Part shown: piece by piece, positions 1 to 64,000 of the stretch
Layout: every line of letters begins with the position of its first letter
Position numbering within the stretch: the first letter of the stretch is position 1
Virus record (IMG/VR): IMGVR_UViG_3300021399_000098
DNA: 64,000 nucleotides
Source of the DNA: a virus
Lineage: Duplodnaviria > Caudoviricetes
Direction: 5' to 3' (one strand)
Program-made: the position numbers and the translations under genes
Notes under the pieces: model-generated
The model's input: only the letters and a program-made list of their open reading frames with translations
Told to the model about the DNA's origin: nothing
The model's database searches: none

Positions 1-710
1 TCATACATCAATTTTAAGACGCTAAAATTCAAGTTTTTAAGGTCTTGAATGTATTTTTTGATTTCACTTTCTTGTACACCAAGTTCTCTTAATGCCTTAA
101 CGCCCTCTGGGTCACTCTTTGACACAAGACTAGCAATAGCGTTTTTATTAAGTCCACCATAAAGTTTGCCATCCTTGACCATCAAATAAGAGGTTTCATA
201 TTTGTCCGTTATAGCACCATTCTGGTGGGTATAAAGTTTTCCTTTAGTATTGTCAGTTGCTCCTACTGAAACGTTACCGCCACCGAAGTTCTGCTTTTCG
301 TCATGTTTTTCATCACGAGACCCTAACTCTACACCATAAGGTTTTAGTAAATTGTTAACCCCTTGTTTGTATTTACCATAAGCCTTTCCGTAGTTGTCTT
401 CTGTCTGCCAATGGAAGGTAATGACTGAACGCTTTATAATACCAACTGGTAATGTATTTTTCCTACTAGCACCGCCTTGGTGAAAGTTCTTCAAAACATC
501 ATAACCTCTAGTTCCTTTTCTTTGGTACTGTTCAATATCGTTACCAAATTTATCAATATTGATATTCTTACCTGTTAAGGTTTTACCTATTTTTGCTTCA
601 CTTATGTAGCACAAGGTTAGATAAGTACCACCTTTTGCTGTAGACAAAGCATCAATTATACTGTCAAAACTTACCCTTTGTCTTCTCTCTTTTCCACCTT
701 CTCCTATCAT
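1..710 (-). CDS. Hypothetical protein, runs off the left edge of the window (>236 aa, MIGEGGKERRQRVSFDSIIDALST...)
   Basis: Manual translation: ATG at 710-708, no stop down to position 1. Absent from the ORF track because its stop lies outside the window. Confidence 0.75.
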   Translation of the reverse strand, partial: MIGEGGKERRQRVSFDSIIDALSTAKGGTYLTLCYISEAKIGKTLTGKNINIDKFGNDIEQYQRKGTRGYDVLKNFHQGGASRKNTLPVGIIKRSVITFHWQTEDNYGKAYGKYKQGVNNLLKPYGVELGSRDEKHDEKQNFGGGNVSVGATDNTKGKLYTHQNGAITDKYETSYLMVKDGKLYGGLNKNAIASLVSKSDPEGVKALRELGVQESEIKKYIQDLKNLNFSVLKLMY

Positions 711-714
711 AGCA

Positions 715-987
715 TTAATAGTTTTTTAACCAATAAGCGTTCTGAATGTTCTCATCAAACTCATCGTTATTTGTACGATATAGTTCTGCTGCCGTTGTTG
801 CACTAGCTGAATCTATATTGTCTTGACTGTTGTACTCTTTGTCACCGAACACACTACTCACTTGAGTAATGTCATAGTAAGCACCGATGGCATAATGACC
901 ATTTGCACCGAAAACAACAGAGTCTTCATCCAAATGCATTACCATTGCATTCAATATATCACTGTCTTTATACACTTTGTTTGCCAT
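715..987 (-). CDS. Small hypothetical protein (MANKVYKDSD...)
   Basis: ORF 715..1020. ATG at 987 preferred because it lies 19 nt downstream of the ATATTTAT motif found before several other genes. Confidence 0.6.
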   Translation of the reverse strand: MANKVYKDSDILNAMVMHLDEDSVVFGANGHYAIGAYYDITQVSSVFGDKEYNSQDNIDSASATTAAELYRTNNDEFDENIQNAYWLKNY

Positions 988-1022
988 ATTAAAAACTAAT
1001 TTATAATAAATATCTTTCAAGA

Positions 1023-1054
1023 TTTGTTTTTATGAAATTTTTAATATATCTTTG
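1023..1054 (+). promoter_or_regulatory. Bacteroidota sigma-A type promoter for the primase gene
   Basis: TTTG (1023-1026), 20 nt, TATCTTTG (1047-1054); matches -33 TTTG / -7 TAnnTTTG. Confidence 0.8.
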
Positions 1055-1073
1055 CAATTAAAATAAGAACGGT

Positions 1074-2111
1074 ATGAAACAAGAACTTGAAAAGTTATAC
1101 AACATATTAACAGTTTTCCTAGGAGAGGCAAAGAATGGGTTTGATGAAAACACTTACCAATACCAATTCCCTTGCCCTAGGTGTATTGATAGGGATGGTA
1201 TTATGGAAGCTAGGAAATACAACCTAGAGGTCAACATTCAGAAGCAAGTCTTCCAATGTTGGAAATGCTCATCAATGGAAGATGACATGAAAGGTTCTAT
1301 CACGAAACTAATCAGAATGTACGGAAATGAAAAGCTTCTTTCAGAATACAAGGAAATCATACGTTCAATTAGGGAAAGCGAATTGTACAAGCTCCATTTC
1401 AGTGATAGTGACTTCAATATAGACACTTCCATAATAGAAAAGGAAGACTTGAAATTTCCACCAAGTTTCAAACTGTTCAAAAAAGACGGCAAAAACAACT
1501 ATGGAGCATTGAAATACCTTCAAAACAGAGGAATCGATTGGAACATCATAGAGCAATACAAAATAGGCTTTACCGAAAGGGAAGAAGATGACAAGATGAG
1601 AAAGTATTCATATAGGGTCATTATACCGTCATATAACGCCCTAGGAGAGCTTAATTATTGGGTGGGTAGGGATTACCTACCCACGTCAGATAAATTCGCT
1701 CTGAGGACAAAATATGCGAATCCTCAAGTAAAGAAAACTGAAATCATATTCAACGAAGACAAGATTAATTGGGATGCCGACATCACATTGGTTGAAGGTG
1801 CTTTCGACCATATTGTAGTTCCAAATTCAATTGCGTTGTTAGGTAAGGCACTAGACAAGGATTATAAGTTATATTGGGAATTAATTACTAAAGCTAATGC
1901 GAAGGTGAACATATTCCTTGATGCTGATGCGTTCAACACTGTAAAAGAACTATACAAGATGCTTAATCATGGCAGACTGTATGGAAAGGTGAGATATATA
2001 CCAGTTGAAGGTGATGAAGACCCATCGTCACTATACCAAATTGGTGGGTATAAAAAAATTGTTGAGCATCTTAGGAATGCCCAACAAATTAATGAGGTTT
2101 ATTTAACTTGA
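1074..2111 (+). CDS. Phage DNA primase (gp61/DnaG-like)
   Basis: Zn finger CPRC...CWKC; YLQNRGI; RVIIPSYN; TOPRIM motifs LVEGAFD and FLDADA. Confidence 0.9.
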   Translation: MKQELEKLYNILTVFLGEAKNGFDENTYQYQFPCPRCIDRDGIMEARKYNLEVNIQKQVFQCWKCSSMEDDMKGSITKLIRMYGNEKLLSEYKEIIRSIRESELYKLHFSDSDFNIDTSIIEKEDLKFPPSFKLFKKDGKNNYGALKYLQNRGIDWNIIEQYKIGFTEREEDDKMRKYSYRVIIPSYNALGELNYWVGRDYLPTSDKFALRTKYANPQVKKTEIIFNEDKINWDADITLVEGAFDHIVVPNSIALLGKALDKDYKLYWELITKANAKVNIFLDADAFNTVKELYKMLNHGRLYGKVRYIPVEGDEDPSSLYQIGGYKKIVEHLRNAQQINEVYLT

Positions 2112-2239
2112 TTATCTTCGTTCACAAAGGAATACGTTGGTATGCCATCTTTACCAACAGACCAATTTACCTTAGAATAAGGCACATCTTTTTCAACAGA
2201 TGACCATGTTAAACCCATTTCACTATATACACTTTCCAT
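2099..2239 (-). CDS. 46-aa small protein directly downstream of the endolysin (MESVYSEMGLTWSS...)
   Basis: Manual translation. ATG 5 nt after the amidase stop; fills the gap and converges on the primase 3' end. Confidence 0.5.
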   Translation of the reverse strand: MESVYSEMGLTWSSVEKDVPYSKVNWSVGKDGIPTYSFVNEDNQVK

Positions 2240-2244
2240 AATTA

Positions 2245-2892
2245 TTATTTTTTCAAAGAATTAAGATAATCTAGAATTCCTTCAATATGAGTCCTAACTG
2301 TAGCATGTACACCTATAGTTGAAGTTAAATACTCCAAGTCATCCTTATTGTCATAAAAGAAATTCTCAGTTAATACTGCTGGACACTTTGACTTCTTGAT
2401 GATATAGAAATCAGCTTCCTTATCCCTATCACCGTCAGTCCAATCAGTTCTTATTTTTCTGCCTTCAAAGTTCTTTTCAGCCCTTTTATAAAGATATTCA
2501 GCAAGTGTATCGGATTTGGTTTTGCCTCTTGTTGTATAAGCTTCCCATCCTTTTGCATTCATCCAGTCATTTCCAAGACCAACTGCATTAGAATGAATTG
2601 ACACCAATATTACATTACTAGCCCCATACTTATTGCATAATGTATTAACTCTTCTAACCCTCTCAGAAAGAGAAATATCTGTGTCTTCAGGAACCAATAA
2701 TCTTGCATCATAACCATAGGCTTTCAATTCTTCAACAACATCGTCTGCTATAACTCTGTTGTATTTCCACTCACGGAATCTTCCTTTGTTAGTAAATTCT
2801 GCATCAATTTTCATGTCACTCTCTAATAAAGGACTGAATTTTCCGTTCTGCTCTGTATTAGAGCCATGTCCATTGTCAATTAGTATAATCAT
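2245..2892 (-). CDS. N-acetylmuramoyl-L-alanine amidase (Amidase_3), probable endolysin
   Basis: ILIDNGHG, E in FREW, LSERV, LVSIHSNA, PAVLTENFFYDN zinc-amidase motifs. Start moved to ATG 2892 (MIILIDNGH). Confidence 0.9.
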   Translation of the reverse strand: MIILIDNGHGSNTEQNGKFSPLLESDMKIDAEFTNKGRFREWKYNRVIADDVVEELKAYGYDARLLVPEDTDISLSERVRRVNTLCNKYGASNVILVSIHSNAVGLGNDWMNAKGWEAYTTRGKTKSDTLAEYLYKRAEKNFEGRKIRTDWTDGDRDKEADFYIIKKSKCPAVLTENFFYDNKDDLEYLTSTIGVHATVRTHIEGILDYLNSLKK

Positions 2893-2921
2893 AATTTTTT
2901 CATATTTTATTATTATAAATA

Positions 2922-2953
2922 TTTGCATTTTAACATTATTTTACATATCTTTG
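2922..2953 (+). promoter_or_regulatory. Bacteroidota-type promoter
   Basis: TTTG 2922-2925, 20 nt, TATCTTTG 2946-2953. Confidence 0.8.
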
Positions 2954-2968
2954 CAGAAAGTTTAAAAT

Positions 2969-3787
2969 ATGATAAAATGCGTAATACATTGCAGCGATAT
3001 TCACATAAGGAACTTCCAAAGACTTTCAGAATACGCTGAACAGCTTACAAAATTTGTGGAAAAGTGTAATGAAATTGCACAAAACTATGAAAGGGAAGAA
3101 ATAAGAATTGTGGTTGCTGGAGATTTGGTACATCAGAAAAACAACATTTCAAACGAACTAATGACTTTCAGCAGTTTCTTTCTAAGACAATTAGAAGAAA
3201 TAGCCGATGTAATAGTTATAGCTGGAAATCACGACCTTTTAGTAAACAACACCTCAAGAACCGACACATTGACGGCATTGTTTGACACTGCCAACTTTAC
3301 AAACTGTAAGTTCTTTGACGGAATGCTTAACTATGAAAGCGGAATTATAGAGGACGAAAACATCACATGGGTACTATACTCAATATACAACGGATATAAA
3401 GCCCCTGACATCAGTGAAATCAACAGAGAAGGTAAAACGGTTATAGGGTTGTATCATGGAATGGTTGACGGTGCTAGTCTTAACAACGGAAGCGTTGTGG
3501 ACAACGGAGTTGAAGGGTCTTTGTTTGAAGGGTGCGATTTTGTTATGGCTGGTGACATTCATAAACGACAAGTCCTCAAAAGAGGCGATTGTGAAATAGT
3601 ATATCCAGGTTCTCTTATCCAACAGACATTCGGTGAAACGGTATCACAACATGGTTTTGTTGTTTGGAACATGGAAAATCTAACATATGAATTCGTTGAT
3701 TTGGAAACAGATTATGGATTATATGACATTGAAATTGAATCTATAGACGATATAGATGAAGACAAAGAAAAACTGATTAACTTTTGA
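2969..3787 (+). CDS. Mre11/SbcD-like metallophosphoesterase nuclease (T4 gp47-like)
   Basis: SDIH, AGDLVH, IAGNHD, LYHG, GDIHKRQ, YPGSLIQQTFGE motifs. Confidence 0.88.
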   Translation: MIKCVIHCSDIHIRNFQRLSEYAEQLTKFVEKCNEIAQNYEREEIRIVVAGDLVHQKNNISNELMTFSSFFLRQLEEIADVIVIAGNHDLLVNNTSRTDTLTALFDTANFTNCKFFDGMLNYESGIIEDENITWVLYSIYNGYKAPDISEINREGKTVIGLYHGMVDGASLNNGSVVDNGVEGSLFEGCDFVMAGDIHKRQVLKRGDCEIVYPGSLIQQTFGETVSQHGFVVWNMENLTYEFVDLETDYGLYDIEIESIDDIDEDKEKLINF

Positions 3788-3789
3788 GG

Positions 3790-4389
3790 TTAATCAGTTT
3801 TTTCTTCTAGTATTTCAATGGAATCACCATCTTTATGGAACAACTTGATTCTTATTTTTTTGTTTGATTTATCTTGGGTTAATTCAAACAACGATGTTAA
3901 TTCAGAATAAGGAATTGATACCAATGTAACTGAAAACTTGGTCTTTAACTTCGAAATGTCATAAGAAATAGGTTTTCCGTCATACGTTATTTCCCAAGGA
4001 ATGTTTTTGCCGTTTTCTTTGGATATGACGTTTATTGTCATTGTTTTCCCAGATACAGACGTTTTACCCAACTTAAATACGTAATCCTTTTCCCTAGTGG
4101 CTTCCAAGTTTGGAAGTACCATGATTCTAAGTTTTTCGCCTATAACATTTTTAAGTATTATAAGCCCTTTTTCCTTGAATTTGTCTAGATTAACATTAAT
4201 CTCCAACTTATCACGCCCACTAGTGGAAACATTCAAGTATCTGCTGCCAACTATGGTATCTATGCCCCAAGAACAATGCAAACCATTTTCCTCAGACAAC
4301 ACATCTAGCACATATTTGTCTTGTTCATCAGACAAGTTTAAATCCAAAACATACAAATCCGTAATTTCTCCAATTCCTATCATAATCAA
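3790..4389 (-). CDS. Hypothetical protein, last gene of the structural operon
   Basis: 199-aa ORF tightly coupled to the upstream structural genes. Confidence 0.7.
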   Translation of the reverse strand: MIMIGIGEITDLYVLDLNLSDEQDKYVLDVLSEENGLHCSWGIDTIVGSRYLNVSTSGRDKLEINVNLDKFKEKGLIILKNVIGEKLRIMVLPNLEATREKDYVFKLGKTSVSGKTMTINVISKENGKNIPWEITYDGKPISYDISKLKTKFSVTLVSIPYSELTSLFELTQDKSNKKIRIKLFHKDGDSIEILEEKTD

Positions 4390-4395
4390 TCATTT

Positions 4396-7300
4396 TTAAT
4401 TTTTTTGGGGTGACACATATTTTATGTCAACAATTGCAGTGGAAGGTATCATCTGTGACAAATAGTTCATCACAATATCATCCAAATACTTCACCTCACA
4501 CTGTCCTTGGTTGGTGTACCATTCATTGTGCAAGTTGAATGTAATTGAAACCCTCTTGTTGTTAACAACTTGGTTTGTTACTTCATCAACTACTATATTC
4601 TTACTCTCATCGGACGTGAACCCACTGTAAGGAGAGCCACCAATCACATTATCATTTTTGTCATTCAATATGTAATTTGTAACATTAACCCTACTGTCTG
4701 AGAAATTATACATGGTTTTCAACCTCCATTGTAACTCTTTGTTGTCACTGTATTGTACTACTTTAGTACACTCTATAGGGTTGCTATCAGACTTCTTATA
4801 ATAGTTTCCAAAATAGTGTATTTTACTGTCATTGATAATAAATGGCGTATACTGTTTAATACTCTCGTCAGAATCTATCAAACCTTCAAATCCGTAATCA
4901 TATATTTCAGAATAGAACGTGTCATAGAAATTCTCATAGCATCTTTCATCGAACAGATAGTTGGCTATGGCATATTTGAACAGCTTCTTGTAGTATGTGA
5001 AATACTCATGTCCGCTATCATAGTCCATGTTGCCGTTATGTGGGTTGTTGCCCTCGTAGTAGTTTGTGATGGTGTTTATTCTTATATACTCTGAGTCTTT
5101 CTCATTCAATCTAATCCATCCGTATTCATCATTCTCAGAAGCCATCCTGTTGCTGTAGTTTACGTCTTTGATGATGAAATAGTTTGTGTCACCTTGTTTG
5201 TAAAGTGCATCCATTACAACGAAACTGTCTATGGTATAATGGCCACCTATGGTGTCCTTGCATACGAAATCAAAGTTAGATTTATTTCCTTTTTCATCTA
5301 CCTCATAAGAGATATAAGCTTTTATGCTATATCCATCCGATTTATCCGTTAAAGGAATAATTGACTCTATCAGTCCATAATCGCCAAACATAGGCTTATG
5401 TCCTTGTTCAACCACTTTGGTTTTAGTATAAACAACTATTGATTCATCAAAAAACCTATCATTGCCTATCTTTATATAGCCACCATTCTTTGTAAGAACA
5501 ACATACATTAAAGGTTTGCTTTCATCACCAGAATACTCATAGTTTATTTTATAGACTGAGTTGTTTATGACAGCTATGTCTTTTTCAACGTGCGAAACAT
5601 AATAAATGGAATTCTTAACCACCTTGTCAGAAGGCGTGCTGACAAGTTTTTGAATATTTTCAACACTTCTAATGTTCCTAACCGTTTCCTTATATATAGG
5701 ATGATTGTCTGTTGTTCCACTTGGAGTCGCAGTTCCTGAAGCTACTTCACAAGTGTATGATATGTTGTTATCAACATCATATTGGAAGTTATACACTTTT
5801 TCACCATTTGTCAAAGTCTTTGCCATCCATCCACCATTCATCTGATAATATGGGTTGCCGTCTAGTTGCTCATAAGGGCTGAATCTAGGATACAAATACC
5901 TTCTCATGACTGGTGCATTACTTCCGTCTATTCTAGTAAATGATTCTGCTGAATCGCTAGTTGCTGATTGCGTTGACAACGGACTAATCTTAATGTAAGG
6001 CTTATTTAGAACCGTACCGCCACTGTTTACTTGCACTGTTTCATCCTTATATGTAACTGGCAAGCCTTGATATGATAAATAACTTGTCCAATCTGAAGCG
6101 CCATACTTAGTGTAGTTTGACGTTGACCTATAATCGTACACAATCGTTTTCGTAGAGTTAATCCAATCCATACGATACATCTGATGTACAGCATCCCATT
6201 TCTCTTCTATTCTGTTCGTAAAAGATGTGTATTCAGTAATTTCATAATCAGCAGTAAAACTTTCTTTACGACATCCGTTATCTAATCTATCTATCCATCT
6301 TTGACTTTTTAGACCGAACATACCTAAAATCATTTCAATTCCTTCAATCGTACCCTTATGACGCCAGATATATGGAGAGTTTATAGCCAACCTCTTCATA
6401 AATTCATTGTTGACATCAAAATAGGTATAGGGTTTTTCGTCAGTGAATGACCTAATTTTGTTCTTGAGTCTGAACTTCTTTACAGTATTTTCATCTTTAG
6501 CAGAAATTAAATTGTATATGGAATTTTTATATTCACATACATAATCATTAACCGTAGTTCCACCAGTATCACAAGATATGAAATAGCCATCCCTTATATT
6601 CTTATCTATCAAGTTTTCAGTATAAGGGAACACTTCTTTCTTAGGATTTTGTGAAAACTGTCTGACTATATACTTATCCCCTATTTTGTTATCTAGTTGT
6701 TGTTCTTCTTCATAACTATCCACATATTCAACGCCTCCGCTAGCGTTAACAATAGTATTGCCACTATCATCTTCCATATATTCCTTAAGCTCATAAGGAT
6801 ATACCAACTTAACATCCCAACCCTTACTTTCAACTGAATCTGTTAGGAAATAGTTAGGGATATTGCTTCTTTCATCATAAGTTATTCTATTACTGTTCTT
6901 TATATTGTTTATGTATGAAAGTATTTCGTCAAATTCCCTTGCGAAAATCCTTAATGCCTTTTGTACCCTCTCACCGCCAATGACAAACTGCTGCTCGTCA
7001 CCTTGGTAGAACTCACGAGTGTATGTCCAGTCAAAGTTCTTGATTGCCTCATGGGTCATTGACCTGTAGAGGTTGTCTGTGAAAAACTCATCGTAATACT
7101 CACCAATTTCAGACAATCTAGTAGTGAACTTGCTAAAACCGTAAGAACTAGCATCTACGTTATAGCCACCTTCAGATGTAGGGAACACAAACTCTTCCAT
7201 TTCCCTATAATAACCGTGGTCATTTTCCTTAATAACAGAAAACAACGACTTATATTTAGGATGTGTGTCTCTAGCTAGAATAAGCTTCTCAAAGTTGTTG

Positions 7301-8715
7301 CAGTTATTGTAGAAATCAACAATAAACTCCTCTTTAGGTCTTATATGAACATCGGTATCATTGGATAGATAAACAATTTCACTGTTATCTCCGACCCAAG
7401 CATCAATTTTGATGCTGTTTATCATAACACTGCCCATTTTATAGCCCTTACATGGAGTTGTCAATATGTAACAGCTTAAATCACCACATGGGCTATATGA
7501 ATAAATGAATAATTGAGGATTTTCTGGTTCTTTTTGCTCCCAAGCCTCAACGCGCTCTTGATATGCTTCTTCAGTTTCGCCCTCTTCTCTAACTGGTTCA
7601 TCTGCAAGCCAGTCATCATGGGCTTTAACCCAATCAGAATAAAGTTTATTTAACCTTGTTGTGGCTTTTTCTTCTGAAGGATAACCTTTTATATCATAAG
7701 TTGAATCATTTTCACTTACATCATTATCATCGCTAATAGTACCGCCACTAAACACATGGAATCTAGTGTTGAAATATCTTTCATATTCTTGATGTATCTC
7801 ACCACTTGCGAAACACTCAAGCAAATCATCCCAACCTTCGTTATAACCTTTTTTTGCACCAGAGCAGTCAACACTATATCCGCTTACAATGCAGTTACCG
7901 TTTTCATCAGTATAAGCCTCTGTCCATCTTAATTCTCTATCTTGCTGACTTGCTAATTGGGCGATTTTGTCACACATATAATTGTCATAGAACGAATCAC
8001 CACTATAAGTGGCATCTAAAATACTTTGTTTCTTTAGAACTGACACAAATGTCCTAGCAGACCAACTAGTTATTTTCTCCGCGTTCTCTTCATCATCACC
8101 TTGTATAATCTCATAGTTCTTAAATCCACCATTAGCAAAATACTTAAGTGGACTTCCTTCAACTGGCTTCACAGATGAGTGTACATTTATTCCATAAGGA
8201 TTTGAAACATACTTACTGTTTTCATCAAATTTAATTTCTTCTGTAAATGTCTCGAAATCTTCAGTATAAGATGAGGTATAATATGCTGAACCACTTAAAG
8301 TTACATACAATTCTCCTGGAAAACGTTGGAAAATGTCATTTATTGAAGACCTGAATAGTTCTGACAATGAACCATAATACGCAAAGTCACGAAAATCATA
8401 GTAATCTTGTTTCAAGACTATTTTAATATCATTTTGGTCTTCAAACTCACTTGTAATTCCACTGATATTTTCTAGTGTCCAAGTATCACCGCTTTCATTT
8501 TCTTTCCATTTTAGCCTATTGTACTGATTTGATTCCTTACCCTCATTTCTTACCGTAATAATGAAGTTGTTTGAACGGTATATTGGTATCTGACCAGGAG
8601 AAAACTGGTTAACACCTCCAATTGTGGTGATGTCACGCTCCCAGATTGTACCGTCTGCTACAGTCTGATGGTTTTTTTTCAGAACATAATTCGAATGGGT
8701 CTTTATGTATGGCAT
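4396..8715 (-). CDS. Large virion structural protein, probably baseplate wedge/tail
   Basis: 1439 aa. IWRHKGTIEGIEMILGMFG resembles the KGT-x-x-G motif of P2 gpI / T4 gp7-type wedge proteins. Lies in the baseplate operon. Confidence 0.6.
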   Translation of the reverse strand: MPYIKTHSNYVLKKNHQTVADGTIWERDITTIGGVNQFSPGQIPIYRSNNFIITVRNEGKESNQYNRLKWKENESGDTWTLENISGITSEFEDQNDIKIVLKQDYYDFRDFAYYGSLSELFRSSINDIFQRFPGELYVTLSGSAYYTSSYTEDFETFTEEIKFDENSKYVSNPYGINVHSSVKPVEGSPLKYFANGGFKNYEIIQGDDEENAEKITSWSARTFVSVLKKQSILDATYSGDSFYDNYMCDKIAQLASQQDRELRWTEAYTDENGNCIVSGYSVDCSGAKKGYNEGWDDLLECFASGEIHQEYERYFNTRFHVFSGGTISDDNDVSENDSTYDIKGYPSEEKATTRLNKLYSDWVKAHDDWLADEPVREEGETEEAYQERVEAWEQKEPENPQLFIYSYSPCGDLSCYILTTPCKGYKMGSVMINSIKIDAWVGDNSEIVYLSNDTDVHIRPKEEFIVDFYNNCNNFEKLILARDTHPKYKSLFSVIKENDHGYYREMEEFVFPTSEGGYNVDASSYGFSKFTTRLSEIGEYYDEFFTDNLYRSMTHEAIKNFDWTYTREFYQGDEQQFVIGGERVQKALRIFAREFDEILSYINNIKNSNRITYDERSNIPNYFLTDSVESKGWDVKLVYPYELKEYMEDDSGNTIVNASGGVEYVDSYEEEQQLDNKIGDKYIVRQFSQNPKKEVFPYTENLIDKNIRDGYFISCDTGGTTVNDYVCEYKNSIYNLISAKDENTVKKFRLKNKIRSFTDEKPYTYFDVNNEFMKRLAINSPYIWRHKGTIEGIEMILGMFGLKSQRWIDRLDNGCRKESFTADYEITEYTSFTNRIEEKWDAVHQMYRMDWINSTKTIVYDYRSTSNYTKYGASDWTSYLSYQGLPVTYKDETVQVNSGGTVLNKPYIKISPLSTQSATSDSAESFTRIDGSNAPVMRRYLYPRFSPYEQLDGNPYYQMNGGWMAKTLTNGEKVYNFQYDVDNNISYTCEVASGTATPSGTTDNHPIYKETVRNIRSVENIQKLVSTPSDKVVKNSIYYVSHVEKDIAVINNSVYKINYEYSGDESKPLMYVVLTKNGGYIKIGNDRFFDESIVVYTKTKVVEQGHKPMFGDYGLIESIIPLTDKSDGYSIKAYISYEVDEKGNKSNFDFVCKDTIGGHYTIDSFVVMDALYKQGDTNYFIIKDVNYSNRMASENDEYGWIRLNEKDSEYIRINTITNYYEGNNPHNGNMDYDSGHEYFTYYKKLFKYAIANYLFDERCYENFYDTFYSEIYDYGFEGLIDSDESIKQYTPFIINDSKIHYFGNYYKKSDSNPIECTKVVQYSDNKELQWRLKTMYNFSDSRVNVTNYILNDKNDNVIGGSPYSGFTSDESKNIVVDEVTNQVVNNKRVSITFNLHNEWYTNQGQCEVKYLDDIVMNYLSQMIPSTAIVDIKYVSPQKN

Positions 8716-8716
8716 T

Positions 8717-9640
8717 TTATTGTCCTATTTTATCGTTAATAGTTTGGCTAAAGTCAACACTATTTGTCTTATTTTGTTTAACTTCAAATACAGGTTTACC
8801 ACTATATTGGTCTTTAAGCGTAAAGTGTTCTGCTTGATGGTATATTTCGTTATTGTTGTTGTATGTCGTAACAAGTCCATTATCCAAGTCTCTCAACTGG
8901 CTATTCTCCAACATATAGCTGATAGTGTCAGCATCATGCGTTGTAAGCTCAATGTCAAGCTGTATTGGTTCAAAGAACGTGTTCACGAACAATATCTTCT
9001 GAGTAGGTTTTCCTATATAAGGCGTTGCATTGTCTTTGAATGTAGGCGCAGATGATGGAGAAACCGTCACAAAGGTCAAAGTTGACGTGTCTTCATAGCG
9101 GTATGTATAGGACTTGTCACTTGAGCTGTTAGGTGCTTGTACAACTGGTTCGCACTTGTTATTGCTAGTGATTATCCTATAATAGTCCTCTCTGCTTCCA
9201 TTTGCTGCCAAGTATATGATTCTATAACCAACAAGTCCATTGTTGGTTTGTGCAATCGTCTTGAACGTCTCATTTTGAATCTGCTCAGTGTCAATAACCA
9301 AACCCCTTACGTTAGGAAATGCCGTCAAGTTGCCCACATCGGTAATGACAGCTTCTATTTCTCTAGGTTTTATATACACCGTATAGAATCCCTTCTTATT
9401 AAACTCAGTCAATGGTAACTGTAAATTGTACATTCCTTCTACAATTTCGTCAACATCGTTATCTTCCATAGTTCTCTTTGCTTGGGTCAAAATACTTGAT
9501 TCCAAGTGCTTGAAACTAGCGTTTGTAATAGAATCAAAAGCCCTAGTCTCGTGATAGCAGAAAGATATATCAACCATGTTAGGAATACTAACGTTTGATA
9601 TGTTTATAGGAATGACTGTTCCATATGCGCCTATTGCCAT
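8717..9640 (-). CDS. Putative structural protein (307 aa)
   Basis: Beta-rich ORF within the contiguous tail/baseplate operon. Confidence 0.55.
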   Translation of the reverse strand: MAIGAYGTVIPINISNVSIPNMVDISFCYHETRAFDSITNASFKHLESSILTQAKRTMEDNDVDEIVEGMYNLQLPLTEFNKKGFYTVYIKPREIEAVITDVGNLTAFPNVRGLVIDTEQIQNETFKTIAQTNNGLVGYRIIYLAANGSREDYYRIITSNNKCEPVVQAPNSSSDKSYTYRYEDTSTLTFVTVSPSSAPTFKDNATPYIGKPTQKILFVNTFFEPIQLDIELTTHDADTISYMLENSQLRDLDNGLVTTYNNNNEIYHQAEHFTLKDQYSGKPVFEVKQNKTNSVDFSQTINDKIGQ

Positions 9641-9652
9641 TTTATTGTATTT

Positions 9653-12600
9653 TTATCCTTCAATTATTTTAAAATATCCATTTCCATATTGTTCCAATGC
9701 TTCTAAACTAGTTACCTCTCCTAGTTTCAAATGTTTTTCGTAAGAAGCATTTATTCCTCTGTCTATATAAATATCAGAATCTACGTTTTCAATCGATGAA
9801 ATACCAAATCTATATTCCTCCCTGAAGGTTGGAAATACTTGCATTCCATTATGTGTTTCCATGTCTTTCTTGGTGCTGTATGTATCAGCAGTACCATTTC
9901 CGCTAAACACGTTTATTTCCGTGTAGAAATTTGACAATGGAGCTTCATAAGGCTCATCATATATCGAATTGCGAACAACATGGTTATTTTGTCTCAAATT
10001 ATATACATATACTGGATAGCTAACCGAATGTACTGAATGTTTTTTAATCAATTCTTTAGGTAAAGCCAACAAAGGATTTTTACGCTTTTTCATGAAATAC
10101 TCTCTCCTCTCCTTTACGAATTGAACTGTTTCAACGTATTTTACGCCCATATTGTAATTAGTATCATTGGCAAGCACGAATCTTTTACTAAGTTTTTTAT
10201 CTTCGTCATATTTGTTTGGACATTCGCCTTCTGTCCTTTTCAATGTTGCCCCAATATAATATGTTATGTCACAGTATATATCATCCTCATACAAGTTATC
10301 GTGGTCATTATCCTTTATTTTGGTAAGTCTTTGTATCACCCCTAAAGATGTATATCTTGGTGTACATTCATTAAGAGTTATTACAGATGTCACATTTGGA
10401 AGAATTCTTCCGTCACGTGTCTTGAAATAGAATTTCATTTGGGTTATAATATCACCAACAAAATAGTTTGTACCATCCGTAACGTCCTCCGTCTTCTCGG
10501 CAGTTAAGCTAAACCTAGAGACACCATATACATTTCCTACTTGATACAAAAGCTCCAACTCCCTACCTTCTTGTGGCTGATGATTCATAGTTCCTAGAGC
10601 AGATTTGCCAGGTTCTGCCCTAAACTCTTCCAAGTCGTATATACCGTCAATCTCATTTCCGACATCATCAACTAGATAGTTTAACTTCTTCAAATCTTGA
10701 AGCTTTGATGCAGTACGACCAGTTATTACTCTTGCATTGTACACTTCAAAATCAATAACACGATTTATTACAACATCATTGCCGTCAATAGATGCTTCGT
10801 TGGTGTCTAATTCATTCAGTATGTTGTAAGAATAGTACGAATACACTTTTAATTTATTTTTATCGTTTTTCTTTATATACACCCTAGTATCACCACTGAT
10901 TTGACAATATCCGCTTATAATAGGCAGTTCATACATACTAGTCTGAACAGATTCATCCCCATCTTTCACGATGTAATATGTGCCGTTGTATAGGATATAT
11001 TTTTTAGTTTTATCACTAAGCCCAATAACTGGAAATGTCCTATAATTGCTTATGTTGAACGTTTCACCACTGCATGACTCTTCAAGTGTAATTGGATTCT
11101 CTGAAGGGAAGAATGGGAAATAATACAACATTTCAGGTTCATAGAAATCTGCATATATCTTTTTCCCATTTATTATCGTATATGGTGTGTTAGTTCCATC
11201 TTCTCTGTATACGAAATATGTTTTTCCACTAAGATAACTGTTAGACTTATCATAAACACCATATTCGCTTTCAAGTATTTCATACAATTCTTCGTTATCC
11301 AAAGCCCAACCGTTTTCATTGGTGATTATAGGATATTTTGAAGACATTTGACTACGAAGGTTTTCCCTTGCAGATTCAATTGTATCGGCAGTTGATGTAT
11401 ATATTGCATTATTATCATCAAAACAATAGAAATTATAATTAATTTTAAACTCTTTTTCAATTGAATACGTACCAATTATACCGTTGTCACTAACACCACT
11501 TTGAGGTATTGCGTACAAGTCAACAACTAAGTCTTCACAAGTGCAAACCTTGCTATTAGGACAACTAACGTTCAAACCTTCTTGAAAAAGGTCGCATGTG
11601 CTACATAATTGGTTATTATACTTAATGTCAAACGTAAATTCCTTAAAAGAATCGCTAGTGTTGGCATCAATTGTTCCTACAATGTGAATATAGCCATTTG
11701 AGAATGTCACATCGTTGGTTAATGTTCCATTATATTTAATTTCTCCATTCAATAATGGAAATAATGGATTTTCGCTTATATACTTGTCAGTATAGCTTTC
11801 AAAACCATCTTCATCATAGTATTTCTCCATAAAGGTCTCATCGAATGTGAATCCATTTCCACTAGTGAGAATTTTTGACTCGCCACTGACTGTAACCACT
11901 GTTCCTACGCTAGTATTTGCACTTTCGTAATGGTTTGCTGTCCTATAGTCAACTCCAAGTTCATAATCCTTAGAAAATATACTTTCTTCTCCCAAATCAT
12001 CAATAGAAACTTGAATTGTTAATGGTAATATTATGGTTGGTGTTAAGCATTCTGATGGGTATTCTCCGCTATAAGAAGCATCAACGTTTGATGTTCTTAG
12101 GATGGTCTCTTGAACATTGGCATTCCATCCACTTAACGCATTAAGCATTCTTGCGCCACCACGATTGAAATACTCTTCACATTCGCAACAGTCATCTTGT
12201 TCCTTGCAGTTCCATTTAGGCATTTCACCGTTTTTACCTTCCACATATAAATCCTCATACATACCTTCTAAGTTTTGAAACCAAGGTATCCATCTTAAAA
12301 CATCTGGGTAATATAGCACAGTTCTATTCCAATAATCCCTATATTCTTTAGGAATTGTAAACGATGGAACAACATTGTCGCAAATCCATCTATAAAATCC
12401 TCTGTCTTCCACGTCAACCATAACTGTTTTATCGCCATCGTACTCATCATGAGCAACTTCAGGACTTACCCACGTATACTCAGACGTGCCTTTATTAAAC
12501 ACCTTAACCCATACAACACCACCTTTGTCAGAAAACTCAGCATCCAAGTCTACATATGTCTGTAAGTCTATTCCGTAAATCATTTGTGAGGCGTATTTAG

Positions 12601-13015
12601 TGCCACTCTCGTAGTTGTAATAGTCCACAGCACTAGTATATACCCTTCCACAGTGTCCGTAGTCTTTAAGGAGCTTATAATACTCCACAAAGAAATGATA
12701 CCAATTGCTCAATGAATGGAAAGATAGTGTGAAGGAACTGAATACATCATAATTATTACTTCCATAACAATGAGTGCCAGTTTCCATTTCATAGTTTTCA
12801 TAAGCCCTTTCACCGTTATATACCGAACTATCTGGTTTGTGGTTCAAAACTATATTGATTGGAATCATACCGTAATTTGATGGGTATAGCCCATCCCTAC
12901 TTGCAATTGAACGCTCGTCAAAATAATATGCGGCATTGTCCTTATATGCAGGTAGTATACTAGGTAGTCTTGACACTAACGGTTCTAATGAAATTTGATG
13001 TGCTATCTTTCTCAT
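9653..13015 (-). CDS. Large putative structural protein (1120 aa)
   Basis: Long ORF with ATGA overlap with the upstream gene; operon context. Confidence 0.55.
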   Translation of the reverse strand: MRKIAHQISLEPLVSRLPSILPAYKDNAAYYFDERSIASRDGLYPSNYGMIPINIVLNHKPDSSVYNGERAYENYEMETGTHCYGSNNYDVFSSFTLSFHSLSNWYHFFVEYYKLLKDYGHCGRVYTSAVDYYNYESGTKYASQMIYGIDLQTYVDLDAEFSDKGGVVWVKVFNKGTSEYTWVSPEVAHDEYDGDKTVMVDVEDRGFYRWICDNVVPSFTIPKEYRDYWNRTVLYYPDVLRWIPWFQNLEGMYEDLYVEGKNGEMPKWNCKEQDDCCECEEYFNRGGARMLNALSGWNANVQETILRTSNVDASYSGEYPSECLTPTIILPLTIQVSIDDLGEESIFSKDYELGVDYRTANHYESANTSVGTVVTVSGESKILTSGNGFTFDETFMEKYYDEDGFESYTDKYISENPLFPLLNGEIKYNGTLTNDVTFSNGYIHIVGTIDANTSDSFKEFTFDIKYNNQLCSTCDLFQEGLNVSCPNSKVCTCEDLVVDLYAIPQSGVSDNGIIGTYSIEKEFKINYNFYCFDDNNAIYTSTADTIESARENLRSQMSSKYPIITNENGWALDNEELYEILESEYGVYDKSNSYLSGKTYFVYREDGTNTPYTIINGKKIYADFYEPEMLYYFPFFPSENPITLEESCSGETFNISNYRTFPVIGLSDKTKKYILYNGTYYIVKDGDESVQTSMYELPIISGYCQISGDTRVYIKKNDKNKLKVYSYYSYNILNELDTNEASIDGNDVVINRVIDFEVYNARVITGRTASKLQDLKKLNYLVDDVGNEIDGIYDLEEFRAEPGKSALGTMNHQPQEGRELELLYQVGNVYGVSRFSLTAEKTEDVTDGTNYFVGDIITQMKFYFKTRDGRILPNVTSVITLNECTPRYTSLGVIQRLTKIKDNDHDNLYEDDIYCDITYYIGATLKRTEGECPNKYDEDKKLSKRFVLANDTNYNMGVKYVETVQFVKERREYFMKKRKNPLLALPKELIKKHSVHSVSYPVYVYNLRQNNHVVRNSIYDEPYEAPLSNFYTEINVFSGNGTADTYSTKKDMETHNGMQVFPTFREEYRFGISSIENVDSDIYIDRGINASYEKHLKLGEVTSLEALEQYGNGYFKIIEG

Positions 13016-16000
13016 TCTACTTCCTTGTTAAATTGTGTTATGTCGAATTGTTCAGTGTTTACGTTTACTATAGCCCTTATTGGGTTGTTCTGTGTAATGT
13101 CTTTTTGTATCTCCTTTTGAGCTTCTTCGCTTTTATTGCCCCATACTTCTTCCATGATTTTCATTTCAAATAGATTTATATTAACCTCATCATCTACCAC
13201 ATCTATATACCTGCTGTCAAAGACATAGGCATATTCCTTGTTTATAAAATCATATACAGCGTATAATGGAATGTATGTCTGGGCATACACATATGCCAAT
13301 GGCATACCATTTTTCATTTCTTTAACATCATTTTTATTCTTCAAAAAAAGTCTCCTTTCTGGAACCATTTTATTTGAACCCTCTTCCATTTCTTCCCAAT
13401 GCATAGGAATTACGAATGGAATGGTTTTTCCGATTCCAGCGTGATTGAACTCGATTTTCATGTATATTGGCTTTGGATGAAGCCTTTCTGTATATTCTCT
13501 GAAGATATACAAGTAGAATCCTTCTGAAGACGTGTCGGTTTTGTACTTGTTCACAATTTCCATCCTAGAACTGATTCTCTTTGTTTCATCTATGACAATA
13601 TGGCTAGAATCAGTGGAAGCTGAAGAATAATCGATTTTATTCTTTTTCTTACCTAAGAACTCAGTATTGACACTTATTTTTGAAGTTTTGTTTAGATTTG
13701 TTATGTCTTCTTTAGGAACTACTGTATATCCGTTTTCCTTCTTAAACTGTGGCTCTTCAACAAACCCATAATCGTTTACGTTCTTTCTAGAATTGTCAAT
13801 AAATCTCTTATACAGTTTATGCTCATCAATGAAAACACAAGATGTTGCTAATAAAGACTGAGTTTGTGGGTCTGTGGAATCGTAGAATGATAACCTAGCA
13901 AACGTCTTGGCAACCTTAGACTTTTGGTAGAATATGTCATCATTTGTGAAATAAAGCAATCCCATCAAGTCAGATGTCTCTTGCAATGTATCACCGCTTG
14001 CAGCCCTAGTTTCGTCATCGTTTAGAATTCCCTTATAAGGATGAAAATCGGTAATGAACCAGTTATCTGTGCTATTTGTGTTATCTTCCGTATCTCCACT
14101 AGTCTCATAGTTATTATACCCATCATTCACCTTCCAAGATTCCAAATTCCTAGTCCTAAAGTGGAAATTTAGGTTAATCTTCTCTATTGGATTGAAAACA
14201 GTTGTAGAACCTTCGTACCTATCTCCTACGATATACTTAGGCAAATATACGTCCTTTTCCATGTCCACAATAGGGTTGATGGCCTTTTCCTTCTCAACCT
14301 CATAGAAGTTCTTCGTGACAATATCGTCTTGCATGTAGTTGTTTGCCACGTTCATGTCTAAATTCAAAGGAATGTGAATATATCCACTGTTCACATACAC
14401 TTTCAAATCATCAAACAAGTTATAGAAATCATCAGTGGACGTTGGGGTGCTGTTAGCTTTAAATCCCAATTCCTTTTCTATTATGTCTTCTCCGAATATC
14501 TTATTTTCAATGGATAAGGTCATTATCCTTTGGTTCGAAACAACATCTTCACAAATAACACTGCTGACTAATCTCATGAATTCATCTGGGAAATCACTCT
14601 CGTCAAAACTAGGTTTGCAAATATACATTGAACTTCCCATGATTTCACTTATGACAAATGGGTATTTGTTTTTAAACGGCAAATTTGCATACAGTTTTTT
14701 TGAGTCCGATACCAAATCAGTAATGTCAATATCTTTTTCGTATTCTTGGATTATATATGTTTCACCATTTATGGTAACACCACTATAAGGTTTTATATCA
14801 TAAATACTTGTCGTTGCAGAAGCGCCAGAAGAACAACCACTAACAATGAGACCATATCTTTTTAACTGTCCAGCCCTATGCTTTCCGCCATCAATATTTT
14901 CTATTGAAAATGGCACTTCTTCGCCATCAATGTTGACAAAACAGTCCGCGCTCTTAACTTTACCTCTTTCAACGTCAGGTACATATCTAATGTCATATTC
15001 TTTTATATTGGTAGAATATTCTCCTATGGTGTCATTTATTTCAACTTTGTCTTTAATGTTTTTTTCAACTAGATATTTTTTACCATTATAAAGGATGAAA
15101 AGTATCTCATCTTCGCTCTCATCGTCAGTTTCACTTGCGACTTCACTAGACTCTATATCTTCCTCACTTTCAGTGTCAGCAGAATCACCAGATGATGCAT
15201 CAGACACATAATCATTCTGGTCATACACCAATGACTGAAAACCCCTATCTGTGGTGTCATCTGAAAACACTATCTTATCGCCAACGTTAAGAGGAGCATA
15301 AGAATCGTTTAGATAAACCACAATTTCCCTTCCATCGTTGGAACTCAAAATATTATGACTAACATCAAAATAAGCATCGTCAATCTTAATGAAAGCCTTA
15401 ATGTCTTTCAAATCGTTAAGGTCATACACACCATGAACGTCTGCATGGTCACTGTCTATTTTATAGCCGCTATTCCAACAAACGTCATATTCTGTGTTCA
15501 AACTTCCATCTATGTAATAAAGCGGAAAATACTTTTCCTCTAAGTTACCGTCCATTGTGTTGGCACTTAACACATATTTTGGAATACTGCACACAAAACT
15601 GAAACTATTACCACTTACAATTTGCTTAACCATGCAATGATGGTTCTTGTAGGTCACGAAATAATAATACTTACAAAAGGTAATCTTTTCAAAGTCTTTA
15701 TCTACAGAGTCTTCTTTCGTCAACTTTATCTTTGTAACTTCTTCATATTCTGTTGCGGATTTATAAGGATAACATATTATCTCATCACAGTCCGTTATTG
15801 CCGAAGCCTCCAATGCTTCGCCATCTTCCGTGTATTTTATAACTCCGTTATCAACCTTGCACTGGTCGCACACCTCGTCTTTCGTGTATATATAGTTAAC
15901 TCCATCTATTTCAACAAAATCATCCTCAATCCAAGACACGGCATCAATCTTAAGTGGTTCACCATCATCAGGTTTTTCAACTTCTATGTGGTCATATATA

Positions 16001-16428
16001 AATTGAGCATCTTCTCCACTCTCTACATCAACAGCTTTCACCGCATTCAATAGATTATCAATGGTATAGCCACTGACACCTTTTCTCAACTCATGTTCAT
16101 AAAAATACTTTCCATTGATGAACACATATTTGTATTCAATGTCTTCGTCTGTAGTAAAATTATGGTATGTGTCATGTTTGATTTCGAAGGTTTTACCTGA
16201 CATTACGATGAAACCTTTTCTTATCACGTTATGACAATCAACCTTTAACGTGTTGTCGGTGTTATTGATGCTGTTTGTTGAAGCCAAATAGTCAAACTTT
16301 TCCAAATGGTAACTTGGAGAGGTTACACCTGAAACGTAAGAAAGGTCTGGAGAAAGGTATTTCTCTCTCCAAACGATTTTATCTCTTTTGAAATTGCTTT
16401 CGTTAAGTTTTATACTATACTTTAACAT
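13012..16428 (-). CDS. Large putative structural protein (1138 aa)
   Basis: Long ORF overlapping its neighbours; internal acidic linker; operon context. Confidence 0.55.
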   Translation of the reverse strand: MLKYSIKLNESNFKRDKIVWREKYLSPDLSYVSGVTSPSYHLEKFDYLASTNSINNTDNTLKVDCHNVIRKGFIVMSGKTFEIKHDTYHNFTTDEDIEYKYVFINGKYFYEHELRKGVSGYTIDNLLNAVKAVDVESGEDAQFIYDHIEVEKPDDGEPLKIDAVSWIEDDFVEIDGVNYIYTKDEVCDQCKVDNGVIKYTEDGEALEASAITDCDEIICYPYKSATEYEEVTKIKLTKEDSVDKDFEKITFCKYYYFVTYKNHHCMVKQIVSGNSFSFVCSIPKYVLSANTMDGNLEEKYFPLYYIDGSLNTEYDVCWNSGYKIDSDHADVHGVYDLNDLKDIKAFIKIDDAYFDVSHNILSSNDGREIVVYLNDSYAPLNVGDKIVFSDDTTDRGFQSLVYDQNDYVSDASSGDSADTESEEDIESSEVASETDDESEDEILFILYNGKKYLVEKNIKDKVEINDTIGEYSTNIKEYDIRYVPDVERGKVKSADCFVNIDGEEVPFSIENIDGGKHRAGQLKRYGLIVSGCSSGASATTSIYDIKPYSGVTINGETYIIQEYEKDIDITDLVSDSKKLYANLPFKNKYPFVISEIMGSSMYICKPSFDESDFPDEFMRLVSSVICEDVVSNQRIMTLSIENKIFGEDIIEKELGFKANSTPTSTDDFYNLFDDLKVYVNSGYIHIPLNLDMNVANNYMQDDIVTKNFYEVEKEKAINPIVDMEKDVYLPKYIVGDRYEGSTTVFNPIEKINLNFHFRTRNLESWKVNDGYNNYETSGDTEDNTNSTDNWFITDFHPYKGILNDDETRAASGDTLQETSDLMGLLYFTNDDIFYQKSKVAKTFARLSFYDSTDPQTQSLLATSCVFIDEHKLYKRFIDNSRKNVNDYGFVEEPQFKKENGYTVVPKEDITNLNKTSKISVNTEFLGKKKNKIDYSSASTDSSHIVIDETKRISSRMEIVNKYKTDTSSEGFYLYIFREYTERLHPKPIYMKIEFNHAGIGKTIPFVIPMHWEEMEEGSNKMVPERRLFLKNKNDVKEMKNGMPLAYVYAQTYIPLYAVYDFINKEYAYVFDSRYIDVVDDEVNINLFEMKIMEEVWGNKSEEAQKEIQKDITQNNPIRAIVNVNTEQFDITQFNKEVE

Positions 16429-19400
16429 TCTATTTCAGTGTCTTTTACGTAGTTATCCTCAGTAGAAATATCAAGTTCTTGACCCATTACATCAGTTTCA
16501 TTGTACATTCCCCACTCTGCAATTGGGTCTTGTCTTCTAACATAAATATTTATGTTTCTGTTTATATAAAACGCCCCATTTGTGAACGGATATTCCTCTA
16601 CCGTATCATCACTCTTATTCAAACCGTTGTTAATAACGTTTCGCCATATAATTCTACAAGTTCCGTCTTTAAGCACCCTAGCATAGCTAGGAACATCCAA
16701 GTTATCCATCTTGAACAGTTTGTACTTATTCAAAGGATATGTCAAATCTGCGGCTTCCTCAGTACCCTCCTTGTAAACCTTGCATGTGAAAACCTTATAA
16801 TTATCATTAGTTCCACTTACAGTTATACAGTCGTAATATTCATCAGTTTCCTTGTTGTAAATCATTGTCTTATCACCTGGTGATAGGAAGTGTTGCTGCA
16901 ATGTCGTAATGGAATATCTACCATTTTGTAAGTCATCAAGTCTTCTCATCGTCAAGAAGTCTGGCACTATCGTCTGCAACTTGTCAAATGTCTTGATTGG
17001 TATTTTGTAATGTGGGGCATAGTAATAACCTTCCTTGAATGCGTTAACCCCTTCCACTAATGCAGTTCTTCCACTATATACTTGACTAGTATCGTAATCA
17101 TCATACGCTATTTCATCGTAGCAATAGGTTTTGAAGTAATCACCTGAAGGAGTATTATCAGTTTCCCTTTGCGCAGTATTAAACCTTTGCATTACTTGCT
17201 GAATTGGTCTTTCCACTGCATTGTAACCATCATAATAGCACAAATCACCATAAAAATGCTTATCAGTGTTGTACCACACCTCTTCTTTGGGTACTTGAAT
17301 TTCATTTCCATCACTGTCTTTATATGACCTATCATTTGGGTTTATAACACCACCAATCAAATATCCAAAAGTAGGGTCAGCGTTCAAGTTATGAATCTTA
17401 TAAATCGATGAAATAGACTTTTCATATTTTGATTCTATTGACGTTTCTATTCCGCATGTAATCTTACCGAAGCAATGGGAATATTCTACAGTATCACCAG
17501 ATATTTTATCCTCACTCCAACTAGGGTAGTCAAATCCGTACCACTCTTTATAACCCATGTTGTTCTTAATAAACGTTATATAAAGGTCTGTGATAGGTCT
17601 TCCCAAGTTATCCTTTATATTTGAAATGTCTATGTCATCCGTGAACACAAGCTCGCCTATTCCGTCATTGTAGATGTTCTTGGCAAATGCCAAACGGCTT
17701 ATGTGGTTTTCAAATTCGTATTCTCTGTCTTGATAGGTGTCTATCATTTCAGCATTGTTTCTGTATATCTGATACTCATTTGATGTGTCACCACTAGCAT
17801 ACTTGAAATTAGGTAATCTAGAGAAAATCCTGATATAATAATCGCACTCAATGTCATTGACAACCTTCTTATATGATATGCGCTGTGCCTTATCGTCAAA
17901 ATTAACATAATCACCATTCACTATATAATAATGCTCATCCCCTACACTAGGGTCACCATCATCTGCGCTTATATAGTATTTCTTGTTTGTATCTAATTTG
18001 AATCCCCTCGTTTCGTCACCAAAAACAACCTTCAAAGGTGTTTCTGTGTCCTTTTTCTCCGCATCTGTCAACAGTACCCAATAATTGCCTATTTGAATAT
18101 CTGCGCCAAAGACAGTAAAGATGTAATCATCTACCACTTCAGTAACTTCGGCATTGTTTAAAACTTGTCTATTAACTGTAACGTTTTTTTCGCTAACCAC
18201 CTCAAAATCACTTGGTTTACCTTCATCACTGACTAATATTGCCATAGCATCATTGGCCTCTTCTTCCGTTTCAAATTTCTCAGTGACCCTTGTGCCACCT
18301 GAATTGATGTCAGAATTGATGTCAATCTTCTCAACCCAATATAAATCAGTGACATAAGTCTTGTAAATGTTCACATAATCACCTACACTCAATCCATGTT
18401 TCGCTATACTGTATATGACAATTTGTGACGTTCCGTTATCAGCCCTAGTATTCTCATCGAAATAGACCGCTTTCAAAGAGTTAATACCATCGTTACACTC
18501 TATAATGTCTGAGAATGGGCTATATATTTTTTTTCCTGTTTCCTCATTGATTTTAATATAAGGCGTAAACGATGAACTAGGATATGTAATGCAATAGTTC
18601 CAATTCTTTTCGATTCTCCTCCTATAAGGATTGAACTTAGGTATGAATGAATACAAATCCCTTGATGGGTACATATCAACAAAATCACCACCGTTTACAT
18701 TCATGATAGGTCTTTCTATCTTCAACTCATCACCCACTTCTTTAGCTTTTTGGAAATCTTTGTACGACTTGATTTTTGACCTATTGTAAAATCCTAGCCA
18801 TCCGTTGTATTTCTTTATCAGCTTCGTCTTATAGCACTCTTCAAAAGAATCTATGTCATCATACTCATATAGATGCATTGTTATTTCCTTTTTGTTACCT
18901 GCAACTCCAGCGTCAATTGGAAAATACAAGTTTTCAACCACATTATTACCATTAACATCGCGCATTAAATCAAACATAGTATTAAATGCTTGGTAATCAT
19001 CGTCCAAATATCTACAAATGGTTTTAAATGTTTTGCTTCTTATAAGATGGTTATTGAAAATGTCAAATCCACAGTGATATGTAAAACCAACGTCACTGCT
19101 TGAAAGTTCAGTGTCTCTTATTGAATTTGTACATGCCGATGAAGAAGGTTCACTTAAAGTGTAAACAGAATTTTCGGTTGAAAAGTAGTTCATTGTATTT
19201 CCAGACCAAAAGTTCATTGTATGAGGTTTATATGGAACATTTTCAAACAACGAATTTTCTCCGATTCCATAGTTAATGAAAGCAACGTTTTCGCTTCCTT
19301 CGTCCTTAACTATTTCTGTTATTCTGTTAAACAACACATTTGAGCAGATTGGATTAATTTGACAAGTAAGCCTTATGATGTTACATTTTTCCCTTTCCTC

Positions 19401-19547
19401 AACGTATTGGTCATATTGACTTATAACCTCGCCAATGTCACCCAAGGGTAGAAGTTTTTTCCTACCCTTGAGTTCAACATCCAAACCACCACTTGTGTTG
19501 GAAGCTGTTTTGCTATCGTATTTGTTCAAAAAAATCTTTGTATCCAT
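16422..19547 (-). CDS. Large putative structural protein (1041 aa)
   Basis: Long ORF in the baseplate operon. Confidence 0.55.
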   Translation of the reverse strand: MDTKIFLNKYDSKTASNTSGGLDVELKGRKKLLPLGDIGEVISQYDQYVEEREKCNIIRLTCQINPICSNVLFNRITEIVKDEGSENVAFINYGIGENSLFENVPYKPHTMNFWSGNTMNYFSTENSVYTLSEPSSSACTNSIRDTELSSSDVGFTYHCGFDIFNNHLIRSKTFKTICRYLDDDYQAFNTMFDLMRDVNGNNVVENLYFPIDAGVAGNKKEITMHLYEYDDIDSFEECYKTKLIKKYNGWLGFYNRSKIKSYKDFQKAKEVGDELKIERPIMNVNGGDFVDMYPSRDLYSFIPKFNPYRRRIEKNWNYCITYPSSSFTPYIKINEETGKKIYSPFSDIIECNDGINSLKAVYFDENTRADNGTSQIVIYSIAKHGLSVGDYVNIYKTYVTDLYWVEKIDINSDINSGGTRVTEKFETEEEANDAMAILVSDEGKPSDFEVVSEKNVTVNRQVLNNAEVTEVVDDYIFTVFGADIQIGNYWVLLTDAEKKDTETPLKVVFGDETRGFKLDTNKKYYISADDGDPSVGDEHYYIVNGDYVNFDDKAQRISYKKVVNDIECDYYIRIFSRLPNFKYASGDTSNEYQIYRNNAEMIDTYQDREYEFENHISRLAFAKNIYNDGIGELVFTDDIDISNIKDNLGRPITDLYITFIKNNMGYKEWYGFDYPSWSEDKISGDTVEYSHCFGKITCGIETSIESKYEKSISSIYKIHNLNADPTFGYLIGGVINPNDRSYKDSDGNEIQVPKEEVWYNTDKHFYGDLCYYDGYNAVERPIQQVMQRFNTAQRETDNTPSGDYFKTYCYDEIAYDDYDTSQVYSGRTALVEGVNAFKEGYYYAPHYKIPIKTFDKLQTIVPDFLTMRRLDDLQNGRYSITTLQQHFLSPGDKTMIYNKETDEYYDCITVSGTNDNYKVFTCKVYKEGTEEAADLTYPLNKYKLFKMDNLDVPSYARVLKDGTCRIIWRNVINNGLNKSDDTVEEYPFTNGAFYINRNINIYVRRQDPIAEWGMYNETDVMGQELDISTEDNYVKDTEIEC

Positions 19548-19548
19548 C

Positions 19549-22500
19549 TTATAAAGAAATACTTATTTCTGTTTTATATTTTGTTCCATCTGTAGCCATT
19601 GTGTCTTTTGGTAAATGGTCTTGGCTTACATAGTTAATTTTGAAATTGATTATTCTATAAGAGAAATTACTCTTTGTCTTTGCATAAATTTCACAATCTA
19701 TACTACCGCCATAATCAGCAAATATACCCATATCTTCAGTCCATCTAATAGAATACCTTATGTATGTGTCATCCCCTTGGATGTATTGCGTAATGTCAAA
19801 AGGAACTAATTCATAATAGTCGTATTTGATTTTAAACTTGAATGTATATGACATCATCTTGTAATCAGCAAATGCCTCACATTGCCTATCTTGGATTGAA
19901 GTTCCACTATTAGTATCAAACTTGAATTGGAATGTTATTACTTGCGTACATATTTTAGTATTACCACTAGTTTCACCAGATGAAGGTGTTATACCAGTAA
20001 CGACCTCAGTGCTAGATGGGTCACTAGGGTCACCAGTAGGAATGTCCTCACTATCTGAGGTAACACCTGTTATCACTTCTGGTGGATAAACTTCAGTTGC
20101 AGCACTAGTTGCTGTAACATAAGACGCAAGTTCACCATTTTCAGGGAATGCAATCAAAGTTCCCAAAAACAAATCTCTACAGTCATATATGTCTGTGGTT
20201 TCAATGCTTCTTATGTGCCTCTTCAAGTTATCACTATCTTGGTATACGTATTCCCTATCAACCAAAATAGTAAATGCTTTAGTTTCCCTTATGTTTAAAT
20301 TTTCTTTTTGGAATACAATGTTAGTGAAAACGTCATCATCTGACAAGATGTATTCACCAAGTTCGTCATCTTCTTTAAAGAACTTACCTAGTAACTTGTC
20401 AGCACCATAGAAGCCCTTTTCTTTGTTTTCATAATTGTCAACAATTTTTACACCCTCTGGAAGCACTACCGTCTGGTCTAAGTCACTATCAAGGATAGAG
20501 AATATTGTCCATGTTGGGCGGTCAAAGGTTAACAGTTCAACATCTTCAATTGCAGCATCTAGTGACTTTCCATCGCCCCATTTACCGAACTCTGTCCTTG
20601 GATTGGCTGTTTTAATATAGCCAATTCCATCAATACCATTGTCGTTAGATGGTTTAATATAAGGCAAAACTTTAATTAACTTAGGTACTTTCGTATACAC
20701 ATCAAAGTAATCATTTGAAAATGATTCAAACTTAAAGTTTACAGAAGCCGTACTAGCTGAAAAATGTATGAAACCACCGTTAAGCGTACCCATATTGTAA
20801 GACACATTAGCATATTTCTTAGTGTCTGCATTAGGTGGGATAAAAGTAATGGCCTTACCAAACTCAATTGATATTTCTGTACTTTCTCCTCCGTTTGCCT
20901 CTGCTATTATTGTTCCATCGTCTTCATTAGATGCCTTTATACCATAAGAGCAACACTGTGTTAAGTAACTAAACGTAGGTGTTTGTGGCAAGTTTCCTAT
21001 GTCAAGATAACGTCTTGATGGATAGCCAGTGCTATTCGGTGTTATATAAGCATTCTCCCTATTAAAATCTTTGTTATATAAACTTGGGATTTCTGATGGA
21101 TATTTGTAGACATAGAAAGGATTATTTAAATTCTTAATGGCGTTTTCTCCACTACCGCTTATTTGTTGACCACCACCACCGTTAGTACAGTATGTAGTTA
21201 GTCTGTTTTGGTTAAAATCAGACCAATACAAATGTCTTATATCAAAATCATATAATTCTGAAGTATAAAATTGCTTGGTAATTGTACGACTAGTAACGTC
21301 TATTCCAGCGTTATATCCAAAACTATTACCCAAATACTTAACAGAATTTTCACTATTCCAAACCGTTTTTGTTGGGTTGGTTTCATAGTTGTAAATGGTT
21401 GTAGCATTGCTGCCAGTATCAGAATCATACTTGTAAGAATATTCCAACCTATTATTACTATTAGCATAAGTATACTTACCAAGTGCTTCATCAAAATGTG
21501 GGTCACCTGAAATGATATTATAATTTTCATCATAAGCCATTTCTATACCATTATAAGTAGTACCACTTAAACGGCCACCTCTCCATATTCTATCCTTTCC
21601 TTTGTCAATATGCAAACTGATGTTGTTGTTATTGACTGAAGGTGCTAACACAATTAAATCATAGTCAAACCTCCTGTCAACATACAATGCTCTCACATAA
21701 GGAAGGGTTCTTCTTAATTTATCGTTATCTAACTGTTGCGTTTGGGCACTATAAACCCAAGAAAAATCTGTAATTTTTCCTTCTTTATCTTGCCCCAATC
21801 TCTTAACACCATTCATAGGGCTAACAGAAGCAAATGACGGTACTCTAGTGATGTTTATGTTGATTCCATCTATTTGGGTATTTGATATATACGAGCCATT
21901 GTGCGTAAACGCTGCAAAATAATTACCCAAAAGATGACTAGTATCAGCCTCATAAACAACATTATTGTAACGAGGTCCAGCATCAGCTTGGAAATCATAT
22001 TCACCATCACTTATTCTTTTTTTATAGTTACTTGTGATTATATTAGGCGCATATTCATTTCCGTCTGTTTGCCACGAATCGGTTAAAAGATATTTATTCT
22101 TAATTTTTGTTGAATCGTCATACATAGGGGCTGCGCTTCTATAAAGCAACGGACTTACGCCACCATTTGCCCTATATGTAAACGTCAGTGAAGAGTCTTT
22201 AGTTACATAAGCACCTTCACATAAGTTAAACATTGAATTAAACTTAAACTTAAGAATATTTCTCCTAATTTCAGGTGTCGTGACAGAATCAGTAATTGTG
22301 CTTATTGCATCTTCCCATATCTCTTGATTCTTTTCAATAGTTGTGTCAAATTTGTATGAGGACTCTTGATGCAATCCATACCAACCGTATGAATTCATGT
22401 CATTTGCTGCGTCAAAAGGCGTACTTTTATACAATTTACTATTGTTGTTAGCAATAGTGGCAGCACTACTATCATTCAACGTGCCAAGCATAAACTTAAC

Positions 22501-25500
22501 TGGCATATTGTTTAACGTTGCAGTGAAATTCTCTCCGTTTTGTATGTTTACAATTTCAGATGAAGTATTTTCAACAACTAAACTGCCGTTACAATATTCA
22601 GTCAACGTCAACAAGAACCTGTTAGGCTGATAAACATAAAACTCTATGACTTTTTCACTTTCCTTATAAGCAATCCAGTAAGGCTTTGTAGTTCCACTAA
22701 TAAACATGTTTTCATTGTTAGGAACTCCATTCGCATTGTCGCACATACATTTGTTAGTGGTTGTTTCTCCACTATCTTGTTTGTAAACGTTCAATGTAAG
22801 CGATACTTTAACCTCTGTGTTAAAATCTTCAGAAATACAATAGACATCTAATGTATACTTACCATTAGCATAGTTTATATTTTCAATTGGTAAGCCACCA
22901 GACAATCGTGCTATTTCGCACTTATGGCCATCAACGATAATATCCTTCAACTTAATTATACCGTAAAATTTGTTGTCATCATGGCATATATAGTCAATCC
23001 TAGTAGTATTGATGTCATAAAACTTAGTACCTAGTCTTACACTTTCGTATTCGCCAACTATTTTAGGAACATCCAACTTTATCTTCTCAGACAGCATCTT
23101 ACCATTGTTATCAATGACCTCTAGAATGTACTCTTGGTTCGTCAAGCCGCTTGTTCTACCTGATGTATCTTTGCCATATGGGAAATCAACTATCTCATAA
23201 TATGACATTTCATGCGTGTCTGGGTTTTCAACCTCATCGTATTGTTTTCCTTCTTCCTTCTTATCTACAGGAATTTGATATTTTACATATGGATTTGAAA
23301 TAACATCACCAGATGCATTTATTGTACCACCAATTACAAACTGAGAATAAGTCATGTCTGTTTCTTCGATGATAATATCACCGAATGAATCATACAACTT
23401 GTATGTATAAGGTGCTCTGATGTCATCCAACGTGACTTTGATGTAGCCATATCCGTCAGTATCTTTATATATGGAAGGGCAATATGACCTACCCCTCTTG
23501 TCTAGGTCTAATGTAAACGGCTTTTTGTCTTGTTTATAACAAACGGCATAGAACATCTGATTGAACTTATCAATAGCTGTGCTACCCTTCTTTATACCGA
23601 AATAGAAATAGAAAGAGTTATTGTACAAAGGCATGTCATAGTTACCATTATCATGGTAAAAATGCCTTATCCTCAATTCTGAATTGTCTGTCATAGAACG
23701 TCCACTTTCTGCGCCAAGCCTGAATGTTAGATATGCTTGGTCTGCCTCATCATAGAGTGCTTGTTGGAAACTGTTTCTATACAAATCCATAGGAACTTTA
23801 AGTCTTCCATCAAAATCTACAGGATATATGTATTTAAACTTAGGAATCAAATAACTAGTATTTTCATCAGGTATTTGTGTGGTGCATCCACTCGTTAGAG
23901 AGTCTTGATAAGACTGAGGTATGAATCCTATGTGGTTCAATGTTGCAAACATAGCCCTGTTTTCAGTGTCATCAAGTTCAAGTTTGTTTATGAAACCGTC
24001 TGAATCGAACTGTCCATATTTAACATCATTTCCACCACTATGGTATGCCATGTTGTATGTCATATCAAGATTTACACCATACTCACTAAGTCTTTCAACG
24101 TTGATGCATGACTTAGGTCTAGTAGCAGCATAGGTACAAGACAAGTCCATAAACAAACCAGTCTTGTATTTTGGAGTTTGCTTATTTCCATTGTGACCCC
24201 AATCCATACCAGTGGTGATTGTTGTACCACTGTCTTCAGAATCTCCACCAATGTCCTTAGAAGACTTCTTTTCCTCTTCTTCAGGATTTATCGTCTCTTC
24301 TATAGTAGCAATTGCAGGAATATTAGCTGTGGTTGAAGGTAAACAAGTAAAGAATTGAGGAATACCATATATGTTGTTAGGGTCTAAGTTACCCAACAAT
24401 ATTATATCTGTGGCATATAGTCTAACTGCATGAAAATTTGGATTAACCATTTCCATTTCTAAGTCAGGATTCTTATTCGTGCTATCATCAACAGCTTGTG
24501 TTGCCACATAATAATATGCTGTCAATCCGTCTTTGTTCTCAACTGCCTTTATTAGACCCCTCTTATATCTAACTTGTCCAGTCTTGTTCTTGTGCCATCT
24601 GTTTTCACTATCTGGCATTGAACTATTAGTAGCCGTTAAACTATTGTCTTCATATTCTATGTTACATGTGACGTAAGTCTTTAATCTAGAGTAAGTTTTG
24701 CCACATGAACAATACTCATTTTTAGCTCTGCTTGAGAATAAGCCGAACAAGAATGTCTTCTTTTTCCTCTTCCTCCAATACCAAAGTGGCATGTATAGGC
24801 AACCATTCAACCAATCTTGGTAGAAGTCTAGCTTGATGATTTTGAAATCTAGGGCTAAGTTTCTCTGAATGATGTCTGTAAGTGTGGAGTTGTCATTGAC
24901 TCTTTTACAATCACCTTCCATATCATCTGGACAATCAGCGTATTTTAAGCCAGTGCTTTTACACCAACATCCTGGATAATATGCAACATTACCTTCACTA
25001 AGTCCTGCTGAAAGAGGTATACAACCGATGAAATCAGGTACTGGTAGCCATCCAAAAGGTCTGACTCTCCATTTAAACACCTTAAAACTGAACTTTTTAA
25101 TCCTATAGAATATGTTGATAATTGAATCTATTAGACATACTAAACTATTGATGAATGCTATGATAATCATTACAATCTTAAACAATATGCAAAGTATCAT
25201 AAACGTGAATGGTATGTCAACACGAAGTTTGTTGAAAGGAACTGCATTTTGGTCTTCGGCCAAGTTAGCACCTTTCAACGAACTATAGTTCTTAGCATAT
25301 GCTCTGTGAGCAACTTGTGTCTTAGGAATGTAGTTTTTGACGCTATAAACGTTGTTCCAATACAAATCTCTGAAACAACTCTCAGGTGTTGCAGAGCCAA
25401 ACAAATACATTTTCTCTAATTCACTACCTTTAATGTCAATAGTTGGAATAACTTCCTTTTCACTAAAGATGGGATTCATAGGAACTAGGTATTTTGCTGT

Positions 25501-26598
25501 GTGTCTTGAAAAACCTTCCTCATTGGTTTCGTTTTTGCTAAACCTAAATCTAACTTGAGTCCTAGTAGGAATACCCTTTGTGGGATTGTCTGTAGGAACA
25601 ATGTTACCATATTCATCAGTGCCTATATAATCTAGGTTCATCGGAATTTGATAGCACCATACGCCATTTTCATCAATAAGCTGATTACCTTGAATCTGAT
25701 ACTCTTCAACCAATCCGTCAGTGGTCTTACGAATCATTTCAATAGTTCCATTTCCACCTATCAACTGGTCATTCATACCATTATCCACATCAGGGGCGCA
25801 TTTATGTCCGATTGAATGTCCGTCATTGTCTGACACGATAGAACCCATGAATACACATGTAGGCTCAAACTTATATTGTATTTGGATGTCACTACGAGTT
25901 ATTGCGGCAACTCCATTATCGGAATCGCCCCAGAAAGGATAAACGAATACACTCTTGTTCTGTGAGAATATCTGAGCTAGGCTATCCAAGTTGGTGCTTT
26001 CCTTGAATTGGTTAGGTGTATCAAACATCGTGATATTATAGCCTTTATACTCAAAATCACGAGGTTTCTGTGATAAAATACCTATGTCTGACAAATCGAT
26101 GTCAACATGGACTTGAACACTGCCAGTTGGTACACCAAAAATCATATAGTCACCTGCTTGGTTGGTTACGGTTGTGTATTTCCAATATTTGTCAAACACA
26201 TCTAGATAGATGTCATTATCTAGAACTAACCTTTTGTTTGGGAACGTTCCAACAACCTTATAGCAGTCATCATCGCTCTCATCAGGAAGCAAGTTATACC
26301 TTCTTCCCAACTTATCCTTAGTCGTTATTTCAGTATATGGGTATATTGATTCAATGTCACTAGAGTCGTTTGTATCCCTTTCAATAAACACAGACACCTT
26401 TGCGTTAGGAATACCAAATGCATCATTAGCAAGAACCCTTCCAATTATAACACCATAATTAGAAGAGTGAAGCCTATAAGCATCTTTCTGTCTAAGTTTC
26501 AACGACAAGACCTCTAGAAAATCAAAGTCTTGCTGCATGTTTACGTTAAGGACAGTATCACTAGCTATGTTTGTATGTACTCTAAAATTCTTATTCAT
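19549..26598 (-). CDS. Giant putative tail/baseplate protein (2349 aa) with an N-terminal prealbumin/carboxypeptidase-regulatory-like segment and an internal hydrophobic helix
   Basis: GRVLANDAFGIPNAKVSVF...TVTNQAGDYMIFGVPTG; hydrophobic stretch FTFMILCILFKIVMIIIAFINSLVCLIDSIINIF; Cys-rich region following. Confidence 0.55.
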   Translation of the reverse strand: MNKNFRVHTNIASDTVLNVNMQQDFDFLEVLSLKLRQKDAYRLHSSNYGVIIGRVLANDAFGIPNAKVSVFIERDTNDSSDIESIYPYTEITTKDKLGRRYNLLPDESDDDCYKVVGTFPNKRLVLDNDIYLDVFDKYWKYTTVTNQAGDYMIFGVPTGSVQVHVDIDLSDIGILSQKPRDFEYKGYNITMFDTPNQFKESTNLDSLAQIFSQNKSVFVYPFWGDSDNGVAAITRSDIQIQYKFEPTCVFMGSIVSDNDGHSIGHKCAPDVDNGMNDQLIGGNGTIEMIRKTTDGLVEEYQIQGNQLIDENGVWCYQIPMNLDYIGTDEYGNIVPTDNPTKGIPTRTQVRFRFSKNETNEEGFSRHTAKYLVPMNPIFSEKEVIPTIDIKGSELEKMYLFGSATPESCFRDLYWNNVYSVKNYIPKTQVAHRAYAKNYSSLKGANLAEDQNAVPFNKLRVDIPFTFMILCILFKIVMIIIAFINSLVCLIDSIINIFYRIKKFSFKVFKWRVRPFGWLPVPDFIGCIPLSAGLSEGNVAYYPGCWCKSTGLKYADCPDDMEGDCKRVNDNSTLTDIIQRNLALDFKIIKLDFYQDWLNGCLYMPLWYWRKRKKKTFLFGLFSSRAKNEYCSCGKTYSRLKTYVTCNIEYEDNSLTATNSSMPDSENRWHKNKTGQVRYKRGLIKAVENKDGLTAYYYVATQAVDDSTNKNPDLEMEMVNPNFHAVRLYATDIILLGNLDPNNIYGIPQFFTCLPSTTANIPAIATIEETINPEEEEKKSSKDIGGDSEDSGTTITTGMDWGHNGNKQTPKYKTGLFMDLSCTYAATRPKSCINVERLSEYGVNLDMTYNMAYHSGGNDVKYGQFDSDGFINKLELDDTENRAMFATLNHIGFIPQSYQDSLTSGCTTQIPDENTSYLIPKFKYIYPVDFDGRLKVPMDLYRNSFQQALYDEADQAYLTFRLGAESGRSMTDNSELRIRHFYHDNGNYDMPLYNNSFYFYFGIKKGSTAIDKFNQMFYAVCYKQDKKPFTLDLDKRGRSYCPSIYKDTDGYGYIKVTLDDIRAPYTYKLYDSFGDIIIEETDMTYSQFVIGGTINASGDVISNPYVKYQIPVDKKEEGKQYDEVENPDTHEMSYYEIVDFPYGKDTSGRTSGLTNQEYILEVIDNNGKMLSEKIKLDVPKIVGEYESVRLGTKFYDINTTRIDYICHDDNKFYGIIKLKDIIVDGHKCEIARLSGGLPIENINYANGKYTLDVYCISEDFNTEVKVSLTLNVYKQDSGETTTNKCMCDNANGVPNNENMFISGTTKPYWIAYKESEKVIEFYVYQPNRFLLTLTEYCNGSLVVENTSSEIVNIQNGENFTATLNNMPVKFMLGTLNDSSAATIANNNSKLYKSTPFDAANDMNSYGWYGLHQESSYKFDTTIEKNQEIWEDAISTITDSVTTPEIRRNILKFKFNSMFNLCEGAYVTKDSSLTFTYRANGGVSPLLYRSAAPMYDDSTKIKNKYLLTDSWQTDGNEYAPNIITSNYKKRISDGEYDFQADAGPRYNNVVYEADTSHLLGNYFAAFTHNGSYISNTQIDGININITRVPSFASVSPMNGVKRLGQDKEGKITDFSWVYSAQTQQLDNDKLRRTLPYVRALYVDRRFDYDLIVLAPSVNNNNISLHIDKGKDRIWRGGRLSGTTYNGIEMAYDENYNIISGDPHFDEALGKYTYANSNNRLEYSYKYDSDTGSNATTIYNYETNPTKTVWNSENSVKYLGNSFGYNAGIDVTSRTITKQFYTSELYDFDIRHLYWSDFNQNRLTTYCTNGGGGQQISGSGENAIKNLNNPFYVYKYPSEIPSLYNKDFNRENAYITPNSTGYPSRRYLDIGNLPQTPTFSYLTQCCSYGIKASNEDDGTIIAEANGGESTEISIEFGKAITFIPPNADTKKYANVSYNMGTLNGGFIHFSASTASVNFKFESFSNDYFDVYTKVPKLIKVLPYIKPSNDNGIDGIGYIKTANPRTEFGKWGDGKSLDAAIEDVELLTFDRPTWTIFSILDSDLDQTVVLPEGVKIVDNYENKEKGFYGADKLLGKFFKEDDELGEYILSDDDVFTNIVFQKENLNIRETKAFTILVDREYVYQDSDNLKRHIRSIETTDIYDCRDLFLGTLIAFPENGELASYVTATSAATEVYPPEVITGVTSDSEDIPTGDPSDPSSTEVVTGITPSSGETSGNTKICTQVITFQFKFDTNSGTSIQDRQCEAFADYKMMSYTFKFKIKYDYYELVPFDITQYIQGDDTYIRYSIRWTEDMGIFADYGGSIDCEIYAKTKSNFSYRIINFKINYVSQDHLPKDTMATDGTKYKTEISISL

Positions 26599-26601
26599 GA
26601 A

Positions 26602-26838
26602 TTATTCAAGAAATTTTTGTAACTGTTTAGGTAGAACTATCGTTCTGTTTTTCGAAAAAAACAATTTGTATATCACCACGCAAATCAATATTGGAGTGAC
26701 AACTATTGCCATTAAAACTGAAATGACGAATATGATGGTTTTCATTAACCACCTGAACACTTTTCCGAAGAAAGACTCACCTTCCCTAGTTCCTAATTTG
26801 TCTTCAATTTCAGTAGCCCTTTTGCAATTACATGCCAT
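26602..26838 (-). CDS. Small membrane protein (78 aa)
   Basis: MACNCK N-terminus; long hydrophobic segment IIFVISVLMAIVVTPILICVVIY. Confidence 0.65.
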   Translation of the reverse strand: MACNCKRATEIEDKLGTREGESFFGKVFRWLMKTIIFVISVLMAIVVTPILICVVIYKLFFSKNRTIVLPKQLQKFLE

Positions 26839-26855
26839 AACACTATATTATATAT

Positions 26856-28868
26856 TTAAATTATTTTACACTTTACTTGAATGTCGATTTTTGGGTTTTT
26901 AATTTCATACATCGAATTATAATCACCGTACAAAACCTTGTCCACAGCCATTAAGTCTATTTGCTCAGAATTAGCCATGTCAGGTGTATTGAAATCATCA
27001 GTATATCTTTCGCAAACTCCTTCAACATATGTTGGTAATGGACATTTATCTGGTGAATAAGCACCATTCCAAATCTTGTATACCCTCAAATCAATTAAAC
27101 TCGTAACACCATCAGTTAATGTGATTTCTTTCTCCAAATCGCCAATGAAAATATCATCACCCATTTGGTGAGTATTTACGTCAAAATACTTTACAATCGT
27201 CTCTATCACGTCTGTAATGACGTTGCTAGGGTTATAACTCTTATTGATGAATAAATCAACTCCTAGACCAATATTGTAAATTCTACCACTCCTAATTTCT
27301 ATGTAGTCGTTTATCTGCTTGTAGTTCGACATATATTCTATCACGTTTTCTACAAGTGTCTGCGGAAGAGAAGAATCCAACTGGCCAATTGCGTTAATAC
27401 CCAAGAAATCCATTTCAATCTTGTTGTTGGACTCAATTACGCAGTTTCTAAACGGTGCTCCAAACCTAGGAGGCATTTGCATAAGCTTGGTTGCATAGTC
27501 CTTTACAGTTACAGCACGATTTTGTGCGCCAAAATTATACTTCATCAATTGCTTTATTTCGTCTGTAGAAGGGGCATCTTTACCTGCTAATGCAGTAGAT
27601 AAGTTAGCCACTGACAGTGATGTGATTACCTTACCCCTAAGAGTACCATCGGTACTACCAGTGTTTCCACCCCAATCAACATTTGCAATGGTGAAACGGT
27701 TTATAGAACCAGGACCTAAGTTCGATGACATACCGCCACCTATTCTATATAGGACAAACATAGTCCAACCTTCTTTAGGTAGTACACCCAACATATTGTT
27801 GTTTATTAAATTGGATGCCATGTAATCACCGTATACTGTCTGTCCGCTTGGAACTGCTTCATAGGTATTACCTGCACCAAATATAATCTTCATGTAGCCA
27901 TTGTCAGTATATTCAGTTATAAATTTCTGTCTTAATGGCTTCCATTTTCCACGATAGTACCTACTTGTCCTTGCTGTGATGGTTTCACCGCTTCCGTCTT
28001 TCCTTATAACTTCAGTATAATCATTGTAAAGGTGCGGATTGTACATGTTAACCACATAGTTTTCGCCTATATTAGCCTCAGAACCAAACCTATACATATC
28101 AGCTAGAGAATCACACTCAAAGAACCTATATGTCATAACAGCCTCATTGGAAATCCTATACTCTTCGGCATCAATGTAATACTCATATATGTTAGGGGCT
28201 GCGGAATAGTTGCTAGTTTCCTTGAATATGATTGATTCAATATTTTCAACATTAGACTCTGGTAAAACAACCTCCATGAATGGTTTCAAATCACTATTGT
28301 ATATAACCTTTTTATATATCTTGGTGACACCATTTATGACAACTGAAGACTTATATACATTATAACCTGTAATGTTTCCATTTCCATCCCTTGACGGTGT
28401 AATCTTTCTGTTGGAAAAACCATTTGAATTGAACTGTTCTGCAAAATTCACATCTTCAGTCAATTGATAGTTGTAGTCTCCTGCGGAAACGATACTAGTT
28501 CTCTGAACAATCGGAGCATAATTCCAATCAGGTTGGTTTATATTCGTACTGTCAGTAGGCAAAACACAGCCTATTTCAACCTCACAAATTGAAGACTTCA
28601 TTCCAGGAATCTTCAAACCATTGGCTCTAGCTTGGTTCAGCACACTGCTCTTTAGGTTAGCACTGTCAATATTTGTCTCTTGATACATCCTATCCGTGTG
28701 GTATGACAAGTCATCACCAACTGCGGCTACAAGGTCAATAAACCATGCGCCAACGCTAGAATCACTAAAATTATCAGAAAGTTCAGGATAATATTGGTTT
28801 GAAAACTTTATCAACTCGTCTTTAATATCCTCAAAACTCCTACTTAAGTAATTAATTTTCTTTTCCAT
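26856..28868 (-). CDS. Baseplate wedge protein (T4 gp6 / BaseplateJ-like)
   Basis: INYLSRSFEDIKDEL...FIDLVAAVGDDLSY; IIFGAG; GAQNRAVTVKDY; adjacent to a gp25-like gene. Confidence 0.85.
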   Translation of the reverse strand: MEKKINYLSRSFEDIKDELIKFSNQYYPELSDNFSDSSVGAWFIDLVAAVGDDLSYHTDRMYQETNIDSANLKSSVLNQARANGLKIPGMKSSICEVEIGCVLPTDSTNINQPDWNYAPIVQRTSIVSAGDYNYQLTEDVNFAEQFNSNGFSNRKITPSRDGNGNITGYNVYKSSVVINGVTKIYKKVIYNSDLKPFMEVVLPESNVENIESIIFKETSNYSAAPNIYEYYIDAEEYRISNEAVMTYRFFECDSLADMYRFGSEANIGENYVVNMYNPHLYNDYTEVIRKDGSGETITARTSRYYRGKWKPLRQKFITEYTDNGYMKIIFGAGNTYEAVPSGQTVYGDYMASNLINNNMLGVLPKEGWTMFVLYRIGGGMSSNLGPGSINRFTIANVDWGGNTGSTDGTLRGKVITSLSVANLSTALAGKDAPSTDEIKQLMKYNFGAQNRAVTVKDYATKLMQMPPRFGAPFRNCVIESNNKIEMDFLGINAIGQLDSSLPQTLVENVIEYMSNYKQINDYIEIRSGRIYNIGLGVDLFINKSYNPSNVITDVIETIVKYFDVNTHQMGDDIFIGDLEKEITLTDGVTSLIDLRVYKIWNGAYSPDKCPLPTYVEGVCERYTDDFNTPDMANSEQIDLMAVDKVLYGDYNSMYEIKNPKIDIQVKCKII

Positions 28869-29257
28869 TACACTTGTACGACTACGCTATCATTTGTTAT
28901 TTTGTTACCCTCAGAAACACTATAGTCTAACTTTACAAATATTTCTGATTCGTCTTCTTCGTTTTTTACAACTTGAATGTCATTTATTATTATGTTGTCA
29001 GTCCACCTTCTGACAGACTCACTCACTTCGTTCTTCACGGATTCCCACGTAATATTATCGTTTGGCTCAAAAATGAACTTAATCAAATCTGTTCCAAACT
29101 CAGGATTCCTTATTCTCTGTCCTTTAGGAGTAAATATGATATGCATAAGCTGGCTTCTAGTTTTTTCCTTTAAATTGCTATTTGCATCCACATAGAAATT
29201 CTGAAACCCCTCAGACGTAAATGGGTATTTAATGCCGAAATATTGTTTCTTTGCCAT
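28868..29257 (-). CDS. Baseplate wedge protein, gp25/GPW family
   Basis: IIFTPKGQRIRNPEFGTDLIKFIFEP is the gp25 signature. Confidence 0.9.
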   Translation of the reverse strand: MAKKQYFGIKYPFTSEGFQNFYVDANSNLKEKTRSQLMHIIFTPKGQRIRNPEFGTDLIKFIFEPNDNITWESVKNEVSESVRRWTDNIIINDIQVVKNEEDESEIFVKLDYSVSEGNKITNDSVVVQV

Positions 29258-29316
29258 TAGTTAAAATTATTTCTTATAAGTATTTAAAAAATAATAATTT
29301 TAACGATAATATAAAC

Positions 29317-29346
29317 AAAAAAAGCGAGAGCATTAAGCCCTCGCTT
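29317..29346 (-). terminator. Rho-independent terminator after the 110-aa gene
   Basis: Minus strand AAGCGAGGGC-TTAAT-GCTCTCGCTT followed by a T-run. Confidence 0.8.
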
Positions 29347-29369
29347 CAAATAATCTAATTACCACCTAT

Positions 29370-29702
29370 TTACTTGCAAATCTTTGAATGTATGAATTCA
29401 ACCAATTTATCTGGTGCTTCATTAATAAAGATGTTACACCAAGTACCATAAGCGTTTTTCATGTTAATTCGCACCTTATCTTCATCGGTTACAGAATCAA
29501 ATGAAGGTGTGTCACTAGTTAATGATACACATTCGACATCAACTATATCCACTTCATTCTTAAAGGAATACTCATCATTGATGTTTATTCTCTTCGTGTA
29601 CACTTTATCCTCCATAGGATTTACGCCAAGTATATCTGCTTTTGACGATTCTACGCCATCACTTATAATGGCATCTAAAATTTCTTTCTTGATGTTGCTC
29701 AT
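29370..29702 (-). CDS. Hypothetical protein (110 aa)
   Basis: ORF bracketed by its own promoter and terminator. Confidence 0.75.
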   Translation of the reverse strand: MSNIKKEILDAIISDGVESSKADILGVNPMEDKVYTKRININDEYSFKNEVDIVDVECVSLTSDTPSFDSVTDEDKVRINMKNAYGTWCNIFINEAPDKLVEFIHSKICK

Positions 29703-29725
29703 TTTGCTTCTTGTTTAATTCCTTG

Positions 29726-29756
29726 CAAATATACGAATAAAAAATGGGATAACAAA
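29726..29756 (-). promoter_or_regulatory. Bacteroidota-type promoter
   Basis: Minus strand TTTG-N19-TATATTTG. Confidence 0.75.
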
Positions 29757-29781
29757 ATGTTACCCCAAATTTTAACATCTT

Positions 29782-30243
29782 TTATTTCTTTTTCCAAAAC
29801 AAAAAAGTATTGTCTTCCATTTCGTCATCTTTTATAACGTAAAACCTCTGATTTGTGGTTTCCTTATCCAAACCGCCCAAGTCTTCTTTATACTCTCCAA
29901 GTTTAATAAAATCAAAGTTCTTTAAAGAAATGTCCTTAGATAACTCGTTTCTACCACTGTACCACCCCACTTTTAACTTTTTAAAACGCTTTAAATAAAA
30001 TGCATATATATTGATAAAATTGGGTTCTCTGTCACCACCCATAAAACAAACACACGTTATACCACTGTTTTTCTCAAGCAAACTGTTAAGTTCCTTTGCC
30101 GTTAATTCTGTTCCTTTATCTTCCCATAAAAACTGTGAATGACATCCCTTACAATGGCAAGGGCAATTTGTAATGTTAATCGCTAAAGTAATCTCATTTG
30201 GTATCTCTTCAAATACCACCATTGCATTATAGTATTTAATCAT
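29782..30243 (-). CDS. nrdG: Anaerobic ribonucleotide reductase activase
   Basis: Radical SAM motif CPCHCKGCHS; FMGGD; downstream of nrdD. Confidence 0.92.
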   Translation of the reverse strand: MIKYYNAMVVFEEIPNEITLAINITNCPCHCKGCHSQFLWEDKGTELTAKELNSLLEKNSGITCVCFMGGDREPNFINIYAFYLKRFKKLKVGWYSGRNELSKDISLKNFDFIKLGEYKEDLGGLDKETTNQRFYVIKDDEMEDNTFLFWKKK

Positions 30244-30454
30244 CTTTTAAATATTTTACATAAAGCCCACATTCGCATTTATTTTTCATCGTGTAGTCAG
30301 TGCAAGGGCAATGCAAATCTTTGCCCTCATAGTCCTCAGAATTGTGCACACAAGGGCATAAGCCATCGTTATTCTCACACCTCTTGAGTATTGCATTGAC
30401 AACTTTGTCATTTGGGTTTAAAGTCCACCCATCTTTGCGCAATATTGAAATCAT
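30236..30454 (-). CDS. Ferredoxin-thioredoxin reductase catalytic-subunit-like Fe-S protein
   Basis: LNPN...GLCPC...HCPC...CECGLY, matching the FTR CPC/CPC/CHC pattern (CEC here). Confidence 0.75.
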   Translation of the reverse strand: MISILRKDGWTLNPNDKVVNAILKRCENNDGLCPCVHNSEDYEGKDLHCPCTDYTMKNKCECGLYVKYLKDD

Positions 30455-30491
30455 GCCCCTAAATCTTTTAGTTTCATTATGTAATTAAAAA

Positions 30492-32684
30492 TTATACTCT
30501 ATTGTAATTTCTCATACCTTCCTCAACTTGTCTAGCTTCATTGAACGAACTGACACGTTTCAAGTATCCGATGATTCTAGTTAAGTAGTCCACATTGTGA
30601 CTTCCGCACTTAGGACACACCTCTAAGGTATCTTTGCTGATATACCCACAATCATTGCAAACTGTGTTCTTACAGTTGAACGTGAAATAACTGCATCCAT
30701 ACTCTGAAGCCACTCTTAACAATTGTCTATACTGGTCAAATGAAAGATGTTCATTGATGTTCAAATGGGCTGCTTGACCTCCATCTAGATACTTAACGAA
30801 ACTCTCTCCGTGCAACTTCATCTTATCTAGTATTGATAGTTCGGTATCCTCTGGATTAAAGAAATAGCTACTATACATCACATGCTTTGGAGAAACATAA
30901 TATCCGTCTTTCTTATCCCAATTATAGTTCTTGTTTGAAAGGTTCTCACCAGGAACAAACTCGGTGTTATACATGCAGTCTCTAGTCTTGTCCTTTCTGT
31001 TTGAAATGTTGATGGTTTCAAGGACATTGTTCACAAACTCCTCATAATCAGCATTTAGATTAGGCTCTATGCCAAGGAATTCTGCTGCATCTGTCAAACC
31101 ATTTACACCAACTGTAAGGTATTGCTTACGCATGTTAATGAATCCAGCTCTATACACATCTAGCATATTGGCATTTAGGAAATCCTTTATAATCTCATTA
31201 AATGCTCTTTGATACTTGTGTACCCTTTCAGTCATTTCGGTGATGCCGTTTGAAATATACTCATACAGCACCTTTTTGTCACTAACTTTATTGATGTCAA
31301 CCTTTGCACCGTTCTCTAGTTTAATACCTTCTATCTCTTCAAAATACTGTCTTGTAGCGTTCTGTATAACACGGTTAAGATTGATGGTCATAACTGACTT
31401 TGAACCAGTTGCTACGGACGCAGTACCCATAGAGAATTGGTGTGTGGTGTGGTTATGCTCATCATCCTCACCATCCTTAAGAGAGTTTCTAAGTCTGCAA
31501 CATGAACTTAATGAATCTGGTGAGTCACTTAAATAGCAGAAGAACGAATGTCCTTCAGCCCACATTTCAGCAGTGAAATCAGCATATTCCTTGTCAACTA
31601 TATCATGGCCATCTGTAAGCATTGCCATTGTCTCTACTGGGAACGTCAACACATATTTGTTTCTTTCCTCATTGAACCACTTCATAAACTTCTTTTGAAG
31701 CCAAGACAGTGTTTCCCACTTTGGTGCTGTTCCGTCTGGGAATCTGAATTCCCCAAATACTCCATCAAAATAGTTCTTGTCGAAATATCCGACATTCCAA
31801 AATACAGTTTGATAACCACGATTACCTGCTGGCATATTCATTGAATGAACTACTTGTTGGAATGCATTTTCAATGACTTGTTCAAGTGTTCTACCCTTTC
31901 TGTTTAGTTCAACAACCTTATCTAATATTGTTAGATAATCATCACCATAGTCTTTTCTGATGAAATAATCCATATACATTAGGAATTCAGGCGTAGCCAC
32001 AGCACCCATAAACTGTGATGACACAGAATATACAAGGTTTATAAACTCTCCACAATATGATTTAAGGTCGGTTGGAGCTTTTGACTGACCACCTAAATTT
32101 CTTAATCCATCCACCAAGAACGGATACATTGTGATTGCCACGCAGTATGGGTATCCTGGAGTTCCACTCTCGTCATGCTTATATAACACATGACTTTCCA
32201 AGTCTTTAATGTACTGGTCTGCAAGTTTCTTAGAATATAATGCTCTAATTTTGTTGTGCATTATATATCTGTTCTGCATAATATTTTTCCCTTTATGAAG
32301 CTCTTGGCCTAGGGTTACAACATTTTTGTTTTCTACATTGGCATTTGAGTCGTATTTTGAACCTGTTGATGCATTTGATGCGTTGATGTAATCTTGAATG
32401 AAATCTCTGTCTTTCTGCAACACATGCTGCTTACCTTCTTTTTCCTCATAGTTCTTAATGTAAGCTCTAGCCACTTTTTTGTTTACTGACATCAAAGCTT
32501 CTTCAACTTGTCTGCGTATTTCCTTTGAGCTTATCTTGTCATAAATGAAAAGATTCTTAATTAATGATTCAATAAGTCCATCAGGACAAACCTCATTTAC
32601 AGCTACATATGCCTCGCAAATTCCATGTTTTACTTTCGAAGGGTTATATTCTTCAAAGTATCCTTCGCTTTTTCGTACTTCCAT
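30492..32684 (-). CDS. nrdD: Anaerobic (class III) ribonucleoside-triphosphate reductase with ATP cone
   Basis: N-terminal ATP cone; SCCRL finger loop; CNDCG...CPKCGS Zn site; glycyl-radical loop TRIIGYL. Confidence 0.95.
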   Translation of the reverse strand: MEVRKSEGYFEEYNPSKVKHGICEAYVAVNEVCPDGLIESLIKNLFIYDKISSKEIRRQVEEALMSVNKKVARAYIKNYEEKEGKQHVLQKDRDFIQDYINASNASTGSKYDSNANVENKNVVTLGQELHKGKNIMQNRYIMHNKIRALYSKKLADQYIKDLESHVLYKHDESGTPGYPYCVAITMYPFLVDGLRNLGGQSKAPTDLKSYCGEFINLVYSVSSQFMGAVATPEFLMYMDYFIRKDYGDDYLTILDKVVELNRKGRTLEQVIENAFQQVVHSMNMPAGNRGYQTVFWNVGYFDKNYFDGVFGEFRFPDGTAPKWETLSWLQKKFMKWFNEERNKYVLTFPVETMAMLTDGHDIVDKEYADFTAEMWAEGHSFFCYLSDSPDSLSSCCRLRNSLKDGEDDEHNHTTHQFSMGTASVATGSKSVMTINLNRVIQNATRQYFEEIEGIKLENGAKVDINKVSDKKVLYEYISNGITEMTERVHKYQRAFNEIIKDFLNANMLDVYRAGFINMRKQYLTVGVNGLTDAAEFLGIEPNLNADYEEFVNNVLETINISNRKDKTRDCMYNTEFVPGENLSNKNYNWDKKDGYYVSPKHVMYSSYFFNPEDTELSILDKMKLHGESFVKYLDGGQAAHLNINEHLSFDQYRQLLRVASEYGCSYFTFNCKNTVCNDCGYISKDTLEVCPKCGSHNVDYLTRIIGYLKRVSSFNEARQVEEGMRNYNRV

Positions 32685-32905
32685 TAAAACAAAACGTTTT
32701 TATTCATTATTTTCATGTTCAATCGGTTAACCTTTTAATTTTTTTCAATCTAGATGTAAGAATAAATATGCCAAAATCATTCAAAAATTTCCAAAAAATA
32801 AAAAAAAATTGGCCATCAAATTGTAAACCTTTGATAGCCAAAATAATCTCTGAAAAAAAAAAATTTTTTTTAATTTTAGCGTCAAAAAAACTATTTTTAA
32901 TATAT

Positions 32906-34309
32906 TTAATTAGTCTTTTTTGAAAAGCTTTTCACTATTTCAGCTTGGAGTTTTATCTTATCATCTTCCTTCTTTTTCTTAACCTCTAAAAGACTGTCCA
33001 TTTCATTGACATTATCAGTGCTGATGCGGCATGTACCGTTGTTGAACTCAACGTTATCAAAGACTTTTCCGCTCTTTCCTGCACGATTTTTAAGGATAGC
33101 TATTGTTGCCTTATTGTCAGCGATGTCTTCTACAGTTCTTGCGATTGACATGATTACGTGAGCTATCTGTGCTTTCTTCACAGAACCGCCTATCTTATCC
33201 ATTGTAACCAACTCTAAGTTGATTGAGTCTTTTGTTCCTTGCGATGGAATCCAAATGGCCATGTCAAGCTCACCAGCCATTGCTTCAAACCTACGCATGG
33301 TTTTACCTTCCTTTTCAAACTCGTTGGTGATTGACTTGTCAGTTTCATGCTCCAAGCACTCGAAATAGTCAATAATTGTTAAGTCTGGTTTAAAACCACT
33401 GTTTATCAACCTTTTGATATACCTTTCAATTTGCCTAGCTGTTTTTTCACCACTTGGAAACTTAACAATTCTTAAATTCTTTTGAAGTTCTTCCTTCTGT
33501 GGAAAACTATCAATTGTAGCCCTTACATAGTCTATGTTACTAGGTTTTGAAAGGTCTTTGGCTTCAATACCTGTAATACGTCCTATGTGCTTCCTTTGAA
33601 TTTGCTTAATCCTATCCTCAAATACAATCTGCAAAACCTTATATCCGTTACAAGCTGCATGTGAAGCCATTGCAGTTGTAAGACTAGTTTTACCGAATGA
33701 AGTAGGCCCAATTATAACTCCTAACTCACCTTTACCTAGGCCACCCTCTAATACCTCGTCAATTTTACCAATACCTGTTGGAATTGGAACTCTATAATCA
33801 TCCGAAAGAGTTTCATTCAAATGGTCAAACAAACTCTCCCCAAAATCATTGTGGATACCCTTTGCCATTGCATCGTTCAAAAGACCGACACAAGCCTCAT
33901 ATTTATCGGTATCGCCATTACCAGCTATTTTCAGTATTTCATTGGCAGTTTTGATTATGTTTTGTTGCCTAAAGAATTTTTCTGCCAACTCTCTTATCCT
34001 TTCCACACCATCACTTTCTGTAGTCTTGACTTTTTCAAGAATTGCGAGATAAATTTCAGTCTCTTTTTCTGAGTGTGAAATATCTCGCAATTCAATTTCC
34101 ATCATTTCATATGAGGGAACATTACCTTTCCTCTCATAGTAGTTTTTCATAACTCCTACAAATGTTTTCAGATTTGGGTCAGTAAACATATTTTGGTCTA
34201 ATATGGCACTCAAATCTTCAAAAAATGTGTGGTTTTCCATGAACTCATGGGCAAGTCTATACTGAAATCCTTCTCCTAGATACCCTAAGTTGTTTTTATT
34301 TTGAGCCAT
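32906..34309 (-). CDS. Replicative DNA helicase (DnaB / T4 gp41-like)
   Basis: IPTGIGKIDEVLEGGLGKGEL; Walker A GPTSFGKT; IIDYFE; ILKNRAG. Confidence 0.9.
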   Translation of the reverse strand: MAQNKNNLGYLGEGFQYRLAHEFMENHTFFEDLSAILDQNMFTDPNLKTFVGVMKNYYERKGNVPSYEMMEIELRDISHSEKETEIYLAILEKVKTTESDGVERIRELAEKFFRQQNIIKTANEILKIAGNGDTDKYEACVGLLNDAMAKGIHNDFGESLFDHLNETLSDDYRVPIPTGIGKIDEVLEGGLGKGELGVIIGPTSFGKTSLTTAMASHAACNGYKVLQIVFEDRIKQIQRKHIGRITGIEAKDLSKPSNIDYVRATIDSFPQKEELQKNLRIVKFPSGEKTARQIERYIKRLINSGFKPDLTIIDYFECLEHETDKSITNEFEKEGKTMRRFEAMAGELDMAIWIPSQGTKDSINLELVTMDKIGGSVKKAQIAHVIMSIARTVEDIADNKATIAILKNRAGKSGKVFDNVEFNNGTCRISTDNVNEMDSLLEVKKKKEDDKIKLQAEIVKSFSKKTN

Positions 34310-34334
34310 CAAAAAACCAATTTACTATGATTAT

Positions 34335-35129
34335 TTAGTATAAATTCTTAAAATATTTATCTGTTTTCCTTTGAACTGAACGCTCCCAATCCCTTTCCAT
34401 CTTCTTATTAGCAAGGTACAAGCTGTATGAATACTTCTTGTGTTTTGATGGGTCTCCAGACTTTTTGTCATTTCCATACTCTTCAATGACAGTGTATTTA
34501 CTCAAATATTTATTGTTGTCTTTAGGGTCAAAATAACCCTTCTGACTGTTCTTAATCTCCTCCTTTGACGGAGAACAAGCCTCACAAATCTTCTTGGTAA
34601 TCTGTAACAACACATCAGGCTTGTCAATTATCATAGCCCTCAACACCTCATGCTCAAATGAAAGACGGTCTTCGTTTGACTTAAAGAACGAATCCTTGTC
34701 ATAAGCATACGTCTGTCCTTCCTTTGTAGTGACCTTTACAGTCTTATTGCCCAAATCAACCTTTTCACGAATATACTTAGGATAAGCATATCCATCCCAA
34801 ATCTTAGTGATTACATCACGCTTGTTGTCAGAAATGACAAGCTTGAAAGTGCAAGCCCAAGGGTCAATCAGCGGAGAATGGAACTCATCGCTCTCATCTT
34901 GCATCTGTGGATTGTAGTAATACCACGTGTAAACCCTACTCTTTGACTTCAAATCGTCATCAATAATTTTCACGATTTCATCTACCTTTTCCTTGAACTC
35001 CAACGTGTTCATGCTGTTTTCAATGAAATTGTAGATTCTAAAATTTCTCTTACAAATGATGTTGTCGTTTACATAGACGGTAAACTCAAACCTCTCTTCT
35101 TTGTAATCTTTGATTTCTTTGTTTTCCAT
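34335..35129 (-). CDS. Hypothetical protein (264 aa), probably co-transcribed with the helicase
   Basis: ORF with an upstream promoter. Confidence 0.75.
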   Translation of the reverse strand: MENKEIKDYKEERFEFTVYVNDNIICKRNFRIYNFIENSMNTLEFKEKVDEIVKIIDDDLKSKSRVYTWYYYNPQMQDESDEFHSPLIDPWACTFKLVISDNKRDVITKIWDGYAYPKYIREKVDLGNKTVKVTTKEGQTYAYDKDSFFKSNEDRLSFEHEVLRAMIIDKPDVLLQITKKICEACSPSKEEIKNSQKGYFDPKDNNKYLSKYTVIEEYGNDKKSGDPSKHKKYSYSLYLANKKMERDWERSVQRKTDKYFKNLY

Positions 35130-35185
35130 AAAAAATTGTTAAAAATTAAACATATGTGAATACTCTCGTTTTTCAAATTTCAATG

Positions 35186-35217
35186 CAAAGATATGAAAAA
35201 AAATGTTAAAATCCAAA
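35186..35217 (-). promoter_or_regulatory. Bacteroidota-type promoter
   Basis: Minus strand TTTG-N20-TATCTTTG. Confidence 0.78.
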
Positions 35218-35224
35218 ATTTAAT

Positions 35225-36385
35225 TTAACTTTTTTTTAAAAATTCTTTAAAACGCCTCTTTTCCATCATTATTATCCTAGAATATGGTGAAAACACTTCA
35301 CTGAATTTATTCTCATCGGAAAGTTGGCTCATTTCATTTTCATTTATTATCATATATACATTCTTCATATCCCTATCACTTGTATCTATGGGAGCATATA
35401 ACACGTCCGAAAGTTCCTTAACAGCCTCATCGGTCATTAACGGTTCTGACAAATCAATTATTTTTTGATTGATTTCATATAACTTATCCCCTTGACACCC
35501 ATCTGTGATGCCGTTAACGATGTTTTCAAGCGATTTGAGCGGTTTTTTCTTGGCTTCCTTCCTCTCTTCCAACAACTCCTTAGAACGCGCTATAACGGCC
35601 TCTAAATTCATTTTTTCAGTCTTAATCTGAGGAAAAAGTTTAATTAATGTCTGCTCGCCAATACCCTTAACACCTTTTATGTTATCAGACACATCACCAC
35701 ACAGAATTTTTTCAAGCACAACATTCTCATGTGTAATGCCTATCTTCTCAACTGAGTTATCCTTTGTTATGAAATCCTTCATTCTAGGGTTGTACACTAT
35801 GACATCTTCGCATATCAACTGTGTTAGGTCTTTGTCAGAAGAGACAATTACAACCTTTTCATTCTCTTGTCTGTTTTTAACACAATAACTTATGACATCA
35901 TCACCCTCTACATTCTCAAACTCATACTGCCTGACACAAAGTTCTTCCAATATACTACTTATTATGGATTTTTGCCTCTTGAAGGACAATTCCTCTTCTT
36001 TCTTCAGCTTATTGGCATTATAATCCAAAACCATTTTTTGGTAAGCTATCAGCTTTTTTTCATAATCACTTAAATTTGGGTCATGCAACTCATAGTGCTT
36101 GTCTCTGTTGGCTTTATAGTCCTCATACAGCTTCCATCTGAGCACACCACTACCTGTACCATCCCAACACACTGTGCAATAATTGAAATCCTTCTTATTC
36201 AATATAGTACCTAGTATTCTTAGGAATGACACAACTGCGCCATACTCTTGGCCGCTACTGTTCATGGTTTTATCAACTAGGGATATTTTCAATAGGTTGT
36301 TTCCATCAACAACTAAACTGTATATGGCTTCCTTATTGGAAATACCATTTGCCACTGCTCTACTTTTCTTTATCGGTTGTTTCAT
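35225..36385 (-). CDS. 5'-3' exonuclease / flap endonuclease (T4 RNase H, Pol I N-terminal family)
   Basis: VVDGNNL; CWD; YKANR; EGDDVI; SSDKDLTQL; H3TH motif GDVSDNIKGVKGIGEQT. Confidence 0.92.
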   Translation of the reverse strand: MKQPIKKSRAVANGISNKEAIYSLVVDGNNLLKISLVDKTMNSSGQEYGAVVSFLRILGTILNKKDFNYCTVCWDGTGSGVLRWKLYEDYKANRDKHYELHDPNLSDYEKKLIAYQKMVLDYNANKLKKEEELSFKRQKSIISSILEELCVRQYEFENVEGDDVISYCVKNRQENEKVVIVSSDKDLTQLICEDVIVYNPRMKDFITKDNSVEKIGITHENVVLEKILCGDVSDNIKGVKGIGEQTLIKLFPQIKTEKMNLEAVIARSKELLEERKEAKKKPLKSLENIVNGITDGCQGDKLYEINQKIIDLSEPLMTDEAVKELSDVLYAPIDTSDRDMKNVYMIINENEMSQLSDENKFSEVFSPYSRIIMMEKRRFKEFLKKS

Positions 36386-36746
36386 ACTCTACTACTCTAA
36401 CTGAAAGATTCTTCTCTTTCATTATATCTATCATATGCTTAGTTCCATGAGACTTGCCATCCCAGAAAGCTATTAATGCATCTGCAATGTTACCCATCTG
36501 TTCATTTCTGCGAAAGCCAGCAGACTTACCATACTTATCCCATTGGGCAGGATATACCTCCAAGTCAAAACCCTCTTCTTTGGCATATTTTTCACCCAAC
36601 GTATCAGCACCGCGTGCATGACCACTTATCACAACAATATTGGAATTTTGCCTCTTATCCCTAAGATATTTGTTGCACTGTTCCTTTAACAGTTTGTAAT
36701 TGCTGAAACCACGTGAGCCAGCTATGATTACTTTTAAAGTATTCAT
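36360..36746 (-). CDS. SLOG-superfamily protein (YspA/DUF2493-like)
   Basis: IIAGSRGF; SGHARGADTLG; AGFRRNEQM; AFWDGKSHGT. Confidence 0.85.
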   Translation of the reverse strand: MNTLKVIIAGSRGFSNYKLLKEQCNKYLRDKRQNSNIVVISGHARGADTLGEKYAKEEGFDLEVYPAQWDKYGKSAGFRRNEQMGNIADALIAFWDGKSHGTKHMIDIMKEKNLSVRVVEYETTDKEK

Positions 36747-36762
36747 AATTGTTTTTTTATTG

Positions 36763-36793
36763 CAAATATATATAAAAAAAGTTAAATTTCAAA
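36763..36793 (-). promoter_or_regulatory. Bacteroidota-type promoter
   Basis: Minus strand TTTG-N19-TATATTTG. Confidence 0.75.
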
Positions 36794-36829
36794 ATAAAAA
36801 AGTATTTATTATTACATAAAATATGCATT

Positions 36830-38797
36830 ATGAAATATAATATAACAAAAGAACAATACAAAAGAATACTAATCGAATCCAATGTTAACAATTGGATTGA
36901 TGAGTCTATTCAGTTATACGAAGATGAAGAAGGTGGCAACGACATAAAATCAGTTAACGACAAATACATAAAAAATGCCAAAAACAAAATTAACCAAAGA
37001 ATAACTGATAAATTTTCAAGTGGTGACGAACATTTAGCTCAAAAAGCTAATGAGATTGGCATAAATTTTGACTACGATGCTGAAAAGTTGATGAATCAGA
37101 AAAAACAACTGTTCAAACGTTTGAATGTTAATTCAAGAATAACATCAACCATAAAAAAAGTCATTGGAATACTTAGAAAAGTTACTGCAAAAGATGGTGG
37201 AATTCAACACAAAAAACTTATTCAAATGTGCAATGCAAAGCCTAGTCAAACATATGGAATGTCATATGAACAAATACTAAGATACAAAGACTTTATAGAT
37301 AGCCAAGACTTAAGGTACTTATATGATAATTCTGTGTTAGGTGTAGATGATAAAGTAAAAAAATTTGGAGTTACCGTTAATGATAAAGGTAAAACTTCAT
37401 ATAAAAACTTAAACTTCAATAACATAACTCCTGAACATCTAAAACAATGGATGGGTGGAGGTGAAGGTAAAAACAAAAGAAGCTTAAAATTCACCGAAGA
37501 CATGGCTATAGTGCAAATGAAAAGCAACATAGTCGATAGATACTTGATGAGTGAATATGGTATTTCTTTCAACGTTCCTAATTTTTCTTTAGGTAACGAA
37601 AAAGTGAAAGGTGCTCTTATGATTAACTTTACATCAGCGTTTAGATGTCCTGCTTGGAATGAATGTATTGTAAAACATGCTTGTTACGCTAGAGCTGGTG
37701 AGGGTACATATTATGACAACCAAAAAACTAGTAATGACAAAAAGCACTTAATGTGGGAAGCTTGTCAAGGAGACCCAGAACTAACAGAATACGTTTATGA
37801 AATGCTAAAAGCATATGTTGTTAATTGGGGCGATGTTGCTAAAGAAATTGGTGCTAATGACGAAGAAATAGAAGAATTAATATCCAAAAACTTTTCCGAA
37901 ATAGAAGACCAAAACACATTATATGCAATTAAAAACCATGTTAGAGTGCATGATGTTAGACTTAACGAAAACGGAGATTTCATTGGTCAATGGCTATTAG
38001 ATGAATTTGACAGAATTGCAGGAGATTTTAAAGTTATAGGTGTTAACACTGCCGCATATTCTTGTAGAAACCTAAACTTTACAGGTATAAAAAACATTGT
38101 AATCAATGCATCTAGAATGATAATGGAAGGTGATGCAATTGCAAGATATTTCTATGCAATACCTGAAAAAATGTATGATGCATTTGAAGATACATATGAA
38201 AGTAAAGACATTGTAAATGACTATAATGCAGTACACAGAGTACCAAAACCTTTGGTCAATGCAAAAGGTCAGCCAAATGGCTCATTCTACTACAAATGCC
38301 CATGCAGTAGAGAAGATTTCACAATAGATGGTGTGGCATCTGCTAGTGGAAAAGGGAAAAAAGTGCATGTCAACTGTTATCAATGCCATTTATGTTACGA
38401 GGCACCTGATGAGGAAATGAAAAACATTTTGAAACAAGGAAATGGTAAATTCTTTGTGTTTGTAAAAGCTCACGGTTCAAAAGCGAATGAACTAACAGGT
38501 AAACGCGAAGCAGAAATAATAAACAAGGTGGGTGTTCCTCAATCATACCAAGTAGGACTTAGAGCTAGCGGAAAAGATTATGTGTATGATAAAAACCTAA
38601 ACATGAAAGAATCCGTTAACCAAAACAAACCACTAATAACAGAAAATGCTGCTGCAAACGAAGCATATAACATTATTGCTAGCAATGCAATATATAGCAT
38701 GAATGAAAAAGTAAAAGGCTTAATGGCTGAAAGCAAAGAAAACTTCTTCACTGCTAGCGTTAATAAAATATTAAACGAAAAAAAGGTTAAGAACTAA
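36830..38797 (+). CDS. Gp88-like Cys-cluster protein with long terminal extensions (655 aa)
   Basis: GNEKV...RCPAWNECIVKHACYARAG and VRLNENGDF resemble the phage Gp88 family (CP..C....CYA; R.H.SGDF). Second cluster CPC...CYQCHLC. Confidence 0.6.
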   Translation: MKYNITKEQYKRILIESNVNNWIDESIQLYEDEEGGNDIKSVNDKYIKNAKNKINQRITDKFSSGDEHLAQKANEIGINFDYDAEKLMNQKKQLFKRLNVNSRITSTIKKVIGILRKVTAKDGGIQHKKLIQMCNAKPSQTYGMSYEQILRYKDFIDSQDLRYLYDNSVLGVDDKVKKFGVTVNDKGKTSYKNLNFNNITPEHLKQWMGGGEGKNKRSLKFTEDMAIVQMKSNIVDRYLMSEYGISFNVPNFSLGNEKVKGALMINFTSAFRCPAWNECIVKHACYARAGEGTYYDNQKTSNDKKHLMWEACQGDPELTEYVYEMLKAYVVNWGDVAKEIGANDEEIEELISKNFSEIEDQNTLYAIKNHVRVHDVRLNENGDFIGQWLLDEFDRIAGDFKVIGVNTAAYSCRNLNFTGIKNIVINASRMIMEGDAIARYFYAIPEKMYDAFEDTYESKDIVNDYNAVHRVPKPLVNAKGQPNGSFYYKCPCSREDFTIDGVASASGKGKKVHVNCYQCHLCYEAPDEEMKNILKQGNGKFFVFVKAHGSKANELTGKREAEIINKVGVPQSYQVGLRASGKDYVYDKNLNMKESVNQNKPLITENAAANEAYNIIASNAIYSMNEKVKGLMAESKENFFTASVNKILNEKKVKN

Positions 38798-38814
38798 CTC
38801 TTAACCTTTTTTTT
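38778..38814. terminator. Bidirectional intrinsic terminator between convergent genes
   Basis: AAAAAAAGGTTAAGA-actaac-TCTTAACCTTTTTTTT perfect inverted repeat with A- and T-tails. Confidence 0.88.
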
Positions 38815-38820
38815 ATGTCA

Positions 38821-39435
38821 TTATCTGTATGCTGCCACACAAGCATATTCCATAGGATTCTTACCCTTCTTCATAATAGCCTCTAGCTTTGCAATCTGTT
38901 CTCTTATTTCATAAAGGTTATCATTTGCTCTCAGCACAATTTCACGAAGACCAACCAACCTACCATCTGGAGAACCGTTAATTGCCTCCGTATGTCCAAA
39001 CAACCTAGTGCACTCTGACTTGCTTATTCCGACCAAAAGGCACTGCACGTCCTCAACAATGGCTTTAAGCTTCCAACTGACTCTTTCAATAAGCTCAGTT
39101 CCAACATACTGTTTCTGCTCATATATGAGGTTAAGAAGCTCAGAATGCTTCATCGTCAAACTAGCAATTGCCTTACGGACATCTGCTTGGCTCTTGAGGT
39201 ACTTTACAAGGTCAGCAGAGCCTCCACGTCCATGACGAAGAACACCACTTTCCTTGTCAAAGAACTTCACCAACATTCTAACTGGAACATACGGTGATTT
39301 TCTATCATACACGTCTGCCGAAATAACAGACTTTACAAAACACATGGCACTCTTAATGTCAATGTACTCAATGCCATCAAGCAGATGAGGGTCGTAGGAT
39401 ATTTTATCCCTCTTGGTAACTTTAACTTTTTTCAT
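38821..39435 (-). CDS. Hypothetical protein (204 aa)
   Basis: ORF abutting the upstream gene. Confidence 0.7.
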   Translation of the reverse strand: MKKVKVTKRDKISYDPHLLDGIEYIDIKSAMCFVKSVISADVYDRKSPYVPVRMLVKFFDKESGVLRHGRGGSADLVKYLKSQADVRKAIASLTMKHSELLNLIYEQKQYVGTELIERVSWKLKAIVEDVQCLLVGISKSECTRLFGHTEAINGSPDGRLVGLREIVLRANDNLYEIREQIAKLEAIMKKGKNPMEYACVAAYR

Positions 39436-39813
39436 TTATCTAACGTATTCACAATCTTCCCAATATGAAGGTAAATTAAGTGCGCAAGTGGACGAAATCT
39501 TAAAAATGTTTCCCCTAGCCTCGTCTTTTAAAAAAGTATATATAGCATTTCTTATAAGAGGATTAAGCTCTTTCATTTGCGCATCTGTAAGATGCTCATG
39601 ATGAAAATCTTCAATATTATATCTAACATATGCTGCAATTGCTTTTGCTTTAAAATTAAGGTTATTTTCTAACTTATTTTTAAAGCTATCAAACATCCTT
39701 AAAACTTTTCTTTTTTCATTAGGACTAGATGTCTTAAAACCATTTATCAACAAATCCCTTATTTCAACATTTTCGTAACTGTTGAAAATATCCATTAATT
39801 CTTTAACTCTCAT
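39436..39813 (-). CDS. Hypothetical protein (MRVKELMDIF...)
   Basis: Start moved to ATG 39813 because the longer ORF start overlaps the promoter at 39834-39864. Confidence 0.7.
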   Translation of the reverse strand: MRVKELMDIFNSYENVEIRDLLINGFKTSSPNEKRKVLRMFDSFKNKLENNLNFKAKAIAAYVRYNIEDFHHEHLTDAQMKELNPLIRNAIYTFLKDEARGNIFKISSTCALNLPSYWEDCEYVR

Positions 39814-39833
39814 AATTAATCTTTTTTTTTTTG

Positions 39834-39864
39834 CAAATATACGAAAAAAAATTGAATTACCAAA
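39834..39864 (-). promoter_or_regulatory. Bacteroidota-type promoter
   Basis: Minus strand TTTG-N19-TATATTTG. Confidence 0.78.
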
Positions 39865-39890
39865 ACGATAATCCAATTTTTTAACATTTT

Positions 39891-41042
39891 TTATCTAACA
39901 TATAAACCTAATGGCTTATTTTTCAACACCTTGATGAGTTGTTCATTCATTGTGGACTGTTTTTCCATCAAGTTCCAAGGTGTCATTCTTTCTAATCTTT
40001 CCTTTAATTCGTTAAGAACAGTTTCCTTCTCAGACTTTCCTTGTTCAAGTAGCATGTTATAGTCCATCTGCATTTCTGCCTCTGGAATCTTCACCACACC
40101 ACTATATGTACCTCTTATAATACCAAGCAAAATCTTAGCCTCCGCCACAAGTAAACGTCTGATAATCTGCTGTGTAGGATTGTTCATCAACTCATACCTC
40201 ATCTTATCCAATGGAACTTCATCTGGGGTTATTATCACATCATCCTTATTCTCAATTCTACAAAGGTCAGCAGCATCATCACTTCCACTTACATCATAAT
40301 ATGTGTACCATACATAACAATTCGCATACTTATTCCAACCCCAAGTATCATCAGCAGCAATACCACCAACCATATTTGGAGAACCTGGAACAGAAAGCAA
40401 ATGAACCAAGTGTGTTCCCTCTGGTCCAGCCGTAACTTGATAAGCCAAATCGCCTCTCAATAGAGAGTTTTTATATTTCAAGTCAGCTGACATTAAAGCT
40501 GTATCATATGCAGAACCAACATAGAAACCAGTGATACCCATACCATTGCCCATGTTACCATATTGTCCAAAACCGCCACCAATACCTGTGTCTAGAGTAC
40601 CTAGATTACCATAAAGTGCTGCTTTGGTTGTAGATGGAGTTACATACATAACCTTGTTGATTTCACGCCCAGCTGGTATAACATATACTTGTTTTCCTCT
40701 CTCAACTTGGAAAAAGTCTTTCTTAAGCTCATATGGGCCTCTCTGTTGTAGTCCGACCTCGCGACTAAACCAGTACGAATAATCACGAGACCAATCCATT
40801 GTTCGTATCGTCATCGCATATGCCAATTCGTTAGCATTTTGGAATTGGAATGTATTTTTATTCTGAATATTAAGCCATTGCGTTTCGATTACCCAATTTT
40901 GAACCTTTTCAGCATAATCGCCAATAGCGACATCCAAAAGGTCACAAAGTTGTTCATCTTCAAGCTGAACAATACGTATTGGAGCGCCTAGCATTGTGCG
41001 AACTGTACGAAATAGGCTTTTTACATCTTCTGTTAATACCAT
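39891..41042 (-). CDS. Neck / head-tail connector protein (T4 gp13-like)
   Basis: LGAPIRIVQLEDEQLCDLLDVAIGDY, and the C-terminal AEAKILLGIIRGTYSG...LLEQGKSEKETVLNEL, match the gp13 pattern. Start ATG 41042. Confidence 0.8.
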   Translation of the reverse strand: MVLTEDVKSLFRTVRTMLGAPIRIVQLEDEQLCDLLDVAIGDYAEKVQNWVIETQWLNIQNKNTFQFQNANELAYAMTIRTMDWSRDYSYWFSREVGLQQRGPYELKKDFFQVERGKQVYVIPAGREINKVMYVTPSTTKAALYGNLGTLDTGIGGGFGQYGNMGNGMGITGFYVGSAYDTALMSADLKYKNSLLRGDLAYQVTAGPEGTHLVHLLSVPGSPNMVGGIAADDTWGWNKYANCYVWYTYYDVSGSDDAADLCRIENKDDVIITPDEVPLDKMRYELMNNPTQQIIRRLLVAEAKILLGIIRGTYSGVVKIPEAEMQMDYNMLLEQGKSEKETVLNELKERLERMTPWNLMEKQSTMNEQLIKVLKNKPLGLYVR

Positions 41043-41091
41043 AGTATAGTTATTTATACTATAAATATTAGTCAATAAAAAAAGATACTAC

Positions 41092-43422
41092 CTAAATAGC
41101 ACCTTTTATATTGTTTACTTCAAACAATAAACCAAGTTTCTCATCATAAACTGCCGAATGAAGCAATAATGGAGACTCTTCATGTTTAGCAATTATAATC
41201 CAATTATTCATATTTAATTCATGGCCATTTCTCATACCATATTTATATTTGTATATATTTTCTGGTAACACCTCTTTAAAATAGTTAATATGGGTTTTAA
41301 TAGCATCATACTTTGTTTCACTATCATTTTCTATTTTATAAGACGGTATTTGTATGTTTCCACTAATGCTGCCATCACTTTTTTTTGCTCTAGCAAAAAT
41401 ATCTTCACTAACGCCCCTAAATCCAAGTCTAGATGATATTACTTTCGAATTTTTCTTTTTACTCGTTCTACGCGGTTTCATACTAGAATAAGATGCAGAT
41501 GATTCAATAAACAAACACTTCCAATACTTTTTAAACAGCCCTCTATTTTTATCACAAAATTCTGAATACAAATTATAAAAATCTTCTTTAGTTAATAATC
41601 TACCATTATAACCCTTTAAAAAATTACACCAAGCATAATATATTTTGATTCCTTCTTCACATTCATAAAATGCTTCAATAAACTTATTCGTTGATTTATT
41701 ATTTACAATAATACAGTTAAGTATCACTTCGGAATCATACTCATTAAATCTATTACCTCTACCTAACCTTTGTATTGTATTTTCTGGTGAAACAACCTCA
41801 TCATTTATTTCTATTGCAGAAATATCACAACCAGTTCCAATAATAGAAGTACCAAAAACTGTTTTTCTATCATTCAAATCGCTGTTTTTTGACCTATTTT
41901 CAAACACCTCATTTAATAGTCTTTCACTATCTTCTAACGTAAAATAAGCATGTAACAATATAGTGTTTTCATAGTTTCCATATTTATTACAAAATACTTG
42001 AGAATTTTTTACAGTATTGAAAATAGATATTGAATTATCATTTACATCAATTTTACTAATATCATCAATCTCTTTTACATTAATACGTATTTTCTTATCT
42101 TTATCATACACACCAAAATCTATAAATTTAACATTATCTCCCCAAAACATATTATGATATAATGGTGGTGTTGCTGATAGTAAAAGTGTTCTAGAATTAG
42201 TAACTCTAAATCTAGCACCGCACATTGATATAAAACTTGAAAACATTGGCTTTGAATTTGTATAATTTTGGAATTCATCAAACACAACATCACAAGTTAA
42301 CGTATTTAATAATTGATGTGCAGCACCATTCTTAACGTTCATACCTAGAAAACTATCTATGACAGAAACAATAATGTCTGAATTTTCATCACCTTCTTTA
42401 TAATCGCCACCAACTAAAAGGGCGATGGAAATATCATCTTGCCGATTAATAATAGCGACAATTTTATTTAATTCTCTAAAAGAGTTTTCTGCAATACTAA
42501 TAGTCGGTGTTACCCAAAACAGCTTTCTATTACTTTGAGTCCACCATCTGAATCCAACAAACGTTTTTCCAAAACCAGTGCTAGCCTTCAAAATTACATT
42601 TTCGTAACTAGATATTTCGGTAACAAGTTTTTCTTGCTTTTCCAATCTTACTTTGTCAAAACTTTCAATGTTTCTAAAATCAATGCCATTTATAGCTTCT
42701 TTAATACTTGAACACCCATAGCTATCAATTATATTATCCATAAATTTAATATCGTTAGATACAAACTTATCAATGTCTTTGTAAAATTTAGATACCATTC
42801 TGTCTGAATAGATTAATATTGCTCTCATAAGCAAAGACATAATTAATCTATCCATACTATCTACATCTAAGTCTCTAACTTTTGGGTACATTGTAACATT
42901 TGAAACTGTTATTTCACTTGATTCATTTTCAATTAATCCAACATCAATTCCGTCCTCTTTTAAAATGGCAGCAAAGAAAAGAAACATTTCTTTTGCATTA
43001 CCAATATCATTTTTAATCTTATAACATATATCATCTACTGATAAATCACCATCTACTTCTAATACATGGTGATATAAAATGGTTCTTTTTTCATCATCAC
43101 TAAGATTAGTATACTTATTCAAAAATGCCCATGTCATAACATCATGAGTTAACTCTAGACTATCTGAATCATCACTATTTGTTGAATTAGTTAGGCTTTT
43201 TTGGAAAGCCTCTGCTACCTTTAACAAATCATGACAAATACAAACCTTGGCAATAGATTTTCTTAGTTTCTCGTTAGAATACTTAAGACTCCATAAAGCA
43301 TCCTTCTTGATAATTCTATCAAAACACCTTAATCCAAAATTTTTGGTTGCTATTGAATGGTCGATAACTGTTGTCCCACCATTATTGAGACTCTTTGCTT
43401 TAAAAACGTTTAAATCTGTCAT
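41092..43422 (-). CDS. cas3: CRISPR-associated HD nuclease-helicase Cas3, no Cas2 fusion
   Basis: HD domain DHS, CHDLLK, HDV, LYHH, IYSDR. SF2 helicase ASTGFGKT, FDEFQ, LSATP, FNTV, LHA, QRLGRGNR. Adjacent to the CRISPR array. Confidence 0.92.
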   Translation of the reverse strand: MTDLNVFKAKSLNNGGTTVIDHSIATKNFGLRCFDRIIKKDALWSLKYSNEKLRKSIAKVCICHDLLKVAEAFQKSLTNSTNSDDSDSLELTHDVMTWAFLNKYTNLSDDEKRTILYHHVLEVDGDLSVDDICYKIKNDIGNAKEMFLFFAAILKEDGIDVGLIENESSEITVSNVTMYPKVRDLDVDSMDRLIMSLLMRAILIYSDRMVSKFYKDIDKFVSNDIKFMDNIIDSYGCSSIKEAINGIDFRNIESFDKVRLEKQEKLVTEISSYENVILKASTGFGKTFVGFRWWTQSNRKLFWVTPTISIAENSFRELNKIVAIINRQDDISIALLVGGDYKEGDENSDIIVSVIDSFLGMNVKNGAAHQLLNTLTCDVVFDEFQNYTNSKPMFSSFISMCGARFRVTNSRTLLLSATPPLYHNMFWGDNVKFIDFGVYDKDKKIRINVKEIDDISKIDVNDNSISIFNTVKNSQVFCNKYGNYENTILLHAYFTLEDSERLLNEVFENRSKNSDLNDRKTVFGTSIIGTGCDISAIEINDEVVSPENTIQRLGRGNRFNEYDSEVILNCIIVNNKSTNKFIEAFYECEEGIKIYYAWCNFLKGYNGRLLTKEDFYNLYSEFCDKNRGLFKKYWKCLFIESSASYSSMKPRRTSKKKNSKVISSRLGFRGVSEDIFARAKKSDGSISGNIQIPSYKIENDSETKYDAIKTHINYFKEVLPENIYKYKYGMRNGHELNMNNWIIIAKHEESPLLLHSAVYDEKLGLLFEVNNIKGAI

Positions 43423-43451
43423 ATTTTATATATATATATTTAATTATACTG

Positions 43452-43481
43452 CAAATGTACGAATAAAAATTAAATTATAAA
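43452..43481 (-). promoter_or_regulatory. Probable dedicated cas3 promoter between the array and cas3
   Basis: Minus strand -7 box TACATTTG at 43452-43459. The -33 box is imperfect (TTTA). Confidence 0.6.
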
Positions 43482-43503
43482 AGTAATGTTCTAATTTTTA
43501 ACA

Positions 43504-44392
43504 CTTTTTATTACATTAAGTTTTAACACTAAAAACACCAAGCCCATCTGTAGGATTGTTGGCTATTTGTTGTCATTACACTAAGTTTTAACACTAAAAA
43601 CATCAAACATCATGTTAATACGCTGTGTGCAATAGTTGTCATTACTCCAAGTTTTAACACTAAAAACACATAAGTTATATTCCTTAAATCGATAAAATTA
43701 TTGTCATTACATTAAGTTTTTATACTAAAAAACATTTGACCCATTCTTCTTGATAAAAATAAAGTGTTTGTCATTACATTAAGTTTTTATACTAAAAACG
43801 CCTTAATAACGATGTTCTTTGCCGCATAACGGTTGTCATTACACTAAGTTTTCATACTAAAAACACAACGCACTGATATTGATAAAGTGTATATCTAGTT
43901 GTCATTACATTAAGTTTCAATAAAAACACTTTGAGTTTTAAAGATGCTCATTATATATTTATTGTCATTACATTAGGTTTCCATACTAAAAACACCATAT
44001 AAAACGGTGAACATAAAACAACGCAAATTGTCATTACACTAAGTTTTCATACTAAAAACACCATACAGTGCAGCACACTTTGTTGTCTCTTCGTTGTCAT
44101 TACACTAAGTTTTTATACTAAAAACGCCCAAAGATTCAGCACGAACATGTGCATTATGGTTGTCATTACACTAAGTTTTCATACTAAAAACACCGAATCT
44201 CCTATCATCGTGTAACCGCATACAGTTGTCATTACACTAAGTTTTTATACTAAAAACACCTTCAGCAGAATGTGATTCAACTTCAGCAATGTTGTCATTA
44301 CACTAAGTTTTTATACTAAAAACACCTCCTAGAGCTTTTGCCTCATTGCTACGTGCGTTGTCATTACACTAAGTTTTCATACTAAAAACACC
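43504..44392 (-). CRISPR. CRISPR array: 14 repeats (36 nt), 13 spacers (29-30 nt)
   Basis: Plus-strand consensus GTTGTCATTACACTAAGTTTT(T/C)ATACTAAAAACACC. Repeat starts at 43504, 43569, 43635, 43700, 43767, 43832, 43898 (33 nt), 43961, 44027, 44093, 44159, 44225, 44291, 44357. Period ~66 nt. Degeneration increases leftward. The minus strand ends ATGACAAC. Confidence 0.98.
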
Positions 44393-44436
44393 TAATAACT
44401 CATAACAGTCTATATTATAAGTTATTAGACGATAAA

Positions 44437-45405
44437 TCACTCAGAAATTTTGGTAAATTCTTCTTTCCAATCAAACATTGGTGGTAATTTTCCTATTCCT
44501 AAAATCTTAACAACCCCACCATCCATAATGGTTGGCATTCTTCCATACTGTCTAAGTTCTTCTATCAGATTTTCATTTTCAATCTCAACTATAATTCTAC
44601 CATTATAAGTTACCTTTTTACTTTTAATGCCATGTCTTTCTAGAATTGGGCATTTTGAGGAACAATCACAATTATGAGAAGTCGTTGTATTCTTAATGTT
44701 TCCATTGAACACTGCTTCATACCATCCTTGTGATGAAATTATTTTTAATCTATCGCCATATTCTTTCTTGAAAGATTTCATTTCATCGCTATCCACATAC
44801 TTTTTAACTTCAACTAGGAATTCTGGAAAAGAGTATTTCTTAATGACATCTTCACAGCCAAACAACTTATTAAAAAAATCTTTTACAATCTCAAATAAAA
44901 GTTCATCACCATTCTTTTTTCTCTCATTCGATTTAACAAATGATGGATAATTAAACCATTTAGGTTTAAACTGTGCTTTAAAACTCTCCCACGTAAAATT
45001 ACCTTGATATTTTTCGCCACCAACAATTGTGGTAACTTTTCTATTTGAGTCAAAATTTGCCTTTTGGGACCAAAATGTGGTGGTTAAAAATCTTTTATCA
45101 CCTTTCTTTGTTATGTAGAAATATTGATTATCATATTTAACATAACTATGATTTAATGCCAAGTCATAAATCTCTTCATTCCTTGTAAAGATACTTTTCC
45201 TCATACTAGGAACTGGAGGGTATCCAAACAAATAATGAAGCATATTGCTAATATGATTAACCTTTAATGGGTTATTCAAGTCCACCTCATATGAGGTGGA
45301 CTTGTAAATTGAATTTTCATCCCTTCTATAGTCTGTTGATTTACTATTTGACTTGCTATCCACCATTAAATCAGCAGATTTAAATTCTAAATATAAATAA
45401 TACAT
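44437..45405 (-). CDS. cas5: Cas5-family RAMP with a large helical insertion (Cas5fv / I-F2-like)
   Basis: N-terminal strand YLYLEF; ISNMLHYLFG helix; central helical region; C-terminal YNGRIIVEI...PTIMDGGVVKILGI. Size (322 aa) and layout resemble Cas5fv as recalled. Lies between cas7 and the array. Confidence 0.7.
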   Translation of the reverse strand: MYYLYLEFKSADLMVDSKSNSKSTDYRRDENSIYKSTSYEVDLNNPLKVNHISNMLHYLFGYPPVPSMRKSIFTRNEEIYDLALNHSYVKYDNQYFYITKKGDKRFLTTTFWSQKANFDSNRKVTTIVGGEKYQGNFTWESFKAQFKPKWFNYPSFVKSNERKKNGDELLFEIVKDFFNKLFGCEDVIKKYSFPEFLVEVKKYVDSDEMKSFKKEYGDRLKIISSQGWYEAVFNGNIKNTTTSHNCDCSSKCPILERHGIKSKKVTYNGRIIVEIENENLIEELRQYGRMPTIMDGGVVKILGIGKLPPMFDWKEEFTKISE

Positions 45406-45407
45406 AA

Positions 45408-46484
45408 CTAAATACTCTCCGCAATACTTAAATCATCCTCTTCTTCTTTACTACTTTTTTTTGTTTTTTTGTTGGCTTTTTCCAACTTTTGCTCTTCATT
45501 CAATTTTACAATTTCTTGTATGTTCTTTTCTTGAGCCTTTTTATACTCTTCAATATATGTAGAATCCGCAACTTTATAAAAACAATCAATTTTGCTAAGA
45601 TTCATATTTTCAATATCATCAATTGAACGTATATTAATCCATTCATTCTCATAATCCAAGCTAACTAAATCATCACATAACTGAATTTTAAGCGATGTTG
45701 TCTTCATACTGCCCATTCTACCATGAGCTTCAACACGAAGCATACTAATCAAAGTATTTTTAAGTATACGCTCAATAACTTCATTGTTAAGAAGTATTCC
45801 ATATTCTGGATGAACACTTCTATTTGCTAAAAAATAACCTACTGTTGGATTTGACAAATCACCAAACTCTTGATTTAAAAACTCTTTAAATTTACCACTG
45901 CTTACCCAATCTGGTAGAACATACATTCTATCATTTTTTTCACTAGCTGATAAGAATTGAATTTCACACATATCTATGTTTCCCTCTGCTTCCCATACAG
46001 TCTTACCAAGAGTCTCCACATTGAACATAGATGTTGAAGCTCTTTTACCAGTTGTTGGGTCTACAACATTTGACGTTTGAACAGTAAACTGTGGTTTTGC
46101 GTCATTTACTAATGAAGCATCAGTAATGTTAAAACTACTTTTTTTGTGCAAGTTAATACCTTTTTTAAGAAGTAAAGTAGTTCCTCTACATAAAGTCTCC
46201 CACCTTGCAAGTTCATGCATTGTTATGTTTTCATTAATCGCATCATATGGAGAAACTTGATTACCAAATATATAATACCTCAACTTGTTTTTATCAATTT
46301 TAGGAACAGCCATTAATTTTTCACCGTCATTTTGATAATAATTTTTTTTCATGACAAGAGTATTATCATTAAACTTTCCATGACAACTATAAAGCTCGTT
46401 TAAGATACCAAGCTGATTTTCAAGGGAATCATAATTTACACAACCCTCTCCTTCAAAAATAATTTTAAATTTAATTGACCTCAT
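45408..46484 (-). CDS. cas7: Cas7 backbone, I-F2 (Cas7fv)-like
   Basis: SIKFKIIFEGEGCVNY, IDKNKLRYYIF, LCRG, KKSSFNITD, RASTSMFNVETLGKTVWEAEGNIDMCEIQFLS...DR and EYGILLNNE are colinear with motifs recalled from Shewanella Cas7fv. Confidence 0.82.
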   Translation of the reverse strand: MRSIKFKIIFEGEGCVNYDSLENQLGILNELYSCHGKFNDNTLVMKKNYYQNDGEKLMAVPKIDKNKLRYYIFGNQVSPYDAINENITMHELARWETLCRGTTLLLKKGINLHKKSSFNITDASLVNDAKPQFTVQTSNVVDPTTGKRASTSMFNVETLGKTVWEAEGNIDMCEIQFLSASEKNDRMYVLPDWVSSGKFKEFLNQEFGDLSNPTVGYFLANRSVHPEYGILLNNEVIERILKNTLISMLRVEAHGRMGSMKTTSLKIQLCDDLVSLDYENEWINIRSIDDIENMNLSKIDCFYKVADSTYIEEYKKAQEKNIQEIVKLNEEQKLEKANKKTKKSSKEEEDDLSIAESI

Positions 46485-46494
46485 ATTTTTTATT

Positions 46495-47160
46495 TTAAAT
46501 TAATTTAACAGAACCAAAACCAAAACCAGTTGATGAACCTAATCCTAGCTCATATATAAGTTTTCTTGCTTTTTTATTTCCTTTAACAAGTAACATCACT
46601 TGTGAACATATATTTTTACACCCATTTATATTATAAAAACGTATTTTAGAATTTTCTGGATGAAATAATTCAAAATCCAAAGTATTAGCTATTCTTTCAC
46701 TTAAACCATTATGTATCAATTTTTTAATTGACTTTTCTCTTAAATGAGGAACAAATTCATCATCTTCAAATGTTATGAATTTATCTTTAGTTTGTAACCT
46801 TATTGGACTAGTTGTACGAATTATATCGTATTCAGAATGAACATTAAATTCAGATAACTCAAATTTTCTAAATTTTAAATTTGAAATGTATAACTCATTT
46901 CTATTATATGTAAGACTTAAAACTATTTTATCAATAAACTCATTATCACATGACGAAATAGTTAAAAACGCCCCATCAACAAAAATCACATTACCATCTA
47001 GATATATCCCATTCTGTAAACGTGAAACACTATATTTAGAAAACTTCCCATGATAAGGATTATTTTCTCCCAAAAGTTTATTCACAAATCCATTAACTTT
47101 TTTGTAAGAAATGTTAACGTCAAATTCATCTTTTCCATCAAAAAATATTTTTATAATCAT
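46495..47160 (-). CDS. cas6: CRISPR-associated endoribonuclease Cas6 (generic I-B/III-like, not Cas6f/Csy4)
   Basis: YSVSRL, LTISS, TTSPIRL and the C-terminal G-rich loop YELGLGSSTGFGFG (GhGxxxxxGhG). Confidence 0.9.
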   Translation of the reverse strand: MIIKIFFDGKDEFDVNISYKKVNGFVNKLLGENNPYHGKFSKYSVSRLQNGIYLDGNVIFVDGAFLTISSCDNEFIDKIVLSLTYNRNELYISNLKFRKFELSEFNVHSEYDIIRTTSPIRLQTKDKFITFEDDEFVPHLREKSIKKLIHNGLSERIANTLDFELFHPENSKIRFYNINGCKNICSQVMLLVKGNKKARKLIYELGLGSSTGFGFGSVKLI

Positions 47161-47186
47161 ATAATTTTAATTTAATTATTATGATA

Positions 47187-47218
47187 CAAATATATATAAA
47201 AAAAATTGGATTAACAAA
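47187..47218 (-). promoter_or_regulatory. Bacteroidota-type promoter for cas6-cas7-cas5 (and possibly the array)
   Basis: Minus strand TTTG-N20-TATATTTG, 26 nt upstream of the cas6 ATG. Confidence 0.8.
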
Positions 47219-47243
47219 ATAATCAACCCAATTTTAACACTAA

Positions 47244-47669
47244 TTAACTATTTGTTACTTTTTCTTCTTTTTCTGTAAAATACTCCCTAAAATTATTTGT
47301 TCTATAATCAAACATTTCGTTTGTTAATATTACATCTTCTTTATTTTCTTCACCTTCCATATTAGCCATCATAAGCAACTCATCAATATCTTCATCTGTG
47401 ACAAACTTTCTATCAAGCTTATCACAAATTTTTAGCATACACACACCCCCTCCGTGTGAAAAACGACCTTCAAGTTTTGTTATCTCTAAATCATCATCCG
47501 TAGAATCTTCCTTATCTGAACGAAGAGACAAAACACCAACCGAACTATCGCTATCTTTATCTGTAATTATAAATTGGTAGTATGATTCTCCATTATTAAT
47601 GACTTCAAAGCCGTTTTCTTTTAAATCCCTAATCTTTACTGGAATGTTTAAAATATAAGTAACACTCAT
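47244..47669 (-). CDS. Hypothetical acidic protein (141 aa)
   Basis: ORF only. Confidence 0.7.
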   Translation of the reverse strand: MSVTYILNIPVKIRDLKENGFEVINNGESYYQFIITDKDSDSSVGVLSLRSDKEDSTDDDLEITKLEGRFSHGGGVCMLKICDKLDRKFVTDEDIDELLMMANMEGEENKEDVILTNEMFDYRTNNFREYFTEKEEKVTNS

Positions 47670-47723
47670 AACTTATGCTTTTTTAATAAATTATTATTTT
47701 TTAATATAAACATACTATTATCT

Positions 47724-48296
47724 TTATTTATTTTTTCTCATTTCAGCAATAGGTCTAAGTATATCTTGAAATCCATCTATCTTACTACCTATATATTCTT
47801 TACAATAGCTTACTCTCGTAAGCCTATTCCTATATTTTTGGTTGTCAGCAGATTTCTTGTCTCTACCCTTTCCGTCAAACACAGTACCTCTAACATTTGG
47901 ATTCCTTGAAAGTGCCTCTCCAAACTTTCTATGCGCTGTTTTTATATACAGCTTATAATCATGCTCATCATCTGATAGTGACTTAACTATGCCACCAACG
48001 AAATTGAATATAATCGTGCTAAGTCCTAGTCCTTGATAGTCTTCAAGTATAACAATTCTACTTATAGAACAACCATAAGGTATTCCTTTTCTAGGCGTGT
48101 TAAGAATTCCAACGAATCCGACTGGAACACCATCCCATTCAAATAACAAACATTTACAAGACTTATTAATTTCAGCAGTCAAATAATGGCATTTTGAAAA
48201 TCCTAAGCTTTTCCACACACTAGGTTCTACTCTTCTAACAGTTAATTGAATGTTTGGTCTTTGTCCTTTAGAATGGTCAATCTTTATTACTTTCAT
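47724..48296 (-). CDS. GNAT-fold acetyltransferase of the phage ABC-ATPase-associated family
   Basis: FSKCHYL; ISRIVILEDYQGLGLS acetyl-CoA motif; YIKTAH. Likely start ATG 48296 (MKVIKIDH). Confidence 0.78.
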   Translation of the reverse strand: MKVIKIDHSKGQRPNIQLTVRRVEPSVWKSLGFSKCHYLTAEINKSCKCLLFEWDGVPVGFVGILNTPRKGIPYGCSISRIVILEDYQGLGLSTIIFNFVGGIVKSLSDDEHDYKLYIKTAHRKFGEALSRNPNVRGTVFDGKGRDKKSADNQKYRNRLTRVSYCKEYIGSKIDGFQDILRPIAEMRKNK

Positions 48297-49380
48297 TCGA
48301 GTTTTTTTTATTACAATTATTTTCATGATACTTAAATGTGTAACCGTGATGTTGTTTAAATTTACCTTTTAAACACATTCTAACACATTTTAAATCAAAA
48401 TTCATTTTCAAACACATTTGAGATATTGATGAATAAGTTTCTATAAAATTTCCATCTAAATCTAATAAATCAACTCTATGTGACGTTTTGCTGTGTGTAT
48501 TTTCAGATAGCATGTTTTCAGAATGAGATACCCATTCTAAATTTTCAACTTTATTATTTTTAGTATTAGAATCCTTATGATTAACTTCTGTGCTCCCATT
48601 CAAATTTGGTATAAAAGTTTGTGCAACAAGTCTATGGACAAAATACTGCTTCCCATTCACGAATACCCTCATATATCCCAAAGTATTATCACTTCCATAA
48701 GTAATTCTTTCTCGTCCTCTCCATTGCATTTTAACTCTTCCTAAATCACTTATTTCAATATTCAAAAAAGGATGTTTTTTAAAAATTTCCCCATACAGTT
48801 CTTTGTCTTTAACATATTCCCACTTATATCCACAAGCACTTTTTGCTTCACCTCTGCAAGCTCTTCTTATATTTTCGTATGGACGTTTGTAATTATTAAT
48901 ACCCAATTCTTTTACTGCTTCTTTTGTTGAATCAAATACTCCAACAACGTTATTAAAAAAATCAGTACATTTAACCTTTATTTTTCTATTATTTGTTTTA
49001 TTCGGTTTCCTTTTATTTCTTGAATTAATATTGTTGGCATTATCTTTTTGAGATAGGTATCTCAAATTTGAAAGGTAATTATTTAAAGGATTTGAATCTA
49101 TATGGTCTACTGTTAGTTCTTTTTTAATACCGTAAAAACATTCACAAATAAATCTATGCACAAGCATAATATATCTTTTACCGCATTTGTATAGTGATAC
49201 AATTAATCTACCATTTTGTATTGGCACTTGTTTTCTAATCTTATTAGTTTTTGTTCTTCTAATTTTTCCTAAATTAGAACCTTCATATTCAGTAAAAAAT
49301 GGATGCTGTCTCCATATTTCGGTAAAACCATTTATTTTCACACTTTCTCCTTTTTTATGATTAATTTGAATTGTTTTCAC
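48277..49380 (-). mobile_element. HNH homing endonuclease with duplicated HNH-NUMOD1-like modules
   Basis: Two HNH sites: VHRFICECF...VDHIDSNPLNN...NL and VHRLVAQTF...VNHKDSNTKNN...NLEW. Each is followed by a NUMOD1-like segment (ACGYKWEY; HHGYTFKY). GTG start. Confidence 0.88.
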
Positions 49381-49862
49381 TATCTTTTGCCTTTTTCCTT
49401 CAACTTATTTTCATAAGCCTCCATAGCTTTCTGTCTGTTTTCCTTCCGCTTGTTGTGACAGTCCTCACATTCAGCATAAATCCAATAGTTCTCATTTATT
49501 GGCTTGTCAATGTGTTTTCCGCACACTTCACAAGTGTGATATGATTTCTCTTCGGCATCCCTAATCATCTGCCTAAGTTCATCATTATACTTGTTAACGT
49601 AGAAGCACAAATAACCAAATTTCTCTTTTATCTGGTGTATTTCAAACTTATCTTCATGTTCTTCGTTATACTTGTTAATGTAGTCTATGATTGGCTGATA
49701 CAATTCTTTCCATCCTTCACCACATTCAATACCAAAAAGCTCATAAGGCCATTGTGGAGTAAATCTCTCAGGATGTTCTTTTTTTTCAAGTTCCTTTTCC
49801 TTTCTGTACTTCTCAATTATTTTTTGCAATTCTTGCAATCTTTCTTTTTTAGTCTGTTCCAT
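49380..49862 (-). CDS. Phage hypothetical protein with a C-terminal Zn ribbon
   Basis: GIECGEGW...QIKEKFGYLCFY...CEVCG...CEDC. Confidence 0.75.
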   Translation of the reverse strand: MEQTKKERLQELQKIIEKYRKEKELEKKEHPERFTPQWPYELFGIECGEGWKELYQPIIDYINKYNEEHEDKFEIHQIKEKFGYLCFYVNKYNDELRQMIRDAEEKSYHTCEVCGKHIDKPINENYWIYAECEDCHNKRKENRQKAMEAYENKLKEKGKR

Positions 49863-49989
49863 TTTTGTATGTATTAACTACCAAATCTATTGCCTCACCT
49901 AGATACTTGGGGTCTACCATAGGAATGTCAGCGCCCCTTCTCCATTTGTTGTGATGCTCCAATAACATAAGTGCCTCTTGTACGTTCAT
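49849..49989 (-). CDS. 46-aa small protein (MNVQEALMLLEHHNKWRRGADIPMVDPKYLGEAID...)
   Basis: Manual translation; fills the gap between the ABC ATPase and the 160-aa gene with tight coupling. Confidence 0.7.
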   Translation of the reverse strand: MNVQEALMLLEHHNKWRRGADIPMVDPKYLGEAIDLVVNTYKNGTD

Positions 49990-49990
49990 T

Positions 49991-50701
49991 TTAATTGATT
50001 TTTATAGCATCGCTCAACACGTCATTTGGCATTACACTTTGATGTACCGAATAGTCCTTCCCATCCACATATTCCATCTTTTCCATTTCAACGTTTCCGT
50101 CTTCATCCTTATGGTTAAGATTGAACACATAGTCTGGCTGCAACCATTCAATAATGTCAAAATGACACGATGCAATTATTATCTTCAAATTGTTCTGTCT
50201 TATATATCTCTGCAATGCATAACTCATTGACTTTGCAACGTCTCTGTTCACAACCGATGTAAACTCATCCACATAGATTATTTGCCCCTTTCCAGTCTCG
50301 TAGATGGCTTTGCATAGGTCTAGCCTTGCTCTTTCACCATTTGATAATTCTTGAGGCTTACGAAGCCATGCAGGAACTGATGCAAGGCCAACTCCACATA
50401 GAAGGTCACATGCCTCTTCCTCTGTCAAATTGGGGAATTGGCTTATGACAGCCTTTTGATAATCATACTCTATAGGTTTAATATCACCTATTTCCCTTAA
50501 AATAGTGGATTTTCCGCTTCCACTCTTTCCACATATCAGCATTATATTCCATTCACTAGCATTCATTGCATCCATGTCTTCCTTTGATGGAATGGGAACT
50601 TCTGTCATCGTAAGTTCCTTATTCTGAATGTCATAGTTATCATATAGATACTGTGTGTAGTTATCATTTACGATTTTAGACTCTAATAGTATTTTTCCCA
50701 T
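49991..50701 (-). CDS. ABC-type ATPase (phage family usually fused to a GNAT domain)
   Basis: Walker A GKSGSGKST; signature LSNGERARL; Walker B YVDEFTS; H-loop ASCH; no transmembrane segments. Confidence 0.85.
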   Translation of the reverse strand: MGKILLESKIVNDNYTQYLYDNYDIQNKELTMTEVPIPSKEDMDAMNASEWNIMLICGKSGSGKSTILREIGDIKPIEYDYQKAVISQFPNLTEEEACDLLCGVGLASVPAWLRKPQELSNGERARLDLCKAIYETGKGQIIYVDEFTSVVNRDVAKSMSYALQRYIRQNNLKIIIASCHFDIIEWLQPDYVFNLNHKDEDGNVEMEKMEYVDGKDYSVHQSVMPNDVLSDAIKIN

Positions 50702-50721
50702 GTTAGAATTGTTATTTTTTG

Positions 50722-50753
50722 CAAATATATAAAAAATATGTTAAAATTCCAAA
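50722..50753 (-). promoter_or_regulatory. Bacteroidota-type promoter
   Basis: Minus strand TTTG-N20-TATATTTG. Confidence 0.78.
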
Positions 50754-50792
50754 AAAAAATGAGGAAATATTTCTATCTCCTCACTTTTTTTT
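50751..50792 (-). terminator. Intrinsic terminator after the recombinase gene
   Basis: Minus strand GTGAGGAGATA-gaaa-TATTTCCTCAT followed by a T-run. Confidence 0.75.
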
Positions 50793-51972
50793 AATCATCA
50801 CTGTCTTCTTCGCTAAATTCAATGTCAGATTCGTTAATATTTGTTCCTCCATCGTCCAATTTTGCCAATATATCCTTAATATATGTCTTTTTGTATTCCT
50901 CTAGTTTACTAGGACTTACTAGGCCGTTATGTACACATGACATTTCACCTTCATATGTTATATTCCAAGGTGTTGGCAGTTGATTCTTAGTTGTCCTAAT
51001 TTTTGTCGTAATACCATAGACATACTTAGAACCCTTTGCAGTTGCATCAAGTTTCTTTGTTGATGCCTTACCTATACCTCCAAGGTGAATAATCAGCCTA
51101 GCACCATAGAAGAACGTCTTACCGCCCTTTAATTCTATTGAAGGTACACCACCCATAGAATTCATTGAATCGTTCCATATTTTATTCACACAAAAGAATG
51201 TGTTTGTATATGGCTCACTTATCTTTTTTGAAGACGGAATTCTGTTGTTTATAATGTTACTGAAAGCTTGTGAAATAGCTCCTGCATCAAACATGTTATT
51301 TCCAGTCTTGCTTTCAAGAGACTTAAACGACTGTATTGAGCCTATTGAATCCCAAATGAAGCACATTGGATAAGGCATTTCTCCACTTTCTTGCTTGTCG
51401 AGGAATTCATTTATAGAATAAGCAATATCCTCAAGAACTGCTTGCTTACGCTTTACTTTGGACTCTTTGCCAGTGTTATAATCACGATTACCATATCTAT
51501 CTGCAAGCATCTTAGTGTCGAAATAGAAGAAATCACCTGTATAGTTGATGATTCTCTTTTCGGTGTGTGTTGTTATTTCGCCAGTTTCCTCATCAACATC
51601 CTCAACTTCAATATCACCGTATACTGGGGTTGCTTTTACTCCGCAATCAATTGCATACTTGAAATCAAAGTTATTTTCCGTTTCATATATGATTGGAATG
51701 ATACCATTGTTGATGCAAGACGCTATAAGACAGTTCTTAATGGTTGATTTACCTGTGTTAGACCATCCTGTTACAATGGTGAGATAACCCTTTGGTATTC
51801 CTGGCAATTTGACCGCATCAGAAAACGCTTGTGGCAGTGGTATGAAATCCATTTCCTTGTCGGCAACAGACTTGTCAAAGTCTGTGCTGTCTTTCATTGT
51901 AAGCTGAAATTTCTCTTTCAACTCACTAATGCTAGGTTTTTTAAATTCCTTTTTCTTGATTGGTTGTTTCAT
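50791..51972 (-). CDS. RecA/UvsX-like recombinase
   Basis: Walker A TGWSNTGKST; Walker B IWDSIGS; GGKTFFYGARL; KNQL. Start moved to ATG 51972, 2 nt after the tdk stop. Confidence 0.82.
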   Translation of the reverse strand: MKQPIKKKEFKKPSISELKEKFQLTMKDSTDFDKSVADKEMDFIPLPQAFSDAVKLPGIPKGYLTIVTGWSNTGKSTIKNCLIASCINNGIIPIIYETENNFDFKYAIDCGVKATPVYGDIEVEDVDEETGEITTHTEKRIINYTGDFFYFDTKMLADRYGNRDYNTGKESKVKRKQAVLEDIAYSINEFLDKQESGEMPYPMCFIWDSIGSIQSFKSLESKTGNNMFDAGAISQAFSNIINNRIPSSKKISEPYTNTFFCVNKIWNDSMNSMGGVPSIELKGGKTFFYGARLIIHLGGIGKASTKKLDATAKGSKYVYGITTKIRTTKNQLPTPWNITYEGEMSCVHNGLVSPSKLEEYKKTYIKDILAKLDDGGTNINESDIEFSEEDSDD

Positions 51973-51974
51973 AA

Positions 51975-52595
51975 CTATTCTGTTTTTTCTTTGTTTATTT
52001 TCTCTCTGATTTTTTCTTTCCAACACTTTCTACAAATGGCTCTGTACTTGTCGTTTCCACCTATCATTACTTGTGCACCTTCTGTGATTATATTGCCGTC
52101 CTCATCAAACCTTGCGTTTATTGACGTTTTCCTATCACCGCACTCACAAGTTGACTTTATTTCTTCGATGTCATCTGCAAGCTCAAAAAGACGTTTGGAA
52201 CTTGGGAATAACTTTGATTGGAAATCGGTTCTCAACCCAAAACACATCACATTGACATTCAAAAAGTCAACCACATCAGATAACTGGTCTACTTGGTCTT
52301 CCGTTAAAAATTGGCACTCATCTATTATAACCCATTTAAGTGTTTCAAACTGTAACGCTAGGACATTTCTGTATGCTTTAACTGCTTTATATAAATTAAC
52401 GTCTCGGTCAACCATTATACATTTGCGCTCAAGTCCTGCTCTAGAACGAATGATACCTTCCCCATCCCTTGTGTCCAATGATGGTTTGAAAACCATTATT
52501 TGTACACCTTTTTCCTCAAAGTTATAAGCTGTGCTCAATAACCTCAGTGTTTTGGCTGAAGCCATTGAGCCGTAATAGTAGAATAATTTACTCAT
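51975..52595 (-). CDS. tdk: Thymidine kinase
   Basis: YGSMASAKT; IIDECQFL; FGLRTDF; CECG; YRAICRKC. Confidence 0.95.
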   Translation of the reverse strand: MSKLFYYYGSMASAKTLRLLSTAYNFEEKGVQIMVFKPSLDTRDGEGIIRSRAGLERKCIMVDRDVNLYKAVKAYRNVLALQFETLKWVIIDECQFLTEDQVDQLSDVVDFLNVNVMCFGLRTDFQSKLFPSSKRLFELADDIEEIKSTCECGDRKTSINARFDEDGNIITEGAQVMIGGNDKYRAICRKCWKEKIREKINKEKTE

Positions 52596-52609
52596 ATCAA
52601 ATTACTTAA

Positions 52610-53611
52610 TTAGAATGGCAAATCATCATCTGCCTCATTTGCAGCCTCTTCCGCATCGTTGACGATTATCGTGCCTGAATTTGCAATCTTTGAAAAATCA
52701 GTAGTTTCTTCCTTCAATTCCTCTTCAACTCTTGCTTGTTCAGCCTCTTCCTTAATCTTATTCATTTCGTCTTTATCAACATATTTGTTAAGCTCCTTGT
52801 TGAAAATTGGAACTCCACCCATAGCGATAATTGTCATGTAATCATAAGACTTAACGGTGTACACGTCATACCACTTCTTCTCATCCTCAATCCATTTCAT
52901 GCCAAGGTCGTAGTCTTCCGTAAGTGGTGATGGCGAACCTGCGTCAAGAACTTGAATCGTTGTCTTACCATCAGTTGTCTTTGTTAACGTAATGTCAAGG
53001 TCAAGGCCATTATTAAGGTCGAAAATACTATAAACATTGCCTTTCTTGGCTGCACTAGCCGCACGTCTGTTTGCAAGGTTCATAATCTTGTCATACACAC
53101 CATCTTTCTTCTTTGAAGAATTGAAGAGCCAAAACTTAACACCGTCTTCCTCATGGTCACGTTCAATACAGCGCACAATCCACATTTCCTTAACCTTGTT
53201 AAGGAATTCAATATCACCGTACTTCTTCTTTGTTGGCTCATCCAAAGACTTTGACTTCAATTCCCTAGCCTTTGCTGACGTCTCACAGAATGGACAATTA
53301 TCTCCCATTGGAGAACCATCTTTCATGTTGTGAGTAGGGCACACAAAAGTCTTCCATCCACTAGATGAAACCTCCTTGTTAACCTTTACGGTATGCATAA
53401 AAACTTTCTTGAAAGGGCTACCACCTTCTGGGGAGAATGGTAACAGTCTGATTGTTAATGTTTTAGTAGCTTCATTATCACCAAGTCTTGCTTGTAGATA
53501 ATTTTTTTCATTAAATTGTGTTTTCTTAGGGGTAAATGCTTTTTGTTCTTCTTCGTACTGGTTTTTTACCTCTTCTGCGTCAATGTTGACACTAAAATTT
53601 TTGTTGTTCAT
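52610..53611 (-). CDS. Single-stranded DNA-binding protein (T4 gp32-like)
   Basis: IRLLPF; H...CP...CPFCE Zn site; IFDLNNGLDL; acidic tail ending DDDLPF. Confidence 0.85.
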   Translation of the reverse strand: MNNKNFSVNIDAEEVKNQYEEEQKAFTPKKTQFNEKNYLQARLGDNEATKTLTIRLLPFSPEGGSPFKKVFMHTVKVNKEVSSSGWKTFVCPTHNMKDGSPMGDNCPFCETSAKARELKSKSLDEPTKKKYGDIEFLNKVKEMWIVRCIERDHEEDGVKFWLFNSSKKKDGVYDKIMNLANRRAASAAKKGNVYSIFDLNNGLDLDITLTKTTDGKTTIQVLDAGSPSPLTEDYDLGMKWIEDEKKWYDVYTVKSYDYMTIIAMGGVPIFNKELNKYVDKDEMNKIKEEAEQARVEEELKEETTDFSKIANSGTIIVNDAEEAANEADDDLPF

Positions 53612-53673
53612 AAGTTAAATTGTTTAAAAAAATTATTTTAAATGTACGTCAAAACGTACTTAAATTGTTATTG

Positions 53674-53705
53674 CAAAAATATATAAAAAAAGTTAAAAAA
53701 ACAAA
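53674..53705 (-). promoter_or_regulatory. Bacteroidota-type promoter for SSB-tdk-recA
   Basis: Minus strand TTTG-N20-TATTTTTG. Confidence 0.75.
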
Positions 53706-53706
53706 T

Positions 53707-53742
53707 TTTTCCCCAACTATTTCCCTGAATAATTGGGGAAAA
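53707..53742 (-). terminator. Hairpin, probable terminator after the repeat protein gene
   Basis: TTTTCCCCAA...TTGGGGAAAA inverted repeat. Confidence 0.6.
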
Positions 53743-53751
53743 TATAAATCA

Positions 53752-54615
53752 TTATAATTTGAACAACTTCTCTAATGTCTGAATGTCATCGTCTTCAACT
53801 TTAAAGAAGGTGTTTGCTATATCATCATCTGGATTATCCACATCATCATTTGTAATCACATATTCCTTTGTTGTGGGTTCTGAGTTGTCAGAATATGCCT
53901 CATATCCACCTTGTTTTGCCTTTTCAGCCCAAAAATCATTAGGCTTTACGTTGAAAGGGTAAGAATCTAATGAACGAAGGTTCAGTTTTTCAGTCTGTGT
54001 AGGATTTCTCTTTTCAAACTCAGCTTTCAATGCTTCGATTTCGTTGTTATTGTCCTCTACTTTTGAAAGTAGATTTTTTATCGTGTCAATCAACGAATTC
54101 ATTCTAGCATCGACCTTTGCCAAATCCCTTCCTATGTGATTCTGCTTAACATTAAGTTTATCTTGCGCTTTTGTAAGCCCATCAATGTCAATAGTATCAC
54201 CATCTTCATCAGCAGATTCTTCTTCTCCCATAGGTGCTTCGGCCATTGGGTCAGCACCCATAGCATTTGGGTCTCCACCTGCCATTGGGTCAGCTCCTCC
54301 CATAGCGTTAGGGTCTCCACTAGCCATAGGGTCTGCGCCACCCATTGCATTTGGGTCTCCTCCCATAGCGTTAGGGTCTCCACCCATGCCACCATTTGGG
54401 TCTTGAGGCATACCACCACCCATTGCGTTAGGGTCTCCGCCAGCCATTGTATTTGGGTCTCCTCCCATAGCGTTAGGGTCTTGCATATCCTCACCAGCTT
54501 CTTCTAACTCTTCCTCTGGTAAGACGGTTGGTATATATGCCTCGCTGAGACGCATAAAATGTTTATGTGCCTCCAACAAGTTATTTTCCTTAAGATACTT
54601 AATGTTAGTTGCCAT
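53752..54615 (-). CDS. Acidic protein with GGDPNAM repeats and a coiled coil (possible head scaffold/internal protein)
   Basis: About ten DP(N/M)AM(G)G units, then the heptad segment LAKVDARMNSLIDTIKNLLSKVEDNNNEIEALKAEF. Confidence 0.7.
   Translation of the reverse strand: MATNIKYLKENNLLEAHKHFMRLSEAYIPTVLPEEELEEAGEDMQDPNAMGGDPNTMAGGDPNAMGGGMPQDPNGGMGGDPNAMGGDPNAMGGADPMASGDPNAMGGADPMAGGDPNAMGADPMAEAPMGEEESADEDGDTIDIDGLTKAQDKLNVKQNHIGRDLAKVDARMNSLIDTIKNLLSKVEDNNNEIEALKAEFEKRNPTQTEKLNLRSLDSYPFNVKPNDFWAEKAKQGGYEAYSDNSEPTTKEYVITNDDVDNPDDDIANTFFKVEDDDIQTLEKLFKL
54240..54485 (-). repeat. Intragenic imperfect tandem repeat (~21-nt unit encoding GGDPNAM)
   Basis: Repeated plus-strand cccat(a/t)gc(g/a)tt(a/t)gggtctcc units. 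Confidence 0.9.
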
Positions 54616-54622
54616 TTGTATA

Positions 54623-54937
54623 TTAATCGTTCAATAGTTCTTTATTATCTTCTGTCAAAATAGTTTTTGAACTCTCTGTCCTCTCAATAAGACCTTTATC
54701 CTTTTTGATTCTTTTAGTTCCGCTTGCAGCAGCACCGCTATTTAAAACTTCTTGTGCCATTGCTATTTTTTCGCTTGTTGTCATAACTTGTTCTTTTATA
54801 GTATCGTTATTTTTCTTGTCAGTAGTAGAAGGTACTTGTTTTGATTCTTCCTTTTTGCCGACTTCTTTCTTTTGAACATTAGAAAGACTTATCTGGGGCT
54901 TTCTATTGTCAATATGTTTCATTATAAACCTTCCCAT
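54623..54937 (-). CDS. Hypothetical protein (104 aa)
   Basis: ORF preceded by the ATATTTAT motif. Confidence 0.7.
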   Translation of the reverse strand: MGRFIMKHIDNRKPQISLSNVQKKEVGKKEESKQVPSTTDKKNNDTIKEQVMTTSEKIAMAQEVLNSGAAASGTKRIKKDKGLIERTESSKTILTEDNKELLND

Positions 54938-54970
54938 AATACTTATAATTTATTTACTATAAATATCTCC

Positions 54971-55378
54971 TTAGTTGAAAAATACGGATTTATCCTCTAT
55001 TTTGGACAAGTTTGACACAGAAAGTTCCCCATTGGTGAGAATAATAAGTTTGTCATGGTACTTATCCCAATCAACTAGATATTCATTATTAGGCTTTTCG
55101 GAATCTGAATTTTCCTTTTCGATAAGTTTATTGAGAGCATTAATAGAAAATAGACAGCCGTTCTTCACATGCATAACCGTTGCATTGTTTAGGTTCTTGA
55201 TGAACTTTTCCTTATCATAAGTCTTAAACGTAACTAGATATTCATATTTGTTAGTGTCTATGCTGTAAATGAATACCTTTTCCAAATTTACTTTGAATAC
55301 AAACTTAAGATTCTCAAGAAAAGACAGAATTTTGTTCTTTTTAACGAATGTTCCTATTATTATTCCATTTGTGCTCAT
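54971..55378 (-). CDS. Hypothetical protein (135 aa)
   Basis: ORF only. Confidence 0.7.
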   Translation of the reverse strand: MSTNGIIIGTFVKKNKILSFLENLKFVFKVNLEKVFIYSIDTNKYEYLVTFKTYDKEKFIKNLNNATVMHVKNGCLFSINALNKLIEKENSDSEKPNNEYLVDWDKYHDKLIILTNGELSVSNLSKIEDKSVFFN

Positions 55379-55387
55379 TTTTTCGTT

Positions 55388-55978
55388 TTATGTTGATATG
55401 AAATACGGAAGTGCGTACTTCTTATTTCCCAAGCGTCTGACTATTTTGAAAACAACCTTATCATTGTCTTCAATTACTATGTTGCTTGGGTTAGACTTTA
55501 TCTTTGACAAGACTTTATCCCTATGTATGCCACAATACTCTAGCATGGTTATAGAAACACCTAGAACACTGCCATCGTAAGGTATATACAAAATGTTATT
55601 ACTAATATAAATATTCTTTATTTCTTTAGAAAATATAATATTATATAATTTTTTTATTTTACTATACCTTAACTTACATATATCTATATAGATATAATTT
55701 ATTTTATTTAATATATTATTATATATAATATCATAGAACTTTTCCAAATCTTGTTCAAAGTCTGAACGGCTTTCACTCCTACTGAAAGTCCAATATACGC
55801 CATCACCCAAACTTCTGTCTAGTATGGACTTATAACCACTGTATTTCTTTGCATTTTTCCAACCTACAACTAAAATAGGTCTAGTGGAGTCAGCCAACGT
55901 AATGTCATTGACTTGCTCCACAAACCCATCTATTTTTGCAAGCTTCTTGTCCGTAACAATATAACCTAATGTCTTCAT
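55388..55978 (-). CDS. Hypothetical protein (196 aa)
   Basis: ORF with an upstream promoter. Confidence 0.7.
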   Translation of the reverse strand: MKTLGYIVTDKKLAKIDGFVEQVNDITLADSTRPILVVGWKNAKKYSGYKSILDRSLGDGVYWTFSRSESRSDFEQDLEKFYDIIYNNILNKINYIYIDICKLRYSKIKKLYNIIFSKEIKNIYISNNILYIPYDGSVLGVSITMLEYCGIHRDKVLSKIKSNPSNIVIEDNDKVVFKIVRRLGNKKYALPYFIST

Positions 55979-55995
55979 AAAATGTTATTTGTTTG

Positions 55996-56027
55996 CAAAT
56001 ATATATAAAAAAAGTTAAAAAAACAAA
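55996..56027 (-). promoter_or_regulatory. Bacteroidota-type promoter
   Basis: Minus strand TTTG-N20-TATATTTG. Confidence 0.78.
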
Positions 56028-56069
56028 TTTTATACCATTAGAGCTAATTTTATGTCACTTAGTTTACTG

Positions 56070-59000
56070 TCATACTAGTGGCAAACCAGGTTCTTGAAAA
56101 TCAGGATGTCTCCAAAGGCATACAGAATAATCTCTATTACCCTTAATATTTGCATCTTTAAAAGCAGAATTTGCCATTATGGTAGCTTGAATAAAATCAC
56201 TACGCCAATCATGGCCTGTCCACATACATCCATGTGCTGACGGACTAGAAGGTGTTCCATTCCTATCTATTTTTGAATAATAATATTGGGTTGAAACGTC
56301 ACCTGGTCTAAACTTACTATTTGGTAAAGCCAATGCTTGTTCTATAGTTCCATGCCATACTAGTACCATTCCATATTGAGATAATAATGTTGTCTCATAT
56401 GTGGCTTTTGCTGGACCCCAAGGTTGTCCATTAAGTTTTTTTGGCCAAAAACACAAATCATTTCCAGCATTATTATACCATGTAGACGGAGCATTAGTAC
56501 ATTGACCAGTTGGAGATTGCGGTGCGTCATTACATCCGCTTCCCCTCACTGCTACTCTTTTTTCTGGTTTTTTATATTCATGTGACAAATAAAAATGTGA
56601 AACATCTTGAAGAACTTTCTTCATCTTTTCGTTTGTAACTAGACCTGAGAATCCTTCTAGATTCATGGTTTGTGTTGGTTGAACTGCTCTACCTAAATAA
56701 TCTGCTATATAACTAGCCATCTTTTTATATGATGACTCATTTGGATGGTAGTCTGTACAACTGACAGTTAAGCTTCCAACATTTATCACACCCCAATTGT
56801 TTGCTGTGCATATCGCTTTCAAATGAGTATTGAAATTGTCTATTGCAGAATCATCGTTTAGTTTTCCACTACAACTAGAACTTGTTGCACTAAGGCCATG
56901 CGGTATTGTACAGAAAAACACTTGTTTATCTCCGCAAGCTTTTCCTACATCTTCAACCCAATCCCATCCTAAACTATCATCACAACTAGTAATAGGATTA
57001 ATGCCACAGTTAACAACAACTACATCACAGTTAGTATTGACGGCATAAGTTGCAAAATTCTTAACTTGTTTACCATTAGCACCAACTTTATATGTTCCAT
57101 TTGCAGGGTCAATTACGGTAGCTTCTTGTGCTAAAATGCCAAAACCCTTTTCTGTTAGTTTCGATGTAAGTTGTCCTTTTGTGCAATATCCTGCCATCCA
57201 AGAGTCTCCGACACAAGCAATTGTAGAACCCTTTGTAATTTGTGCACCGCCACCACTATGAGACATCATTGAAGATACTATGCTATCGCAAGAAGTAGGT
57301 CTGTAGCCATCCAAGAAATCAAGATTATTATTATAATGTTTACATTCCTTTACAAATGCATTATCATCATTAACAACAGCCCTTCTCTTTGCCATTGACC
57401 TATGGAACTTAACGTTAATGTTCTGAGGAAGTACATCTATATAACCACTAGAATCATTTGCTCTCTGATAACATATATGAATTCTCCTATCTTCAGGTCT
57501 TACCGTTTCACTCAACATTACAGAAATGCTAACAGGCTCCTTAGATGGGTCAGGCTGCGGATTTGGATTTGGATTATCTGAAATCTCCCAATATATTTCC
57601 TTCACATACCGCATGTATGATGGAGTGGAAACAATCAAGTCGAAAACTTCTGCAACCTTTGAGTCTGCTGATATTCTCATCTGCTTTTCAACGTTGTTAA
57701 GTATTTGCTTCTTAAGCGTAACTGAAATAGAAGGTGTAGAATTACAAGACTTTTGTATCGCATTGAAGAACGCATCGTTCAAACTCTCTTGGTTGTTTGC
57801 CCCACTAGAAGGTGCTGATGCAATTTGCACTGTGCCGCCACTTTGACTGTACGCATCATACAATTGCCTTGCGTATTTTTGCCTATTTGCTAAGTTATCA
57901 CCTTTTTCATAACTAGCCCTAAACGAAGCGGCAGCAGCTTCTGGAGTTGCCGAACCATTGAGTGATGCAATATCTATTCTCGGACGAACGTTAGGTATCG
58001 AATCAATAATAAAATCTATCTGATGCTGTAAGCCAACAGCTTTAAGTTTATCTATTGCCATTTGTTTGTTATAACCACCGCCAGTTTCTGAACGGTTATA
58101 GTCTTGACCATATCCAGAAGCATTATTAGTTATCATATCAGTGAAACAGCCATAGTGGTCATTCCATCCACAAAGACCGCCTGCTATATATCCATCGGAG
58201 TCTGTATTAGCTGTATATGGGTTAAATCCACATTCTTGAGCAATATTACCTGCTACACCAGCAGCACCAGTTGGATTAAGTCCTTTGGCTATTAATGCTG
58301 TCATCATTTGTAAACCCTTCTCAACGAAATCACCACTTAACTCTTCAGTGCCATAAAGAGGATAAACCTTATATGGGCAGTCATTATCAGATGCAGCCAA
58401 TTGAGTCTTATCAATACCATTTGCTTGAGAGCCACCACCAATAGCATCACCTTTTAATTCGTCTGAGAATATGTTTTCAACAAGCTTCGTTGATACGTTT
58501 GCCATACGACAGCCAGTGAACTTGGTTGTCATATTTCCTGGCGTTATAGAGTGTTCAACCTTCATAATCATGTAAGAACCCTTAAACATAGGAACATTTA
58601 AAAGAACGAAATACATCAACGGCTGAACCCAAGCACAACCCATCATTTCAACTTCACAAGTGTATGACTGAGTTGAATAAATGTCGAACAAGTCTTGTGC
58701 TGCTACAGCCTTATTGGAAGGTGATGTTCCTGCTGATTCTTGCAATATGTAGTGTTTCGCTTGAATTGACTGCTGCGTTGCAACAGGACTTTCCATGTTT
58801 ATGTTAATTGACTTGAAATAGCTCTGATATTGTTTGCCGTATGAAACTCCAAACGCTGGGATATTATACTGTCCAGCCTTATTTGACTTTGTTTTAACAG
58901 CCATAGGGGTCTCATTTTCATCATTTAACATAAATCCATCGTTTATGTATTCGTTGTTCGGTATGTCCAAGTTCTTTGATGGTTCATACGGATATACAAC

Positions 59001-62000
59001 AACGAAACTAGGTGTCTTATGAAGACTGCTCCATTCAATTTCATTGAAAGATTTCATGGAGAACATTTCATCCATACTTCCAGGTTTCTTTAAATCAAAG
59101 AAATTCTGTATTGACATCATCATACACCTATTCAAAGCGTATATATCTCCCATGAAGCCCAACATCATGGTGTTGATGTCCTTGTATGATAACAATGCAT
59201 TAAGCTTCTCAGACAAGTATTTAGGGTTGATTAGAAGCTTATCACCTATATAATTGTAGAATGAATCTATGAAATAAAAATTATGCCCACTATTTTCTCT
59301 GTCCTCAAAGAAAGAATTCATTGACCAGAATTCCTTTGGATTCATTGGAATCCACTTATCATAGACTTGTTTCAAATATCTATAAAGTTCCTTCTTGATG
59401 TCTTCAGTTGCATTTGCTGGTTCTTTGCTTATTCTAACCAAATTTCCATTATCGTCCTTTACCTCAGTGTAAATTCCATATATGGTCTTTAGTTTCGTCA
59501 AGAAAGCATCCAAATATGTCTTGGCTTGTCCTACCTTCAATATTCTTCCGCTCTTTTTCATGTAATATTGGGCAAATTCAGTCTGATGGTAAATCGTCAA
59601 GAAATCAATTGACACGCTAGAAAGTAACTCTCTAGAAATTGATTTAACTATTGAAGAATTTTCATTGAACAAGAACTTTTTCCTATAATGTGTTGTAGCG
59701 CCCACTTCCTTTGGTATTGCATAAGGTGTGTTACTTATGGCTGCTTTAACATCTTCTACTGTTTTGTATTTGGTATTTGCTTGAGAAATACTTAACGCGC
59801 CAATCATTATATTACCTAGTTCCGAATCACTTATTTTGAAACTATCCAATAGAGTTTTGTTTGCGCTAATCCAATTATACAAATAATCCACCGTCTTCTG
59901 TCTAGCTGGGATGTTTAAAGGAGAACCAAACTGAAGGGCACTAAGGAACCTAGGAATTGGCATTATCCTTAACACAGCATTTTTACCGTTTATGTCGTTT
60001 ATAGGCACATAGCCTTTGTTAATCTGATAAAGTATTTCAGCAGCACCTAATTGTAGAAGCACTATTCTAGGTAAATAATAGAATGAATTTTCACCGTACT
60101 TAAATGTACCACTTTCATTGCTATAAGCATAATCGAATACGTGATAACCATTTTCATCGTTTTTGATGAAATACCAATCAACATGTATTCCCAAAATAAA
60201 TGCTAAGTGATAAACGTCAAACTCATAACCATTGTAGGTTATTGTTTTAGCATTGCCCATTATTTCAAATGTATCCAAATATCTGTATAGAAAAGATGAA
60301 TTATAATCAAAAGTATTGCTAAAATTATAAGATGAAACTGAGCCAGCACTATCTCCCATTGATGTAAAACACTCTGTTATGACGAATGAATCAACAGAAC
60401 CGTTCTTGGCTTCTGAACCTATGCCTGTCAATTGTGTGTTTGAATAAGTGGCTTGACTTCCGTCTCTTTTAGTTAATATATACTGTTTTGAGCTTTCGTC
60501 ATAAACGTATCCTTCTGTTATAATAGGTTCAGCATCAGTTCCTAACCTTTTGTTAACACTTCTAACGTCAGTAGAAGCGTATGTTCTGAAAACACCAGCA
60601 TATTTACTTACACAAGCATTATCAAACTCTATCATTTCAGACGTTCTATTATAAATTGCATCATAACAGTTTTCAGAGTCATTGATGTCGTTTGCATTAC
60701 TTAGTGTTTCTTTGTTGTAGTTTATGTTATCAATAATGAAAATTGTACCAAGGCCAGTGTTATCATCAGTTCCCTTTAAGGATTGCTTGCTTCCTATTAT
60801 TTTAGCATAGCTATAATCACCACCATTCGTTACTATTTTGTTATCCCTACACATCGCTATGGTTTCTTGACGATTTGAGAAAGATACATTCTGCATTGGG
60901 AACGCCCAGTTTTTAGGTTTTCCATCTGTTCCATTCTCCACAGCATATCCATCAAGCCATAACATATCGTTGTCAATAGAGAACAATATGTCACTGCCCC
61001 AAGGACAATTTGGGTCAGAATTTGAAGTTGTTACTGCTGAAATGATGAAATCAGATGTTATTTGGTCGTTCTTTAACCTACTTAAAAAATCTGGATTTGT
61101 TATCGTCACCAATTTCTTGAAGTTATAAGCTTCAGTTTTAGCAACATTCGCAATAATGGTTGGGTCTTGCCAGTTATTAGAATATGAAACATTATAGTTA
61201 CTAAGAACCATTAGGTTAAACATTCTAATGGCAACTTTACCTGCAAAGTCGTAGCCCTCTAAGTTATTACTAATTTCATCTGAATTACCATAAGGGCTTC
61301 TCTCCAAAATAAAGTCAAACGGTGCTAGTGGGTATTTGATAATGTTTTTAGGTCTTTCAGGTTCAGCATTCCTAGCGGCTACTATGTCGTTTATTGTGGT
61401 ATTTGTAGCATCCACATATGACTTGATATAATCCATTCCATTAAGCAAGCCATTAATCAAGTCTATCTCTTCAAACAACCTGCTCCCACCGTCTTGGTAT
61501 TCTCCAACCCACGTATCTTCTCTTTTAACTATATTGTCATCACCTAATATGTTCCTAGAAACCCTTGGAAATGGAGGTATCTCATCCTTTGAATTAGGGT
61601 TAACGTCATTACATATACCTTCAGCACCACTTGTAACGCCTAATTCTCCTGCTGTCCTACCTTCCATCTTGTCGATTGTGACATACATCATTTCCATTAG
61701 GGTTTCCAAATGTGCAAGCATAATTCTAGTGAAATTCTCTATCGTAGGATACCATTTCATTTGGCCATATATAGCGTCATTCAATTTTTTGTTCCTTCGG
61801 TAGTCGGCAGTTTCATTGATGCTATTCGTGTCCTTATCTTGTAATGCGTTAATCAAACTTTTAACTGTTTTATAACTAGGGGCAATTGAATAGCAATAGA
61901 CATACTGGTTTACACCGTCATTATATATCTTTTCCAAAATATAGTTCTTATGAAGTTCTCTATTTCTTTGAACGTCTTGCTCATACTCTACTCCGTAGAA

Positions 62001-63416
62001 TATTCCTTGCATCATTTCCGTTTCAGGAAGAGTGTTACCCCTATGGAAACCATTGAAGATAATCTTCCCATCACCGTTTACAAATAACTTATTGAACAGA
62101 TATTGAAACTCATAATCATCAAAATCTACGCTGACATTATCAACAGGATAGAAATAAACTGTTTCTTCTCCATCATTGGCTTTTTTGTTGTATTCATTTA
62201 TGGTAGTGTATAATTTTTCATTTAATCTCTTAAAATCATCTGGAAATGTTTCATAAAAATTCTTCAACGAACCACCATCAGTGCTAGGGATTAACTTAGA
62301 CAAAATCACAATCCTCGTATAATCTCCATCACTTCCTTCTTCCTTGAATAAAAAACAATAATCTTTTCCAAGCCTTTCACACAATATGTCATACAAATTA
62401 GTATACCATTTTTGGTACAGAGTTCTAATGTTTGTCAAGTCATCTATTTGTTCAGCATGAAAAGTCTGTTCATCTTCAAAACCAGTTATTTTGTCTGAAT
62501 ATGTCTCAGCCAATACTTTGTCAATATCGGTCATACATTCAACCAACGTAGGCATTGGCTTTATCTCTCCGTTCTTTCCTTTTAACGTAAAAGTTCCGTC
62601 AGCAACTTTATCACGCCAATAATCTCTTCCTATATCCGAATAAGGTGCTGAAATCAGTACGTCCATTGATATGTCAGTCATAAATGAATAACTGTAACCA
62701 ATGAACCTAGTATTTATGTCGAAATCGCCAGTGTTGGAATTAAACTTAGTGTCAAACTTATCACACATAACCTCATACGTAACAGGTTTACCATAAAATC
62801 CTTTGATTGTTATGGTAAACTTTGGCATAGGAACTCTGAAGAAACATTGGAAGAATGACTGTGCAACATTGTCTATATTTATACCTTTTATACCATCGTA
62901 AATGTTGCTTCTGCTAAGTTCTGAAGGCTGGAACAACGACAATCCTCTTACGTCCGTAAACACTATGTTTATAATTGGAACACAAGATTTTTGGTACTGT
63001 ATATTCACAGACTTAACACCAATCATTTCAGTTGTACCATAGTCAATCAAATCACCGACATACATGTCGGCATAGTTTGTTGTCAAATATGGCATGTAGC
63101 TTCTTTCTTTATCACTGCACACAACCTTAGTACCACCCATAAAGTTGACGGTATCCACTTTACCTTGCTTATGGTCGGTTCTGTACGTAAGAATCAAGAC
63201 ATCTGTTGTCTTGTTTCCGCTAGAGGTGATATTGTCTCTGCTACAAACTTCAACTTCCAAATTCAAAGTAATACAATAGTCTTCAAGTCTTGGGCTTCTG
63301 TTGTAATAGTCCACAACTTTCCAATTTTCTATATTACCTGATTTGTCTCTGTTACCAGTTTTTCCTACTGCTGATACATTTGGCTCTACATAATTTACAC
63401 TAGCGTGATGTGCCAT
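56070..63416 (-). CDS. Giant baseplate hub-like protein with C-terminal tail lysozyme, SGNH hydrolase and CHAP/NlpC-like domains (2448 aa)
   Basis: Hub-like YTCEVEMMGCAWVQPLMYF...YMIMKVEHSITPGNMTTKF. Lysozyme AAGVAGNIAQECGFNP...GLCGW...FRASYEKG...RQKYA. SGNH VGDSW / CGIN / DYHP. Cys-His amidase QCTNA...RPGDV...HGCMWTGHDWRSDFIQ. Confidence 0.75.
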   Translation of the reverse strand: MAHHASVNYVEPNVSAVGKTGNRDKSGNIENWKVVDYYNRSPRLEDYCITLNLEVEVCSRDNITSSGNKTTDVLILTYRTDHKQGKVDTVNFMGGTKVVCSDKERSYMPYLTTNYADMYVGDLIDYGTTEMIGVKSVNIQYQKSCVPIINIVFTDVRGLSLFQPSELSRSNIYDGIKGINIDNVAQSFFQCFFRVPMPKFTITIKGFYGKPVTYEVMCDKFDTKFNSNTGDFDINTRFIGYSYSFMTDISMDVLISAPYSDIGRDYWRDKVADGTFTLKGKNGEIKPMPTLVECMTDIDKVLAETYSDKITGFEDEQTFHAEQIDDLTNIRTLYQKWYTNLYDILCERLGKDYCFLFKEEGSDGDYTRIVILSKLIPSTDGGSLKNFYETFPDDFKRLNEKLYTTINEYNKKANDGEETVYFYPVDNVSVDFDDYEFQYLFNKLFVNGDGKIIFNGFHRGNTLPETEMMQGIFYGVEYEQDVQRNRELHKNYILEKIYNDGVNQYVYCYSIAPSYKTVKSLINALQDKDTNSINETADYRRNKKLNDAIYGQMKWYPTIENFTRIMLAHLETLMEMMYVTIDKMEGRTAGELGVTSGAEGICNDVNPNSKDEIPPFPRVSRNILGDDNIVKREDTWVGEYQDGGSRLFEEIDLINGLLNGMDYIKSYVDATNTTINDIVAARNAEPERPKNIIKYPLAPFDFILERSPYGNSDEISNNLEGYDFAGKVAIRMFNLMVLSNYNVSYSNNWQDPTIIANVAKTEAYNFKKLVTITNPDFLSRLKNDQITSDFIISAVTTSNSDPNCPWGSDILFSIDNDMLWLDGYAVENGTDGKPKNWAFPMQNVSFSNRQETIAMCRDNKIVTNGGDYSYAKIIGSKQSLKGTDDNTGLGTIFIIDNINYNKETLSNANDINDSENCYDAIYNRTSEMIEFDNACVSKYAGVFRTYASTDVRSVNKRLGTDAEPIITEGYVYDESSKQYILTKRDGSQATYSNTQLTGIGSEAKNGSVDSFVITECFTSMGDSAGSVSSYNFSNTFDYNSSFLYRYLDTFEIMGNAKTITYNGYEFDVYHLAFILGIHVDWYFIKNDENGYHVFDYAYSNESGTFKYGENSFYYLPRIVLLQLGAAEILYQINKGYVPINDINGKNAVLRIMPIPRFLSALQFGSPLNIPARQKTVDYLYNWISANKTLLDSFKISDSELGNIMIGALSISQANTKYKTVEDVKAAISNTPYAIPKEVGATTHYRKKFLFNENSSIVKSISRELLSSVSIDFLTIYHQTEFAQYYMKKSGRILKVGQAKTYLDAFLTKLKTIYGIYTEVKDDNGNLVRISKEPANATEDIKKELYRYLKQVYDKWIPMNPKEFWSMNSFFEDRENSGHNFYFIDSFYNYIGDKLLINPKYLSEKLNALLSYKDINTMMLGFMGDIYALNRCMMMSIQNFFDLKKPGSMDEMFSMKSFNEIEWSSLHKTPSFVVVYPYEPSKNLDIPNNEYINDGFMLNDENETPMAVKTKSNKAGQYNIPAFGVSYGKQYQSYFKSININMESPVATQQSIQAKHYILQESAGTSPSNKAVAAQDLFDIYSTQSYTCEVEMMGCAWVQPLMYFVLLNVPMFKGSYMIMKVEHSITPGNMTTKFTGCRMANVSTKLVENIFSDELKGDAIGGGSQANGIDKTQLAASDNDCPYKVYPLYGTEELSGDFVEKGLQMMTALIAKGLNPTGAAGVAGNIAQECGFNPYTANTDSDGYIAGGLCGWNDHYGCFTDMITNNASGYGQDYNRSETGGGYNKQMAIDKLKAVGLQHQIDFIIDSIPNVRPRIDIASLNGSATPEAAAASFRASYEKGDNLANRQKYARQLYDAYSQSGGTVQIASAPSSGANNQESLNDAFFNAIQKSCNSTPSISVTLKKQILNNVEKQMRISADSKVAEVFDLIVSTPSYMRYVKEIYWEISDNPNPNPQPDPSKEPVSISVMLSETVRPEDRRIHICYQRANDSSGYIDVLPQNINVKFHRSMAKRRAVVNDDNAFVKECKHYNNNLDFLDGYRPTSCDSIVSSMMSHSGGGAQITKGSTIACVGDSWMAGYCTKGQLTSKLTEKGFGILAQEATVIDPANGTYKVGANGKQVKNFATYAVNTNCDVVVVNCGINPITSCDDSLGWDWVEDVGKACGDKQVFFCTIPHGLSATSSSCSGKLNDDSAIDNFNTHLKAICTANNWGVINVGSLTVSCTDYHPNESSYKKMASYIADYLGRAVQPTQTMNLEGFSGLVTNEKMKKVLQDVSHFYLSHEYKKPEKRVAVRGSGCNDAPQSPTGQCTNAPSTWYNNAGNDLCFWPKKLNGQPWGPAKATYETTLLSQYGMVLVWHGTIEQALALPNSKFRPGDVSTQYYYSKIDRNGTPSSPSAHGCMWTGHDWRSDFIQATIMANSAFKDANIKGNRDYSVCLWRHPDFQEPGLPLV

Positions 63417-63422
63417 ATTACA

Positions 63423-63740
63423 TTATTTTAATCCGTATAATTTTGTATAATTTTTAATTTCACTTTCATAAAGCTGTATTGCAGTTTCCAAAGGGTACGG
63501 AATTCGCAACTTTGTACCATCTTCAATATTAAACTCTAATGACCCAGCATGTGGATTGGCTTGTAAAATAAGCCATCCATAATTAGGGTCATTATAATAT
63601 TGATAAGACAATAAGTCCAATCTAGTTTTTCCTACATTGTAATACACATAGAAATCACTATTACTTTCAGGAATTTTAATGGATGGAATCTTTTTGTAAG
63701 CTCCATCCATTATGAATGATTTGTACCTGTTATATGACAT
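63423..63740 (-). CDS. LysM-like baseplate protein (T4 gp53 / P2 gpX-like)
   Basis: RLDLLSYQYYNDPNYGWLILQANP...GTKLRIP. Confidence 0.82.
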   Translation of the reverse strand: MSYNRYKSFIMDGAYKKIPSIKIPESNSDFYVYYNVGKTRLDLLSYQYYNDPNYGWLILQANPHAGSLEFNIEDGTKLRIPYPLETAIQLYESEIKNYTKLYGLK

Positions 63741-63759
63741 AATAAACTATTTTTAATTA

Positions 63760-63999
63760 TTATTTTGAAACGTCAATTGTAGAAACAAGCTTCTTTCTAT
63801 TGTCTCTAATCATGTCTGGATAGCTATATGGTTTGAACTTGATTTCCCTACCGCTTCCGTTAGGGTCATACTGTACCATTTCAGCACGATTATCGTATAC
63901 TCCAGTGTTAGCATAATAGTTGAACGAAACAGCATTCTGCAAGCGAGAAATAGGCCCTGCAAGGTCGCTTCCTCCCAAGAATATAAAGCTCAACGTTAC
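63760..63999 (-). CDS. C-terminal part of a structural protein entering from the right edge
   Basis: Frame open to the window end (VTLSFIFLGGSDLAGPISRLQNAVSFNYYANT...). Confidence 0.65.
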   Translation of the reverse strand, partial: VTLSFIFLGGSDLAGPISRLQNAVSFNYYANTGVYDNRAEMVQYDPNGSGREIKFKPYSYPDMIRDNRKKLVSTIDVSK

Positions 64000-64000
64000 C

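Follow-up and report, generated by a model that had tools for sequence, protein, structure and literature searches.

A putative interference-only type I CRISPR-Cas module related to type I-F2 on a large T4-like phage

Four cas genes and a CRISPR array were found on the minus strand of the 64-kb stretch of viral DNA analyzed here (the window), in the transcription order cas6, cas7, cas5, array, cas3. The ORF positions given in a preliminary description of this DNA were all confirmed on that strand. The features of the locus and the promoter-like boxes that precede its genes are as follows.

47187 to 47194, minus strand: TAnnTTTG box preceding the cas6 start by 34 nt
46495 to 47160, minus strand: cas6, 221 aa, generic (I-B/III-like) Cas6 endoribonuclease
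45408 to 46484, minus strand: cas7, 358 aa, Cas7fv-like backbone subunit
44437 to 45405, minus strand: cas5, 322 aa, enlarged Cas5 by its modelled fold, including a helical insert that spans residues ~139 to 250
43504 to 44392, minus strand: CRISPR array of 14 repeats (36 nt) separated by 13 spacers (29 to 31 nt)
43452 to 43459, minus strand: TAnnTTTG box preceding the cas3 start by 37 nt
41092 to 43422, minus strand: cas3, 776 aa, stand-alone HD nuclease-helicase, I-F2-like, without a Cas2 domain

The four cas genes together occupied ~5.0 kb. With gaps of only 2 to 10 nt between cas6, cas7, and cas5, 44 nt between the cas5 stop and the first repeat, and 81 nt between the last repeat and the cas3 start, there was no space for another gene in the locus. 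As previously proposed, the setting was that of a phage, with T4-like phage genes on both sides: a neck or adaptor gene resembling gp13 on one flank, and a 141-aa ORF, a GNAT gene, and an HNH homing endonuclease gene on the other. The same piece of DNA extends 20.7 kb before and 136.6 kb beyond the 64-kb window, giving a phage genome of no less than about 220 kb, the basis here for the jumbo size first proposed. The TAnnTTTG box was present 23 to 37 nt before the start codon in nine window genes, and its consensus is that of Bacteroides and Flavobacterium promoters, where we take it to be the Bacteroidota-type -7 element. Based on these boxes and on the nearest isolate, a Flavobacterium phage, the carrier is probably a large T4-like phage with a host in the phylum Bacteroidota. 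Over ~80 nt, the DNA preceding cas3 could be aligned with that preceding cas6. The similarity of a repeat-like element upstream of cas6 (4/500 shuffles) was more readily accounted for by duplication of the array-trailer/cas3-promoter region.

Cas6 matched TIGR01877 cas_cas6 (E 1.1e-22; 81.5 bits, above the cut-off of 58.65), PADLOC Cas6b (E 4.5e-29), and Pfam Cas_Cas6_C, and among PDB sequences the Cas6 structure 5yi6 (E 3.4e-10). Its C terminus carries the glycine-rich loop GLGSSTGFGFG, which, like His37, was invariant in seven relatives. No Cas6f/Csy4 family match was obtained in Pfam, NCBIfam, PADLOC, or PDB sequences, and the earlier assignment of this protein to a generic/I-B-like Cas6 rather than Cas6f was thus upheld.

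For Cas7, a profile built from five relatives matched Cas7fv chain 5o6u_C over residues 2 to 271 (E 3.6e-27), in agreement with the Cas7fv kind first suggested for it. The single protein matched the NCBIfam Cas7fv model (NF040577) with an E value of 3.3e-9 but scored 36.5 bits, missing the equivalog cut-off of 200. Its best PADLOC profile was Cas7fv (9e-8), with Cas7f at 1.8e-5, and its relatives bear Pfam PF28157, Cas7fv-like. No Cas7 relatives were found in GenBank phage records by tblastn.

The relationship to I-F2 was strongest for Cas3. A profile of six relatives matched the I-F2 Cas3 chain 9g44_A over nearly its full length (E 2.4e-75), the next-best Cas3 being at 4.6e-18. PADLOC Cas3fv (1.7e-36) was the best Cas3 profile in the window locus and also in two related loci (L007 and L008). 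The HD residues H22, H64-D65, H93, H118-H119, and D207 were kept, as were the helicase motifs GFGKT, DEFQ, SAT, and QRxGR. The HD ligands and motifs I, III, and VI were invariant in six diverged Cas3 proteins, while motif II read DEFQ here and in one relative (L001) and DEFH in four more distant ones. The first conserved HD residue is His22, and there is therefore no space for a Cas2 domain; the motif alignment and this position substantiate the description of an intact HD-helicase without Cas2.

The 322-aa protein had no sequence match in Pfam, NCBIfam, PADLOC, or PDB, and an alignment of 65 members gave nothing meaningful against the same collections. Its AlphaFold model (pLDDT 88.6) was compared with solved structures, as the preliminary description had recommended. 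The best two Foldseek matches were 5o6u_F (E 3.7e-4) and 9g44_B (E 7.9e-4), which are chains of the I-Fv/I-F2 Cascade other than Cas7 and Cas3 and were taken to be Cas5fv. With VIA-align, Cas5fv ranked first of 48,161 solved chains (Z 8.6, rmsd 3.3, 134 residues), followed by Cas5 of types I-E, I-B, I-A, and I-C at Z 5 to 6.6. Unmatched models typically reach a best Z slightly below 8.6; nevertheless, the runners-up were all Cas5. The modelled fold thus supports the identification of the protein as a Cas5 with a RAMP core whose closest structural match is Cas5fv. The alignment covers only that core, 134 of 322 residues, and leaves outside it the helical insert of ~110 residues, which was modelled with high confidence and accords with the enlarged layout originally noted. 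A complex model of the Cas5-like protein with Cas7 reached 0.84, against 0.00 for the best of three controls, a mark attained by 58/80 solved complexes and 2/110 mismatched pairs; at least 55% of contacts agreed between runs, and the partner pLDDT was at least 72. Because an I-F2 Cascade structure has already been solved, this pass may reflect likeness only.

Among the 39 other ORFs of the 64-kb window, zero matches to the Cas1, Cas2, Cas4, or Cas8 families were found, and no Cas8 family match was found in the 43 window ORFs when the locus genes were included. Gene packing and family searches thus revealed no Cas8 or Cas11 gene in the locus, as in type I-F2. For the window, this bears out a type I module of four genes that lacks Cas8, Cas11, and the adaptation genes; phage-borne and free of the Cas1, Cas2, and Cas4 families, it belongs with the adaptation-less phage CRISPR-Cas systems. 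The system could still be incomplete, needing a Cas8 or Cas11 from another part of the phage genome or from the host, since the search covered 64 kb and the genome measures about 220 kb or more. One window ORF gave a single weak type IV Cas11 match (E 6.8e-4), and the helical insert, which lies outside the Cas5fv alignment, is a candidate counterpart of the helical AH domain that in Cas5fv takes over PAM reading from Cas8. However, with 39 proteins searched, a Cas11 match of this strength is close to chance expectation, and it falls outside the 14 other ORFs scanned singly, among which were all locus neighbors. Moreover, no extra conserved cas gene adjoined the module within the stretches read of 13 related loci, and I-F2 itself functions without Cas8 or Cas11 (PMC12956352, PMC4937334). 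A requirement for such a missing subunit is accordingly considered very unlikely.

The Cas5-like protein had relatives in 205 cluster representatives, none of which bears a name or a Pfam family; a scan of genome contigs with two peptide patterns returned no Cas5-like relatives. The Cas7fv-like/Cas5-like gene pair was kept in 13 other loci, which, where the contig reaches, also had Cas6, an array of 65- to 66-nt period, and Cas3. Within the stretches read of these loci no adaptation genes were found. Some of the contigs were 330 to 351 kb in length, and the 330-kb contig of one relative (L008) contained no Cas1. In two relatives (L009 and L010) cas7 was not intact, and no HD match is on record for the 670-aa Cas3 that they carry. 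Full-text literature on I-F2-like or Cas7fv-like systems, or on I-F2 in huge or jumbo phages, yielded no description and no published name, and the lineage may figure in Al-Shayeb et al. 2022 (Cell 185:4574).

The preliminary description regarded the module as chimeric, assembled from different subtypes. In its strict form, this would be a recent one-off assembly of Cas5 and Cas7 from I-F2, Cas6 and the repeat from I-B/III, and Cas3 from a third source. The Cas6 and repeat format do differ from those of I-F2, and Cas3 lacks the Cas2 fusion. But Cas3 is itself specifically I-F2-like, so that "chimeric" fits Cas6 and the repeat only, and the same four genes with 36-nt repeats recur in loci whose proteins are only 22 to 45% identical. 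This recurrence argues against recent assembly and for an old, coherent lineage, in which any exchange of Cas6 and repeat took place at or near the root and not in the present phage. For four proteins in six loci, pairwise identities were saturated near 30%, and their rank correlations carry no information. A recent chimera thus appears unlikely, and the locus is best read from its sequence as a phage-encoded, probably interference-only type I module that belongs to an old lineage carried by phages and related to I-F2.

The array had a period of 65 to 67 nt, with one internal repeat shortened and a degenerate terminal repeat (43504 to 43539) at the cas3 end; the 36-nt repeat length originally reported held. 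Repeat fold energies were no better than those of shuffles, with no stable hairpin, and no Rfam CRISPR repeat family was matched by the array. A sister phage (L006), 98% identical, had several older spacers in common with the window array, while all of its cas5-end spacers were different. These differences and the position of the degenerate repeat place the leader end next to cas5. The array thus turned over between two phages whose Cas5 proteins were 98% identical. The old spacers in common had diverged at 1 to 3 bases between the strains, pointing to weak selection.

Searches for spacer targets gave chance-level matches only when the array was compared by blastn with 50,697 GenBank phage records. 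For five spacers, IMG/VR yielded no match when every sixth position was allowed to vary, one spacer had none in JGI metagenomes, and no self-targets occurred in the window or the related loci that were retrieved. Together with the DEFQ form of motif II, the point changes in old spacers, and the two relatives lacking an intact cas7 and an HD match, this might indicate a module that binds targets for repression without degrading them, or one drifting to loss. The invariance of the HD ligands and of motifs I, III, and VI in six diverged Cas3 proteins speaks against this, as do the intact reading frames, the tight packing, and a Cas5 held at 98% identity beside a changing array. Repression or decay is therefore judged improbable, and a module competent for interference is preferred.

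The difference in all cas5-end spacers, next to a module without spacer-capture genes, implies that spacers are gained through machinery acting in trans. Host complementation has been proposed for adaptation-less huge-phage CRISPR-Cas systems (PMC7162821). We tentatively suggest, as a possibility that is less likely than not, that the array is extended by an integrase absent from the phage, the likeliest being Cas1-Cas2 of a Bacteroidota host whose class 2 arrays (36-nt repeat, 30-nt spacer) are of another CRISPR type. In a search for host arrays with this repeat, its 3'-terminal 20 nt gave one chance match in the GTDB species genomes; in JGI metagenomes the sole array was that of the sister phage, and the remaining matches were single. 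A repeat-format pattern run on 401 sampled Bacteroidota genomes gave single matches only, no more often than its reversed control. A likeness of the phage array to the arrays of Cas9 and Cas13b systems in Bacteroidota was thus not confirmed. If extension by a host integrase is true, the virus would be coupling the adaptation module of its host to a type I effector of its own that lacks Cas8, and, given the wide spread on huge phages, there would be an unnamed I-F2-related subtype with cross-type host-virus adaptation.

The module would be expected to work as follows. One Bacteroidota-type promoter upstream of cas6 would yield a transcript through cas6, cas7, cas5, and the array, and a second would drive cas3. 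The generic Cas6 would cleave the weakly structured 36-nt repeats to leave a predicted 8-nt 5' handle, ATGACAAC, on the crRNA and then either hold the 3' repeat part or let it go. The enlarged Cas5 would cap the handle, and about five Cas7fv-like subunits would cover the 30-nt guide, forming a Cascade without a large or small subunit. By analogy with I-F2, the helical insert of Cas5 may read the PAM and open the duplex. The stand-alone HD-helicase Cas3 would be recruited by the Cas5-Cas7 surface instead of Cas8 and degrade the displaced strand, and new spacers would join at the cas5-proximal end through an integrase encoded outside the locus. The system is probably used against rival phages, other mobile elements, or the host.

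To our knowledge, I-F2 was until now known from proteobacterial plasmids and islands. The present results indicate that a distant relative of its Cas8-less design is common on large phages (205 Cas5-like clusters) and differs from I-F2 in processing enzyme, repeat format, and Cas3 layout, providing a second natural test of how the PAM is read and Cas3 recruited without Cas8. To this lineage, the present locus contributes one more member and a sister-strain array comparison. The I-F2 effector is the smallest known of type I and is under engineering for human cells (PMC11343773); at ~5.0 kb for four genes, with Cas3 unfused, the present module is conveniently small for building tools. As the array turns over without phage-encoded Cas1-Cas2, it also becomes possible to test directly who writes the CRISPR memories of phages.

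The closest characterized system is type I-F2 (formerly I-Fv) of Shewanella putrefaciens CN-32 (PDB 5O6U, 5O7H, 9G44; PMC4937334, PMC12956352). Both are without Cas8 and Cas11, with a Cascade of Cas5, Cas7, and Cas6 only, predicted here from the genes; Cas7 (E 3.6e-27) and, over its whole length, Cas3 (E 2.4e-75) are homologous, Cas5fv is the best structural match, and Cas5 is enlarged in both. They differ in that I-F2 has Cas6f, 27- to 28-nt hairpin repeats with 32-nt spacers, and a Cas2-Cas3 fusion with adjacent Cas1, whereas the module here has a generic/I-B-like Cas6, 36-nt weakly structured repeats with ~30-nt spacers, an unfused Cas3, and no Cas1 in the window. In addition, Cas7 reached 36.5 bits against the NCBIfam Cas7fv cut-off of 200, Cas5 was without detectable sequence similarity, and the genomes are of lytic-type phages rather than proteobacterial plasmids or islands. 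Type I-B has in common with it a Cas6b-kind Cas6 (PADLOC, 4.5e-29), unstructured repeats, and a stand-alone Cas3, but no Cas8b was present here, and Cas7 and Cas5 matched no I-B profile. The type I-F system of Vibrio phage ICP1 (PMC10161043), unlike this module, has a reduced Cas8f (Csy1), Cas6f, a Cas2/3 fusion, Cas1, and 28-nt repeats. The type I-C variant of huge phages (PMC7162821) is likewise found on large phages without Cas1, Cas2, or Cas4; that variant has Cas5d, no Cas6, and another helicase replacing Cas3, whereas the module described here is I-F2-like with a true HD-Cas3.

The CRISPR-Cas locus noticed in the preliminary description was confirmed as real and apparently intact, and it belongs to a widespread family. 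Its features and the phage genes around it, which are of the T4-like type, were as follows.

Features of the module and its surroundings
41092-47160, minus strand: the module; as transcribed, cas6 (221 aa), cas7 (358 aa), the 322-aa gene, the repeat array and cas3 (776 aa)
43504-44392, minus strand: CRISPR array; 14 repeats of 36 nt, spacers of 29-31 nt, period 65-67
Around the module: baseplate wedge gp25-like and gp32-like proteins
Around the module: UvsX-like recombinase and DnaB-like helicase
Around the module: NrdD and a gp13-like neck or adaptor protein
Around the module: HNH homing endonuclease

The first three genes are separated by 10 and 2 nt, and the array begins 44 nt past the stop of the third gene and finishes 81 nt ahead of the start of the fourth. 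Compared with L014, a 93%-identical relative with the order ATPase, small ORF, GNAT, cas6, the window has two additional genes beside the module (47244-47669 and 48277-49380), a 141-aa ORF without a family and a 367-aa HNH/NUMOD homing endonuclease. A 236-aa P-loop ATPase at 49991-50701, near the GNAT gene, matches several defence-system ATPase profiles (mad3, 3e-9; AbiLi, 2e-6).

No match to the 322-aa protein was found in Pfam, NCBIfam, PADLOC or the PDB sequences, nor did a profile of 65 sequences give one. Its AlphaFold model was confident (pLDDT 88.6, pTM 0.75) and contained a RAMP core split into two parts (about residues 1-135 and 255-322) with a helical insert between them. Foldseek returned only two significant matches for this model, 5o6u_F and 9g44_B, which are chains of the I-Fv/I-F2 Cascade other than Cas7 or Cas3 and were taken to be Cas5fv. 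With VIA-align, 5o6u_F ranked first of 48,161 representative chains (Z 8.6, rmsd 3.3, 134 residues), followed by the Cas5 subunits of I-E, I-B, I-A, I-C and I-F at Z 5-6.6. As Cas5fv was matched first and other Cas5 proteins next, the modelled fold identifies the 322-aa protein as Cas5, and an identity as Cas8 was not borne out. The structural alignment covers the RAMP core and leaves the helical insert outside; from the model, this insert may be the equivalent of the PAM-reading AH domain of Cas5fv. When Cas7 and the 322-aa protein were modelled as a complex, the score was 0.84, against 0.00 for the best control; among solved complexes 58 of 80 attained this mark, and among mismatched pairs 2 of 110. 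Runs agreed in ≥55% of contacts, with a partner pLDDT of ≥72. As the I-F2 Cascade has already been solved, this result is to be read as likeness rather than proof.

The 221-aa protein scored 81.5 bits against NCBIfam cas_cas6, above the cut-off of 58.65, with Cas6b profiles nearest and no match to Cas6f; His37 and the C-terminal glycine-rich loop were invariant across seven relatives. As a single sequence, Cas7 matched only Cas7fv and Cas7f profiles, weakly, and at 36.5 bits it fell short of the Cas7fv equivalog cut-off of 200. A profile of five relatives matched the solved Cas7fv with an E value of 3.6e-27 over ~270 residues, and the newer Cas7fv-like family PF28157 in Pfam covers the Cas7 proteins. 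A Cas3 profile built from six relatives matched the I-F2 Cas3 of 9G44 over nearly its full length (E 2.4e-75), with all remaining solved Cas3 structures at 4.6e-18 or worse, and Cas3fv was the best PADLOC Cas3 profile for the window and for two related loci, L007 and L008. The HD ligands are conserved, as are helicase motifs I, II, III and VI; with conservation in the HD domain beginning at His22, Cas3 carries no Cas2 domain. Motif II of Cas3 (41092-43422) reads DEFQ in the window phage and in the 63%-identical relative L001 (13006-15309), and DEFH in four more distant relatives.

No Cas1, Cas2, Cas4 or Cas8 was detected by PADLOC and Pfam in the 39 further ORFs of the 64-kb window. A lone weak PADLOC match to a type IV Cas11 (E 6.8e-4, about chance level) came from an unlocated ORF among these 39, outside the locus; none of the 14 individually scanned ORFs, all locus neighbours included, gave this match. 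Likewise, no Cas1 was found in the 330-kb viral contig behind L008, and no adaptation gene in any flank read among the related loci.

The Cas5-like protein had 205 representatives at E ≤0.001 in a library with clustering at 50% identity. Their length is ~270-370 aa, and among the relatives retrieved together with their annotation, none bore a name or Pfam domain. Thirteen other loci were inspected (L001, L003, L005, L006, L007, L008, L009/L010, L011, L013, L014, L023, L025 and L027). In all except L009/L010, a Cas7fv-like gene lies immediately ahead of the Cas5-like gene, and where the contigs reach far enough, a Cas6-like gene, an array and Cas3 are present as well, in the order cas6-cas7-cas5-array-cas3 or cas7-cas5-cas6-array-cas3. 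In each of the six arrays read, the repeats are 36 nt long, recur at a period of 65-66 and end in ...AATnACAAC or a near variant of it. The contigs of two relatives measure 330 kb and 351 kb. The four proteins are only 22-45% identical between loci, and the four-gene set is therefore old. L009 and L010 (8405-13528) look degraded, with a 196-aa ORF alone at the cas7 position and a 670-aa Cas3 with no HD-domain match on record. L003 (7566-12764 of a 61-kb contig) is a more distant variant in which a split Cas3 (a 169-aa HD protein and a 605-aa helicase) is followed by a Cas7fv-like protein, a protein of 214 aa and Cas6. Against the Cas5-like family, this 214-aa protein could be aligned along the N-terminal two thirds only (hhalign probability 99.1); it may represent a shortened Cas5 or come from a disrupted gene.

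The motif TAnnTTTG, which we take to be the -7 box of Bacteroidota promoters, was found 23-37 nt ahead of the start codon in nine window genes, cas6 and cas3 included, and within 80 nt in 11 of 44 genes, against about two expected. The regions upstream of cas3 and cas6 (43462-43510 and 47198-47246) are ~70% alike over 49-80 nt, each with a TAnnTTTG box, a similarity in sequence that suggests two promoters of one class serving these genes. The sister phage L006 lacks a promoter-like segment of ~60 nt before cas6, so that cas6 there directly follows the upstream ORF. Among isolates, the nearest by the UvsX-like protein (33% identity) is a Flavobacterium myovirus of 160 kb. Indexed positions on one piece run from 20.7 kb before the window to 136.6 kb beyond it, which puts the genome at ~220 kb or more.

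The final repeat of the array, on the cas3 side, is degenerate. One internal repeat (within 43867-43960) is shortened to ~33 nt and differs in its middle, and the spacer preceding it is absent from L006. A 19-pair AT-rich hairpin (44389-44431, minus strand) lies in the gap that separates the cas5 stop from the first repeat and extends into the GGTG and T-run of the repeat; it is a candidate attenuator of the array transcript, or a candidate signal for its processing. Cleavage of the repeat by Cas6 would leave a predicted 8-nt 5' handle, ATGACAAC, on the crRNA.

In the IMG/VR contig L006, Cas5 is 98% identical to that of the window. The L006 array of 16 repeats has five older window spacers in common, three of them with 1-3 base changes, whereas neither the window's five spacers at the cas5 end nor the six of L006 are shared. 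The leader end thus adjoins cas5, with the array reading on the strand of the cas genes, and the comparison of the two arrays implies that spacers were gained after the two strains split. Since the arrays differ in their middle and trailer-end parts too, they have also undergone deletion or recombination. As the locus encodes no integrase, the acquisition of spacers would depend on machinery from another part of the phage genome or from the host. A host array with the same repeat was sought: the 3' part of the repeat occurred once, by chance, in GTDB species genomes; in JGI metagenomes it marked the sister phage's array only, the remaining matches being single; and the repeat-format pattern gave single matches at control level in 401 Bacteroidota genomes. 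Hence, it is the array comparison that argues for adaptation in trans. No protospacers were found in GenBank phages, IMG/VR (five spacers) or JGI metagenomes (one spacer), and no spacer matched the window or the related loci. We infer, rather than observe, the function of the module, its PAM, its targets, its biological role and where its new spacers come from.

CRISPR systems that lack adaptation genes are already known from phages (PMC7162821), and phage ICP1 carries a compact I-F system with Cas8f (PMC10161043). No published description of this I-F2-like phage lineage was found in the literature searched, which left aside the 2022 Cell survey of virus-encoded systems, and a Cas7 relative was encoded in 0 of 50,697 GenBank phage records. 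Type I-F2 is defined by Cas5fv, Cas7fv, Cas6f, a Cas2-3 fusion and Cas1, with repeats of 27-28 nt and spacers of 32 nt, and resides on plasmids and islands (PMC12956352, PMC4937334). The module resembles it in having no Cas8 or Cas11 in the locus, in the Cas7fv homology and in its I-F2-clade Cas3, but differs in lacking Cas6f, the Cas2 fusion and Cas1, in its repeat format and in a Cas7 below the Cas7fv equivalog threshold. With these core features shared and the others not, the module would therefore work like I-F2 and is not a strict member of it. The initial interpretation was supported in part: the reading as a Cas8-less, I-F2-like module stood, whereas an old gene set with 22-45% identity between loci speaks against a fresh assembly from several subtypes. 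Relative to I-F2, only Cas6 and its repeat are exchanged and the Cas2 fusion is missing; either state may be ancestral.

Follow-up and report, generated by a model that had tools for sequence, protein, structure and literature searches.

A CRISPR array, in which 13 unique spacers separate 14 copies of a 36-nt repeat, occupies exactly positions 43504–44392 of the window, the 64,000-nt stretch of DNA analysed here, which is part of a 401,247-bp sheep-rumen phage scaffold (ENA ERZ28612961 SHIW14-1_SAMN02144230-S010 scaffold_7). The array is read on the minus strand and has an operon of cas6, cas7fv-like and cas5-like genes on one side and a stand-alone cas3 gene on the other. The repeat, GTTGTCATTACACTAAGTTTTCATACTAAAAACACC on the plus strand and GGTGTTTTTAGTATGAAAACTTAGTGTAATGACAAC on the transcribed minus strand, recurs with a period of 63–67 nt, and the spacers measure, from the cas5 side, 30, 30, 30, 30, 30, 30, 27, 30, 29, 31, 29, 30 and 29 nt. 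The original prediction, made from the sequence alone, had given the array a 36/30 geometry, which the parse bears out, with ten spacers of 30 nt and three of 29 nt; the three of 29 nt stand, but the other ten comprise eight of 30 nt, one of 31 nt and one of 27 nt, the last adjoining a repeat with an internal deletion. It had also described the right-hand repeats as nearly uniform, and the six on the cas5 side (44027–44392) indeed depart from the consensus by no more than two bases. The left-hand repeats decay progressively towards 43504 and end in a degenerate terminal repeat at the trailer end (43504–43539, minus strand), the same degenerate copy that closes the array of a related phage, L001. 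Regular near-identical repeats, unique spacers of near-constant length and a degenerate last repeat thus give the locus the general features of a CRISPR array. The GC content of the five leader-proximal spacers, W1–W5, is 37–50 %, against 17–41 % in the older spacers.

The cas genes, all on the minus strand, abut one another with gaps of 2–10 nt. The cas6 gene (46495–47160) encodes a Cas6b-like endoribonuclease of 221 aa (Pfam Cas_Cas6_C, 1.1e-9; PADLOC Cas6b, 4.5e-29), the sampled homologues of which are unnamed metagenome proteins, mostly with phage-like neighbours. It is followed by a gene for a cas7fv-like backbone subunit of 358 aa (45408–46484; PADLOC Cas7fv, 9e-8, and Cas7f, 1.8e-5), whose homologues are assigned to Pfam family PF28157 (Cas7fv-like) in precomputed annotation. 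The cas5-like subunit (44437–45405; 322 aa) has no sequence-family match, and the fold of its AlphaFold model (mean pLDDT 73) is nearest to the I-Fv/I-F2 Cascade; the top structural match is 5o6u_F of the I-Fv Cascade (a moderate Z of 8.8, rmsd 3.7, 132 aligned), followed by 9g44_B (I-F2; Z 7.5) and then Cas5 chains of types I-A, I-E and I-C. On the other side of the array, cas3 (41092–43422) encodes a protein of 776 aa with an N-terminal HD nuclease and an SF2 helicase, which matches DEAD (1.1e-13), Cas3-like_C_2 (5e-9) and Cas3_HD (1e-3) in Pfam, and Cas3fv (1.7e-36) and, over residues 47–724, Cas3b (1.2e-32) in PADLOC; the HD domain begins at about residue 17 and no Cas2 domain is fused to it. 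A Cas3 with HD and SF2 helicase domains together with Cas7, Cas5 and Cas6 subunits makes this a type I locus, as had been predicted, but the accompanying label of I-F proves too narrow, because the Cas6 is Cas6b-like and the Cas3 is free of Cas2. The gaps between the genes leave no room for a large subunit. The system consists of Cas6b-like, Cas7fv-like and Cas5fv-like proteins and a stand-alone Cas3, with neither Cas8 nor Cas11 and with no adaptation genes in the locus, and all four reading frames are intact in the window and in many relatives.

A Bacteroidota-type promoter, TTTG-N20-TAnnTTTG, was located by motif scan at 47187–47218 (minus strand), 27 nt before the cas6 ATG; 11 such motifs occur in the window against 5.1 expected, ten of them upstream of genes and in the correct orientation. 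Transcription of cas6-cas7-cas5 probably starts from this promoter and continues into the array through a 44-nt leader (44393–44436, minus strand) that separates repeat 1 from the cas5 stop codon. The leader consists mostly of one palindrome and contains no TAnnTTTG box; it is near-identical in L001, and that of a further relative, L003, differs in sequence yet is also palindromic. Between the array and cas3, TACATTTG (43452–43459, minus strand), read from the sequence and conserved in L001, may be the −7 box of a promoter that serves cas3 separately. On the resulting transcript Cas6 would cut within a largely unstructured repeat, so that each crRNA probably begins with an 8-nt 5′ handle, AUGACAAC. 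We also considered a hairpin-type Cas6 site, which was dropped because the window, L003 and L006 repeats fold no better than shuffles. A guide of 30 nt would fit five Cas7 subunits and one Cas5, and Cas3 would degrade the matching DNA.

Domain scans with Pfam and PADLOC revealed no Cas1, Cas2 or Cas4 in the window ORFs scanned (64 of 401 kb), seven very large and apparently structural ORFs of 670–2448 aa having been left out, and the predicted lack of adaptation genes holds to that extent. Likewise, no cas1, cas2 or cas4 was present among the called genes at ten related phage loci (flanks of up to ~10 kb, less at contig ends), nor were the three proteins found in a 26.7-kb IMG/VR relative. We found no whole-locus likeness to known phages. 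Among the phage's T4-like recombination functions are a UvsX-like recombinase and a gp32-like protein. Adaptation modules separated from effector modules do occur generally, and one explanation would place cas1-cas2, possibly with cas4, elsewhere in the 401-kb genome, with an integrase of the phage's own whose ruler sets the 36/30 geometry. That the search covered 64 of the 401 kb of scaffold and that the window-type repeat lacks a close host counterpart both favour this explanation; the absence of these genes from all ten related loci argues against it, as do surveys in which Cas1, Cas2 and Cas4 are missing from nearly every huge-phage CRISPR system (Al-Shayeb et al., 2020, PMC7162821; PMC13037316), the first of which suggests that host proteins may be used instead, and we consider this explanation unlikely, if deserving of attention.

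Comparison of related phages indicates where the array changes. In L001, whose Cas7 is 93 % identical to that of the window, spacers W6, W8, W9, W10 and W11 are shared with the window in the same order and form an old block (43671–44026, minus strand) in which W7 is window-specific. Spacers W1–W5 (44063–44356, minus strand) are absent from L001, so that the cas5 end carries five private spacers in the window and six in L001. The original prediction had suggested comparing related phages for polar gain of spacers at the 44357 end, and that check is therefore positive; W1–W5 are best read as the end at which the array grows. In the window and in L001, L003 and L007, the repeats are uniform near the leader and decay distally. 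In L003 the repeat variants are nested, C8 occurring in R1–R5 and G36 in R1–R4, the pattern expected if repeat 1 had been duplicated serially. Three near-identical phages from three samples (L006, L007 and L008) differ in their first spacer. Leader-end spacer content thus varies between close relatives, while adaptation genes were not found in the 64 kb searched.

These differences could also have arisen with no integrase at all, the spacers changing only by homologous recombination between repeats, either of co-infecting related phages or of host arrays of the VI-B/II-C type. Array recombination does contribute, because repeat position 15 alternates along the six newest window repeats (G, A, A, G, A, G) and is not nested, and because the window and L001 diverge in their trailer-most spacers as well; internal units have been gained or lost (W7 and L10), and the UvsX-like and gp32-like proteins are in keeping with such exchange. 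As the only process, however, recombination would reshuffle spacers and leave the origin of new ones unexplained. Private leader-end spacers stand behind identical repeats in every array compared, the nested L003 variants follow the pattern that duplication of repeat 1 predicts, and no host array with a repeat close enough was found among GTDB species genomes or JGI metagenomes. We regard recombination as sole agent as improbable.

The form of the repeat suggests which integrase may be at work. In five phage lineages, which reach down to ~45 % Cas6 identity or a profile E-value of 6e-35, the repeat is always 36 nt long with GTAAT(G/C)ACAA(C/A) or a near variant (GGTAATTTCAAC in L111) at its end, and the spacers are mostly of 29–30 nt, the single spacer of L144 being of 27 nt. 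When the genomes of 185,579 species, one for each, were scanned for two TAAT(C/G)ACAAC motifs ~66 nt apart, the true arrays recovered were almost all from Bacteroidota, and their flanking genes, where checked, were those for Cas9 and type II Cas1 (II-C) or for Cas13b (VI-B). The II-C arrays have a leader with a conserved GGTAT upstream of the orientation ending in ACAAC and a degenerate repeat at the opposite end; this polarity recurs in the phage arrays, and the 44-nt phage leader shows no clear likeness to the GGTAT-ended leaders. The phage array therefore has the 36-nt repeat, 30-nt spacer, leader-distal TAAT(C/G)ACAAC and upstream leader of II-C/VI-B arrays, the rest of its repeat being not significantly similar: outside the 10-nt tail the window repeat agrees with host repeats at 12 of 26 positions, no better than shuffles (P=0.34). 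The L006-group repeat agrees with a Prevotella II-C repeat at 17 of 26 positions outside the tail (P=0.0025), in a comparison for which the host arrays had been selected by that TAAT(C/G)ACAAC tail itself. Of the two repeat ends predicted to resemble types II and VI-B, the 3′ end does so, but the 5′ end is GGTG and not GTTG; similarly, the signature is indeed shared with Bacteroidota II-C/VI-B arrays, but a host array with a near-identical repeat was not found, the strict pattern matching none of the 185,579 GTDB species genomes and a relaxed pattern recovering from JGI metagenomes the same phages and four single-match contigs. Neither cas9 nor cas13b lies beside the array, where the neighbours are the cas5-like gene and cas3, and the 64 kb contain no further copy of the repeat and no anti-repeat.

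The nearest named bacterial relative of the Cas6 is in Flammeovirga (profile E 5e-21), in a canonical I-B operon with Cas4-Cas1b-Cas2, a 30-nt repeat and 35–37-nt spacers; the phage array geometry consequently did not come with its Cas6. The Cas7 of the window and the Flammeovirga Cas7b are unrelated by BLASTP (E 0.07). The original prediction had named as contrary to it a nearest type I relative whose own Cas1 gives 30-nt spacers, and the Flammeovirga array is not of that kind. A host integrase is probable because the shape of the array fits Bacteroidota Cas9/Cas13b systems and no spacer-adding enzyme was found nearby. More specifically, the borrowing of a host class 2 integrase appears plausible, with the case roughly in balance, because the 36/30 geometry and the TAAT(C/G)ACAAC end found throughout the family mark II-C/VI-B arrays, unlike the 30/36 of Flammeovirga I-B. 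Our working hypothesis, to which we give an even chance, is that this is the live array of a minimal, chimeric type I system carried by the phage, and that host II-C Cas1-Cas2 adds spacers to it in trans. Each new spacer would be inserted at the end of the array nearest cas5, the 36-nt repeat being copied in the process; the integrase would most likely be the host type II-C Cas1-Cas2, and in repeat length, spacer size and leader-distal TAAT(C/G)ACAAC the phage array keeps to the VI-B array family that II-C serves. A II-C array of rumen Prevotella (L079) has repeats of 47 nt and not 36, so that a II-C ruler would not obviously copy 36 nt, a puzzle of repeat length likewise noted for VI-B arrays (Hoikkala et al., 2021, PMC8092290).

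As to the host, W5 matches a genome from the family of a Prevotella metagenome-assembled genome (MAG) at 29 of 30 positions (E 1.4e-6), 235 nt from a tyrosine integrase, and W1 matches a umuC-like gene of the Prevotella MAG itself, which comes from the same rumen project, at 25 of 29 positions, the four mismatches all falling on positions three apart. The best explanation is that the phage infects a Prevotella-like member of the Bacteroidota, and we propose that at least some of the targets may be integrated mobile elements in Prevotella-family genomes. Roughly one-third of 391 sampled host-family genomes contain a type II Cas1; none was seen in the genome with the W5 protospacer, which may be incomplete. 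Searches of GenBank phages with the window, L007 and L003 arrays gave chance-level matches only, five 20-mer cores (W1, W3, W4 and L001 spacers 1 and 3) recovered from IMG/VR only the arrays themselves, and no window spacer targets the 64 kb of the window. Weak genome matches, several of which (L127, L141, L142 and L147) extended beyond the spacer into repeat ends, were taken as chance or low-complexity hits. The 5′ flanks of the three usable protospacers are GGTG, AGGT and CGTA, with no shared 3′ motif. The motif upstream of VI-B protospacers in Flavobacterium columnare is reportedly TTTANNNNN. In type II adaptation Cas9 picks the PAMs, as established for II-A, and its choice need not suit a type I effector.

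Another host adaptation module than II-C, of type I-B, I-C or III or with an RT-Cas1, might load the array instead. The Cas6 is of I-B type, some host-family genomes have weaker, non-type-II Cas1 matches (E about 1e-20 to 1e-36), and TATTA lies immediately 5′ of both self-matching protospacers of the L006 group, which is more like the position of a type I PAM than like the spaced II-C motif; moreover, gut VI-B systems have reportedly recruited RT-Cas1 (PMC11662929). The I-B module related to the phage Cas6 nevertheless makes 30/36 and not 36/30 arrays, and the 36/30 geometry with its ACAAC end belongs to the II-C/VI-B family, and a loader of this kind seems to us quite doubtful. That the array is a decaying relic that gains no more spacers and is perhaps unused, as its degenerate distal half and the lack of spacer targets in GenBank phages and IMG/VR might suggest, is very improbable given the intact cas genes, the uniform leader-proximal repeats, the private new spacers of close relatives and the 29/30 match of W5 to a host-family genome.

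Loading of the array by host II-C Cas1-Cas2 has a precedent in F. columnare, correctly quoted in the original prediction, in which II-C Cas1-Cas2 loads Cas1-less VI-B arrays, the leader-distal GTTGT/ACAAC being all that the two types of repeat have in common (Hoikkala et al., 2021, PMC8092290). Like those VI-B arrays, the phage array has no Cas1 at its effector locus, 36-nt repeats and 30-nt spacers, is read from the leader into the array, has strain-variable spacers and has only the leader-distal ACAAC (= GTTGT) in common with the II-C repeat. It differs in that the effector is a DNA-targeting type I Cascade with Cas3 and not Cas13b, the repeat has GGTG at its 5′ end, the leader measures only 44 nt and acquisition is deduced here from sequence comparison. 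Furthermore, since the phage array sits on a virus, donor and recipient would be in different genomes, unlike in F. columnare.

The effector itself resembles I-F2 (I-Fv) of Shewanella putrefaciens CN-32 (PDB 5O6U; PMC4937334) in having no large or small subunit (no Cas8 or Cas11), a Cas7fv-like backbone (PADLOC 9e-8) and a Cas5-like fold nearest to the I-Fv complex (Z 8.8, moderate). In I-F2, however, Cas6f, a Cas2-Cas3 fusion and a Cas1 of its own go with 28-nt repeats and 32-nt spacers (PMC4937334), whereas here there are a Cas6b-like Cas6, a stand-alone Cas3, no Cas1 found and a 36/30 array. Of the components of I-B (Cas8b, Cas7b, Cas5b and Cas4-Cas1-Cas2, with ~30-nt repeats and ~36-nt spacers), only Cas6 has an I-B-like counterpart here. 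The phage shares with the CRISPR-bearing huge phages its very large genome, compact array and lack of any Cas1, Cas2 or Cas4 found (in 64 kb here); the spacers of those phages target other mobile elements (Al-Shayeb et al., 2020, PMC7162821). The systems in that report are an I-C variant without Cas6 and class 2 systems, in contrast to the Cas6b/Cas7fv-like/Cas5fv-like/Cas3 set found here, and its host-like repeats occur in phages without interference genes, whereas our phage has a full set. We found no description of this family with its class-2-style repeat in the literature searched, the scope of which did not extend to Al-Shayeb (2022, Cell).

Plasmid IV-A3 arrays reportedly gain spacers via a host I-E system (Benz et al., 2024, as cited in PMC11656645). 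The plasmids, like the phage, are mobile elements whose effector and array are not accompanied by an adaptation module, and both would rely on a host integrase of another type. The IV-A3/I-E pairing stays within class 1 and has closely similar repeats, leaders and PAMs; in the present case the proposed donor is class 2, only the geometry and one end of the repeat are alike, and the array is carried by a lytic-type phage. The Vibrio phage ICP1 carries a type I-F system with its own Cas1 and Cas2-3 and canonical I-F repeats. Both phages thus encode a type I system, and at least one spacer here points to an integrated element beside an integrase in a host-family genome, which recalls the targeting of PLE by ICP1; unlike ICP1, the present phage has no Cas1 found (64 kb), a Cas3 on its own and a 36/30 array.

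Cas1-less huge-phage CRISPR systems and cross-type adaptation in trans are both already known, and the combination described here is a variant of both. We suggest tentatively, and with somewhat less than even confidence, that a family of large Bacteroidota phages pairs type I interference with a repeat that would be a substrate of the host II-C integrase, making these phages the third client, and a viral one, of the II-C/VI-B cross-talk network, with arrays aimed at rival mobile elements in the host. Phage CRISPR systems without Cas1-Cas2 are common, and how their spacers stay current is largely a matter of conjecture; this family offers a concrete case, with type I effector genes, an array of Bacteroidota class 2 form and fresh leader-end spacers in relatives. 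A compact type I effector without Cas8 and with a 30-nt guide is also of interest by itself. If host II-C Cas1-Cas2 does load these arrays, adaptation modules would be shared across CRISPR classes and across the boundary between virus and host, which would help to explain why one repeat end is conserved and would constrain models of how the integrase measures its repeat (36 versus 47 nt). If the repeat is indeed such a substrate, the virus would update its own DNA-targeting memory through the immune system of the cell that it infects.

The array at 43504–44392 comprises 14 copies of a 36-nt repeat at a period of 63–67 nt, read on the minus strand as GGTGTTTTTAGTATGAAAACTTAGTGTAATGACAAC, and 13 unique spacers of, from the right-hand end, 30, 30, 30, 30, 30, 30, 27, 30, 29, 31, 29, 30 and 29 nt; the original prediction, which counted ten 30-nt and three 29-nt spacers, was slightly off in its tally but correct in its geometry (36-nt repeat, 30-nt spacer). 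It had also described the right-hand repeats as nearly uniform, and indeed the six copies adjoining the cas5-like gene are near-identical, with decay toward cas3 and a degenerate final copy. The repeat folds no better than shuffled sequence, and an unstructured repeat fits Cas6b-type substrates; we infer an 8-nt crRNA handle, AUGACAAC. The 44-nt leader (44393–44436), which fills the gap between the array and the cas5-like gene, is nearly all one imperfect palindrome (TAATAACTTATAA...TTATGAGTTATTA). Because the equivalent position in the phage relative L003 is also palindromic despite its different sequence, conservation of structure is suggested here.

The neighbouring genes, all on the minus strand, run in the order cas6, cas7fv-like gene, 322-aa gene, array, cas3. 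The cas6 product (47160–46495) carries a Pfam Cas_Cas6_C domain and matches PADLOC Cas6b (4.5e-29), the 358-aa cas7fv-like product (46484–45408) matches Cas7fv at 9e-8, and the cas3 product (43422–41092), with DEAD, Cas3-like_C_2 and weak Cas3_HD domains, aligns to Cas3b models over almost its full length and has no Cas2 domain. The 322-aa protein (45405–44437) has no sequence-family match and is termed cas5-like from the fold of its predicted model (seven homologues as input, pLDDT 73), whose best structural matches are 5o6u_F of the I-Fv Cascade (Z 8.8) and 9g44_B of I-F2 (Z 7.5), followed by Cas5 chains from other type I systems. These four genes bear out the assignment to type I. A Cas6b-like Cas6, a Cas7fv-like protein, a Cas5-like fold and a Cas2-free Cas3 thus make up a type I system that has mixed ancestry and no Cas8, and its Cas6 and Cas3 separate it from I-F proper. 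Gene order varies among phage relatives: the L111 locus (7604–13842) starts with cas3, and a further gene, of 205 aa, separates its cas6 from its cas7, and in L113 (6145–11254) only 108 nt lie between the cas5-like gene and cas3, with no array found anywhere in its 16.8 kb.

The locus lies on a 401,247-bp sheep-rumen metagenome scaffold (ENA ERZ28612961; exact-protein match). Gene products in the window include NrdD, a DnaB-like helicase, a UvsX-like recombinase, gp32, thymidine kinase, baseplate gp25 and a homing HNH endonuclease. Eleven Bacteroidota-style promoters (TTTG-N-TAnnTTTG) were observed against five expected; ten precede genes, one of them 27 nt upstream of cas6. Near the locus, a phrog_11143 family member is in two pieces on the minus strand (49991–50701 and 47724–48326; region 47724–50701), separated by a 160-aa ORF and by a homing endonuclease of the HNH/NUMOD type (367 aa; 48277–49380). 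As the same neighbourhood in the phage relative L114 (660–2506) is missing the endonuclease, this gene is a presence/absence polymorphism adjoining the CRISPR locus.

The predicted lack of adaptation genes was confirmed for the scanned ORFs of the window, 64 kb of the scaffold: Cas1, Cas2 and Cas4 were found neither there, including all non-overlapped 55–100-aa ORFs, nor among called genes within up to ~10 kb of the locus on ten related phage contigs, nor in a 26.7-kb IMG/VR record. That unseen cas1–cas2 genes are encoded elsewhere on the phage genome we consider unlikely.

The check proposed with the original prediction, for polar spacer gain at the cas5-side end among related phages, was positive. 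A close rumen relative from IMG/VR (L001; Cas7 93% identical) carries this locus too, its array having 16 repeats. Numbered from the leader end, window spacers W6, W8, W9, W10 and W11 are common to both, in the same order and with 0–3 mismatches, and at the cas5 end five spacers are private to the window and six to L001. The GC content of the new window spacers (37–50%) is above that of the old. In the more distant relative L003 (Cas7 57%) derived repeat variants are nested, C8 in repeats 1–5 and G36 in repeats 1–4, exactly the pattern that successive copying of the first repeat would leave, and in the near-identical phages L006–L008 (the L006 group), from different samples, the first spacer and some internal units differ. 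At position 15 of the window repeat, however, G and A alternate (G, A, A, G, A, G), and the window and L001 also differ in their trailer-most spacers; leader-end gain must therefore be accompanied by recombination between arrays. That recombination alone alters spacer content is rather improbable, given the serial first-repeat duplication indicated by the L003 variants, and several of these sequence comparisons say that the array is growing. Two independent assemblies of this phage lineage, L116 and L114, end ~74 nt past the cas5-like gene, close to where the leader meets the first repeat; breaks of this kind would result if arrays in the population were heterogeneous. In L006 (12890–13340), L007 (12890–13560) and L008 (12890–13420) several repeats have their last 15 nt tandemly duplicated (TAAGGTAATCACAAC twice), and the resulting 51-nt units may be a footprint of slippage or imprecise integration.

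Constant features of the phage family, seen in L003, the L006 group and L144, are 36-nt repeats ending GTAAT(G/C)ACAA(C/A) and spacers mostly of 29–30 nt; L144 has a single spacer, of 27 nt, and two of the three repeat copies of L111 end differently, in GGTAATTTCAAC. When one genome from each of 185,579 species was scanned for two TAAT(C/G)ACAAC motifs 54–58 nt apart, true arrays were almost exclusively from Bacteroidota. Among the flanks checked, Cas9 and type II Cas1 flank two arrays (L021, L096), type II Cas1 adjoins three (L028, L103, L094), Cas9 adjoins that of Prevotella sp. P3-122 (L086) and Cas13b flanks one (L080), in agreement with the predicted likeness to type II or VI-B arrays. 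On the side upstream of the ...ACAAC orientation, the flank of five of the II-C arrays ends in GGTAT (or CTAT), which is conserved, and three of the five have a degenerate far repeat; they thus share the polarity of the phage arrays. II-C and VI-B repeats have only the leader-distal ACAAC-end motif in common, and II-C Cas1–Cas2 supplies spacers to VI-B arrays (Hoikkala et al., PMC8092290). Outside the tail used for selection, a Prevotella II-C repeat agrees with that of the L006 group at 17/26 positions (p = 0.0025), whereas the repeat of the window shows no match to those of hosts (12/26, p = 0.34). Repeats with the same end, but 47 nt long, occur in the II-C array of a rumen Prevotella (L079). 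A Prevotellaceae MAG obtained in the same sheep-rumen project carries an isolated mini-array (L075, minus strand, about 960–1061 of the reverse complement), in which one 30-nt spacer lies between two identical 36-nt repeats that end in GGTAATCACAAC; an inverted repeat of ~25 nt brackets the whole.

A profile search with the phage Cas6 sequences against 1.84 billion cluster representatives gave 588 relatives. Apart from Flammeovirga, those sampled (n=19) are metagenome proteins, and the one whose context was inspected (L144) adjoins phage-like genes. Flammeovirga, the nearest named bacterial relative among those sampled (E 5e-21), has a textbook I-B operon (Cas6b, Cas5b, Cas3b, Cas8b, Cas7b, Cas4, Cas1b, Cas2). 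The Flammeovirga array pairs a 30-nt repeat, with the end ATTGAAAT, and spacers of 35–37 nt, not the 36/30 geometry. The original prediction would have failed had the nearest repeats come from type I loci in which a resident Cas1 gives 30-nt spacers; it is not refuted on this count, and the phage array geometry did not come along with its Cas6.

No spacer targets were found in phage databases. Among ~400 genomes from the family of a Prevotella MAG there were three usable matches. W5 matches a Prevotella-family genome at 29/30 (E 1.4e-6 per genome; L138:9388–9417, G152:C44:55387–55416) in an ORF-free gap 235 nt past the stop of a 459-aa tyrosine integrase, with a serine invertase and a series of small ORFs nearby; the site looks like an integrated element, and is a candidate for such an element, or a satellite, that the phage targets. 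The match of W1 (25/29) lies in a umuC-like gene of a Prevotella MAG obtained in the same sheep-rumen project, all four mismatches falling at positions three apart, as would be expected of a diverged coding homologue; one L003 spacer matches a further genome (27/29). No PAM emerged from the sequence on either side of these protospacers. In a sample of 391 genomes of this family, roughly one in three carries type II Cas1 (166 genomes with a match at E <= 1e-20, about 130 of them strong type II matches). Two spacers of the L006-group array match their own phage genome (30/30 and 26/28; L006:8636–8665 and L006:6630–6657, also in L007 and L008), each protospacer preceded by TATTA, which points to tolerated self-targeting, self-regulation or spacers from close relatives.

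The observed array thus stands confirmed, and the proposal that the phage borrows a host Cas1–Cas2 is upheld in part: leader-end gain, the 36/30 geometry and a repeat end as in II-C and VI-B arrays favour it, but the window repeat is otherwise unlike host repeats. Loading by a host adaptation module other than II-C seems improbable. Our best single explanation, to which we give about an even chance, is that a host integrase, most likely II-C Cas1–Cas2, loads the phage array. The general idea of Cas1-less phage CRISPR, or adaptation in trans, is already published (PMC7162821, PMC8092290, PMC11656645). What appears to be new is a phage family that joins a type I effector to a Bacteroidota class-2-style repeat and, within that family, direct comparative evidence for spacer gain at the leader end.
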